From Octopus sinensis (lineage: Eukaryota): DNA of 64,000 nt. A program made the translations under genes and the position numbers. The notes under the pieces were generated by a model, which was not told where the DNA came from, did no database searches, and worked only from the letters and a program-made list of their open reading frames with translations. The stretch covers positions 6,386,001-6,450,000 of the forward strand of contig NC_043024.1 in assembly GCF_006345805.1 (NCBI RefSeq). The letters run 5' to 3'. Below are positions 1 to 64,000 of the stretch, one piece after another. Position 1 is the stretch's first letter. Each line of letters begins with the position of its first letter.

Positions 1-287
1 GGTTTACATTGTTTGCACTCAACATCTACAGTGACCTACCAATTATAATGCTACAGAGACTTAGTTCACTTCAGACCACATGGGTGGATGGACCTTGAAT
101 AAAATTGTATAGACAAACTATCAGCCTGATGAAAGAAACTGAGTGCAAATGCAAATGTGAGATGTCTGTGCAGCAGAAATGTGCATCGGTTACATTTAAA
201 TTAAATAAATGACTGTAGAAAAAAAAATATGCAGATTTACTAATCTCAATGTTTATTGTAATTGTCTTGTATATTTAAATATATATG

Positions 288-1300
288 TACTTGATGCACC
301 CGATGTGACCCACTGGGTCACAACCACCCCAAGTCAGAAATGTTGATGTATGGCGGGAAAGGAAAAAATACTCTTTTCAAACTTTATGCAATAAAATTCT
401 TAAATCACAGGTCTCCTCATAAACATGACCAAGTGTTTCTTCTTTGAAAACTTTCAAATGGCCTTCATTTTTTTCCCTCACTTTCTTCTTTGCCATTCTT
501 TGTTACTACTGTTCCAAGTGAAATACATGGATACTTCAGCATAACGCAATGTTCTCGCAAAGTCACCATTGATGCACAATGAAAAGAATTCTGTCAATGT
601 TGTTCATTGACAGCCATATATCATCATTATCATTTAACATCCGTTGTTCATGCTGGCATGGGTTGGACAGTTTGGCTGGGTTGGCATGCTAGAAGGCTGC
701 ACCAGACGCCAGTCTGATTTGGCATGATTTTCTATGGCTGGATACCCTTCCTAATGCCAACCACTCTGAGAGTGTAATGGGTGCATTTACATGCCACCAA
801 CATGAGTGCCATTTGCATGACACTGAGGTGCGTTTATGTGCCACCAGCATGGGTGCCAATTTGCATGACACTGGTATCTGCCACAACTGTGATTTTGCTT
901 AGCTTGATGGGTCAATATATCCTCATAATTTCTGAGCAATATTCTTTGTTCATCTGGTAGGTGAACTTACCGTCTCACTATTGCAGGCACTCTTTCATGA
1001 ATTGAAAATCCTAAAATGGATGCAACTGCTTTGGATGGTCCAGTATACCTACCCATTAGATATTGACTAATTTCGTTATCATTGTTTATTTGAACAGCAG
1101 CTTGGTCATTTCTTTTCAGTGTGTACTTGATGACGTGCTTAATTGAATTCACTGAGGCAACGATTTCAACATTGCAGTGGCATTTGAATGTTCTTAAAAG
1201 AGTTTCCTTATAAGGTACAACCCATTTTTTGTTTGTTTTTCCATTCTTATGAGATTCAGCTCCTCCCATTGCAACTGATCTTCGTCTATAAAGAGATAGA
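288..1300 (-). mobile_element. Helitron RepHel remnant (internally deleted; interrupted by an RTE-tail repeat at ~622-915)
   Basis: WVVPY...HCNVEIVASVNSIK...KY...EISQYLMGRY is typical Helitron Rep sequence and continues through a stop as VHLPDEQ. GC hairpin at ~305-330 followed by CAAG-T (degenerate CTRR). Confidence 0.8.
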
Positions 1301-1724
1301 GTCTCTCTCTCTCTCTCTGTTTTTCTGCCTTTTGATTAAGACAATAAAGATTAATATCTCAATTTAAATAAAATAGTAATTTTCCACTTTAAAAGAAGAA
1401 AAAAATCAATTACCCAAGATTCAAAAATATCTTATAAAAATAAAGGGAGAATTTCTATCTTTCAAGTCCATGGCACTCCAAAAGTTGTATAAATGATTAA
1501 GGTAAGAAAAAGAAAGTAACGAAAAAGGACGTTTTCAGGGGTAGCTTTGATGACTCTTTGAAGTGTTGACATTTTCAACTTGTTTTTTTTTAAGGGAGAA
1601 ATGACTATTTTTATCACCTTAATGAAATGTCAGGAAAACAGACAAACTTTGAGTTTAGTATTATGTGTGTGTGTGTGTGTGTGTATGTACATACACACAC
1701 ACACACATACATATATGTGACTTG

Positions 1725-2045
1725 AGAATCCAAATGAGTAGTGATGCAACATTCCATGTGCATATTGCCAGGATGGCAACACTGTGTAGGCAAATAGCTG
1801 GATGTATCCTTAGATCATTCTGGATCATTCAGAACCAGTAAAAAAGGGATACCTTGCTACTCCTATGGGGGACATTTGTTCTCAGTCGTCTGGATAACTG
1901 CTACCAACAGCAGTCACCGTAGAGCATGAAACTGTTGGTGGAACTTGAGGCAACCTAGTGCCACTACGCAAAGAAGATAGACTTGGTGAAACAGATGAGC
2001 TTCTGGGAGAGGCTACAAGAACTGCAGCTCTACTCCTTTGTAAAT
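1725..2045 (+). mobile_element. CR1-group LINE RT C-terminal fragment (degraded)
   Basis: Translates with stops to FHVHIARMA...GCILRSF...LLLWGTFVLSRLDNC...ELEA...MSFWERLQELQLYS. Confidence 0.65.
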
Positions 2046-2084
2046 CTAACAACTGTTTCAGTTGCATTAATATATACACACACG

Positions 2085-3196
2085 CGAGGGGTGTTCATTA
2101 AAGATTTCCCCTGACCCACTTCCAGTTATTGCAGGAAATAGAACTTGTACAAGTATAATCATACATTTCTCTACATGTTACATTGTAAATTGCAGCTTTT
2201 CGCTAGGATTCATTTTCTTTTACGGCTGCTGAAGTGGACTAAGGTGTTATTATGGAGATAATTGGATGCAGATCAGTAATCAGGTTCTTATGCTTGAAAG
2301 GTCGAACACCAAAACAGATTTTCGATGAGATGAAAGAAGTTTATAGTGATGATGCACCATCATATGACATAGTCAAGTATTGGCATCACCAGTTCCAATG
2401 TAGTCGGATACCAATGGAAACTGCTCCTATTCCTGGATGGCCACATTTCGCCATTGATGACGGCACCATCCATAAACTGGAAGCCGCCATTTTGGCGGAT
2501 CGCCACATAACTATTAGGCAAGTAGCCCAAGAAGTGAAGACAAGTGTAGGATGTGTGGAAAAAATCATTCACAAGCATTTGCACATGTGAAAGTTGTCTT
2601 CACGATGGATGCACCTTTTCAGAAGCAGCAATAAGTCAATTACTCCCAGGCTCTTTTGGTAGTGTGCCAAGAAAACGAGGAGGACTCTTACGGCAGACTT
2701 ATCACACAGGATGAAACATGGGTCTATCACTATGATCCTGAGACTAAAGTCCAGTCAAAGCAATAGAAGCATGATAACTCACCACTTCTAAAGAAAGCTT
2801 GTGTCCAACCCTCAGCAGGTAAGGTGATGCTCAGTCTTTTGGGACCAGCGCGGAGTAGTAATAATGGATTTTCTGGCAAAGGGCACCACAATTAATGAGG
2901 CATATTATGCTTCTCTGCCACAGAAATTGTGGAGCGCCATCAAAGCAGAGAGGCGTGGCATGCTGACTAAGGGAGTCTGCCTCCTCCAAGACAACTTGTT
3001 TCTGAGGTAAAGTCTTGGCTCCAGACACAACCTACCAACCTCTACAGACAGGGTCTTCACAGCTGCATAAAGCAACGGGAGAAGTTTGTCACCATTGGTG
3101 ATGGCTAGTTAGAGAAGGACCAATAATTATGCCAAGTTTCATTTAGACCAGTCCTTGAGAAGTGGCTCAGGGGAAATCTTTAATGAATGCTCCTTG
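2085..3196 (+). mobile_element. Mariner transposon with defective transposase
   Basis: ~38-bp TIRs (TTCATTAAAGATTTCCCCTGA.CCACTTC), HTH ORF 2252-2590 and TQDETWVYHYDPETK catalytic motif, with stops and frameshifts. Confidence 0.92.
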
Positions 3197-3216
3197 TATA
3201 TGTATATATATATATG

Positions 3217-3267
<51 letters not shown>

Positions 3268-3291
3268 TTCTGAGTACCTCATTTCTTCTAA

Positions 3292-3346
<55 letters not shown>

Positions 3347-3369
3347 ATATATATATATATATATACAAT

Positions 3370-4830
3370 TAAAATTAATATTAATATTGTCGAAAATATA
3401 TGTTAATGTAATGTAATCAAGGCTAGCCAAAATTAGTGAAATTCCAACTGAACATCTGAAAAATTAACGCTAACAAAAGAATGCTAACAAAGAACACCAA
3501 AGTTGAATTCAACCAATGACATTCCTTCGTTTCACTAATAGTGATGTCATTTGATAGTGAAAATGTTTTATAAAATTAAAATGAAAATATTTAAGAAAAA
3601 TCTTTCAACTGTTGGTGACGTCAGTGGATGATGAAACATAAGTAAAACTAAAAATAAGAGAACATATGAATTTTACATTTTAACAATTAGAAATCTACAC
3701 AGAAAAATAACCTAAAAAAAGGCTACTTTTAGACACAATTATTGGTGACGTCACTTGGTAACTAAGGAATAAAATATTACGATAAGAATTCTATGTTATG
3801 ATCAATAGAAACTTAGATACTTTACCTCACAATAATTAGTTACCTACTCACTCATTATATTAAACCTTTTATAAGAATTAACCTTATTATATATTTGAAA
3901 AATAAATATAATTAATAATTAAAATATTTGAATGTCTTTCTAAATTTATGGTAACATCTTATTGTAAAGTGTCCGTTAAAATTCAATAAAAGTAATTTAG
4001 AAGTACTTATATAATACATTTCTTCAAGGCAAAGATCACAAGTAAAATTACCAATATTGTATGATGGTACATAACTAATAATGGACCACTTTAAATCATA
4101 CTTAATGTTCTTATCCTTTAATCCCAAATGTATTTACTAAGATTTGTAGAATTACTTTTCCTCCTATACTTAAATTAATGAGAGTGATTATAAAATCTAG
4201 ACTTCCAAATTGTAGTAGAAGAACCAATATAATAATACTTACGATCTCCAGTTATTACTTTACACTGATATACTATATTTTTCCTTAGACACTGATTTTC
4301 TAAAGGGCATACAATTTTGTTTTGACAATTACACATGGATCTATTCACTTGTATTTGGTACTTGTAGTTGAAAGAATTTCCACTTGTTCTCCTTTGCAGA
4401 TGAAAGTCTAACTGTATTATCAGAGTTGTGATTAGTTATAGAATCAAAACATTGTTCGGAAAGAATATCATTACAGTTAATTTCACTCCATTATCTGTTC
4501 TACTTTTATTTATAGATTTAGAATTTAGATATTCCCTAATTCTCTGCTTCTTGTGTGCTGCTATAATCTCAGCTAAATTTCTAATGGTTGGATATGAAAA
4601 CTTTACACCATGTCTACTAAATAATTGCCAATATTTGCTTGAAGGTGGGAAATGCCTATCTAGTGCAGCAAAGAATTTATGAGGGATATTGGAAGCTATT
4701 GAATGCAACAGTATACCATACAGTATGTGTTGATCTATTCTTTTTATATATATGTACTATTTTTGTTAGTATAACCTTTATTAAAATTGAATTTTTTGCT
4801 ATCGTAATTTTTATTCCTAAATTTGTTGTT
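3370..4830 (-). mobile_element. Penelope-like retroelement 3' remnant (RT thumb plus C-terminal GIY-YIG)
   Basis: LDRHFPP...FSRHGVKFSY, CPLENQCL..NIVYQC, YYIGSS...KSRFYNH, KWSII...CDLCLEE...CYH. Bounded by TA/TTA microsatellites. Confidence 0.85.
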
Positions 4831-4850
4831 GTTGTTATCATTATTATTAA

Positions 4851-4891
<41 letters not shown>

Positions 4892-5124
4892 TATTATTAC
4901 TATTATTATTATTATTATTATTATTGAGTGAGACACTGGGGTAAAATATACGAAGCCCAATATACTCATCATGACTACCCGTCTGATAAAGGTACACCAG
5001 GCACATGCATCACAACCATATGTGTGCGACATGGTGATCTGATATGAAGATAAACAGCACATGACCTTGCAGGTGGGGCCCAGTTAGAATTTTCTTCAGG
5101 TTGAGTATTATTTTCTTCAGGTTG

Positions 5125-5157
<33 letters not shown>

Positions 5158-5179
5158 GTTGTTGTTATTATTATTATTT

Positions 5180-5641
5180 GTCACACGGTATACAATATAA
5201 TGAAGTTGTTGATTGAAGAAATTGTGTCTACCGGGGTTTGTACTGTTTGTCAAGTCACAACAAGGACCTCACACAGACAATATGCGTGCATTTCCAAGTA
5301 ATGTTGACTTTTGCTATACATCTAGATTGTAGCATATTTCTAAGGTTTTCAGAGGTTTTTTTCAGACTGAGTGGTACTGAACCCAATGCTCCAATGACAA
5401 TAGGGATAACCTTTATGTTTGGCTCTCGTGGCCACATCTTAGCGATCACAATTCTCAGGTCTCCATATTTATCAACTTTTTCTTTCCTAATGATCTGTTG
5501 ATCTCCTGGCACTGCTACCTCGATTATTAGGCACTCTTGTTTGTCCCTCCTAAAGGTTACTATATCCGGCCTTTGGTGCTCTAACACCTTGTCTGTCTGG
5601 AAATCAAAGTCCCAGAGGATTTTTGCTGTCCCCTTTTCGCC

Positions 5642-5644
<3 letters not shown>
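5180..5644 (-). mobile_element. R4/Dong-like RLE non-LTR retrotransposon 3' fragment in (TAA)n
   Basis: KILWDF..QTD...RPDI....IIEVAVP...EKVDKY...IPIVIGALG restriction-like endonuclease motifs, flanked by TTA repeats. Confidence 0.88.
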
Positions 5645-5701
<57 letters not shown>

Positions 5702-7644
5702 GGTGGCAAGCTAGCAGAATCCTTAGCACACTGGGCAGAATGATTGCAGTATTTCATCCGTCTTCACGTTCTGAGTTCAAATTCCACTCAGGTCAACTTT
5801 ACCTTTCATCATTTTAGGGTCGATAAATTAAGTACCAGTGAAATACTGGGGTTGATGTCGTCGACTTACCACCTCCCCCCCAAATTTCAGACATTGTTCC
5901 TTTAGTAGAAAAGATTATTATTATTATTGGTGCGTTGGCAGAATTGTTAGTGTCAGAAAAGCTGCACTTATTTTTGGGTCTCAATACTTTGAGTTCGAAT
6001 CCAATGACTCTCTTTACTCTTTTACTCTTTTACTTGTTTCAGTCATTTGGCTGCAGCCATGCTGGAGCACTGCCTTTAGTCGAACAAATTGACCCCACTA
6101 ATACTTATTCTATCAGTCTCTTTTGCCAAACCGCTAAGTTACGGGTATATAAACACACCAGCATCGGTTGTCAAGCGATGTTAGGGGTACAAATACAGAC
6201 ACACAAACATATACACACACATACACATATATATATACATATATACGACAGGCTTCTTTCAGTTTCCGTCTACCAAATTCTTTCACAAGGCTTTGGTTGC
6301 CCCAAGGCTATGTAGAAGACACATGCCCAAGGTGCCACGTGGTGGGACTGAACCCACAAGCATGTGGTTCGTAAGCAAGCTATTTACCACGCAGCCGCTC
6401 CTATGCCTATAAAACAAATACAAAAAAGTTTTAAAATATACTAAAGAACACAGTTTGTGAAAAATAAAATACCACCACCATAACAACACTTCCAACAACA
6501 ATAAAATTACTAAACCAACAGGATAGTCACGGTTGGATCTTACCTTTGAATATATATCTGCTGGATCACAGTTAAACAAGGGTTAAACAACAACAACAGA
6601 ACTTTTACACTAACCTGATTATTGTAAAACAACCTTCATATTAGGTATTGTGTCTTGCGGTATCGTATTATCAGCTGAGAGAATATTCTGGAAGGTTCAG
6701 ACACAAAACTTCTGAGGTTATTTGTAACCAAATATATGCTATTTCTTACCATATTTAATCACTGAACAAACAGAGTTGGGTGGATTGAATAACAAAAAGG
6801 CATTTATTTTTGTTGTTGTTGTTGTTGTTGTCATTATTATTATCATTATTATACATGGTTGTATGTTATGCAGTATTGTATCGCTTGTTATTGTGTAGCA
6901 TTGTGATAAAGAATGTCAGGAAATTCTATATTTATATACCCTTACATACAAACATAAATCCATACATACATGAAAACGTACATATATTCTTTTACTTGTT
7001 TCAGTCATTTGACTGTGACCATGCTGGAGCACCACCTTTATAGTCGATCAAATCGACTCCAGAGCTTATTCTTTGTAAGCCTAGTACTTAATCTGTTGGT
7101 CTCTTTTGCCGAACCGCTAAGTTACGGGGACGTAAACACACCACCATCAGTTGTCAAGCAATGGTGAGGGACAAGCAGACACACAAACATATACACACAC
7201 ATGCATATATACATATATATATATATATATATATGTACATATATACGACGGGCTTCTTTCAGTTTCCATCTACCGAATCCACTCACAAGGCTTTGGTCGG
7301 CCTGAGGCTATAGTAGAAGGCACTTGCCCATGGTGCCACGCAGTGGTACTGAACCCAGAACCATGTGGTTGGTAAGTAAGCTGCTTACCCCACAGCCACT
7401 CCTGCGCCTATACATACATGCAAACATACATACATATATATGTATGTACTTACATATATACACACATATATACATTTTACGTGCATATATACATACATTC
7501 ATGTGCATACATAGATGCATACATACATAGATGCATACATACATAGATGCATACATACAAATATACATACATATATACATACAAACATACATACATACAT
7601 ACATACATACTACATACAGACAGACAGACAGACAGACATAAACA

Positions 7645-8904
7645 CAAGGTGCATAAGATATTTGAGGACAGATTATGCTTATAAAAAAAACAGATATATA
7701 ATAACAGATAATAACTTTATTTATCACAAAATGCTATGAGGATAAAAATTTAATTTTCTATAATGTTATTCTATAAAGCCATCTTCAGCTTTAACAACTG
7801 CTTCTATATGAGATCTAAATCATCTACATGCTCGAATCAAGTGGCCCTGGTTCATTTTGGACATTACTCTGACTATGGCAACTTTCAAAGAATCTTTGGT
7901 GTTATGGGCGAGTTCATTGACCTCTCTCTCTCTCAACAATGCTCCACATGTAATAGTCCAATGGATTGAGATCTGGGGCATTAGGAGGCCAAATGTTTGG
8001 GGTTATGTGATCATGAAAATTTTCAGCCATCCATTCTTCTGTTACTAGAGCCATGTGTGATAGTGCAGAGTCTTACTGAAACAAATATGGCCTTCCATTG
8101 CATATGCTGTCTATCCAGGGCTTAACAATTATTTCCAAGACCTCAATGTAGGCTGCAGAGTTAACTCTAAGGCTTTGTGGAAAGAAGTAAGGAGCCATCA
8201 CATGTCCTTCATTGCTGATAACCCCTAAAACCATGACAATTTCAGGAAATTTTGTATACATAACACTTGGAACTTCAGCAGGATCTGCACATAGCCATCT
8301 GTCTTTTCTTCTATTAAGTTTTTAATCTTGGTCGAAGTTTTCTCATTTGAGAAAAACCAAATCAAATCTTCTTCTGGATTTTTCAGTTTGTTTAAGAGCC
8401 TTTTAGATCTGATGTAGTAATTTTCTTTTGCTTTTTCCGACAAAATGACCTTTTCTCATCATATAAGACTTATATTTGTCGTCTTCGTGGACAACATTTC
8501 TGACTTTTCCTTATGACACATGGAGATCTTTTGCAATTGACCTCATGGACTTTCTGGGATTGTAATCAATGATCTGTTGAACTTGCTGGATAAATTCAGT
8601 TGTTCTGATGATTTCAGAGTGTTTAGAATGCTTTTTATGTTTTGACACTGGTGATAAGTTTCCATCTTCAGTCTCTAGCGCCTTATAAATTTTGTAAACA
8701 AAAGATCTGGCAGCTTTTAAAAATCGAGATATTTCTAAATCGCTATGCTCAGCCTTTATAACCACAATAACAGCATGCCTCTTCATTTCTTGAGTAAAAT
8801 GAGGATCTGCCATTATTATTTTCTGAAACAAAGATTATACAGAGTTAGTAAAAAATGCAGCATCAAACCCAAAGCGGTATGTCCTCAAATACCTTACGCA
8901 TTAT
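7645..8904 (-). mobile_element. Tc1/mariner-superfamily transposon (maT/DD37D-like), defective
   Basis: TIR core AAG.TATTTGAGGACA at both ends. Fragments VMVLGVISNEG...PYLFQ.DSA..H and WPPNAPDLNPLDYY. Confidence 0.85.
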
Positions 8905-9151
8905 GTACATACATACATACATACATACATACATACATACATGAATACATAAATACACACATAAATACATATGTACATACATACATACATACATACATAC
9001 ATACATACATACATACATACATACATACATACAAAAATATATTGTTGATGTTGAAATTCCAATGAAGGAACCTTGGATCTAGGTTAGAAACCGGCTCTTT
9101 CTCTATTGACAAGAAATCTCGAACTAAAACTGAATAATGACATACATACAC

Positions 9152-10452
9152 GCTGATTCCAATATTTGCGATACTTGATTTATCTGTAGAGGAAATCGAC
9201 TCCAAAGATATCAAAACCTGCAAAATCCTGATAGCAACTGGGAACTTCCACAGAAACAGTGATGTTGACAGGTTGTACCTAGGAAAGAAATGAAGATGAA
9301 GGCCTGAGATCAGTGCAGACGGCCTTCAAATGCCATATGGTATCACTTGGGCAGAACCTGCTAAACAACAGCAGCAAAAATAAATAACTAAATGCAGTGC
9401 TGAAAAGTGAAGTGAGCAACATTGTGCAAGTTGGTAGCAAGCTCCTCAAGAAGCACTTTCTTCCTGATGATCTCCTATACAACCCCAAAACAGCTGGGCT
9501 CCCTTACTTCAGAGAAGACCTGGATGGACAGCACTCTGCATACAAAAAAAAGACTATGTATGGGATATGTTGCCTGGAAGCTTGAAGTAGACAGTAGATT
9601 TGACACGAAGGACAGCTTCTCTTGGACACAAGACCACTACATCACATCACACTTTGAGGGCAATGCGTTTGTAGTACAGGAACAGGAAATTGCCACAAAG
9701 TACCTGGTGAACAAGTGAGAAAATGACACTCTTGTAACCCCAAGGTGCAACCGCATGTGTAGGCTATGTCATGTTTTTGTGGAAGACATCACACCTGTAA
9801 TTAGCAGCTGTCCTAAAATGTCATCACAGTACTACCTCCCTATGTGGCACAATGTCATTGCTAAAACAATTTACAATGCCGCCTGTAGAAAAGACTGTCC
9901 TGAAATAAACTTATAAAATCCCTCTGTTATGGAATAAACACCAACTCAAGGAATACTGGTGGAATATTCCCATCAAAACTTCAGTCAAATGTAAACATAA
10001 CAGGCCAGATATTGTTGTTTGGGAGAGAGGGGCAAAGGTATGTACCGTCATAGAGGTTAGCTGCCCTGCAGATATAAATATCTCTTTGAAAATCAAAGAA
10101 AAATAGGATATCTATGGACAACTGTTTCAAAACCTTCAGCTTCTATATCCAGACTCTGAATTCATATTCATACCAATAATAATTGGAGCACTAGGTTTTG
10201 TTAGTAAATGCTAAAAGGAGAATCTGGATAAACTGATTTTCAGAAAGAGAAATCGACCGGCTGATTCGTACATTACAAGTGCAATCTGTGAGTGGAACAG
10301 TAAAAATATGCAAGACTTTTCTCAATTTCCAAATGTGAATTCATCTGTGTTAACTACATCCCAAAGATGGAGATTTCTTTCTTTGTTGGAAACCGGCTCC
10401 CTCCTCAGTGGAAGATTTATAATAATTAAAAAATAAAAGCGACATACATACA
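9152..10452 (+). mobile_element. R4-clade-like RLE LINE 3' portion, degraded, in (TACA)n
   Basis: CRLC...SSCP zinc knuckle remnant, WWNIPIKT...HNRPDIVVW...IEVSCP, IPIIIGALG. Ends in gacatacataca. Confidence 0.82.
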
Positions 10453-10930
10453 TAAATAATGGCTGTTGTAGGCAGAGGCAGGTCACTTTTAAGAAGCTCA
10501 CTTTTGAACCATTTGGTTGTGGGTTCATTCTCACTGAGCTGAAACTTGTCTTCAACCAAAGCCCTGTGCTGACAAATGACTGCTGAGTAAATTTTGTAGA
10601 CGGAAACTGCATGGAAGCCCATATTCTATATCATCATCATCATCACCATCATCGTCACATCATCATCATCATCATCATCATTAGTTCATGTCCATTTTTC
10701 CTGCGGGCATGTGTCGGGCAGTTTGACAGGAGCTGGAAAGCCAGGGGACTGTATAAGCTTTACCATCTCCATTGGAATGGTATCTATGATTGGATGCCCT
10801 TCTTAATGCCAACCATTTCAAAGAGTGGACTGGGTGCTTTTTTTTTTTTATGTGGACCCAACACTGATGAGATCAGCAAGTAAGTATGAAGCAAGTATGA
10901 AGTATAAGGAATAGCATGGATACTTCAGTT

Positions 10931-11292
10931 GGAGAGAGAGAAAGAGAAGGGAGAGAGAGGAGAGAAAGAGAGAGAGAAGAGAGAAAGATGAAAGAGAGAG
11001 AAAGGAGAGTGAAGAGAGAAAGAGAGAGAGAAGCAAGAAAGAAAAAGAAGAGAAGGAGAGAAGAGAGAAAGAGACAGAGAAGAGAGAAAAAGAGAGAGAA
11101 GAGAGAGAGAAAGATAGAAGGGAGAGGGAAGATAGAAAGAGAGAGAGAAGAGAGAGGGAAAGAACGGAGAGGGAAAGACAGAGAGAAGAGACAAAAGAGA
11201 GAGAGAAGAGAGAGATAGAAAGAAAGAGAAGAGAGAGGGAGAGAAGGGAGAGAGAAGAGAGAAAGAGAGAGAAAATAAGGAGAGAGAGAGAG
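10931..11292 (+). repeat. ~360-bp (GA)-rich polypurine tract
   Basis: Almost exclusively A/G on the + strand. Confidence 0.95.
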
Positions 11293-12976
11293 AATGTGGT
11301 GATGGGGACGTGTGGGTGGAAGTGGTGTCCTATTAAGGTAGATTGGCATGAATACAGGTAAAGGAATGCAGAGGATTGGACAGGGTGTGGGGGGAAGGAG
11401 GTTGGGGAGAATCTGAAGGAGGAGTGGGGGCAGAGGGGAGGGGAAGTAGGGATGCAATGAGTGGTGAACACGGGGAAGGGGAGGGGTGGTTAGGGAGATG
11501 AGGAGTTCTTAGGGAGATTTGTCAGCGGGGGGGGGGAGTCTGTGCAGAGACATGCCTTTAGGGGCAGTGGTTCTCAGCCAGGGTCCATAAAGACCCCTAG
11601 GGGTCTATTTAAGTCGACCTCATGGAATTTGAACTAAGGACGTAACAGCAGATGAAATGCTGCTAAGCATTTCACCTGGTGTGCTAACGATTCTGCCAGT
11701 AAGCTTCTTACCACACAGCCACACCTGTTTATAGATCCGCAATACATAAAATATTTGATCATTTTTCATAGAATTCCTAATAATATTTAAGCATAAATAT
11801 ATAATAAAAGGTTTCAGGCAACAAATGGCTATGAGGTCCCTCTCCCCTGAGTGAAAAGGGAACCAAAGGGGTCTATGCCTACTAACAGTTTTATATAATA
11901 CTTTTTCCCCCTGTATTGTGTATTTGTTTCGTTTTGTATCTGGTATTAGTAATGGATCTTCTATAAGTATGAAGCTGTATACTCTTTTACTTGTTTTAGT
12001 CATTTGACTGTGGCCATGCTGGAGCACCGCCTTTAGTTGAGCAAATCGACCCCAGGACTTATTCTTTGTAAGCCTAGTACTTATTCTATCAGTCTATTTT
12101 GCCGAACTGCTAAGTTACGGGGACGTAAACACACCAACATCGGTTGTGAAGCGATGTTGGGGGGGACAAACACAGACACACAAACATATACACACACACA
12201 CACACACACATATATATGTATACATATATACGACGGGCTTCTTTCAGTTTCTGTCTACAAAATCCACTCACAAGGCTTTAGTCAGCCCAAGGCTATAGTT
12301 GAAGACACTTGCCCAAGGTGCCACGCAGTGGGACTGAACCCGGAACCATGTGGTTCATAAGCAAGCTATTTACCACACAGCCACTCCTATGCCTAGAATT
12401 TGCCATTTATATATCTATGAAGACCAAGAAGAAATCTTGCAAAACAGAGTTTATTTTAAGGAGGTGCCTCTTGGAATCACCAGAGGAGACACATCTACAC
12501 TGAGGGATACATCTAAACCAGGTGTTCAGTATCCCACTTCTGAGGGGTCGATGCTAAATGTGTCGAAACAATTGTAGTGACCAATAAAGATTCTCGTGTC
12601 TTCCATCTTCTGTCTCTCTCATTAATGAAATATATGTGTATAGATATACACATATATATATATATATATATATTTTTTCTTTTTCGTGACCGACAGTCCA
12701 TCAGATGTAGTTACACATCGCTGGTCACAATGCATTCGCATTGTTTTAGCCTTCAAATGAGGCCACCCCGCTGGCTAAGCGAGCAGGCCAACAGAAAGAA
12801 AGAGTGGGAGAAAGAGTGGTGAAAGAGTACAGCAGGGATCACCACCCCCTGCCGGAGCCTCGTGGAGCTTTTGGGTGTTTTCGCTCAATAAACACTCACA
12901 ACGCCCGGTCTGGGAATCGAAACCACGATCCTACAACCGCGAGTGCGCTGCCCTAACCATAAGGCCATTGCGCCTC

Positions 12977-13155
<179 letters not shown>

Positions 13156-13308
13156 CGGGGGGGACGGGTGATTGTGTATAGAAGAATATATTAATAAAAG
13201 GAATTCCAACCTTGTCTGATTTTCACGTTTTATTTACAATCTTATAATGATATAATATAATATATTATAATAAAATAAAATAATAGAATGTTAAATGTTC
13301 ATTCTGAG

Positions 13309-13353
13309 TGAACTAGTACTTTCATGCATTAAATAGTGCAATCTTCAGGTTCA
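13309..13353 (-). ncRNA. Minimal type I hammerhead ribozyme motif (inverted copy)
   Basis: Minus strand reads TGAAC-CTGAAGA-TTGCA ctatttaa TGCAT-GAAA-GTAC-TA-GTTCA; differs from the + copy only in loop II. Confidence 0.85.
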
Positions 13354-13430
13354 TGTAGTAGTGGTGACAGTCATGCTTCACAATTTTTGACATTCAGAAA
13401 TTGTGAAGCATGACTGTCACCACTACAACA

Positions 13431-13475
13431 TGAACCTGAAGATTGCAGAATTCAATGCATGAAAGTACTAGTTCA
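13431..13475 (+). ncRNA. Minimal type I hammerhead ribozyme motif
   Basis: TGAAC-CTGAAGA-T.TGCA gaattcaa TGCA.T-GAAA-GTAC-TA^-GTTCA. Stem I 5 bp, intact core, palindromic AGTACT helix III. Confidence 0.85.
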
Positions 13476-13716
13476 ATCAGAATGAACATTTAACATTCTA
13501 CTGTTTCATTTTATTCTATTCAATTATAATATATTATCTTATAATATATCATTATAAGATTGTAAATAAAACATGAAAATCAGACAAGGTTGGAATTCCT
13601 TTTATTAATATATATATAGATATACATATATACATATATATATATATATAGCTGTATCTATATATCTATCTATCTGTCTGTCTCTCTGTCTGCCTGTCTG
13701 TCTGTCTATCTGCCTG

Positions 13717-13781
<65 letters not shown>

Positions 13782-13816
13782 TTATCTATCTATCCATTTA
13801 TCTATCTACCTATATA

Positions 13817-14723
13817 TTAGGTTGGTAACTAAGTTCCTGCCATTTTTTTAAATTTTGGAATCTAGTTTTTTCGAGAATTCTATTTTTGAATCATTTTGGA
13901 ATCTATTTTGTTTTTTTTTCTAGTTAATTTTAGTTAATTTTTGTTTATTTTCAGATCATTAAAATGGAATGTCAAGTTAAAATAATGAGCATTTTTGACA
14001 CCGCCTTCTTTTTGCTTTTAATCAGGGTTCTAAGGCCACAAAAGCTGCTCGCGACATTTGTGCTGTGTATGGAGAGAGTGCCATAGCTGAAAGAACCACT
14101 TGTGATTGGTATGCCAAGTTCAAAAATGGAAATTTTGACCTAAAAAATCCAGTTGAGTTCGATGGAGAGCGATTTAACCAACTTTTGCACGAAAATTCTT
14201 GTCAAATAACAAGGAAACCGGCAGAGAAAATGGAATGCTCCCACACTACTATAGCAAATCATCGTCACTCAATGGGAAAGGTTCAGAAGTATGGAGCATG
14301 AGTTCCACATGCTTTAAGTGACAACAACAAAAATCAACGAGCCACAATCCTCGCAGGCTTGCTTGCTCGTCACTGCTCAACTAATGGACACAAGCAATGA
14401 TTTCTTTACCGAATTGTTAATCGCGACAAAAAATGGTGTCTGTACATCAATATGAAGCATTTTAAGGAATGGCTTATCCCCGGTAAACAAGTACCTCATT
14501 GGTAGAAATCACCCAATTTCGACTCGTAAAATTGATCCAACCAAGCTCTCAATTCTTCATCAGTATTAAATGAAACTCCGCGCATAGAACTGGAAAGACA
14601 TTGAAAGAGGTAGAAATGGATAATCCCTTCCCAGTCCCACCATACGCTCAACATCCTTTTACGCGGATGAAGATCTTGTTTCACGTATGCTGTCGCTTGT
14701 TTACCGGGGCTAAACCATTCCTT
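13817..14723 (+). mobile_element. Mariner remnant with internal inversion
   Basis: TA-TTAGGTTGG terminus and + strand HTH region; the C-terminal part (HPRKRMLSVWWD...YLF) lies on the - strand at 14496-14723. Confidence 0.8.
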
Positions 14724-15080
14724 TGGGTACTGTCTGTAAGAAAAACAGCACTTTTATTTGTTTCAGTCAGCTGACTGTGGCCATGCTGAAGCGCCACCTT
14801 GAAGGGTTTTAGTCAAACAAATTGACCCCAGGACTTATTTCTTAAGCCTAGTATTTATTGTATCAGTCGATTTTGCTGAACTGCTAAGTTGCATGGATAT
14901 ATACACACCAACACCAGTTGTCAAGCGGTGATGGAAGGACAAACACAGACACAAAGATACACACAGTTAGATATATGCATACACACACACACACAAACAC
15001 GCACGCACACACACATACACACATATATACATACGTATTTATATTTATGTGTGTGTGTGTGTGTGTGTACATATACATAC

Positions 15081-15112
<32 letters not shown>

Positions 15113-15451
15113 ATATACACACACAATGGGCTTCTTACAGTTTCCATCTACCAAATCCACTCTCAAAGCTTTGGTCGGCCTGAGGCTATAGTAGAAAATA
15201 CTCATCTAAGGTGCCACACAGTGGAACTGAACCCAGGATCATGTAGTTAACAAGCAAGCTTCTTACCACATGCCCGTATGTATATGTGTGTGTGTAAAAA
15301 ATCCAAAATATTCCACCATCCCAGTTTGGCTGGCAAAAGGCCAAACACAATGAATATGGCTTCTACAATTTCAAACATTTGATCTCAATGGCACCCAGCC
15401 TTCTGTCTGAGGAACAATGGATGTTGAAACTGTGCACGAATACATAAACAC

Positions 15452-15513
<62 letters not shown>

Positions 15514-16110
15514 CCTATATATATATATATATTATATATATATACATAAGTATGCGTCAGCACATATATGTGTGTGTGTGTACTGATACACACACACACA
15601 CACACACACATATACCTACATGTGTAGTGATACTAATGGGACAAAAATAGTAGTACTTAATATATTTAGCAGACTTTGTTCTTTTACACACACACACACA
15701 TGCACACACACACATACACACATACACCCACACACATACACACACATATACACACACATACACACACATATGCACACACACACACACACATATGCATCTT
15801 TTATTTGTTTCAGTCACCAGGTGGTGGCCATGCTGGGGCACCTTCTTGAAGAAATTTTAGGCTAATGAATCAACCCCAATACCTACTTTTTTCAAGCCTG
15901 GTACCTATTCTGTCATTCCCTTTTGCTGAACCTTTAAGTTACAGGTACATGAACACACCCAAATTGGTTGTCAAGCAGTGGAGTTGGGGAACAATAGACA
16001 AAGACAGGTACAAAGACACATATACACACACACACACAAATATATGTATGTGCATACATATATATATATATACACACACATATATATATACATATATATA
16101 TATATAGGGG

Positions 16111-16456
16111 TAAAATATGAAAAATCAACGAAAATGCATATTGCAAATAGAAAAAGGCTCTTTATGACAGGTAGCGACAAATATATACATTTAGATTGAC
16201 TGAGGTAGTAATACGAGTCATTCATCGTTTGAACAACGTTTGAACAATGATGTTCAAGCGATGAATAGTTTTGCGTAAACTATTGGTTCGTTTTGTTCTC
16301 TTACTTTATTATCATCTTATAATCATCTCATAATAATGACTTTTATGACTCGTATTACTACCTCAGTCAATCTAAATGTATATATTTGTCGTTACCTGTC
16401 ATAAATAGCCTTTTTTTATTTGCAATATGCATTTTCGTTGATTTTTTCATATTTTA
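16111..16456. repeat. Long inverted repeat (111-bp arms) with nested inner hairpins
   Basis: 16111-16221 versus 16345-16456 are near-perfect reverse complements. Confidence 0.85.
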
Positions 16457-16505
16457 GCCTTACATTTCCACGTGTATTTTATATTTTCTTTTCGTAACAT
16501 ATTTC

Positions 16506-16548
<43 letters not shown>

Positions 16549-16552
<4 letters not shown>

Positions 16553-16992
16553 AACGTAAAAGACATTTTTCTATTCCTGAGCGTTATACTAATACATCTG
16601 TTTGTTTTGTACACCACCTGTCTTCGTCTTTTGTTTTTTTCATAAACATGCTCACGTGGTCGCACATGTTGATCCTGTCATTTCTTACCACACACGAACT
16701 TCTCCACTGGACTCTCTATCTACCCTTTATGGGGACATTTACCCTCCGGCTGCACCTCTCCTACCTACGGATCACTGTGGAATCTACTCTTGATGAGAAA
16801 TCCTTGCAATACACCACGATGTCAAAAAACCTTTGAACTTTACGTAAAACTGTTGTTTTTCTGTGTCCCTTTCTGTAGAAGAGCATAGGCTCGAAACGTA
16901 AAAGACATTTTCAATTCCTGAGCATTATACTAATACATCTGTTTGTTTTGTACACCACCTGTCTTTGTCTTTTGTTTTTTTCATGAACTCTC
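16549..16992 (+). mobile_element. Partial tandem repeat (342-bp period) between TA microsatellites, Penelope pLTR/retrozyme-like
   Basis: GAAACGTAAAAGACATTTT... occurs at 16551 and 16893, each followed by ~95 bp of near-identical sequence. Confidence 0.7.
16864..16907 (+). ncRNA. Variant hammerhead-like motif (A6 to U)
   Basis: CTTT-CTGTAGA-A-GAGC atag GCTC-GAAA-CG-TA-AAAG. Helices intact, one core substitution. Confidence 0.55.
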
Positions 16993-17022
16993 ATATATAC
17001 ATATACATAAATATATACATAT

Positions 17023-17630
17023 ACAGGGTGCAATGGGTGAATTGTCACCATTTTATATTTTTAATTTCACACATGCAAATTGTTTGTCTTTGATTTTGTC
17101 ATCTACACTGTATAGTAGGGTCAGGTGGGCACTGTCTGTGAGAAAAACACCACTATAGTGCAATTCACTCTGCCTGAAATTTGGAAGAAACATACTGTAC
17201 TGCTTGGTATTCTGGCCAGAAGCTCCAATATGAACATTTCAGGGTGTTTGGGTGTCAATCTGAGGACAGTGAAATCTGAGGATATGTACTGAGTGTGATA
17301 AAAACGAAATATCCAGTTGACATTATAGTGTTTGGAATGTTCACTAGTAATGGCAACACAGCCTCAGACTCAACATAGAGGCCTACATCAAGTGCCTGGA
17401 GGAGGTAGTGCTGCCCTGGGTCAAGAGGGTGGTTGCAAGAAGACCCTGTATCTGGTAACAGGACTCTGCACCATGCTACACAAACAGGAGAACCCAGTCA
17501 TGGCTGTCAGACAATTTCTGTGACCACATCACCCCTAACATTTGGCCACCTAACTCCCCAGACTGCAACCCCTTGATTATTATGTGTGGTGTGAGAGACC
17601 AACAAACTCCTTGTAACACCAAAGATGATA
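17023..17630 (+). mobile_element. Deleted Tc1/mariner-like element (same family as 44962-45802)
   Basis: TA-CAGGGTGCAATGGG terminus; NFCDHITPNIWPPNSPDCNP motif. Confidence 0.78.
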
Positions 17631-17639
17631 CCACCACGC

Positions 17640-18045
17640 TGGAAATAGCAGACAAAACTTGACTTTAAAACCAATTAAATGTTCATATAGCACCAGGAGA
17701 TCAACATATCATGAAAGAAAGAGAAAAAATTTATAGATAAATGGTGACCTGAGAATTAAGATGACCAAGATGTGGCAGCTACAAGAGTCAAACATAAAGG
17801 TTGTTCCTGTTGGCAACAGAGTATTGGGTTCAATACCACCTAACCTGAAGAAACAGGTGGACACTTTAGAAATACCCTACAATCTAGGTGTATTGCAGAA
17901 ATCAGCTTTACCTGGAACAGCACACACAAAGTACCAGCTGTCTGAGGTGCTGTGACTTGACGGACGGTACAAATCTGTCGGTAGACACAATGTCTTCAAT
18001 CAACAACATCACGATATTGGATTCTGTGTGACGTTTTAAGTAATA
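17640..18045 (+). mobile_element. R4/Dong-like LINE 3' fragment ending at (TAA)n
   Basis: KMWQ...NIKVVPV...LGSIP...LQKSAL.GTAH; related to the 5180-5644 copy. Confidence 0.75.
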
Positions 18046-18287
18046 CTAATAATAATAATAATAATTATTATTATTATAACAATAATGTACAGTCATATCC
18101 TCATCCGACCTTAACACACACACACACATATAGTGACACATTTATGTGTGGGTGTTAGTGTAAGTATGCTTCTGTGTGTGTGTGTGTGGTGGTGGTGGTG
18201 GTGGTGGTGGGGTGCGGTGATGTAACAGATGACAGTCACATGCAAGCTAGGTTTTGTGTTTGTATTGTCAGAGAAGCAGTGTGATGG

Positions 18288-18331
<44 letters not shown>

Positions 18332-18487
18332 CAGGTTTGCGTAGAGTCACGTAGTATCTTGGAACTATGTATGTTTGTACATTTGCATAAATATCGGTCT
18401 TTCTTTCTTGCAAGCTTTCTTCCTCTGTGTGTGTGTGTGTGTGTGTTTGTGTGTGTGTGTGCATGTATGTGTGTGTATGTGTGTGCA

Positions 18488-18523
<36 letters not shown>

Positions 18524-19675
18524 GTATGTGTATGTGTGTGAGTGAGTGTGTGTGTGTGTGTGTGTGTGAATTTGTTGCTTTAGCATCAAAATGGGCTAAC
18601 TGGATATATATGTGCAGTTGTCCATTTTGAAACTAAGGCAAATTATATACATATATAGTTATCTATCTATCTATGAAATCCCAATATCTATCTTCCTACC
18701 TACCTACCTATCTACCATCATCATCATCATTTAATGTCAGCCTTCTATGTTGGCATAGGTTGTACAATTTGATGGAGTCCCAGCCAGATAGAAGATTATA
18801 CCAGGCTACTGTGTCTATTTTGGCAGGGCTTTTACGGCTAGATGCCCTTCCTAACACCAGCCACCCACCACCACCACCACCACCACCACCATTTGAGTAT
18901 GGCCATTGCCAGTGCCGCCTGACTGGCCCTCGTGCTGGTGGCACGTGAAAGCACCCACTATACTCACGGAGTGGTTGGCGTTAGGAAGGGCATCCAGCTG
19001 TAGAAACTCTGCCAGATCAGATTGGAGCCTGGTGCAGCCATCTGGTTCGTCAGTCCTCAGTAAAATCGTCCAACCCATGCTAGCATGGAAAGTGGACATT
19101 AAACGATAATGATGATTACATGTGCCATCTCAATTTTAATTCAGTTTGATTAAAACTGTCCAACGACTGGAATGTGAAACTCTGAGTAACAGTTTGTGAA
19201 GATTTTGCAGCTTTAATAAAAGCACACACACACACACACACACGTCTATACATACATACATAAGCACAGGTGTGGCTGTGTGGTAAGAAGATTGCTTCCC
19301 TACTACATGGTTCTGGGTTCAGTCCCACAGCATGGCACATTGGACAAGTGTCTTCTACTATGGCCTTGAGCCAACTAAAGCCTTGTGAGTGAATTTAGTC
19401 GACAGAAACCGAAAGAAGCCAAGGTGGCAAGCTGGCAGAAACATTTGCATGCTGGGCGAAATGCTTAGTGGTATTTCATCTGCTGCTATGTACTGAGTTC
19501 AAATTCTGCCGAGGTCGACTTCGCCTTTCATCCTTTCGGGGTTGATTAAATAAGTACCAGTTATGCACTGAGGTCGATATAATCGACTTAATCCCTTTGT
19601 CTGTCCTTGTTTGTCCCCTCTGTGTGTAGCCCCTTGTTTGAAGTAAAGAAATAAGAAACTGAAAGAAGCCTGTTG

Positions 19676-19720
<45 letters not shown>

Positions 19721-20989
19721 CATACACACACATATATATATACATATATATATACACACATATATATATATACACACACACACATATATATACATATATA
19801 TATACATATATATATACATATATATATAATATTATATATATATATATATTATATATAATTATATATATATATATATATGTATGTATGTTATATGTATATA
19901 TATTTTAAATTTGTTAATGGGAAACGTTGTTTTGAATATGAAAATAAAGCTCTTATTCCAGTATTCTGGCCACAGTCTAATGATGTTCCCTGATGAACCA
20001 GTTTTTTGGGGTTGCATTGAGTTGTAACGATAAAGTGTTGGATAAATATAATAATAATAACAATAATCCTAGGATGGAATTTATAAACATTTAATGCTTC
20101 GTGACATTAGATGTTTACGCATGTTTCCACAAATCCCATGTCTCTTAAGATCAGAGTCCATGTGCCTGGGATGATTACAGTGTAGTCCATAGTATCCTTA
20201 GGTATCTGATCAATCGTCATCGATTCATTTCTTCAGGTGATATAACATTAATTGATGAACCACAAAGAGATGCTTTTCTTTTTTTACCAGTATAACGGTT
20301 AAGCGAGTTATGTGGGTATTTCTGGGTGTATTTGGTTGGGAGGAGGGGAAGGTAATGGGAATAGAGGGAGGAATGGTAGTGATATGAGGATGGAGGTGTG
20401 TTTGGTGGTGTTGGATTTATTTTGCAATTCATTCAGCAGATGTTAAGGAAGGGTTTGTTCCTTCTTGAGCCATGCCTGGCTCATAAGGGCCAGTTTTCCG
20501 GTTTCCTTGGCGTATAGGTTCCCCACCTGGATGGGACGCCAGTCCGTTGCAGGTGAGCTGCAAGATGCAGGAGGAAAGAGTGAGAGAAAGTTGTGGCAAA
20601 AGAGTCAGCAGAAGTTCGCCATTACCTTCTGCCGGAGCCGCATGGAACTTAGGTGTTTCACTCATAAACACACACGTCACCCGGTCTGAGAGTTGAACCT
20701 GCGATCCATCAACTGTGAGTCCACTGCTCTAACCACTAGGCCATGTGCCTCCACTAAGGATGGGTAGTACATTCTTTTGTTTGATTTCATTTAAGGCATG
20801 ACTATCTTCTATAAATTCTGAACTCAACAAATGGTCAGGTACTGCTGCTTTTACAGTGAGGTTGTTGACTGAATTGAGAACTGCTACTTTCTTACAGTGA
20901 CCTCTTCATTGTTTCTTACTTTTTACTGCCCACAAGGGGCTTTACTCTTCATTGTTTCTGTTGGTATAGTGTATAACATCTCAAATATT

Positions 20990-21480
20990 GATTGGTTTAT
21001 TTATTCGTTTGGGTTTCTTCTCTGTTCTATAATCTATTATTTCGTTTCAAAATATTTTTTCAAACTCCATCAATGATGTTTTCTTCCTATGTTTACATGA
21101 TATGATCATCTCAGAGTGCCTATTCATCACGTTGTCCTTAGATGTGATTATTTTCAGGGTTTCTTCTAGGCATAAGTTGCATATACATGATGTTTTGTTG
21201 TATGGTGCAGCATTTTCTATAATGGACCAGTTGGTTGTACGTTTCACTCGAGGTTCGATAGAGATGTGGAGTGTCTTTTATTTATATTAGAAAATGAAGA
21301 GATTGGTCTCACAGACAATTTTTCACGGTGTCTCCAGTGCCACCAATCTACACATATTTCTGTGTATCTGTCTTCACCTCACATTTGTAAACTACATTCT
21401 TTATCATGCAGTTGTTGTTAAATCTGCATTCCTCTTTATGTCTGCAGTTACTCATGATATAAGGAAAAAACTAATATAGA
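20990..21480 (-). mobile_element. Second Penelope-like element remnant
   Basis: NWSII...PYN...CNLCLEE.LKII...NRHSE..ISCKH C-terminal motif (ORF 21047-21247). Confidence 0.75.
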
Positions 21481-22030
21481 TAAAATAATAGCCAAACAGA
21501 CAGACAGATAGATAGATACACATACACACACACTTAGATATCATCACCATCATCATTATTATTTTACATCTGCTATTCATGTAGTCATGGATTGGTCCAA
21601 CCACTTTCAAGAGTGTACTGTGAGCTATTTTGGTGGCACCAGCACCAGTGAGGCTGCTTTACAACTTGCAGAACTGGAGACCCTAAATGGGGCCTGAGCA
21701 ACTGAAAGAAGAATAAGAAGTGAGAGTGGGGGTTGGAGGGTATCACAGAAGTGGTGAAGGAGAGAAAAAGAAAAAGAAGATGGAAGGTGTCACAGATGTG
21801 AAAAGGATGGTGTGAATGAAGAGCAAGTATCCTAGGCAGGGCAGCTGTGGAGGGAGTATAGAGGGAGGGATAGAGAGCAGTTAAGGGTAACCCATATACA
21901 GGGGTAGTGAAAGAGAAGGGGAGGTTGGAAGGTTCCAACAGCAATGGTGGGAGGGTGGTATGGATGCAAATAAAGGTTCCCAGGCAGAGAAGCTTTGGGA
22001 AGAGGATGGTAAAAGAGGGTAAGAGAGAAG

Positions 22031-23578
22031 GTGAGGAGGAATGCAAGATGTGGAAGAATGCAAGGTGTGGAGGAATGCAAGGAGGGGTGGAGGAATGTAA
22101 GGAGGTGGGGAGGAATTCAAGGTGTAGAGGAATGCAAGGAGGGGTGGAGGAATGTAAGGAGGGGTGGAGGAATGTAAGGAGGTGGGGAGGAATTCAAGGT
22201 GTAGAGGAATGCAAGGTGTGGAGGAATGCAAGGAGGGGTGGAGGAATGTAAGGAGGTGTGGAGGAATTCAAGGTGTAGAGGAATGCAAGGTGTGGATGAA
22301 TGCAAGGTGTGGAGGAATGCAAGGTATGGAGGAATGCAGAGTGTGGAGGAATGCAAGGTGTGGAGGAATGCAAGGAGGGGTGGAGGAATGTAAGGAAGTG
22401 TGGAGGAATTCAAGGTGTAGAGGAATGCAAGGTGTGGAGGAATGTAAGACGGTGTGGAGTAATGCAAGGTAGGAGGAATACAAGGTGTGGATGAATGCAA
22501 GATATGGAGGAATGTAAGGAGGTGTGGAGAAATGCAAGATGTGGAGTAATGCAAGGTGTGGATGAATGCAAGGAGGTGTGGATGAATGCAAGGAGGTGTG
22601 GAGGAATGCAAGGTATGGAGGAATGCAAGGAAGTGTGGAGAAAGGCAAGGTGTGAGGAATGTAAGGAGGTGGGGAGGAATTCAAGGTGTAGAGGAATGCA
22701 AGGTGTGGAGGAATGCAAGGAGGGGTGGAGGAATGTAAGGAGGTGTGGAGGAATGCAAGGTGTGGAGGAATGCAAGGTGTGGATGAATGCAAGGTGTGGA
22801 GGAATGCAAGGTATGGAGGAATGCAGAGTGTGGAGGAATGCAAGGTGTGGAGGAATGCAAGGAGGGGTGGAGGAATGTAAGGAAGTGTGGAGGAATTCAA
22901 GGTGTAGAGGAATGCAAGGTGTGGAGGAATGTAAGACGGTGTGGAGTAATGCAAGGTAGGAGGAATACAAGGTGTGGATGAATGCAAGATATGGAGGAAT
23001 GTAAGGAGGTGTGGAGAAATGCAAGATGTGGAGTAATGCAAGGTGTGGATGAATGCAAGGAGGTGTGGATGAATGCAAGGAGGTGTGGAGGAATGCAAGG
23101 TATGGAGGAATGCAAGGAAGTGTGGAGAAAGGCAAGGTGTGGAGGAATGTAAGGTGGTATGGAGGAATGCAAGGCGGTGTTGCGGAATGTAAGGAGGTGT
23201 GTTGGAATGCAAGATGTGGAGTAATGCAAGGTGTGGATGAATGCAAGGAGGTGTGGAGGAATGCAAGGAGGCATGGAGGAATGCAAGGAGGTGTGGAGGA
23301 ATGCAGGATGTGGAGGAATGTAAGGTGTGGAAGAATGCAAGGTGTGGAGGAATGCAAGGTGTGGAGGAATGCAAGGAGGCATGAAGGAATGCAAGGTGTG
23401 GAGGAATGCAAGGAGGTGTGGAGGAATGCAGGGTGTGGAGGAATGCAATGTGTGTTGGAATGCAAGGTGTGGAGGAATGCAATGTGTGGAGGAATGGAAG
23501 AAGTGTGGTGGAATGCATGGAGGTGTGGAGGAGTGTAAGGAGGTGTGGAGGAATGCAAGCAGGTGTGGAGGAATGTAA
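22031..23578. repeat. Minisatellite of 17/20-bp units (GGA)GGTGTGGAGGAATGCAA with a 487-bp higher-order duplication
   Basis: Direct reading; the variant GTAGGAGGAATACAAGG recurs at 22469 and 22956. Confidence 0.95.
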
Positions 23579-24361
23579 TTAACGTGCATGTGGCTGAGTA
23601 CTCCACAGACACAAGGTACTTCTCAGGGAGATTCAGTATGACAAAGAGTGTGGGAAGGCTAGCCACTTGATATACAGGTACAACCCATTTTTGTTGGCCG
23701 AGTGAACCGGAGCAATGTGAAATAAAGTGTCTTGCTCAAGGACACAATGTGTCAGCAGGAATTGAACTCAAAGCCTTGCGATTGTGAACTGAATACCCTA
23801 ACCACTAAACCACACGCCTTCACAACCATAATATACCACAAAGAGATAACCTTAACAAATGATTCCACTGTAGTAGTGTCTACCATTTTTAAACAAGTGA
23901 CCTAAGATTTCTGCAACTCACAGAACACTCACCTCAGTCACTGATTCCGTTACCAACGCCTAAAGACCACTGCTGTATTTTCTAAATATATCTGGAAGTC
24001 AAGAAACAAATGCACAAGTGCCCTAATTTCAATCTGCAAAACATCAGCCAATATCTAAATTCCATCTCGTGAACTTTTAATGATAGACTCTCCCAGCAGA
24101 TTGTAAATGACAACTGACGTCAGAGGCCATGTGACCATTTATTTGAAAATGTTCTGAGTGCCATTTAAATTGTTCAGTGATTAGAAGCCAATTCTTTTCA
24201 TTTCCCAAATGAGAACAATCAACCAGACGATCAGCTGAGCAAAACATGAGTGCCTCTCTCTCTGTGTTGGTGTGTATATATATTTATAATGTATGATATA
24301 TTGATAATATATATAAAACACTCAGTTTATATATATATATATTGTTCATACATACACACAC

Positions 24362-24404
<43 letters not shown>

Positions 24405-25504
24405 TGTTTATATACATATATGTGTATCATTTAAACATTGTTTATAGATGTATAAATGTGTGTGTGTGTGTGCATGTGTGTATAGATACACACATACATA
24501 TATATACCTACATACATACACACACATATGGAGTGAGTGAGAGATATGCATATACATATACACAGTGACCTCGCTCGGACTTTCCACCCATCACCATTTG
24601 TTTTAAGACATAATATATCCAGGACTACATTATCGAATGTGTCTGTCCTTTGTCAAGACTGAAGACAATAAAATGTAATTCAAGGAAAATTTGGTTGCTA
24701 TTTCTAGACGTTCTCTTGTTTTAGAGAAATTACAAAAACTGAAACAGTATGTAAGCCTGTCAATTGGTCTTTATCTCTTTATACATGGTGGACTTAATCC
24801 TAATCCATTTCATATCATCCCTTAACCTTCAATTTAAGGCACACTATAATGCTGATAACCCAAGATCTATAAGGAATTTTTTCCTCCAGGGGCCACTGTT
24901 TGTTTGTTCCTTCTTGAGCCATGCCTGGCTCATTAGGGCCAGTTTCCTGGTTTCCTTGGCGTATAGGTTCCCCCCACCTGGACAGAACGCCGGTCCATCG
25001 CAGGTGAGCTGCAAGATGCAGGAGGAAAGAGTGAGTGAAAGTTGTGGCGAAAGAGTCAGCAGAAGTTCACCATTAGCTTCTGCCAGAGCCGTGTGGAGCT
25101 TAGGTGTTTTGCTCATAAACACACACATCGCCCGGTCTGAGATTTGAACCCGTGATCCCTCAACCGTGAGTCCGCTGCTCTAACCACTAGGCCATGTGCC
25201 TCCACAGGGGCCACTGTAAATAAGTCAAAACCAGTCATCAGTGATACAACTTGGGTTCTCATCCCCAGGTGGACTAAGACACTTTTGATACCCTCATCTT
25301 AATTACCATATTTGATAGTATATAAAATGATCTTTTTCTTAGTGGCTCTGTGGTAAGAAGCTTGCTTCCCAACCACATGGTTCTGGGTTCAGTCCTCCTG
25401 CATAGAACTTTGGGCAAGTGTCTTCTATTATAGCCTTGTGCTGACCAAAGCCATGTGTGTAGATTTAACTGTTGGAAACTGGAAGAAGCCTGTCAGGTGC
25501 ATAT

Positions 25505-27299
25505 TTAACCCTTTTCATATCAGCCTACCTTAACCCTATAGTATTTAAACAAGCCAATATCCAGCCCCAATATTCTCCCTGTTTTTATGTTCAAACCACC
25601 CAGATCTGGCCTCTCACACCTACCTTACAATGCCTCATTCTAAAAATTAAACAATCTCATCACTGAAATCTCAAAGCTATGAGATAATGCAGGATTAATT
25701 GAAAACGATGTGAATAAATAAGGATTACATTTGACAGAGTAATCTGAATGCCAAAGGGTCATTAATCCACCCCTTGGTTCCATGATGCAATTTTCAGAAA
25801 ACTTCCACCAAAATTTCATTTTAATTTATGTTCCAAATGCAAGTTTAGTAATGACAAAATTATTTCCTAAATTAACAGAAACACAAGTGGTGAATATCAA
25901 CAGAAATTTGGTAACAAAAGGGTTAACCCGGCCCCTGGTTCTGTGATACAAATGTCCTGTTTTAAAAACCTTCCATCAAAATTTCTTGTTAATTTATGTT
26001 TCAAATGCCAGTTTAATAATGACTAAGTTATTTCATTAAATTCTTCGTTATTTTCAAAATGAATTGTAACAGAAGCAGCGTATTTCAACAGAAATATGGT
26101 AACATAAAGGGTTGACCCTTCTGACACCAAATCTCTTGAAATTGCCCCTGATTCTGACTCTTTTACTTGTTTCAGTCATTTGACTGTGGCCATGCTGGAG
26201 CACCACCTTTAGTCGAGCAAATCGACCCCAGGACATATTCTTTGTAAGCCTAGTACTTATTCTATCAGTCTCTTTTGCTGAACCGCTAAGTTATGGGGAC
26301 GTAAACACACCAGCATCGTTTGTCAAGCAATGTTGGGAGGACAAACACAGACACACAAACATATATATATATATATATATATACAACGGGATTCTTTTCA
26401 GTTTCCGTCTACCAAATCCACTCACAAGGCTTTGGTCGGCCTGAGGCTATAGTAGAAGACACTTGCCCAAGGTGCCACGCAGTGGGACTGAACCCGGAAC
26501 CATATGGTTGGTAAGCAAGCTACTTACCACACTGCCACTCTTGCATCTCAAATTAATGAAGAGTGATTTAAATTATTAACCTTCCATGAAAATTTCATGT
26601 TAATTCATGTTCCAGCCACCAGCTGAAGCACAATCTTTCATTACTTTTAAAATTAATTGAAACAAAGGCAGCAGTGTACTTCGACAGGAATACAGTAAAC
26701 CGTTTTGGTACCAACCCACCTGAGACTATCCCTGGTTCTATGACAACAAACTTCCTGTTTTTGCGTGGTCTAAATTTAAACTTTCTGTCAAAATCTCGTA
26801 TTAATTTATTTTCCAAATGTCAGCTTAATTTAAACAAAGATATTTTACTAAATTGCTCGTTATTTTCAAAATTAATTGAAACCACAGTAATGCATTTCAG
26901 GAGAAATATTGGCTTCAAATTTTGGTACAAGTTCTGGGGAGGAAATAAGTTGATTACATTGACCTCAGTGTTTCACTGGTACTTAATTGACCCCAAAAGG
27001 ATGAAAGGCAAAGTGGACCTCAGCAGAATTTGAACTCAGAACATAAGGATGAATGAAATGCCACTAAGCATTTTGCCAAGCATACTTTTTACTCTTTTAT
27101 TTGTTTCAGTCATTTGAGTGCGGCTATGCTGGAGCATTGCCTTTAGTCAAGCAAATCGATCCCAGGACTTATTCGTTGTAAGCCTAGTACTTATTCTATC
27201 AGTCTTTTTTGCTGAACCACTAAGTTACGGGGACATAAACACACCAGCATCAGTTGTCAAGCGATGTCGGTGGGGACAAACACAAACACTCAAACATAC

Positions 27300-27330
<31 letters not shown>

Positions 27331-27960
27331 CATATATACGATGGGCTTCTTTCAGTTTCCATCTACCAAATCCACTTACAAGGCTTTGGCCGGCCCAAGG
27401 CTATAGTAGAAGACACATGCCCAAGATGCCACACAGTGGAACTGAACCCAGAACCATGTGGTTCGTAAGCAAGCTGCTTACCACACAGCCACTCCTAATA
27501 ATAATAATAATGATGGTTTCAAAACTTGGCACCAGGCCAGCAAGTTTGAGTGAGGAGTTAAGCCAATTACATCGACCCCAGAGTTCAACTGATACATATT
27601 TTATCAACCTTGAAAGGATGAAGGGCAAAGCTGACCTCAGTAGAATTTGAACTCAGAACACAAAGACAGACAAATTTTGCCAGGCAGGCCAATGAGTCTG
27701 CCAGCTTACCACCTTATTTCAATACAAATATGGTAGCAAAAATGGATTAACCCTACTAATACGAACCTACTTGATATCACCCACATCTCCTTACCCTTGT
27801 TCAATGACACAAATACCTTGTTCTAATCCAAATTCCATCAAAATTTCTTAATTCATGTTCCAAGCACCAGCTTAATAAGAACAATTCTTTGTTATCTTTA
27901 AAATTAATTGAAACAAAGACAGCGTACTTTCACAGAAATATCGTTGCAAAAGGAATATCA
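25505..27960. mobile_element. Cluster of TTAA-CCC piggyBac-type MITE fragments interleaved with SINEs
   Basis: Repeated TTAACCC/AAGGGTTAA ends (25506, 25921, 26110, 26577, 27748) and a shared aaaattaattgaaac...aacagaaatatggtaac body. Confidence 0.7.
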
Positions 27961-28679
27961 AAGAAATTGGTTCAAAATTCTGAGAGCATCATTAAATATA
28001 CCAGGTAATAGTTCTATCTGACAAGTTTATGTTCATATCTGTGAAAGTGGCCCCAGACTAAATCCCTGCTTGCTGCTATCAGGGCAGAGATGGTTGTCTG
28101 TAAATGCAAGTCTCATTAGTCAGAGTGGCTGTTCCAGCACATCTCCCTCGCTATCCTGAAGGGCAACGCTTTTTCCATTTTGTCTGCTGGGACCACGAGA
28201 CACTCAAACTCACAGGAAATTCTATGTTCCACTCCTTAATGTAAAATTACTCCATATATATATGTGTATGTATGTGTTGTGTGTGTGTATGTGTGTGCAT
28301 GTATGGCTTTTGTGCTGGTGGCATGGTTGATGCCAGTGCCGCCTGACTGCCCCACCTCCTGTGCCAGTGGCAAATAAAAAACACCCACTACACTCTCGGA
28401 GTGGTCGACGTTAGGAAGGGCATCAAGCTGTAGAAACACTACCAGATCAGATCGGAGCCTTGTGCAGCCTCCTGACTTGCCAGTCCGCAGTCAAACTGTC
28501 CAACCCATGCCAGCATGGAAAGTGGACGTTAACCGATGATGATGATGATAGATATAAGCATAGCTGTGTGGTTACTTCCCAACCACATGGTTCCAAGTTC
28601 AGTCCCACTGTGTGGCACCTTGGGCAAATGTCTTCTACTGTAGCCTCGGAAACTGAAAGAAGCCTGTTGTATATATGTG

Positions 28680-28718
<39 letters not shown>

Positions 28719-29412
28719 AAGTGTATGTGTCTATGTTTGTGTGTCTGTGTTTGTCCCCTCAACATTGCTTGACAACCGATGCTGGTGTGTTACATCCTGT
28801 AACTTAGTGGTTCGGCAAAAGAGACCAATAGAATAAGTACTAGGCTTACAAAGAATAAGTCCTGGGGTCGATTTGCTTGACTTAAAGGTGGCCCTCCAGC
28901 ATGGCCACAGTCAAATGACTGAAACAAGTAAAATAGTAAAAGAGTAAAGAGAGTATGTGTGTGTGTGTGTGCCTTTGTGTTTGTCCCTTGACAATTGGTG
29001 TTGGTGTGCTTATGATCCTGTGACTTAGCAGTTTGACAAAGAGATTAACAGAGTAAGTACCAGGCTTAATTAAAAAAAAGTACTGGGGTTGATTAGGCAG
29101 TGTTCCAGCATGACCACAGTATAACGACTGAAACAAGTAAAAGATAAAAGATATACGTGTGTGTGTGTGTGTGTATGAGTATGTATCTATTTAACTACTG
29201 TTCTGCTGTGGTAGCTGTTCCTGCTACCAATACCAACCGTTCTACTAATAATGACAGGCAACTGAAGAATGCCAAAGTACAGAATGGTCAAAACACCTGA
29301 GGAGGCTATAAAAACCAAAATAAGGAAACCAACAGGAATATATCAACGTTTAATAAAAACAAATACAACAAACAAAAACTAGAAGAATCATCTCTCACAA
29401 CACTTTAAACAT

Positions 29413-29805
29413 TTAACGATCCAGAAACGCTCTCATAGCTTGGATTGGATCTCTACAGGGTCCATTGACAGCTGGGGTAGTACTATTAGGAGGGTCTCGG
29501 TTATTGTCCAAGAAAGTCCTCAAATGGAGAAGGGGTTCTTCGAATCTGCGCAAGTCAGTTTCCAATGGTAGAGGTTCGTGGTATTCAGCATTTACCTCTC
29601 CCAGAATCCGTTCCACAGACTTTTTTGTCTCAGCAATTTCTTCATCATATGGCAGCATGCAAGAAAGGAACTCCATGTTTTCCAAAGAGTCATCGTCTTC
29701 GTGGTCGTCATTGAAGCTGCTCTGCGATGCCTTGCGCAAAGTGACACCACTGCTGTGATGTTCGGTGCCGCCAATGCCTTGCTTGTCCAGACCACATTTC
29801 TTCAT
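29413..29805 (-). CDS. Uncharacterised 130-aa acidic protein, ORF contained in a terminal exon
   Basis: Non-repetitive, protein-like ORF in GTCATG context. Acceptor ttccag ends at 29854, 48 nt upstream of the ATG; ATTAAA (29354-29349) is followed by a U/GU-rich tract. No family recognised. Confidence 0.7.
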   Translation of the reverse strand: MKKCGLDKQGIGGTEHHSSGVTLRKASQSSFNDDHEDDDSLENMEFLSCMLPYDEEIAETKKSVERILGEVNAEYHEPLPLETDLRRFEEPLLHLRTFLDNNRDPPNSTTPAVNGPCRDPIQAMRAFLDR

Positions 29806-31084
29806 GACTTGCTGATAGCGCAGCCAATGTCTTCTTTACCAAACAACAATTATCTGGAATTATAATTAGAAACAGAAAATTAGTGAAAGAGGAAAAGGGG
29901 AGAGGGTATAATAAACAAGTAAACAATAAAAATAAAAACAAATAAAAAAAATAGGGACTGCTGTGTGGTCAAAGAGCTTTCTTCCCAACTATATGGTCTT
30001 GGGTTCAGTCCCACTGAATGGCACCTTGGGCAAGTGTCTTCTATTATAGCCCTGAGGCAACCAAAAACTTGTGAGTGGATTTGGTAGATGGAAACTGTGT
30101 GGAAGCCCATTGTATATCTTTTTTTTTCTTGTTTCAGTCATTAAACTGTGGCCATGCTGGGGCACCAGCTTGAGGAATTTTTTGTCAAACTTAGCAATCC
30201 CAGCACTTATTTTTCTTTTAAAGCCTGGTACTTATTCTATCAGTCTCTTTTGCCAAACTGCTAAGTTATGGGGGATTAAAACAGTGGTGGGAGACAAGCA
30301 CAGACACAGAAACACACACAAATATATTGTTTTGTTCTTTTACTTGTTTCAATCATTTGATGGTGGTCATGCTGGGGCACCACCTTGAAGGGTTTTAGTG
30401 GAACAAATCAACTGCAAGAGTTATTTTTTTAAGCCTGGTACTTATTTTATCAGGCTCTTTTGCTGAACTGCCAAGTCATGAGGAATGTAAACACACCAAT
30501 ACTGATTGTCAAACGGTGGTGAGGGTGGGAACAAATACAGACAGACAGACAGACACACATACATGTGTATATATATCATCATCATCATCATCATCACCAT
30601 CATTTAACATCCGCCTTCCATACTGGCAAGGATATATATAGACATACACATTTGTGTGTGTGTGTCTTTATGTTTGTCCCTACCCTCATCACCATTTGAC
30701 AACCAGTCATATATACATATATATGGCGAGCTGGCAGAAACGTTAGCACACCAGGCGAAATGCATAGCCGTATTTCGTCTGGCGTTTTATGTTCTGAGTT
30801 CAAATGCCCCCTCCCCATCCACACACACACTGCTAGTTTGTTTACATCCCCCATAACTTAGTGGTTCGCTTGAGAGTTCAATAGAATAGGTATCAGACAC
30901 GAAAAATAAATAAGTACTGGGATCGAATTGTTTGACTAAACACTTCGAGGTGGTGCCCCAGTATGGCCACCAGTCCAATGGCTGAAACAAGAGAAAAGAA
31001 AAGGAAAACTGAACAGAAATATTTTTGTAAAACAGTTTTTAACTAACATGTGGCTCCCCTGGTGGACACGGTTATTACAATATT

Positions 31085-31745
31085 ACAAGGGAGGTAACAC
31101 TGTGTAACACGGTTTTTACCCTTGGGTAGCAACTGTTATTTCCTATTTGCTTATTCCTAGGAAGTATGGAAAATGTCTAATGCTTCCTTCAAGCTATGCT
31201 TTTGTTATGATATTTATTCAAACCCCAAAGAATCCCTCTCAACACATGACTATGATGTTCCTCCACAACTCCTGCTCATCATAAGAGATGCACACATTGT
31301 CAGCCACTAAAAAACATGCTCACGTGGTTAAGATCAAGCAAATCTGTGGTATTGAGCAGAATATTTGCTATAACGATATTTCTGCTTCAGCAACTTGGCA
31401 CTGAATCTGTGTGAAATGTAATGGAAAATAGGTCAGCTTCCAAACATCATCATGTCCAGGTCAGAAAAGCAAAGTTTAAAGGAACCAGTAGTGATTTCCT
31501 TTGATTTCTAGATAGAAGCAAATAGGACATAACTCTTACTGACCAAAGACAACAAGCAAATCTGTGGTATTGAGCAGAATATTTGCTATAATGATATTTC
31601 TGCTTCAGTAACTCAGCACTGAATCTGTGTGAAATGTAATGGAAAAAATAGGTAAATTTGAAAATGTTGATATCCAGGTCAGAAAAGTAAAATTTGATTT
31701 CCGGATAGGAGCAAATAGGAAATAACAGTTATTGACCAAAGACAA
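31085..31745 (+). repeat. Unclassified interspersed repeat with internal ~225-bp duplication; second copy at 46068-46530
   Basis: AAGCAAATCTGTGGTATTGAGCAGAATATTTGCT at 31335, 31554 and 46306. Confidence 0.7.
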
Positions 31746-32492
31746 AAAAGAAAAAAATAGAAGTCTTATAACACAATTATTTCATTTCATCCTAATAGTT
31801 GGCAGGATCCATCGTCATCACCATTTAAGGTCCACATTGTCCATGCTTGCATGGGTCAAACAAGGTTTATTTAGGCAGCTTTGCAACAGCCAGGTGCCTT
31901 CCCTGCTGCCAACCCTCACTTGTCTCCAAAGCAAGGTAACAATTTCCTAAAACCAGACATTTTTTTCATGAAAGACTAGAAACACCTCTTGTATGATGGT
32001 GATGCTCATTTACAACCATAACGTGATGCCAAGACAAGAAGACACACAGACATACAACACACAAAATACATACAAACACACACACAACACACACGTTTTA
32101 TACAATGAGCTTTAATCAGTTTCCTTTTACTAAATCCACACACAAGACTTTGGGCAGCCCAGGACCATAAAAAAGACACTTGTCTAAGGTGCCATGCAAT
32201 GGGACTGAACCCAAAACCACATGGTTAGGGAAGTGAATTATAATCCAAGGCAAAGCATCTCTGAATAAAGAACTAAATGGATGGTCATGACTGGAGCAAC
32301 AACTTTTGCTCAAAGGTCCATTACAGGGTTAAACAACAACAAGAGCAACAACTGTTGAAGTTTTATAGTAGTTGGCAGAGCTAGCTGTCTCTCCCGGGGG
32401 TTTATTTACCACTTCTCACAGCTCGTTAATCTCATAAATAATTAAACTGAAAGCCAACTAATTTTTGTTCATATTGCATGTGTGTGTATATA

Positions 32493-32544
<52 letters not shown>

Positions 32545-32560
32545 TAAATATAAATATATT

Positions 32561-32596
<36 letters not shown>

Positions 32597-32678
32597 CACA
32601 CACACTATATATCTGTCCAGCTCATGCCAGCATGGAAAACAGACATTAAATGATGATGATAATGATGATGATATATTT

Positions 32679-32712
<34 letters not shown>

Positions 32713-33444
32713 TATATACACATATACACAAACACATGCACATATGTGTGTGTGTGTATATATATATATATACACACACACACACATATATATTTATATG
32801 TGTGTGTATTTCCAGTTGTGAGATATAATTTATTTGACATTCCAATTGGCAATGAAAATACCTGCTCCATCACCACCACCACCACCACCACCACCACCAA
32901 TACCACTACCATAACTACTACTACTACTATTTCTATTGCCACCTCTCATTGACAATGGTAGGGTGGTGGTGTGTGCGATAGTACTGTTACACCATTATTA
33001 CTATCACCACCACCACCATAACCAAGTCAACAACATCATCTATGTGGTTACTCAACCTACTAGAAATAGAAGCCAGTTGACCTCAGATCACATCCTAAGA
33101 AGGTACATTAGATAATGTGGTCTTAGCTCTACACAGACAGTATAGTCATATCTGGAATACCTTTGATCATAGACCTCCTTCATCAGGCTTGACCTGGGGC
33201 TGAACAACAACAACAACAGCCATCACCAACGAACGAGGGACATTTTATGTGGTCAGTCAATGTGTTAGAAATAGTAGCTAAGTCTTGTTCATATCACATA
33301 CTGCCCTGTCTTAAAATAGATATCAGAATAAATATATGGTCTTGTGTTGGTTTGACATAGGAATAAGACAGGATGGTCACAGCTGGAAGGCCTTTGACAT
33401 ATGGGTGTTTAATCAGAGCGTGTCTTGGGTTAATCAACAAAGAC

Positions 33445-33895
33445 CACTACCACCACCACCATCAACAACCATTGCCATCTATACCACCACCATCAACATT
33501 ACTGCCAACCACCACCACCACCATCATCATCAACAGTAGCACAACCACAACCATCACCATCGCTAACACCACCTGCACCACAACCAACACTACCACCATC
33601 ACCAACACCAACATTACCAGCAGCACCACCACCACCATCACACTTACCAACAGGTCCATCATCACAACCACCACAACCACAACCATCACCATAGTTACCA
33701 ATAGGATCATTATCACTAGAACCACCATCACCACCCTCACCACTATCCCACCACCACATCCACCACCAGCACCACCACGACCATCACCCCCTCCTCACCA
33801 TCCACTACCACCATCCATTACCACCAGCACAATTACCAGTAGGACCCTCATCCCTACTACCACCACCACCACCTACACAACCACCACCACCTATT
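33445..33895. repeat. Degenerate (ACC)n low-complexity tract
   Basis: Imperfect CAC/ACC trinucleotide run producing spurious Thr/Pro/Val ORFs. Confidence 0.9.
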
Positions 33896-33947
33896 CCAAC
33901 ACTGGTAACCTTGGAAATCAAATAAATAAATAAATACACAAAAAAAC

Positions 33948-34170
33948 CTGAAATCTCTGAAAAATGCCATGGAGTATCAGCGTCAGTCTGTGATGGGAAA
34001 AGCTGTTGAAGGAAAGTCAGGTGGTTGGAACTGGTTCACATTTCTTAAATACCTTTCTCAAGAATTCAAAGTGTCCAACAGAATTTACATAGCAGAGCTA
34101 GGTTTCTTGGGGTTAGAGGAAGAGGAGGAGGAGAAGGAGCAGGAGGAGGGGGAGGAGAGTAACAACAGCA
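33948..34170 (-). other. Possible internal or alternative 5'UTR exon of the minus-strand gene
   Basis: Island of unique sequence ending in CAG|gtttt (weak donor at 33947). The 5' boundary is uncertain; candidate acceptors lie near 33988 and 34003. Confidence 0.3.
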
Positions 34171-34283
34171 GGTTGCAGACTTTTCTTTCTTTCTTTCTTT
34201 AAATTTTTCTGGTTGATTTTTGTGGTTAAAAATCTAATTTAAACCAGATATTAAAAAAAATAGACTTGGAATGAAAAATCACT

Positions 34284-34493
34284 TACTCTTTACTCTTTTA
34301 CTTGTTTCAGTCATTTGACTGTGGCCATGCTGGAGCACCGCCTTTAGTCGAGCAAATAGACCCCAGGACTTATTCTTTGTAAGCCTAGTACTTATTCTAT
34401 CGGGCTCTTTTGCCGAACTGCTAAGTTACGGGGACGTAAACACACCAACATCGGTTGTCAAACGATGTTGGGAGGACAAACACAGACACACAA

Positions 34494-34542
<49 letters not shown>

Positions 34543-34709
34543 TACGACGGGCTTCTTTCAGTTTCTGTCTACCAAATCCACTCACAAGGCTTTGGTTGGC
34601 CCGAGGCTATAGTAGAAGACACTTGCCCAAGGTGCCACACAGTGGGACTGAACCCGGAACCATGTGGTTGGTAAGCAAGCTACTTACCACACAGCCACTC
34701 CTGCGCCTA
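34284..34709 (-). mobile_element. tRNA-derived SINE family A (representative full copy)
   Basis: Minus-strand head AGGCGCAGGAGTGGCTGTGTGGTAAG...GGTTCAGTCCC (A/B boxes) with internal CA/TA microsatellite. Other copies at ~6010, 6988, 11979, 14751, 26155, 27085, 46746, 48394, 52060, 62350, 63803 (-) and 19263, 25345, 28560, 29957, 37870, 44650 (+). Confidence 0.9.
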
Positions 34710-34893
34710 TTGAAGCAAAAAAATTTATATTATCATTATTATTATTATGCTCAAATTCTGCCAGAGTTGACTTTACCTTTCATCCTTTCAGTGTTGATAA
34801 AATAAGTACCAGTTTCATACTGGGGTTGATGTAATTAACTATCCCCCTCCCCTAAAATTTCAGGCCTTGTGCCTTCAGTAGAAAGAATTATTA

Positions 34894-34936
<43 letters not shown>

Positions 34937-35143
34937 CATCAAGGTGTCAAGCTGGCAGAATCGGTAACACACTGGGCTTGCAGTATTTCGTCCGTCTTCA
35001 TGTTCTGAGTTCACATTCCGCCAAGACTTTGCCTTTCATGCTTTTGGAGTCAATAAATTAAGTACCAGTTGAGTATTGGGGTCGATGTAATCAACTCATC
35101 CCCTCCCCAAAAATATCAGGCCTTGTGGCAAAATTTGAAACCA

Positions 35144-35400
35144 TTATTACCTCCGCCTTGACGAAGACAGAGGTATTGTTTTCAGTGGTGTTTGTGTGTT
35201 TTTCTGTGGAGAAGATATCTCGAGAACCATTGAATGGATTCAGATGAAACTTCCAGGGATGTTTGGCCCCATGACTGAGACAAACTGATTAGATCTTGGG
35301 ACCAATCCAGCACCGGACAAAGATTCTGGATCATTTTTCCGTTCTTTTTCACTTAATCTTTGAGAGAAGTCGGGTCCATTGTTAGTATTGTCGAGTTTAT
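35144..35400 (+). mobile_element. Helentron-associated non-autonomous element (HINE/DINE-like) 5' end
   Basis: TTATTACCTCCGCC...GAGGTATTGTTTT subterminal hairpin followed by a GTTTGTGTGT tract. Confidence 0.55.
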
Positions 35401-36513
35401 TTCAATTATTCGAAAGCTAAAAAAACGATGCAAAGTGCATTGTGATCAGCAATGTATAACATCTTACAGTCTGGTTGATGCCATGAATATTATTATTAAT
35501 AATACAGGTAATAATAATATTGATATCTTTTAATTTTTACTTGTTTCAGTCATTAGACTGCGGCCATGCTGGGGCACCACTTTAATATCATTAATATTAT
35601 AACATTAACACTAGCAATATTGATATTATTAATATTACTATTGTCAATATGGAAGCAAGCTGACAGAATCATTACTATGCCAGGCAAAATGATGAGCGGC
35701 ATTTCATCCATCTGTTCTGAGTTCAAATTCTGCCGAGGTTGACTTTGCCTTTCATCCTTTCAGGGTCAATAAAATAAGTACCAGTTGAATACTGGGGTTG
35801 ATGTAATCAACTTACACCACCTCCCCTGAAATTGCTGGCCTTGTGCCAAAATTTAAAACAGATATTATTATTATTATTATCAATATTATAATTCACAATA
35901 TGTTACATTGGCACAAAGCCACTAATTGCAAAAATTTGTAGAGTTAACCCCAGAAAAACATTTAGTCTGGCGCTCCACCAATTAATTACCTTCCTGAAGA
36001 TGCAAGTTGTTGTTGTTGTTGTATAGCACTAGGGTATGCATACATTACATGCACATGTAGACATAATCATCATCATCATCATCACCCTTTAAATGTCCCT
36101 TTTTCCATGCTTGCATATAAGCATATATAAGCATTCATAGAAGCAGATTTTATTCAGCTGGATGCTTTTCCTGTCACCAAGCCTCACCTGTTTCCCAATG
36201 TCTGGATATTTTTTGAAAGGATGCTGAAAGTAAAGAACACAGCTTGCAGGATAGTGACACTCATTCACAAGTATCACACAATGACAAGACAAGGGGACAC
36301 ATCTCCGTCACTCACAAACCCACCTATACTCCTCCTACATGTACGAATATACGATTAGCCCTCATCTGAGTTGGCTTTTGAGTGCACTCAAATGACTTTG
36401 TTTGGCAGGGGACATAGTAGAAGACACCTGCGCAAGGTACCAAACAGCAGAACTAAATCTAAAACGTCTGTGCTTGGAAAGCGAATTTCACCACATACCC
36501 ATGCATGTACGTA

Positions 36514-36549
<36 letters not shown>

Positions 36550-36553
<4 letters not shown>

Positions 36554-37278
36554 TAAAACCTCACTTTACAAGGACCCGCTTCACAAGTTTTATTTTTCAA
36601 GCACAAGATCCAAATTTTTGAATGAAGTGCAAAAGTTTCTACTACTATCGCAAATGATGGTATGCACGAGTCTAGTGTGAGTGAAAGTGATTCAGAAAAC
36701 GATTATAATAATAGTAATAATATTTTTTTATCATAAATGATCTTGACATTCCTTTTATTTATTTTATTTATGCGCCCTTTTCAAGCTTATCCAGGCTCAT
36801 GGGCCCGGTTTCTGTGGCATATGTGTTCCCCCCAGCTGGATGGGACACCAGTCCATAACAGCGTTACTCAAGAAACAGGAAGAAAGAGTGAGAGAAAGAG
36901 TACAACAGGGGTCGCCACCACCCCCTGCCGGAGCCTCGTAGAGCTTTAGGTGTTTTCACTCAATAAACATGCATAACGTCCAGTCTGGGAATTGAAACTG
37001 CGATCCTCTGACTGCGAGTCTGCTGCCCTAACCACTGGGCCATTGCACCTCCACTGACATTCCTTTTACTTTACATAAAATATCCTTTACATTCTACTGT
37101 TATTTTATTGCTATTTACTTACAAGTATTATAAATTTTATAGGTAAAATATTTTCTTTGAAATGAATTACAATTTATAACATTACTACTATGTGTAACTA
37201 TTGCTCTGCTCTATGAGTTTTCATTTTATGAGCAGTCTCTGGGAACAAATTAACTCTTATATCAAAGCATTAATGTAT
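36550..37278. mobile_element. Tigger/pogo-like MITE interrupted by a SINE (36760-37054)
   Basis: CAGTAAAACCTC..TT.ACAAG terminus; TGACATTCCTTTTA duplicated around the inserted SINE. Confidence 0.5.
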
Positions 37279-38049
37279 ATCTATCTATCTATCTATCTAT
37301 CATCATTGTTTAACATCCGCTTTCTATGCTGGCATGGGTTGGATGTTTTGACTGAGGACTGGTGAGCCAGAGGCTGCACTAGGCTCAATCTGATCTGGCA
37401 GTTTCTACAACTGGATGCCCTTCCTAATGCCAACCACTCCAAAAGTGTAGTGGGTGCTTTTACATGACACTGACATGAGGGCCAATCAGACGGTTCTGGC
37501 AACAACCATGCTTGAAAGGTGTTTTTTTATGTGCTACCTGCATGGGAGCCAGTTTGGTGGCACTGGCAATGACCACATTCGAATGGTGCTTTTCACATGC
37601 CAGTGGCACGGAAGCCAATCCATGGCCCTTGCAACAAACATGCTTGGATGTGCTTTTAACGTTCCACTGGCACGAGTACCAATCAGGCAGTACTGTCATC
37701 AGCCATATGTTTTTGAAAGGTTGTATTCATCCTTTAATTGGAGTAATTTCTGAAGGATTTCGAACGTCGTTTCTTCATACTTTACTTTGAATTAGAATAG
37801 ATACGAAAATTTATATAAGTGTATTAAGTATATGATTTAACTTATTAAACAAAGTTTAACAAATCCTAGGCATAGGAGTGGCTGTGTGGTGAGTAGCTTC
37901 CTTACAAACCACATGGTTCCGGGTTCAGTCCCAATGCGTGGCATCTTGGGCAAGTGTCTTCTACTATAACCTCGGGCCGACCAAAGTCTTGTGAGTGGAT
38001 TTGGTAGGCGGAAACTAAAAGAAGCCTGTCGTATATATGTGTGTATATA

Positions 38050-38825
38050 TGTTGGACCTAAGAAGCATCAGTTGTGGTGTGCAAGAGAGACGTTTGCGCT
38101 GGTATGGTCATGTAGCGAGAATGGATGAAGATAGTTGTGTGAAAATGTGCCACATCCTAGCGGTTGAGGGAACCTGTGGAAGAGGTAGACCCAGGAAAAC
38201 CTGAGACGAAGTGGTGAAGCACGACCTTCGAACTTTAGGTCTCACTGAGGAAATGACTAGAGACCGAGACCTCTGGAAGTATGCTGTGCGTAAGAAGACC
38301 CGGCAGGATTAGTGAGACCATAACCCGTGGCCTCTACCTGGGATGTAGCCAGTCCACTTATGCATACCTTTCTTTCTTGTGACACAAACCCTAATTGTGA
38401 AGACCTGTTGAGGCAAGTGAAAATCGAAATCGATCAACATCAATGGAAATTGTAGCTGTGATACCAGTGCCGGTGGCACATAAGAGAACCGTCCGAACGT
38501 GGCCGTTGCCAGCGCCGTGCCGGTGGCACATAAAAAGCACCATCCGATTGTGGCTGATGCCAGCCTTGTCCGGCCCCCGTGCCGGTGGCACGTAAAAAGC
38601 ACCATCCGATCATGGCCGTTTGCCAGCCTCGTCTGGCACCTGTGCAGGTGGCACGTAAAAAGCACCCACTATACTCACGGAGTGGTTGGTGTTAGGAAGG
38701 GCATCCAGCTGTAGAAACATTGCCAGATCAGACTGGGCCTGGCGAAGCCTACTGGCTCCCCAGACCCCAGTTGAACCGTCCAACCCATGCTAGCATGGAA
38801 AACGAATGTTAAACGATGATGATGT
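38050..38825 (+). mobile_element. RTE-clade LINE 3' end
   Basis: RRLRWYGHVARM...GRGRPRKT.DEVVKHDL...RDLWKY, repetitive 3'UTR and (GAT)n tail. Confidence 0.9.
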
Positions 38826-39043
38826 AGGCTAAAATTTTTTTTTTCGAAAAAGATTTTATCAATGGCCAGCATATTAAAAAATACCTTTAAAGGTTAAATT
38901 TATAAACAACTTATAGGGCAAATGAAAGAATTTCTAATGCCAAATATGCTGAAATTAGACACAGTGTCCATAACCATTATAATTTTTCACAATACGCACG
39001 CTACTCAAAAAAAGCCGACAGAAATTTCTAAAACATTCTATTA

Positions 39044-39103
39044 TTACCATATCGGACCGATTTCAGGGTTAGTTCGTAAGAACCCTCCCTTCGTCAGTGA
39101 TAA
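39044..39103 (-). ncRNA. Type I hammerhead ribozyme motif (inverted copy)
   Basis: Minus strand reads TTATCA-CTGACGA-AGGG agg GTTC ttac GAAC taa CCCT-GAAA-TCGGTCCGA-TA-TGGTAA. Confidence 0.87.
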
Positions 39104-39886
39104 ATGTGGTAAAGAAATAAATGAGATACTTTGAGTAGCATGCGTATTGTGAAAAATTTCTCAAGGGGCTAAACATAGAGGGGACAAACAAGGACAGACA
39201 AAGGAATTAAGTCGATTATATCGACCCCAGTGCATAACTGGTACTTAATTTATTGACCTCAAAAGGATGAAAGGCAAAGTCGACCTCAGCAGAATTTGAA
39301 CTCAGATTATAAAGGCAGACAAAATACTGCTAAGCATCTTACTCAGCGCACTAATGTTTCTGCCAGCTCGCCGCTTTAAGTTTCGTTCATTGGAGTGTGG
39401 CCATGCTGGGGCACCACCATGAATGGCTGAATCAAAGAAACCAACCCTAGTACTTAGCATTTTTTTTCTCAAGTTTGGTACTTTAGAAATTTCTGTCGGC
39501 TTTTTTTGAGTAGCGTGCGTATTGTGAAAAATTATAATGGTTATGGACAATGTGTCTAATTTCAGCATATTTGGCATTAGAAATTCTTTCATTTGCCCTA
39601 TAAGTTGTTTATAAATTTAACCTTTAAAGGTATTTTTTAATATGCTGGCCATTGATAAAATTGTTTTTAGAAAAAAAAAATTTATCCTACATTAAATATA
39701 AATTTAATAGTGTTCACTTCTGGACTCTCTCACTCTGTGAGAGCCTCAGTTCAAATCGCACGTGTCTCAAATGGGCTGGAGTATTTCTATTTTGGATGTA
39801 TTTGGGGTACTTAGTTGTGCTCATGACTTAGTGTTTTGATTCTTCCATGGGTATGAGTAAGTATCTCATTTATTTCTTTACCACAT

Positions 39887-39946
39887 TTATCACTGACGAA
39901 GGGAGGGTTATTATGAACTAACCCTGAAATCGGTCCGATATGGTAA
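39887..39946 (+). ncRNA. Type I hammerhead ribozyme motif
   Basis: TTATCA-CTGACGA-AGGG...CCCT-GAAA-TCGGTCCGA-TA^-TGGTAA. All core nucleotides and three helices present. Confidence 0.85.
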
Positions 39947-40106
39947 TAATAGAATTTTTTAGAAATTTCTGTTGACTTTTTTCGAGTAGTGTGCGTATTG
40001 TGAAAAATTATAATGGTTATGGACAATGTGTCTAATTTCGGCATATTTGGCATTAGAAATTCTTTCGTTTGCCCTCATTTATAAGTTATATATATATATA
40101 TTTATA

Positions 40107-40138
<32 letters not shown>

Positions 40139-40366
40139 CACGTGTGTATATGTGTGTGCGAGTCTGTGTTTGCCCCTCCAACATCACTTGACAACTGATG
40201 CTGGTGTGTTTTACGTCCCCGTAACTTAGCGGTTCAGCAAAAGAGAACAATAGAATAAGTACTAGGCTTACAAAGAATAAGTCCTGGGGTCAATTTGTTT
40301 GACTAAAGGTGGTGCTCCAGCATGGCCACAATCAAATGACTGAAACAAGTAAAAGAGTAAAAGATT

Positions 40367-40801
40367 AAATTCAATCATATTTCACTTAAATGGAGGAGAT
40401 TAGATGTTAATATGGATGATAATTTTTTTTTTTATTTATGTAGCAATAAAATCGTTTTATACAGAAAGACAATAAATTTATTTTAAGAATCTGAATTGAC
40501 AAAAAGTACTCATTAGTAGCCAAAAACAAGAAAAAAACAAAACTCTTGTTTTAAAGAGACATGATTCAAAGTACAATAACACATCACAAAAATGAGTACG
40601 AACACCTTACCTGTGTAATCCAAACGTCTCTTTAGCATTTTTTCTTATTTTGGGCTTCTGATGAGTACTTTTTGACAATTCTTAAAATGAACTTATTGTC
40701 TTTCTGTATAAAACGATTTTAGAGCTACTTGAGTAAAAATAATCATCACCATCCATATTAACAGCTAATCTCCCCCATTTACGTAAAATATGATTGAATT
40801 T
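40367..40801. repeat. Older foldback palindrome with decayed hammerhead
   Basis: 40367-40560 versus 40625-40801 are diverged reverse complements. Confidence 0.75.
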
Positions 40802-42573
40802 GTTGAACTTTGTTTAATAAGTTAAATCATATACTTGTTTGTTCCTTCTCGAGCCAAGCCTGGCTCATTAGTGCTGGTTTCCTGGTTTCCTTGGTGTATA
40901 GGTTCCCCACCTGGACGGGACACTGGTCCATCACAGGTGAGCAGCAAGATGAATGAGGAAAGAGTCAGCAGAAGTTCGCCATTACCTTCTGCTGGAACCA
41001 TATGGAGCTTAGGTGTTTCACTCATAAACACACACATCGCCCGGTCTGAGATTCGAACCCATGATCCCTCGACCATGTACCTCCACAAATCATATACTTA
41101 CTATACCTGTGTGTGTGTGTGTGTGCGAGCAGGCCAACAGAAGAAAGAGTGAGAGAAAGTTGTGGCAAATGAGTACAGCAGGGATAGCCACCTACCCCTA
41201 CCAGAGCCTCGTGAAGCTTTTTAGGTGTTTTCACTCAATAAACACTCACAATGCTTGATCTGGGAATCAAAACAGCGATCCTACAACCACGAGTCCGCTG
41301 CCCCAACCACTAGGATATATATATAAATAATATATATATATATTATTTATATATAAAATGGATTTTTTTCAGTGAGAGCATAACAGGTGCGAAACCAGTG
41401 GTAACCTTCTGACTGGCCATAAACAATGACTACATTAAATAAATAAATAAATAAATAAATATACATATATATATATATATTTATATATATGTATTTTAGA
41501 ATGGATATGTGTGTATGTGTTATGTTTGCCCTCATCACCCTTTGACACCCGGTGTTGGTTTGTTTACATCCCCTTAACTTAGCGGTTCGCAAGAGAGATC
41601 AATAGAATAATTACGAGGCTTTTTTATTTATGTATTAGGGTCGATTCGTTCGACTAAACTCTTTAAAGCTGTGCCCCAGTATGGCCGCAGTCCAATGACT
41701 GAAACAAAGAAATGAAAAATAAACGATTCTATTATCTACAGTTTCGAAAACATGTTTTTCATTCCAAATATTTTCAGAATATTTCAGGCACAAAGAAACT
41801 GAAGCAAAGGCATCATTTTGGCTGCTACTTCTAACAGGTCGAATGGCAGAAGAGCCTGGTGTTCTATTAGTTTGGTCAGATGAGACAATGAAACGCTTCC
41901 GGGAAGGATGTTATCATCACAGATATTTCGTTTCTGATTGAATTAATTAAACGAACCCTTCTATATATTTAATTATTTTTAACGACAAAACACAAAATTT
42001 AATTTTGTGTATGTTTGACTTTTCGAAATGCTAATATAAAATGTTGTGGAAGCGTGTCAGTGACCAGGTCGCAATTGGTACGACGAAAATTTTTACCCCA
42101 AATAATAAATATTTAAGTGGAATTAACAGTTTTCCTGTGATTTTGAATGACTAATATGTGTTTCCCACGCTGCAACACAATGTCTCCCCAAACAAGTAGA
42201 TCTCCGAAATGTTACTTTTATTTTTCCGAATTAATTTCTACCTAAAATCGAAGACTGCTCCACAAGCCGATCTGCTATCTTATTTCAAAATATAATAATT
42301 TTTAACGTAAATTACTCCATCTGCTGTTAGTTAAGACATTCATCTCCTTTCTCGTTGGTCTTTCAAATCACAATACACGTTAGATGTCCGAAATATGAGC
42401 ACCACCCCCAAAATAATTACATCGAAGCTAAACAAAACTTTCAATGAACAGAATTTGCCGCAAGAAAAACCTGAAACATTTATGTAATTCAATTATTTCA
42501 CAAAACAACGACGTTAATTGATAAAGCTGGTAAACACGTTGAAAGGAATAATAATAATAATATTAATACTTAC

Positions 42574-42725
42574 AGACTGTTTAGTATGAATGGGAGATCT
42601 TTGTGTAAGGAAGCGGTCGACTGACAAACAAGGTAGTTGTGGGTGTGGGTGTGAGAAATTGAATTAAGGAAACTAATTGAATCAAGGGGAATAACTCTAA
42701 CTACTCCGAACCGACGAGAGACTCA
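42574..42725 (-). other. Probable non-coding first exon of the minus-strand gene (start approximate)
   Basis: Minus-strand donor GTAAGT at 42573; ATG-free unique sequence adjacent to the GC-rich motifs. Confidence 0.5.
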
Positions 42726-43944
42726 GTCGTGAGGGGAGAAGCGGGTGGCTTTCCTTTCCCAGCGGGTGGCTGGCCGGGGAGTTGAAAAGGTGGCCAGAGA
42801 AAGATGCCTAGTTTAATTTTAAGTGATTGAGACGGTTTTAATATTTAAACTTTTTATGATCTGTTCAACAACATGGCGAAGAAAAAAAAAAGCAATTAAA
42901 TAGATGGGAGCTAAATTGTATTCTGGTTCCTTAATAAAGGAAGGAAGGGTTTGGTGAACGGATCCTTTTAGACCGTTGCTTTAATGGATCGTTAAACTTC
43001 GTCAAATTATTCCTTGCTGAAAAAATGAAACCCTCGTAGATTCGCTGTGCCCAGAAAACAATGACAGACACATCAAATCTATCTCATTCTTTTCTCCAAG
43101 GAGTGATTTATTGTCAAGTTTATATTATAGCTCAAAGAATTTCAGCGGAATTCTAGTTTAAGCACCCCATAAACCCCTCGTAACTTTTTCATTTTGGGGG
43201 CAAATTTTCAGACAATTTTTGAGAATTTCTGTTCTACACACAGGAATTCATACAATTATAAAAAAATGTTTTCTTTAATTCTTTAAAAGCCTCCTCTTTC
43301 TCCATAAATCCTAAATTTTCCACTCTTTTTCGAATTCTTTTGCTTTGTTTTTAAATCAGAGTTTAAAATACGGACAATCTAAAGTTTTGGTTTAAATCGC
43401 AGCAATGAACCATTAAAAGTGTTTATGGGGAAGAAAATATTGAAAAATACCAGTACATGTCGCAGTGACAAAGAAACCAGGAATTTATCAGGTGGCCATG
43501 AGGTGTGCTAAAAATAACAGCTAAATCGCCCTTTAATCACACACACACACATTTTTTTTTGCATAATCGTATGAATTCCTGTGTGTAGAAGACAAATTCG
43601 CAAACATTTTCTAAATATTCCAAAATATAAAAGAGTTATGAAAGGTTAAACGAGAAATCTCTTTCCATCCTAAACTCAAATGTCACCGGAGATCACTTTG
43701 CCTTCATCTTTCTGCAATCAATAAAGTCGATATTTTTATTTATTTTATATTTTGTTTTATATCATATATATATGTGAACAACATCGTCATTGGTTACAAA
43801 TTTCCAAAAGCGAAACATAACTGCTTCGCTGGTTTCTGACGGTCACAGCCAGAAAGCATATGTCCGCAGTCTCACACTTTTGTGGAAATAAATACAAAGA
43901 GGGATTTTAAGTAGAGACACCGGTTTTACATAAAGCTTTACATC

Positions 43945-44022
43945 GAACGGAAGTGGAAATCTTCTGACAATAGAAAACACAAAAGTGCAACAATCACAAA
44001 CAAAAGCTCTTTGATGTCAGCT
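43945..44022 (+). other. ERCC5: Probable non-coding first exon of ERCC5 (start approximate)
   Basis: ETS-like CGGAAGTG at 43948-43955 and donor gtgagt at 44023. An upstream exon is implied by the acceptor at 45862, 13 nt before the ATG. Confidence 0.55.
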
Positions 44023-44695
44023 GTGAGTATTTTTGCATCGTTTATAATTTAATAAATAATGATTTATAATATAATATCGTATGATATAATATATCAGCTT
44101 ATTGCATATGCAGGGCTCACGTTCAGGTGTACAAAATTTGCCAGAAAAGATTAAAAGAGAAGGCATGTGTCCACATGTCTTCCCCTCGGCTTCCAGTAAA
44201 ATGGATATTTTGTAAGGAATTTTTCTACAAATACGCTTCGGATGGCGTAGATTCCGATCATATTGGAATATGTGGGGAAATGATTTTCCTAGAGTGGCGG
44301 TGGGGTTTCCGAAAATTCACACGAGTCGGTTTTCTTTACTCGTAACTTTCAGAAAAATACTTTAATATTTTGTTTTATGAAATGTTCTGTAAATACCTTT
44401 CAGTCTTTGTAGATTACCATTGTATCGGAATTTAATATGAAAACAATAAATTTTGTGGGTTCGTACACGTACTGTTATACGTCACGTATATCTATAAAAG
44501 GAAAATTGAAATTTCGAAAGAAACAATGATGTGTGTCAGTATGTGTCTGTGCGGAATCATTTTTTTCTTTTCACGCAAAATTCCGATATAATAGTAATTT
44601 ACACACCCTGAAAAGTATTTGTAGTAAAGGTCATTGAAAAATAGCTGACCAGAACCTTGTGAGTGGATTTGGTAGATGGAAACTGAAAGAAGCCT

Positions 44696-44765
<70 letters not shown>

Positions 44766-44961
44766 GTGTGTGTCTTTGTGACTGTGTTGGTCTGTTTACG
44801 TCCCTGTAGCTTAGCAGTTCAGCAAAAGTGACCAATAGAAGTACCAGGCTTGAACAAGTAAGAGTGTGCTGGGATTGATTCATTCAACTAAAAAATTTGA
44901 TGTGGCAGTGCCCCAGCATGGCCACAGTGTAATGACTCAAGTAAAAGATAAATGATATATT

Positions 44962-45802
44962 ACAGGGTGCAGTGAATACTTTGTCTAAATTACACAAAAG
45001 TGAAAATAACCCTGATATCTCATTTTAACAGATATATTTACCAAAATAGTATAAAAATATCTTAAAATACTAAAAGAGTAAATTTATTCAATAAAATCGC
45101 CATTGGCTTCAACCACAGCCTTCAGAAGACTTCAGAATCTCCTGCAACTCTTCTGGACAGTCTCCTTTCTTAAGTTGGTAAATGCTGCCATAATCCTTGC
45201 CTTTAGTTTATCTTTGGTGTTACAAGGAGTTTTGTTGGTCTCTTTCTCAATTGGGCCCCACACATAATAATCAAGGGGGTTGCAGTCTGGGGAGTTAAGT
45301 GGCCAGATGTTAGGGGTGATGTGGTCGCAGAAATTGTCTGACAGCCATGACTGGGTTCTCCTGCTTGTGTGGCATGGTGCAGAATAGGGTCTTCCAGCAG
45401 ACACCTTCTTGACCCAGGGCAGCACGTGATGTAGACCTCTGTGTTGAGTGTGAGGCTGTGTGGCAAGATGAATGGAGGCATAACGTCGCCATCACTAGTG
45501 ATCACTCCAAACATCATGATGTTCACTGGATGTTTGATTTCCATCACTCTTGGTACGTGCACTGTCTTCAGATTGACTCCCAAACACTCTGAAATGTTCG
45601 TGTTGGAGCTTCTGGTGCAAATGCTAAGCAGGTACAGCATGTCGTTTCCAAATTTCTGGCAGAGTGAATCTGCATCTGTTTTTCTCACAGACAGTGCCCA
45701 ACTGATCCTACTATACTGTGTAGTCAACAAAATCAAAAGCAGACAAGGTGCATGCTTGAAATTGAAAATATAAAATGGCAACAATTTGCCCATTGCACCT
45801 TG
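44962..45802 (-). mobile_element. Internally deleted Tc1/mariner-like transposon in the ERCC5 5'UTR intron
   Basis: CAGGGTGCA/TGCACCTTG termini; MMFGVITSDG and WPLNSPDCNPLDYYVWG motifs. Confidence 0.85.
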
Positions 45803-45875
45803 TGTGTGTGTGTGTGTGTATATTGGCTATTATTATATAGAGGTTTATTTATATACTTTCAGATTTATTCTACCA

Positions 45876-45963
45876 ATGGGAGTTCACGGCCTTTGGTCTC
45901 TGCTTCAACCTGTTGGGAAGCCAGTTCGACTGGAAGCACTCGAGGGCAAAATTCTTGCCATTG
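45876..45963 (+). CDS. ERCC5: ERCC5/XPG coding exon 1 (XPG N-domain start)
   Basis: ATG 45876 gives MGVHGLWSLLQPVGKPVRLEALEGKILAI, matching the XPG/Rad2 N-terminus. 88 coding nt; preceded by acceptor tttcag (45862) and followed by U12 donor GTATCCTTT. Confidence 0.97.
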
Positions 45964-46658
45964 GTATCCTTTCCACTCATTCTTTGTTTCCTGTTTTTGT
46001 GCTTTTGTTTATTTTTATTTTTTTAGTGTCACATCAACTGCATACTTACATATTTCCACTGGACCAATAACACAAGTTTTGTCCTTCGGTAGCAATTGTT
46101 ATTTCCTATTTGCTTACCCCTAGAAAGTATGAAAAGAGGCTAATATTTCCTTCAAGCTATGCTTTTCTTACATTTATTCAAATCCCCAAGAATCCCTCTC
46201 AATGCATGGCTGTGATGCTCCCCAACCACTCCTGCTTATCATCAGAGATGCATATTTTGTCAGCCACTAAGGGACATGCACAAATGGTTATGGTCAAATA
46301 ACTGAGAAGCAAATCTGTGGTATTGAGCAGAATATTTGCTATAATGATATTTCTGCTTCAGTAACTCAGCAATGAATCTGTCTGAAATGTAATGAAAAAT
46401 AGGTCAGTTTAAAAACATTGATGTCCAGGCCAGGAAAGCAAAATTTGAAGGGACCAGTCGTGATTTCCTTTGATTTCTAGATAGAAGCAAATAAGAAATA
46501 GCACTTAGTGATCAGAGACAAAATACACAATGTTATTGGTTTATGGTTTTTCCGAAGATTGGGAGTGACAAGGGAGTCACTGCAACTCTGCACAGAACAA
46601 ATATTAAGATATTACAAATTCTTTCATCAAACACCATTGCTCTCCCTCCCTCTGTGTT

Positions 46659-46732
<74 letters not shown>

Positions 46733-48027
46733 TATATATTTATATATACTCTTTTACTTGCTTCAGTTATTTGACTGTGGCCATGCTGGAGCACCGCCTT
46801 TAGTCAAGTATATCGACCCCAGGACTTATTCTTTGTAAGCCTAGTACTTATTCTATCAGTCTCTTTTGCCGAACTGCTAAGTTATGGGTACGTAAACACA
46901 CCAGGTTGATAAGCAAGCTACTTACACAAAATGTTTCTATCCACTTTTCCATGCTTGCATGGGTCAGAAAGAATTTGTTGAGGCAAACTTTCTACAGCTG
47001 GAGGCTCTTCCTGTCACCAACCCTCTGTTTCCAAGAAAGCTAATGTTTCCCATGGTCAGACACAATTTTCTTGGAAAACTGGAAACAAACAACACCACTT
47101 GTATGATGGTGATGCTCATTTACAACTATCACCAAAGAAGCACACACACACACGTGTGTGTGTGAGTGTGTGTGCTACATCTCTGGAAAAACCATTAATA
47201 TAATGAAAAATTTGAAATGGTTTATTCAGAAAGAGCATAACTCACAGATTTCAGAACACTTAAAATTTTTCAGATATCTTAATATTTGAACAAGATACAC
47301 CATTTTTCTCAGGTAAGCAGACATGACCCAGAAAAGTGGCCTTTTTGAGAACCGAAAACTTTTCACAACTTTAACCTTGTCTCATTCATAAAACTAGTAG
47401 AACCCTTGATATTCAAACTGCAGTCATTTACTACAGATTGTATGGAAAAACATCCAGTTTTGACCTTTGAACCCATTTTTCTCAATTGTTCATTTATTGA
47501 CATCCAATGGGTGTTTTCCTTTGCACCATTGCATACGTGGTAAATAATCCTTTCTACTAAAGGCACAAGGCCTGAAATTTTGTGGGAGGGGACTAGTCGA
47601 ATACATCGACCCCAGTGCGAAACTGGTACTTAATTTATTGACCCCAAAAGGATGAAAGGCAAAGTCGACCTCGGCGGTATTTGAACTCAGAATATAAAGA
47701 CAGACGAAATACCTATTTCTTTACTACCCACAAGTGGCTAAACACAGAGAGAACAAACGGATTAAATCGATTATATCGACCCTAGTGCGTAACTGGTATT
47801 TATTTAATCGACCCCGAAAGGATGAAAGGCAAAACCGACCTTGGCAGAATTTGAACTCAGAACATAAAGACGAAATACTGCTAAATATTTCGCTTGGTAA
47901 GCTAATGATTTTGCCAGCTTGCTTCCTTATATGGTAAATAATGGCAGTGAAGGTTATCAAAGTGATAATAATGGTGACAGCCATACCGTTTAGTCCGTAT
48001 CTTTTCCTTAACATTTTTTTACTCCAG
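45964..48027 (+). other. U12-type (minor spliceosome) GT-AG intron
   Basis: 5' site GTATCCTTT at 45964 and branch site TTTTCCTTAAC at 48002-48012, 15 nt before the end of the intron (CAG 48025-48027). Confidence 0.95.
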
Positions 48028-48203
48028 ATGTCAGTCTCTGGCTTCACCAAGCTGCGAAAGGAATGAGGGATCGTTCTGGAAATCCTGTCCCCAACGCCCA
48101 CCTTATCGTACTGTTCAACCGTGTCTGCAAGCTGCTTTACTACCGGATCAAACCAATATTCGTATTCGATGGTGGTGTACCAGTGTTGAAATGGCAAACT
48201 TTG
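48028..48203 (+). CDS. ERCC5: ERCC5/XPG coding exon 2
   Basis: (D)[58 protein letters not shown], containing the FEN1/XPG-family PIFVFDG motif. cag/gtaagt boundaries, 176 nt, phase-consistent. Confidence 0.97.
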
Positions 48204-48926
48204 GTAAGTGGGATTCTGTTTTCCTAATCTCTGTAGGAAATGGTTGAGTGAGGATTAGACATTGGAAGTAGGGAGACAATCGTACATCATAAGAATTCTA
48301 ATTTTGAAACAAGACCAGCAATCTTCACAGGAAAGTCATTCACATCGACACCAGTGTTTGATTGGTACTTATTTTATCATCCTTCAAGGCAGATACTCTT
48401 TTACTTATTTCAGTCATTTTGACTGTGGCCATACTGGAGCACTGCCTTTTAGTCAAGCAAATTGACCCCAGGACTTGTTCTTTGTAAGCCTAGTACTTAT
48501 TCTATCGGTCTCTTTTGCTGAACCGCTAAGTTACGGGGACTTAAACACACCAGCATCGGTTGTCAAGCGATGCTGTGAGGACAAACACATGTGGTTGGTA
48601 AGCAAGCTACTTACCACACAGCCACTCCTGCGCCTACATGAAGACAAGTGTTTTGCTAAACAACACAATGCGTCACTTGGTCCAGGAATTGAAACCACAA
48701 TTGTACAATCCTGAGTGCAACACCCTAACCACTAAGCCATGTGCCTCCACGCATGCTGGCATACTGGGAAAATTACATGACAGTGTTGTCAGATGGCTAC
48801 ATGGTGGCTTGCTGGTTACATTGCTACATGATGGTGAGACAGTGTGTACATGTGCACATCTCTGATTTAGGTTGATTGGGGTAACTGAATACAGACCATG
48901 GATTATAGGAGAGAACACTGGATTAA

Positions 48927-50000
48927 CCCTTTTGTTACTATATTTCTGACCAAAATACACCCCTTATGTGTTTCAATTAATTTCTACTATAATCATAAAT
49001 TTAGTCTGGTTTCATTAAACAACTATAACTTTTTTATTTATTAATATATTAATGTGATTTTTGGAAGATAATTTAATGAAATGTTCTCAACCAATTCTAT
49101 ACTATAATTTTTGTCACAAAGTGACTCTAATTGCAGGTAGATACAGGTAAATTGAACAAAATATAAAATTATTAAAATTTTGTTCAAACATCGCTATAGA
49201 AAATGGGTTATTAGCTAATATTCAATTGGGTATACAACAAAATTTTACGATAGAATTTGTTATTCTGGGTAACTTTCTGATACCCATAATAATATTTATG
49301 GCCAAATAGTCTTAATTTCATTTAAGGTTGTGGGAAACCACAAACTATCCTTTCTTTCGCTGTTTACATTTAGCATAACGGTTCGTTTCTGCTGTAATGA
49401 TTTCAAATAGGCTCATTCGAAAAAGTAAAAAGAAATAGTCTAAGGCTTTACTCTCCTGGGAAAGTCTGTGGCTTGGTCCAGTTTCTTCATAAAAATCACC
49501 GAAAGAAACAGTTTTTAAATTTTCACTCCATTCAGGTGCCAATCCATTTTCTTTATCGCTGTCGGAGCTCTCGGATTCACTGTTTTCACTTTCGGAAAAT
49601 GAAACATCAGATTCATTATCAAATACCACGTGCTTTTTTTTTTTCAGTCATAAAGTTAGATTTATCAAGGTCTTCAGTAGAAAATCCTTCGAATTCTGAC
49701 TCGCTGCTTGATATAATGAAATTCGTATCCATTTTTTGTCAGAATTACAAATTTTGATAACAATAGGAACAAATTTCGGAAAAAAATCTCCCAAAATTCA
49801 CGGAATTAAAATTACACTTCGATCGTTGTACAAAACTGTAGATGGACTGTTTACGAAGTATAATCAGTGTTTTCACGAATGTACTAAAGAGATTTGCTCT
49901 GATATTCTCATTTAAATATGAATAGATAAATACGGGCGGGTTTGGTCACATTAACCAAAATTTTTTTCGGGCTGCTTTGGGCGGTTTGGTAACGAAAGGG
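48927..50000 (-). mobile_element. Internally deleted piggyBac element
   Basis: TTAA target duplication (48923, 50001) and CCCTTT.GTTAC TIRs. Acidic N-terminus plus TGP...LDYFFL.F....I.AETNRYA of PGBD-type transposases. Confidence 0.9.
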
Positions 50001-50682
50001 TTAACCATTAAGCAAAATAAGCATGTGCTTTGGGCATCGGGGGAAGTGGTGGGGAGGGACACAGAAATGGTAACTGGTTTACAGCACAAATGAAATCACT
50101 TTAAACTTGCTAAAATAATATTCTGTGTCAAATATATTCTCCCTTGGATAGGATGCCAGTCAGTTACAGGATTACTAAATTTTGCACGGCTTAGTGGTTA
50201 GAATGTTGGACTCATGATCGTAAGATAGTGGTTTCAATTCCTGGATTGGGCAACATGTTGTGTTCTTGAGTAAATCATTTCATTTCACATCGCTTCAGTT
50301 CACTCAGCCAACAAAATGAGTTGTAATCCTTTGACTGATTGGCAGCCTATCCAAGAATATGATTGGAAATATAATTTTTCAGTCTTCATGGTGTTATAGT
50401 GAAGATTTGATCAAAGACTTTGCAATTAAGAAAAGTAGGAGAAAACTTGTAAAATATAAATAAAATGAAAATATACAGAACTAAACATTATTCTCCATCT
50501 TACTGTTAGTTTTGTTTCACTTTGAAAAATAAAAATATATTTTATGGTTTATTATTGTTTATATTTTGAATTACAAATATATGGCGGCACCAGAATCTTT
50601 TAAGTGCTCAGGGCCTCTATGGGTCTTAATCCAGCCCTGATAGGAGATGGTTACCATCTTTGAGGTAGTGTGAGCATAATAC

Positions 50683-50896
50683 AAGGGGCTAAATACAGAG
50701 AGGACAAACAAGGACAGACAAACGGATTAAGTTGATTATATCGACCCCAGTGTGTAACTGGTACTTAATTTATCAACCCCGAAAGGATGAAAGGCAAACT
50801 CGACCTCGGCGGAATTTGAACTCAGAACGTAACGGCAGACGAAATACAGCTACGCATTTCGCCCGGCGTGCTAACGTTTCTGCCAGCTTGCTGCCT
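50683..50896 (-). mobile_element. tRNA-derived SINE family B (Meta-domain-like core) with 17-bp TSD
   Basis: Core GCCTTTCATCCTTTCGGGGT.GATAAATTAAGTACCAG; TAGTGTGAGCATAATAC duplicated at 50666 and 50897. Other copies at ~5701, 19421, 34940, 35655, 39160, 47545. Confidence 0.88.
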
Positions 50897-51715
50897 TAGT
50901 GTGAGCATAATACTGCCTTATGTTTGATTTGAACCTGTTAGTTGTAAATCATGAATGCAATGTTAACCCCTTGACTACTTAATTAAATTTCATGACTATT
51001 CCTGAAATGATATTAATTATCCACCCAAAAAAACAGAACTGATATTCTCTGCTTCTAAAAGTATTTGATTCTTGCCCTGCAAAGAGATGTTTCATGAAAA
51101 AGGTTTAGAAAAATCTCAAAAACTGTCTTTTGTAAAAAGTGTCACTGAGGGTGTCTCTGCTTCTTGCAGAAAAAGGGAGAGGGTTTGTCCAAACCATGGA
51201 GTAAAACCTCTAACCACTTGCTGCAGTTAATGGTAGCATTGGTGTGGGTGCTGCTGCCAAGTAAAATGCTCTGGTGATGGTACTACATAAATAGCAGTTG
51301 GTACACTCTGTGGAGTGGGTGGCATTAGGAAGGGCATCCAGCCATAGAAACCATGCCAGAACAGACTATGGAACCTGGAGTGGTTCCTGGCCTTACCAGT
51401 TCTTACCAGTCTAGCCATCCAACCCATGCCAGCTTGGAAAATACATTAAATGATGATGAGGAGGAGGAGGAGGATTAAATACTGTGTATTGTGTACCTCT
51501 GTCCTCATGTTTGTTGACTTCCAACAAATCTCAGTATGTCTTGCTCTCTCTCTTTCTATCTATCTACTTATCTCTCTCTCTCTCTCTCTCTCTCTTTCTA
51601 TCTATATACTTATATATATCTCTCTCTCTTTCTATCTATCTACTTATCTCTCTCTCTCTCTCTGTCTACCTACTTCTCTCTCTCTCTATTTATCTGTCTT
51701 TCACTTCTCTCTCAG

Positions 51716-51960
51716 GCTCACCGTCGTGAACAAAAAGAAACTGCTGCTGATAAATCAGGTGAAATTTCCAACAAGCTTCTCCACAATATTCTAAAACAGC
51801 AACTCTTGAACAAAACCATTGAGAAGAACAGCCCCAAAAAGAAAGGTGGTAATAGTAATGCTGAGGAATCCCCTTCAAAAACTGTTGCCCGCCTCATCTC
51901 TTCTAAACCTCGCCAACGGGACTTGTTTGAACTGGATGAACTCCCAGAAACAAGCCAGAA
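51716..51960 (+). CDS. ERCC5: ERCC5/XPG coding exon 3
   Basis: AHRREQKETAADKS...DLFELDELPETSQ(K). Supplies the conserved RR pair after the N-domain and a DLF.L..LP motif. Polypyrimidine-cag/gtgagt, 245 nt. Confidence 0.92.
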
Positions 51961-52924
51961 GTGAGTTGCTTTGTTTGACAGAATTCTTGGGTTTGGGAAA
52001 AATTTGTTTTGGGGGTGGTTGTTTGCTTTTTTTTTTTTCACATTTATTTTAATATTTTATCTTTTACTGTGGCCATGCTGGGGCACTGCCTTGAAGAATT
52101 TTTGGTCAAATGAATCAACCCTAGGGCTTTCTTTTTCTTTCTTAAACTTGGTACTTATTTTATGTGTCTTTTGCCAGATCACTATGTTATGGGGGATGTA
52201 AACACACCAACAGGGGTTGTCAAGCAGTGGTAGAGGACAAACACACAAATACACACACACACATGACAGGCTTCTTTCAGTTTCCTTCTACCAAATCCAC
52301 TCACTATTGCCTCACTGCCTGAGGCAATAGTAGAAGACACTTGCCCAAGGTGCCACACAGTGGGACTGAACTCGGAACCATGTCGTTTGTTTTTTTTATC
52401 TTTTACTCGTCTCAGTCATTAGACTGCAGCCATGCTTGGGTTCTGCCTTGAAGAATTTTTAGTTGAAAAAATCAACTCCATGGAAGAGGGACCTCTAGTT
52501 TCCTTCCATCAGATTTAAGAATTATAATTTCATAGTTACTTTTTGTAAACAAACTTTCCATGTGCGTTTTCTATGATTATTTGGTAAGCGGTGCCAAATT
52601 TTACACTTTCATAAATAATAATAATAATAATGATATTTCTATAAGCTTAAAGCAATCATCATGCATTGACCAAGGTAAAATAGTCTAATATTGGGGCATA
52701 TAAGCCCCCAATGGAAAAAAAGTAGGGTTTGCCATATGCACGGAACTCAAACATACATACATACATACATATATATATGAGAAGAAAATGGAGATTGGAA
52801 AGATAATAATTGTTTATTATTAACAGCCAATTAATCATCATCCCCTACAGCTGTTTCAATTAATGTTAAGTAAATATGAATTAAATATTCATACGACCTG
52901 AGCATAATATCTTCAGAGAGAAAA

Positions 52925-53700
52925 AAATGTGGTGAGAATGGATGGGGATAGCTGTGTAAAAAAGGGTCACACCCTAGTGGTTGAGGGAACCTGTGGAAGA
53001 GGTAGACCTGGGATGAGGTGGTGAAGCACGACCTTCGAACATTAAGCCTCACCGAGATAATGACTAATGATTGAGACCTTTGAAAATATGATGTGCTTGA
53101 GAAGACCCGGCAAGCCAAGTGAGACCATAACCTGTGGCCTATGCCAAGGGTGTAACCAGCCAACTTATGCATACCTTTCCTTCATTGGACACTAAACTCT
53201 GTTTGCGAAGACCTGTTGTGAAATTGAAATCAAAATCAAATTCAATGACAGCACCGCATGACTGGCATCTGTGCTAGTGGAGCGCTAAGAGCACTATCCA
53301 AGCGTGATCGTTGCCAGAGCAGCTGACTGGCTTCCATGCCAGTGGTATGTAAAAAGCACCATTCAAGCATGATCATTACTAGTGTCACCTTACTGGCACA
53401 TGAAAAAATATTTGAGCAAGGTTATTGCCAGTGCCGCTGGACTGGCTCCTGTGCAGGTGGCATGTAAAAAACACCATTTGAGCGTGGCTGTTGCCAGTAC
53501 CGCCTGACTGGCCCTCGTGCCAGTGGCATATAAAAGCACCCACTACATTCTTGGAGTGGTTGGCATTAGGAAGTGCTTCCAGCTGTAGAAACACTGCCAG
53601 ATCAGGTTGGAGCCTGGTGCAGCCATCTGGTTCACCAGTTCTCAGTCAAATCGTCCAACCCATGCCAGCATGGAGAGCAGACGTTAAATGATGATGATGA
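52925..53700 (+). mobile_element. RTE-clade LINE 3' end (second copy, ERCC5 intron)
   Basis: Homologous to 38050-38825, with (GAT)n tail. Shorter tails of the same family at ~622, 18890, 28310, 37300, 51300 and 56625. Confidence 0.88.
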
Positions 53701-53834
53701 CACACACACACGCACACTGATTTGAGTGATTTCACTATGAGGATGTATGTTTCCCCTCCAATAGTTTCTTGCTTATTTTATCTACTTTGGGGTGAAGTAA
53801 GTCAAAGATGACCTGAAACATAACATGCTATAAA

Positions 53835-54635
53835 TCAATGGTCCTCAATCAGGATCCAATATGACCCTTGGACACCTGCAATAAATCACTTTTATTTCTA
53901 CAATACACAAAATATTTTAATAATTTATTTTTTCACACAATTCCTAATAAATCTAAACCAAGGGTTTTCAGCCATTTTTTTAATCTTTGGACCCCTTTGG
54001 TTACTATTTTATTCTGGTGGACTCCCATAGTCATTCAATGTTTAAAAACTAGTTTTATAGTAACTTCTTTCAAAATCCCTATTTTATTTTTCACACATTA
54101 ATTTGTGTAGGTTGAATTATGTAAAATGTTAGAAACCTAGCTGTTTCTTGCAATACATCCCAATACATAAATCTAAATTAGGGGTTCCCAACCATTTTTT
54201 TCTATGAACTCTCTTTGATTACTATTTTTTCAGGGGCCCTTAAAATACTGCTGTAGGTCCCCAATTTACTATTTTGCTTGGTTGGACCCTCTTTTATTAC
54301 TATTTAATTCTGGTGGACTCCCATAGCCATTCAATGCTTAAAAACTAGTTTTATAGAAACTTCTTTCAAAATTCCTATTTTGCTTTTCACACATTCATTT
54401 GTGTAGGTTGAATTATGTCAAATGTCAGAGCAAGAAACCTCACTGTTTTTTATACATACCAATGCAGACAGAAAAAGGCAAGATTTTTGCTTACCACACA
54501 GCCACTTCTGCACCTAAAGGAAACATAAAGACAGACAAAATTCCATTGAGCATTTCACCCGGCACACTGAGGGTCCAGTAGAGTAGAATAGGAACTGAAG
54601 GGATCCATAGGTAAAAAAATGGTTGAGAACCACTG
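53835..54635. mobile_element. Nested hAT-like MITE fragments (CAGTGGTTCTCAA-type termini); related at 11566 and 57030-57670
   Basis: GGTTGAGAACCACTG end at ~54621-54635; internal ~130-bp duplication (54000 versus 54298). Confidence 0.55.
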
Positions 54636-54739
54636 ATGTAAACAAATCCCACAAATAATTTCATCCAACACTTCACCAATTCTACCCAACTCTCTGCCAC
54701 CCCTTTATTTATGCTTTGTTTTGTTTTCTAATTGTGAAG

Positions 54740-54797
54740 ATACTTTGATGAGCTGAATGAGGAAGACCCTTGGGATCACCACCATTCCATGTTAGAT
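54740..54797 (+). CDS. ERCC5: ERCC5/XPG coding exon 4 (58 nt)
   Basis: (K)YFDELNEEDPWDHHHSMLD; aag/gtaagt. It restores frame between the phase-2 end of exon 3 and the phase-0 start of exon 5. Confidence 0.8.
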
Positions 54798-55073
54798 GTA
54801 AGTTAATCTTTTTTGGCCCCTTTTATTTTCACCTTTTTCCTGACGCTTCCTTTCACCAACCATCTCTCCACAAACCTACTTATTTGTCCTGTCATCTATC
54901 TATAGACATACAGACCTGGTTTCTATTTTCAGTCTTATCACCAAAGTATGTATATATATCTATCTATTCATTTACTAAACTGTCTATCTTTATCCATCCA
55001 TCCATCTGTATATATATTTGTTTCCATCCATCCGTCTAGCTATATCTATTTGCCTCTATCTATCTATTACTCT

Positions 55074-55375
55074 GTGGAGGCACATGGCCTCGTAGTTAGA
55101 GCAGTGGACTTGCAGTCGAGGGATCACGGGTTCGAATCTCAGACCAAGCAATGTGTGTGTTTATGAGCGAAACACCTAAGATCCACATGGCTCCGGCAGA
55201 AGGTAATGGCGAACTTCTGCTGACTCTTTCGCCACAACTTTCTCTCACTCTTTCCTCCTGCATCTTGCAGCTCACCTGCGACAAACTTGCGTCCTGTCCA
55301 GGTGGGGAACCTATATGCCAAGGAAACCGGGAAACTGGCCCAAATGAGTGAGGGATGGCTTGAAAAGGAACAAAC
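55074..55375 (+). mobile_element. tRNA-derived SINE family C
   Basis: GTGGAGGC.CATGGCCT.GT.GTTAGAGCAG.GGACT...GGTTCGAATC head and AACAAAC tail. Minus copies at ~12690, 20453, 24900, 36760, 40835. Confidence 0.88.
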
Positions 55376-55583
55376 AATAAATCTATTACTCCATCTATCA
55401 ATCCATCCATGCATCTATTTATCTGTCTATCCATCAATCTATTTATTTATTCTATCTGTCTATCCACCCATCTATGTATCCATGCATCCATCTTCTTACC
55501 CATCATCCAGCCAGCCAACCATACCTGTTTGAGCTATTTGTCCATCCATCTATCTATAAACTTATCTATTTACCTATTTTCAG

Positions 55584-55727
55584 TCCCGTTATCAAAATAT
55601 CAAAGACATCAATGTTGATTCTGAAGAATTCCAGGCATTGCCTCCTGAGATCCAACATGAATTCCTCAAAGAAATCAAAGAATCCATGAAACGGTCATCA
55701 TGGAACCAGATTCAGGAATTACCAGAG
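55584..55727 (+). CDS. ERCC5: ERCC5/XPG coding exon 5 (UBM-like region)
   Basis: SRYQNIKDINVDSEEFQALPPEIQHEFLKEIKESMKRSSWNQIQELPE, matching the XPG SEDF..LPPE..HE motif. ttttcag/gtaaat, 144 nt. Confidence 0.95.
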
Positions 55728-57886
55728 GTAAATCTAACAGGATGTTTGTTTGTTTGATGTTGTTGTTGTTGTTTAGCCCCAGGTCAACTCTGAGCAGACT
55801 TCTGATTAAAAGAATTCCATTCCAGTCATGGCTATCTTGTCCTCTCAGCTCCTTGATTCAAGGGAGATCCTCTATGAGTTTGGTTAGCCTGCTAGAAATA
55901 GCAGCCAAATCTCTTTTGATTCATACCTACTGTCTGGTAAGTAGGAAATATACTTTGGATAATGAGGTAGTTTTAGTTTCAACCCCCCAAAAATACAGTA
56001 TTAGTTGGAAGAAATTCAAAGTTTTGCAGATTGAGAACAAAACATGAATTCTACGATTTAATTAAGAGAATCTTTGACCTATGCAGAAAGGTGATTGCTT
56101 TGGTGAGATCAGCCAGTGGCACCTTACTGAGAAAACTGTGTATACTTCACAGGTAGGTCAAACATTTTCAAGAACTTTTGAATAGGGTTGACCCCACAGA
56201 TACTACCACCACCCCCCACAGCGCTTGAAGAGATTCCAGGTCTTGTTATCCTGACAGAGCTTGACAACCCCTTCACCCACAACCCTTAATGTGGTGCAAT
56301 GGGCCCTCTCCCAGTGACAATGGGATTCCAGGTGAGATTTGCAGGTATGGCAGCCCTCACCTCACATCCCATCTTCATTCTTTGTTTCTTCTTTGTTGAC
56401 TGGGGAAGACTATACCTGACAGGTGGAAAGACCCCGACATTGTCACTATCTAGAACATAAAATAAAATACAAGATAGAAAAGTGAACAGTAAAAGAGTTA
56501 TAAAGAGAAAAGAGTGTGTAGGAACGTTGGGGGGTAGTCACCATTATCATCCTTTAAATTCCAGTCCTCCACAGTAGAAGTATTAAGGCTGCATCTCCTG
56601 GTGAAAAGAATTGGTCTGCAAGAATCCTGTGCTGGTGCCACGAAAAAAACACTCATGCTGGTGGCACGTTATAAGCCCCCAGAACACACTCTCAGAGTGG
56701 TTGACATTAGGAAGGGCACCGAGCTGTAGAAACCAAGCCAAATCAGACTGGAACCTGGTACAGCTTCCCAGCTCTGGTCAAACCATCCAACCCATGCCAG
56801 CATGGAAAACAGACGTTAAAGGATTATGATGATGATGATGATGATAATGGTATGAGTTGGGTAGTTTGACAGGATCCAATAGGTCCAAGAACCTCATTGT
56901 GCTCTAGTGTTTGTGTGGCTCGGTTTTTACAGCTTGAGGCCTTTCCTAACCCCAGTCACTTTACAGAGTCTACTGGGTGCTTTTTATGGGGCACCAGCAC
57001 TAGTGATGTCACTGTGTACCTTGCAAGACCTGTTTGATTACTATTTTATTCTGATGGAGACCCATTGCCATTTGATGCCATAATAATAATATTCAATTTA
57101 TTGAATACAGTTCTTTGGTGCTCTACAACTTATCAGAAAAAGCAACCAAAACCACATGAACAGTACATAGAACTTGTACAGGAAGTGAACTGTGAATAAG
57201 TCTTCAAGAAAAAAAAAAGAACCGTTAGTGGTGGGGGCATCAGGGGTACTGTTGGTGAATTTCAGGAAACATGGAAGATTTGAAGAATCTGGTGTCCCAA
57301 CAGCTAACTACTGATGCAGGTAGGTTTATTCCATACTTCAGCAATTCTGAACCTGAAAAATTGCTTCCAAAAGTCATGGGCACTCTAGCTTTATATAGAG
57401 ACTTCTTTTAAAATTCCCATTTTGCTTTTCACATATTCACCCATATAGGTTTGCAACAGCACTCTCTGAGAGAACAGGTTTCAGGGGCTGGAAACATGTT
57501 AAATTATGTAAAACATTACAGAAAGAAACTTGGCTGTTTCTTCAATTAACACGTCTAAAGTAAACTTTTTTTCATGGGCCCTTAAATTATTACTGTGGAT
57601 CCCTAATTTACCATTTTGCTTGTGTGGACTCCAAAAAAATCTTATATGGACCCTGACTGAGAACCAGTGCTGTAGAAGAATGACCTAACTTATATTTTAG
57701 AAGAGATGATGGTGCATGTGTGTGATGGTGGTGATGGGGAGTTGGAAAGTTGTATAAATGGCGTGAGAGTGGACCATCAAGTTGGAATGGATGGAGCAGG
57801 GATACCAAGGATGTGTGTGTAGGAGATAGTACAGGGCAGCAGAATAAAAACGATGTTGATGAATTTCAAAAAACATGGAATTCTTT

Positions 57887-58110
57887 AACCCTTTAGCATT
57901 CAGATTATTCTGTCAAATGTAATTCTTATTGATTCACATTGCTTTGAATTAATCATGCTTTATCTTGTAGCTTCGAGATTTCAATGGTGTGTTTGTATAT
58001 TTTTAGAATGATATTGTAGGGTAGGTGTGAGAGGCTGGATCTGGTTAGTTTGAACATAAAACAGGTAAAATATTTGGGCCAGATATGCCCAGATTAAATG
58101 CTAAAGAGTG
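57887..58110. mobile_element. TTAA-CCCTTTAGCATT MITE (related fragments at ~25530, 60535, 63420)
   Basis: CCCTTTAGCATT ... AATGCTAAAG inverted termini. Confidence 0.7.
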
Positions 58111-58290
58111 AAGGAATACAGTGTCCTGACAACTAACGACTAATGGGAGTGGTTTGTTGTATAATTCAACAATTCCTTGGGTGAAAGAATAAGGAATCTT
58201 GATTTTGCTTTACCAAAGTTTTGATGCTTTCTTGTTCTTCTTGTAGTTTCCCTGCTTTAAATTATTGATTTTTCTTTTACATTTGATTAG

Positions 58291-59230
58291 GATGCTGGTG
58301 GCTTTGCTTCGTATCAAATATCAAAACTTCTGAAGCAGAACAAAATCACAAACCAAATCGATAAAGTTCAAGAAGAGATAATTGCCAGAAAGTCTGGGAA
58401 AATCTCTACTGAATCTGGCATCATTGACCAAGTTGTTAATATCCAGAAGATCGCTTCAGAAGACAGCTCTCATTTCATATTTGTGAAAGGTCTGCAGAAA
58501 GACACTGCGCTCGAGGTTATAGAAAAGAAGAAAGAAGAGATGAAGGATAGCGAGGACTCGGATGGAGAATCATCAAAACCAGCACCATCTTATAAATGTC
58601 CTGATTCTGTAAATACCAGTGGTAATCTGTGGGTTGAAGAGATGAAATATGGTGTCAAAAAGAAACCATGTGAACAGCTGCCAAACATTAAACAGGAAAA
58701 GGATTTTCTGAACTCAAAAGTGAAATTGCAAGAAGATAGTGAGGGCTCTGCTAATTCACAAAATATTTTCAATGTTGATAAAAATATTTTGTTTAATTGG
58801 GCCAAATTTGCAGAATCAGGAAGTCACAGTGCTGACCAAACATCTCTTGGAGAGCCAGAAAATAATAGCAGTAAAACACTTGAAACCAAGGTTTCTTTGT
58901 CAGATTCTGACAGTGGAGAATCAGAAGAGGATTCTGTTCCACCAAAAACGGTTTTAAACCAAAAGAAGGCAGCATCAGGTGTGACAGCAACAGAAAATAA
59001 ACCAGGTGTTGTCGGTGGATTAAAAGATTCTCTTAGTTCTGAGAAACATGGTACCAGCCTGGACAACAGTTCACTGCTGTCTAATGGTGTGACTGTAGAT
59101 GATGCAGCTAAGATAGATGTGACTGTAAAAGATGTTATTACTGATGATGAGTCCAAAAAAGATGTGATTGTTCCAGATGAAGACTTTGAAGAGAAGAAAA
59201 TACAATCAGATTCTGGCGAGAGCGAAGATG
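58291..59230 (+). CDS. ERCC5: ERCC5/XPG coding exon 6 (spacer region)
   Basis: DAGGFASYQISKLLKQN...QKIASEDSSHFIFVKG, matching the XPG FS.YQ...LL and ..SED.SH.I..KG motifs, then an acidic low-complexity spacer (ORF 58483). ttag/gtaagt, 940 nt. Confidence 0.93.
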
Positions 59231-60254
59231 GTAAGTTACATTTTATTAAGATTTATGTTGATATCTTACTGTGAAGTTTGAAAATTTCTAGGGTTTCTGT
59301 GTGTCATGTGACATCATGGAGATTTGCAACTGGAAAGAGCCTGCAGGTCTTTGATAAGATTAAGGAGCTTGCTTCCCAACCACCCATTGTATGGCACTTT
59401 GGCAAGTTTCTGCTTGTATAGTCCCAGGCTGACCAAAGCCTTGTCAGTGGATTTGGTAGATGGAAACTAGAAGTTTGTTGAGCGTGTGTGTATGTATGCA
59501 TATATATGTGCGTGTGTGTGAATATATATATATAAAATTAGTGTACATTTAAACATGAAAGAGGTAATTCTTAACAGGCAGCCTTATATGCTTGATGGAG
59601 CAGTCAAAACGTCTAAAACCACATTTAAGAGCAATTTCAAAGGGAATGAAAATAAAAGCTTTTACCATTAAGCCCTTGTGATACCAACCCACCTGAAACT
59701 GCCTCTGGTTCTTTTAAAACAAATCTAAATTAACCCTCTCAGACCTGGGCCCTTGTGTCTAACTTTATTCTCCACCTGGGTTCCTAAGCAAAAAACAAAT
59801 AAATGGTTGCATAGACAGCTCAAGGGTAACTATTACAAGCAAACTAACTGACAGAATCAAAAAGAAATTCAAGCAAAAGGCACTTGTGCCAGTGACACAT
59901 AAAGGGCACCTGTGCCAGTGACATGTAAAAAGAACCTGACCTGTGCCAGCGACATGTAATAGACATCCAGTTCACTCTGTAAAGTGGTTGGCATTAGGAA
60001 GGGCATCCAGCTGTAGATTATTATTATTATTATTATTTGCTATTATCTCTGGAGGACATCTTTCATGTTAATTCTCTGTTTTCTCTTTTCTTTCCCCTTT
60101 CCCCATCACTCCTACTCCACCTCCATCACCATAACAACCATTACTGTGTATACACCACCACCATCAACCTCTCCTCCATCCTCATAACCACCAATACCAC
60201 AACTCTCCCATCACAACCACCACGGCCACCACCATTGATGCCCTTCCAATGTAG

Positions 60255-60526
60255 AAGACCTTCTCGAAGTGAACGAAATCGAAGACGTGGAAAAATTCTA
60301 CAACGACAGATTCCATTCTGTCAGTGACCAGCCACATGACATCACCATGGCAACTGTGTCACTGGCCAATGAAGAAGGCAACCAGATGCCCGATGACAGG
60401 GCTGGCATCCACACCCTTTACAATGAAGACGATGAGGAGGAAGAGAAGGAGGAGGAGGAAGAAGAGGAGGTAGTAAGAGACTTCCAAAGGAAGGTGGAAG
60501 TAAATGAATTTGAAGGGCTCACTCAG
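60255..60526 (+). CDS. ERCC5: ERCC5/XPG coding exon 7 (acidic spacer)
   Basis: (E)DLLEVNEIEDVEKF...NEFEGLTQ; gtag/gtaagt. Phase 1 in and phase 0 out, consistent with both neighbours. Confidence 0.85.
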
Positions 60527-60644
60527 GTAAGTTTAGCCCTTTAGGGTTCAGATTCGTCTGCCAGATGTAAAGCTTATTGTTTTGAATTTATCCTGCATCA
60601 TCTTGTTGCCTTGACGCTTCAATGATGCCATTGTCTATGTGTAA

Positions 60645-61124
60645 CCCTTCTGTTACCATATTTCTTCTGTTGAGATGCTCTGAGTTTCTTTCAATTAATT
60701 TTAAATATACCAAAGAATTTAGTAAAATAACTTAGTTATCATTAAGCTAATGTTAGGAATATAAATTGTGAGTAAGGAATGGTGGAAGATTTTAATTCAA
60801 AACTTATGAAAACAAGACATTTGTACTTCAGAGCCAGAGGCAGTTTCAGGCGGGTTGGTATCGAAAGGGTTAAGAATTGCTTCTCTATTATATATTTTAA
60901 CCCTTCTGTTACTGTATTTCTTCTGTTGAGATGCTCTGTGTTTCTTTCAATTATTTAAAATATAACAAAGAATTTAGTAAAATGACTTAGCTATCGTTAA
61001 GCTAGTGTTAGGGACATAAATTGTGGCTAAGGTTTGGTGGAAGATTTTTATTCAGAACTTTTGGAAACAAAACATTTGTACTACAGAGCCAGAGGTGGTT
61101 TCAGCTGGGTTGGTATCAAAAAGG
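60645..61124. mobile_element. Two tandem ~225-bp piggyBac-type MITEs
   Basis: 60645-60869 and 60901-61124: CCCTT.TGTTAC ... GGTATC.AAAGG(G)TTAA, near-identical bodies. Confidence 0.85.
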
Positions 61125-62934
61125 TTAAGATGTTTATGTTTAAAAAGTACGAGGCTAGATCGTTTAAATGAAGGTGAGCAAAAAAGAAGACATGGACAGT
61201 GAGTCATGGGAGAGGATGAGAGAGTGGATGCATTTTTTAAGGGTGTGAAGAAGGAGTAAGCTGGTGTCAACCAGTGTCAAACTTTACAAGGGAGTGCTGA
61301 AAAGTTCCTTGCTTTAAGGGTATTGTGAAAGGCCTGGCTGGAGGCCCAACCTTCCAAGTTCTTTTACAAGGCTTGGAAAAATCAAAGGACCACTGCAATG
61401 AGTGTGTGAATCTGAGAGGGGAATATCTATAATACATTAAAAGTCAGCTTGAATCTTGCTTGCTTGCTTGCAATGTTACCAAGTCAGACTGGCGCATAAT
61501 AGGAAAATACTATGGATTAAGTTGCCCCTGGAATGTTAATATGAACAGAATAAGACAAGTTTCGCGTAATTCAGACAAGTGGTTTTTGTGGTATAAATAC
61601 CCAAAACAGTGCATAATGGAAAAATATTCCGAAAATAACTTAAACCTGAAAGGGAAGAAACTCTTACGTTTCTATTAGACACAGTGGCTTGACAAAGAAA
61701 ACTATTTGTTTTTTACAGTAGTTGTTTCTATTTTCCCTTTTGTTAAACACAATATTTTAATCATTTAGAAATATTTTTAAGTGAATGTAATTTCAAAAAT
61801 GTAAGCTGTTTGTACAGTAAGTATTTATATTTTAGTTTTCTTTAAACAGACAATATTTTAATGTTTTTTTAATTATTTTCAAGTGAATTCCAATACAAAA
61901 TTTTTTGTGACATATTTAAAAAATATTTTAAAGTAAAAATGACTTTAAAAATATGGTGAATATTTCATTAAAGACCTGTTCATAACCTGGGTGAAATAAT
62001 TTTCTTTCTTAGGTTTTTTTGAGTGCATTCAACGTCTCTCACTTCCAAATATTTGACTACTATTTCTAGCACGCCCTTCTACCATATAACAGCTATTTGC
62101 GATAAAGGACCAAAAATACCTGTTATGTAGTAGCAAGGCATGCAAGAAATAGCAGCCAACTCTTTCCTTTTCTGGGGAAAAGAGTCATTTACACATGATT
62201 TCAATGTCACATTCAATCATAGCATGCAAAATAACCTGGAAAAGAAAAGAAAAACCTACAAAACAAGACTCCGTTGCTAGGAAACTCAGACTTTTCTAGT
62301 GACCCAACAGGTCACGGATAGTCCAGTATTCTCTTTCTCTTTTTTCTTCTCTTTTTACTTGTTTCAGTGATTTGACTATGGTCATGCTGGAGCACCGCCT
62401 TTAATCGAGCAACTTGACCCCGGGACTTATTCTTTGTAAGCCCAGTACTTATTCTATCGGTCTCTTTTGCCGAACCGCTAAGTGACGGGGACATAAACAC
62501 ACCAGCATCAGTTGTCAAGCAATGCTAGGGGGATAAACACAGACACACAAACATACATGCACATACATATATATACATATATACGACGGGCTTCTTTCAG
62601 TTTCCGTCTACCAAATCCACTCACAAGGCTATAATAAAAGACACTTGCCCAAGATGGCACGCAGTGGGACTGAAGCTGGGACCATGTGGTTGGTAAACAA
62701 GCTACTTACCACACAGCCACTCCTGCACCTACAGGAATAAAATAATAATTAACTGACCCTCCTGTATTCTCTTCTATCCAAAGCCAGAATGGATAAATAC
62801 TTTTTATTCAGTTTTAAAATGTTTTAATCTAATTCTGTTATTCGTTAGGGCACATGTTTTGTTTGTAAGTTGTTATTTGGTGTTTATATTTTGTATTTGT
62901 TGTCTTTCTTTGACCACCGGTCACTTGTTTATAG

Positions 62935-63054
62935 GAAACTATGTCCACTATGAGATCAGAGCTGGAAGCTGAGAGTAATGTGTTACTGCAAGAACGGGGA
63001 AAACAGGAGAGATTAGCCATGACCATTTCTGACCAGATGCGCCTGGAAGCTCAG
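62935..63054 (+). CDS. ERCC5: ERCC5/XPG coding exon 8 (lead-in to I-domain); gene continues beyond window
   Basis: ETMSTMRSELEAESNVLLQERGKQERLAMTISDQMRLEAQ, matching XPG QERIA.T.T.QM.LE.Q. atag/gtgtgt, 120 nt. Confidence 0.95.
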
Positions 63055-63289
63055 GTGTGTTTATATATATATTTATATACACAAACCCCACCTATTGTAT
63101 TATCTGTATGTTGTGTGAGTGTGTGTGTGTGTGTATATATATAATTAATAATATCAGGGTAAGAAAATATTTAAAAAATTTTTACTACCAGTAGCCTAGC
63201 ATGTGGAAAAATTAGTCAATAGACTATTGGCTATTCCTTCTAGCATGCCAGGTATCCTATGATTGATACCTCTTATGTGTTTAAATATA

Positions 63290-63328
<39 letters not shown>

Positions 63329-64000
63329 CATACACACACGTGTGTATATATGTATTTATGTATGTGTGTATGTATATATATATATATATATATATCTTTT
63401 AGTTTTTACTTGTTTCAATTCATCATGCATTATCTTGTAACTTTGAGATTTCAATGATGTGTGTTTATTTTTAGCATGACATTGTAGGGTAGGAGTGAGT
63501 GGCTGGATATGGCCAGCTTGAACATAAAGCTGGTAGAATATTTGGGACTGGAAGTAGCTGGTTTAAATGCTGAAGTGTTAAATGCAACCAATGATGAAAG
63601 CGTTTGGTGTCAAACAAGGAGCCAGATTAACCCAAAGCACAACAGGCCACAATCATGGCTGTCAGGCATAGGTCAACAGGCCACGATCATGGCACAGATT
63701 GATGCATTTAATTTATAGGCGTTTGTTGAAATGTCTGCCAAGAGATAGTTCAACTAACGACTTTTCAGGTGATGTAAAACTTGCCACCATTATATACTTA
63801 CATCTTTTACTTCTTTCAGTCATTTGACTGTGGCCATGCTGGAGCACCACCTTTAGTCGAGCAAATCGATCCCAGGACTTATTCTTTGTAAGCCTAGCAC
63901 TTATTCTATCGGCCTCTTTTGCCGAACTGCTAAGTTATGGGGACGTAAACACACCAGCATCGGTTGTCAAGCAATGCTGGTGGAGGAAGATGAGCCGCAC

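Follow-up and report, generated by a model that had tools for sequence, protein, structure and literature searches.

The stretch examined here (hereafter the window) comprises 64,000 nucleotides of contig NC_043024.1 of Octopus sinensis, and all positions are counted from its first letter. Repeat comparison within the window delimits an element at 38822-40085, made of a partial tandem array on the plus strand and an inverted copy on the minus strand. A preliminary description of this DNA had reported a 476-nt period, an inverted copy and one hammerhead core per strand (39887-39946, plus; 39044-39103, minus), all of which were found where it had placed them; the tandem plus inverted layout likewise stands, but the start of the element has to be moved from 38826 to 38822. 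The direct repeat (39482-39599 and 39958-40075) shows 95% identity at a spacing of 476 nt, and the inverted arms match at 95% (38915-39131 against 39859-40075) and 96% identity (38822-39032 against 39482-39692). From left to right, the element begins with a 310-nt inverted and 5'-truncated arm (38822-39131, minus), which adjoins a host repeat at the latter's (GAT)n tail, has its 3' end at the position called site 2 below, with a tail of about 90 nt, and holds a type I hammerhead in the intact form of the family (39044-39103, minus). The inversion junction consists of a 29-nt monomer fragment (39130-39158, plus; 97% to 39505-39533), followed by a 323-nt block foreign to the element (39159-39481), mostly host repeats, namely an interspersed repeat at 39161-39378 (85% to 50682-50898 and 19426-19636), a piece of a second repeat at 39380-39418 (minus) and the remaining stretch 39419-39481. 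This central block is either a later insertion or captured filler; a 9-nt repeat flanking it was considered as a target duplication and rejected, since it overlaps the host repeat's own start.

A full monomer period of 476 nt without ORF then follows (39482-39957, plus), with internal sites 1 and 2 near 39605 and 39695, respectively. It includes an ATG followed by a donor-like GTAAGT motif (39847-39862, plus), which is kept in diverged subfamilies and lies directly upstream of the second type I hammerhead (39887-39946, plus). The partial second unit (39958-40085, plus) ends at initiation site 1, carries no tail and abuts a (TA)n / (TATG)n target microsatellite (40086-40135), so that the plus array (39482-40085) amounts to about 1.27 units only, with one hammerhead on it. 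The minus arm and the first unit share a 5-nt deletion and further changes that are missing from the second unit, an asymmetry that speaks against a pure circle model for this copy and would require either later conversion between the arms or a non-identical dimer template. Just downstream of the element lies another inverted repeat (40367-40801; 124-nt arms at 87%, plus inner 44-nt arms), the end of which also matches 37826-37864 in inverted orientation; CUGAUGA is present there, with no full core.

The preliminary description had placed the element inside an intron of a minus-strand gene, and a 628-nt contig of RNA type joins the two sides of that intron: originating from run X10 (RNA by guess), it covers 42570-42641 and then runs on into 29820-29849, with a single mismatch over 30 letters. 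Its two parts meet at GT..AG (GT at 42573, AG at 29854), which defines a host intron of 12,720 nt (29854-42573, minus); the non-coding exon before it ends at 42574 and the coding exon after it starts at 29853. The support consists of one contig in 1 of 4 runs and 30 loose letters, and the animal sequenced need not be a carrier of the insertion. The 130-aa ORF at 29805-29416 (minus) is 90% identical to an uncharacterised protein of Octopus bimaculoides, the one other relative found, and the searches returned no Pfam family, no longer homologue and no usable Atlas match for it. The distances of the element to the two splice sites are about 2.5 kb and 9 kb. Divergent from this host gene, an XPG/ERCC5-like gene occupies 45774-64000 (plus), with exons in 45774-46070 and 48012-48227 that match Pfam XPG_N.

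Both cores follow the CUGANGA / GAAA / NUH arrangement with three helices. CUGACGA stands at 39893-39899 (plus) and 39097-39091 (minus), and each copy has a 4-bp outer helix II, GAAA, the helix III strand UCGGUCCGA, an AUA triplet and a 6-bp helix I; cleavage is predicted after A39940 on the plus strand and 3' of 39050 on the minus strand. A descriptor scan of the 64 kb on both strands retrieved these two hammerheads and no others, including none corresponding to the 'first' one implied by the title of the preliminary description. Rfam gave no hammerhead match in 38800-40080 even at E<=10, and only microsatellite noise over the whole window among the best 150 of 158 matches; the hammerhead call therefore rests on the descriptor and on covariation. 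In an alignment of 42 hammerheads from several subfamilies, 95% of the cells are paired, compared with 30-47% in slid controls, and 14 of 20 pairs, distributed over all three helices, show compensatory change on both sides, which 0 of 500 shuffles reach; the 42 cores were drawn from 67 accepted by a pairable-helix pattern, and relatedness and this choice of motifs inflate these counts. Whole-helix swaps between subfamilies are plainly visible, helix III remains near-palindromic throughout, and deviations from the majority letter number 7 in 575 cells of the core vs. 627 in 14443 cells elsewhere. To judge from these alignments, the hammerhead is real as a structure, and the maintenance of the fold by compensatory change in subfamilies down to about 58-76% identity implies selection on it.

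The predicted behaviour of isolated molecules is less favourable. In isolated 60-mers helix III is not predicted (P 0.00) and the active fold lies 4-5 kcal above the minimum; for the palindromic helix III strand, a dimer of -14.5 kcal/mol is predicted. A dimeric mode is described for metazoan type I hammerhead motifs in the available text of PMC4209133, with which the weak monomer fold and the strand dimer of these models fit. The active register of helix II has a probability of 0.09 in the plus copy vs. 0.99 in the minus copy: in the plus copy, inner helix II has A in place of C, and a slipped, inactive register is therefore predicted to be favoured. As a point of comparison, cleavage was obtained with 1 of 9 dimers according to the available part of a recent preprint (bioRxiv 10.64898/2026.07.22.740005).

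Regarding the host transcript, the minus core is sense in the pre-mRNA, as the preliminary description had pointed out, but the intron cutting it envisaged receives no support from folding. In the predicted fold of the pre-mRNA over 38800-40100, the minus core pairs letter for letter with 39887-39946, that is with the antisense of the plus core, with an active-pair probability of 0.0; fully paired in this way, it is unlikely to cut the intron. About 270 long-range pairs are predicted between the arms, and together with a real intron and one core in sense orientation this gives some substance to a co-opted insertion, in which the sense hammerhead would cut the host intron or the long hairpin would control editing or splicing. 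We regard such a role as very unlikely, given that the copy is one of hundreds of similar decayed ones with no sign of constraint, that its sense core is predicted to be sequestered and that both splice sites are kilobases away. With one hammerhead per strand, the locus also lacks the two consecutive hammerheads by which the preprint mentioned above defines 'active' copies in its available text, and no monomer release is therefore expected from it. On the basis of these models, the window locus is probably inert.

Beyond the window, other genomic copies had been called for by the preliminary description, and hundreds of dispersed ones exist. An exact 21-nt core motif has 781 matches in the 2.72-Gb genome, a second exact motif of the family 1040 and an exact motif of a sister subfamily 1280, each against 0 for the reversed control. 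Searching with the unit gave 3287 first-look candidates, of which the best 40 were scored, the top ones showing 86-92% identity over most of the length. Periods range from 467 to 481 in 14 loci, with 454 and 498 in two others. The mean divergence from the majority letter is 5.0% (78 passes), and the subfamily of the window is therefore not recent. Sister subfamilies at 76%, 67% and 58% identity are likewise ORF-less tandems, one of which forms longer arrays than the subfamily of the window. A loose type I pattern (7-nt helix III middle, AUA) found 3794 matches in the genome vs. 34 in the control, belonging to several unrelated families. In all subfamilies seen, copies that reach past site 2 run into the next monomer: units join directly, the element contains no ORF, and an ORF for a reverse transcriptase (RT) plus GIY-YIG endonuclease between the repeats is absent. 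Low GC, head-to-tail units, a hammerhead per unit and no ORF or LTR are the sequence features by which non-LTR retrozymes are recognised, and the element has them all.

Contigs resembling the family occur in 4 of 4 runs guessed as RNA, on both strands and none of them spanning; contigs as such are silent on strand, level and circularity. The listing of 6 joints for contigs of these runs includes no splice joint that starts at the GTAAGT motif. With respect to window positions 39836-39896, contigs of runs X3 and X6 lack about 53 nt, among them the donor-like motif and helix I's 5' strand; this gap is that of a deleted family copy elsewhere, deep in those runs.

The ends of the copies bear on the mode of insertion. 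They were surveyed in a 3'-anchored sample of 78 loci, 77 of them with arms and 125 arms in total, in which one locus was given twice (L198/L199) and which partly overlaps the other sample. The 3' ends fall at site 1 in 60 arms, at site 2, about 90 nt away, in 56, and elsewhere in 9. Copies are 5'-truncated, with a median arm length of 213 nt, and arms occur on both strands in 44 of the 77 loci. A second set of 75 loci, sharing some members with the first, has a TA run after 98 of its 121 called ends. Of its clean inverted insertions, 24 of 28 combine site 1 on one strand with site 2 on the other (p=1.8e-4), 9 of 37 two-stranded loci having been dropped from this count for extra pattern matches; the window locus obeys the same rule, its plus arm ending at site 1 and its minus arm at site 2. 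Two consecutive cleavage sites, as monomer release would require, are spanned by 3 of 125 arms only, and two consecutive hammerheads are found in 16 loci of the 75-locus sample. The cleavage site is read through in at least 70 of the 125 arms and 5' ends are not enriched there (2 vs. about 4 expected in the 125 arms). An apparent peak of 5' ends at 75-99 was discarded, since it reflects an indel in the reference at which the alignments break.

The silence of Rfam and the AT-rich, repeat-dense surroundings could suggest a local minisatellite with a fold-back made by DNA recombination, or an artefact of assembly, as the preliminary description had itself considered. With arms that differ by 2-6% and a layout with the same two ends recurring in those 44 of 77 loci, on several contigs, this is hardly credible. 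The pattern is instead close to what Penelope-like elements (PLEs) show. In the anole PLE, two internal initiation sites bound an optional tail, a property called unique to PLEs, and both strands of AT-rich DNA are cut and extended, according to the available text of PMC11167929; PLE copies combine tandem and inverted arms, a tail at one end and a (TA)n bias in that of PMC8557442. As read from the copies themselves, 5' truncation, inverted arms and the two-site tail are thus a Penelope-like signature, here borne by an element fitting the description of non-LTR retrozymes.

The preliminary description had likened the layout to the pLTR architecture of Penelope-like elements and proposed looking for an autonomous ORF attached to it. 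None was found, considering 67 PLE loci and 190 family loci. The partner search used a Hydra/Neptune-like endonuclease query and a Neptune-type RT query, with the best 150 of 8600 and of 12151 candidates scored. Comparison of the monomer with 50 + 17 PLE loci revealed no significant DNA similarity to their terminal repeats, only weak low-complexity matches, and tblastn of 7 PLE proteins on the 190 family loci gave scattered neighbours at varied positions and no consistent fusion. Near two PLE loci (L109 and L142), independent retrozyme copies occur without fusion to the PLE. Another locus (L166), where an endonuclease remnant lies 500 nt upstream of a sister copy, was rejected as a fusion because of the simple repeats in between. 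Broken PLE-like endonuclease remnants, identified by motif and by the endonuclease query, are also present in the window at 3912-4756 (minus) and 21047-21400 (minus), with no hammerhead by the descriptor.

The genome does contain intact RT plus GIY-YIG elements of 781 and 784 aa (L142-L153), in two families, one of which is 97-98% identical among copies. These proteins have a Cys linker of the Neptune/Nematis kind, a likeness read from sequence features. The 3' ends of the Neptune-type elements fall at two sites and run into (TA)n, and their pLTR has a hammerhead-like motif of the U3-A8 variant, as read by eye. They are candidate helpers for the octopus repeat. One of their pLTRs even shows the succession of ATG, donor motif, hammerhead and two 3' sites that characterises the monomer, which lends some weight to the repeat being the terminal repeat of an unsampled autonomous PLE, with truncated pLTRs in the window, all the more as the protein searches covered the best 150 candidates of each list. 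This is nonetheless improbable: in each of the subfamilies seen, another monomer follows where a copy reaches beyond site 2, and the 190 loci yielded no consistent ORF fusion. As no attached PLE ORF was found in the loci covered, the repeat counts as an element without an ORF and not as the pLTR of some coding element.

Concerning the template of such insertions, comparisons between units are instructive. Tandem passes are more alike within an insertion than between loci (0.949 vs. 0.910; higher in 28 of 30), as are inverted passes (higher in 33 of 34), in alignments trimmed of TA flanks and leaving out poly-T and end regions. Sharing of minor variants within an insertion occurs 96 times, where 16.6 would be expected. 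Over 30 comparisons, upstream units do not differ from downstream ones in any fixed manner, recurrent differences running both ways, and the variants of subfamilies occur in both units. Comparisons of three copies at a time, 15 in number, yielded 34 derived letters present in every copy, with even sharing between pairs (4/5/5). A distant sister (L160; G000:C1:21828992-21831523) forms a six-core array of 495-nt period with 5 full units without substitution, the 5' end of which is at most 1 nt from the predicted cleavage site, a single case. A separate and very young hammerhead repeat of about 476-nt period (L158, G000:C1:38173717-38180698; L159, L171 and L172), whose likeness to the unit of the window is no greater than that of shuffles, has 14 tandem cores at 99.9% identity plus an inverted arm and ends in (TA)n. 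Its array-private variants are fixed across units, with identities of 0.999 within vs. 0.986 between arrays, and by this measure the young family has probably been recently active. Private variants shared within an insertion are as expected from the reiterative copying of one monomer, as far as the sequences tell. A ligated circle would be the simplest template and is a likely one, template jumping or homogenised linear arrays being less probable, and circles are described as shown for the retrozymes of coral, mussel and axolotl in the available text of PMC7229834.

We lean towards source arrays with at least two hammerheads being transcribed, cut at AUA and ligated into circles of about 476 nt, as the preliminary description had suggested for longer arrays. 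The same element could also spread without any circle, from uncleaved linear read-through of tandem arrays or by RT template jumps, the hammerhead playing little part. In the anole PLE, hammerhead mutants insert normally in vitro and unprocessed RNA is the main substrate (available text of PMC11167929), the monomer fold disfavours the active form, and the asymmetry at the window locus fits a non-identical linear dimer. The lack of a fixed upstream/downstream difference in the 30 comparisons, with subfamily variants in both units, the selection implied by compensatory change across subfamilies and the circles of the three animals named above argue in the other direction and make this linear route rather unlikely, albeit a serious contender.

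Altogether, the locus is very probably an aged copy of an abundant ORF-less tandem repeat with a predicted type I hammerhead, i.e. a non-LTR retrozyme, likely inserted in trans by a PLE and likely inert in its present place. The Penelope-like and retrozyme affinities proposed in the preliminary description are in this sense upheld by the dispersed copies, the tandem and inverted arms, the covarying hammerhead and the PLE-type two-site 3' ends. According to the proposed mechanism, source arrays with two or more hammerheads would be transcribed, the transcripts would be cut at AUA, probably as dimers via the palindromic helix III, and the resulting monomers would be ligated into circles of about 476 nt. 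A Neptune-type RT/GIY-YIG protein would nick both strands of an AT microsatellite and reverse transcription would start internally, at site 1 on one strand and at site 2 on the other, and would continue around the template, so that each arm receives 0.1-2 units. The joining of the two truncated cDNAs would produce the head-to-head layout with a tail at one end only. At the window locus, the antisense arm is transcribed first and the host-sense core would be locked with it in a long hairpin.

The available text of PMC7229834 describes non-LTR retrozymes of mussel, coral and axolotl with the same organisation, that is ORF-less, AT-rich, head-to-tail units with a type I hammerhead each, thousands of motifs per genome and co-occurring PLEs. 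The octopus monomer is longer, about 476 nt vs. about 170-400 nt, although inside the 51-972 bp reported in the available text of the 2026 preprint, and the arrays of the octopus subfamily are short, rarely with two cores. The frequent inverted arms, the two-site tail and the (TA)n targeting of the octopus family are absent from the description of PMC7229834 as far as its available text goes. The retrozyme class and its PLE origin are both already published (PMC7229834; bioRxiv 10.64898/2026.07.22.740005, as far as available). In its accessible portion, the preprint reaches the same conclusion, that retrozymes are non-autonomous PLE derivatives, and reports copies in introns, many of a monomer or less; its link rests on pLTR similarity and co-occurrence in 35 mostly vertebrate genomes, whereas the octopus link lies in the insertion signature, no pLTR homologue having been found. 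A report of octopus or cephalopod retrozymes was not found in the literature covered, which excludes key supplements and tables (PMC7229834, PMC4209133 and the preprint) and the repeat databases, in which the octopus family may already be catalogued.

The endonuclease-bearing (EN+) PLEs Neptune, Poseidon and Naiad share with the octopus element the partial tandem, the inverted 5'-truncated arm and the tail at one end, as well as two internal initiation sites, AT-rich or (TA)n targets and a type I hammerhead whose helix III is palindromic, as described in the available text of PMC8557442, PMC11167929 and PMC4209133. The octopus element differs from them, within the same sources, by having no RT-EN ORF and a tail of about 90 nt vs. 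30-40 nt. Its hammerhead contrasts with the minimal form described for EN+ PLEs in the portions available: helix I has 6 bp, helix II is bulged and extended with an A-U closing pair, the helix III strand measures 9 nt and the triplet is AUA. Chlamys elements of the non-autonomous kind, MRC1 among them, are likewise ORF-less PLE derivatives with pLTRs and head-to-tail copies in the available text of PMC8557442; they generally resemble their own autonomous family at the 3' end, and hammerheads are missing from most Chlamys elements, according to the same text.

On its own, the window locus is of minor importance. Through the family, cephalopods join the animals known to have retrozymes, as far as the literature covered shows, and the two-site tail, a mark of mechanism, connects a retrozyme devoid of ORFs with PLE enzymes, a link for which earlier studies relied on co-occurrence and terminal-repeat similarity. 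More tentatively, and somewhat against our expectation, the family might be an old, still-moving lineage of circular-RNA parasites without surviving parent, which would have kept the hammerhead and the two initiation sites, a dimeric Neptune-type enzyme priming one site of a circle from each strand of the target. If so, the 24-of-28 pairing and the array-private variants would be direct genomic evidence that PLE insertion is two-headed and templated by circles, and how retrozymes and PLE tandems originate could be tested in vitro with the 14-core arrays of 99.9% identity and the intact helper ORFs. Since the genome contains both young arrays and intact candidate helpers, the role of circles as templates could be put to a direct test. 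As regards tandem repeats of other kinds in the window, a 1.5-kb purine-rich array at 22028-23575 is built of a 17-nt unit with a higher-order period of 487 nt.
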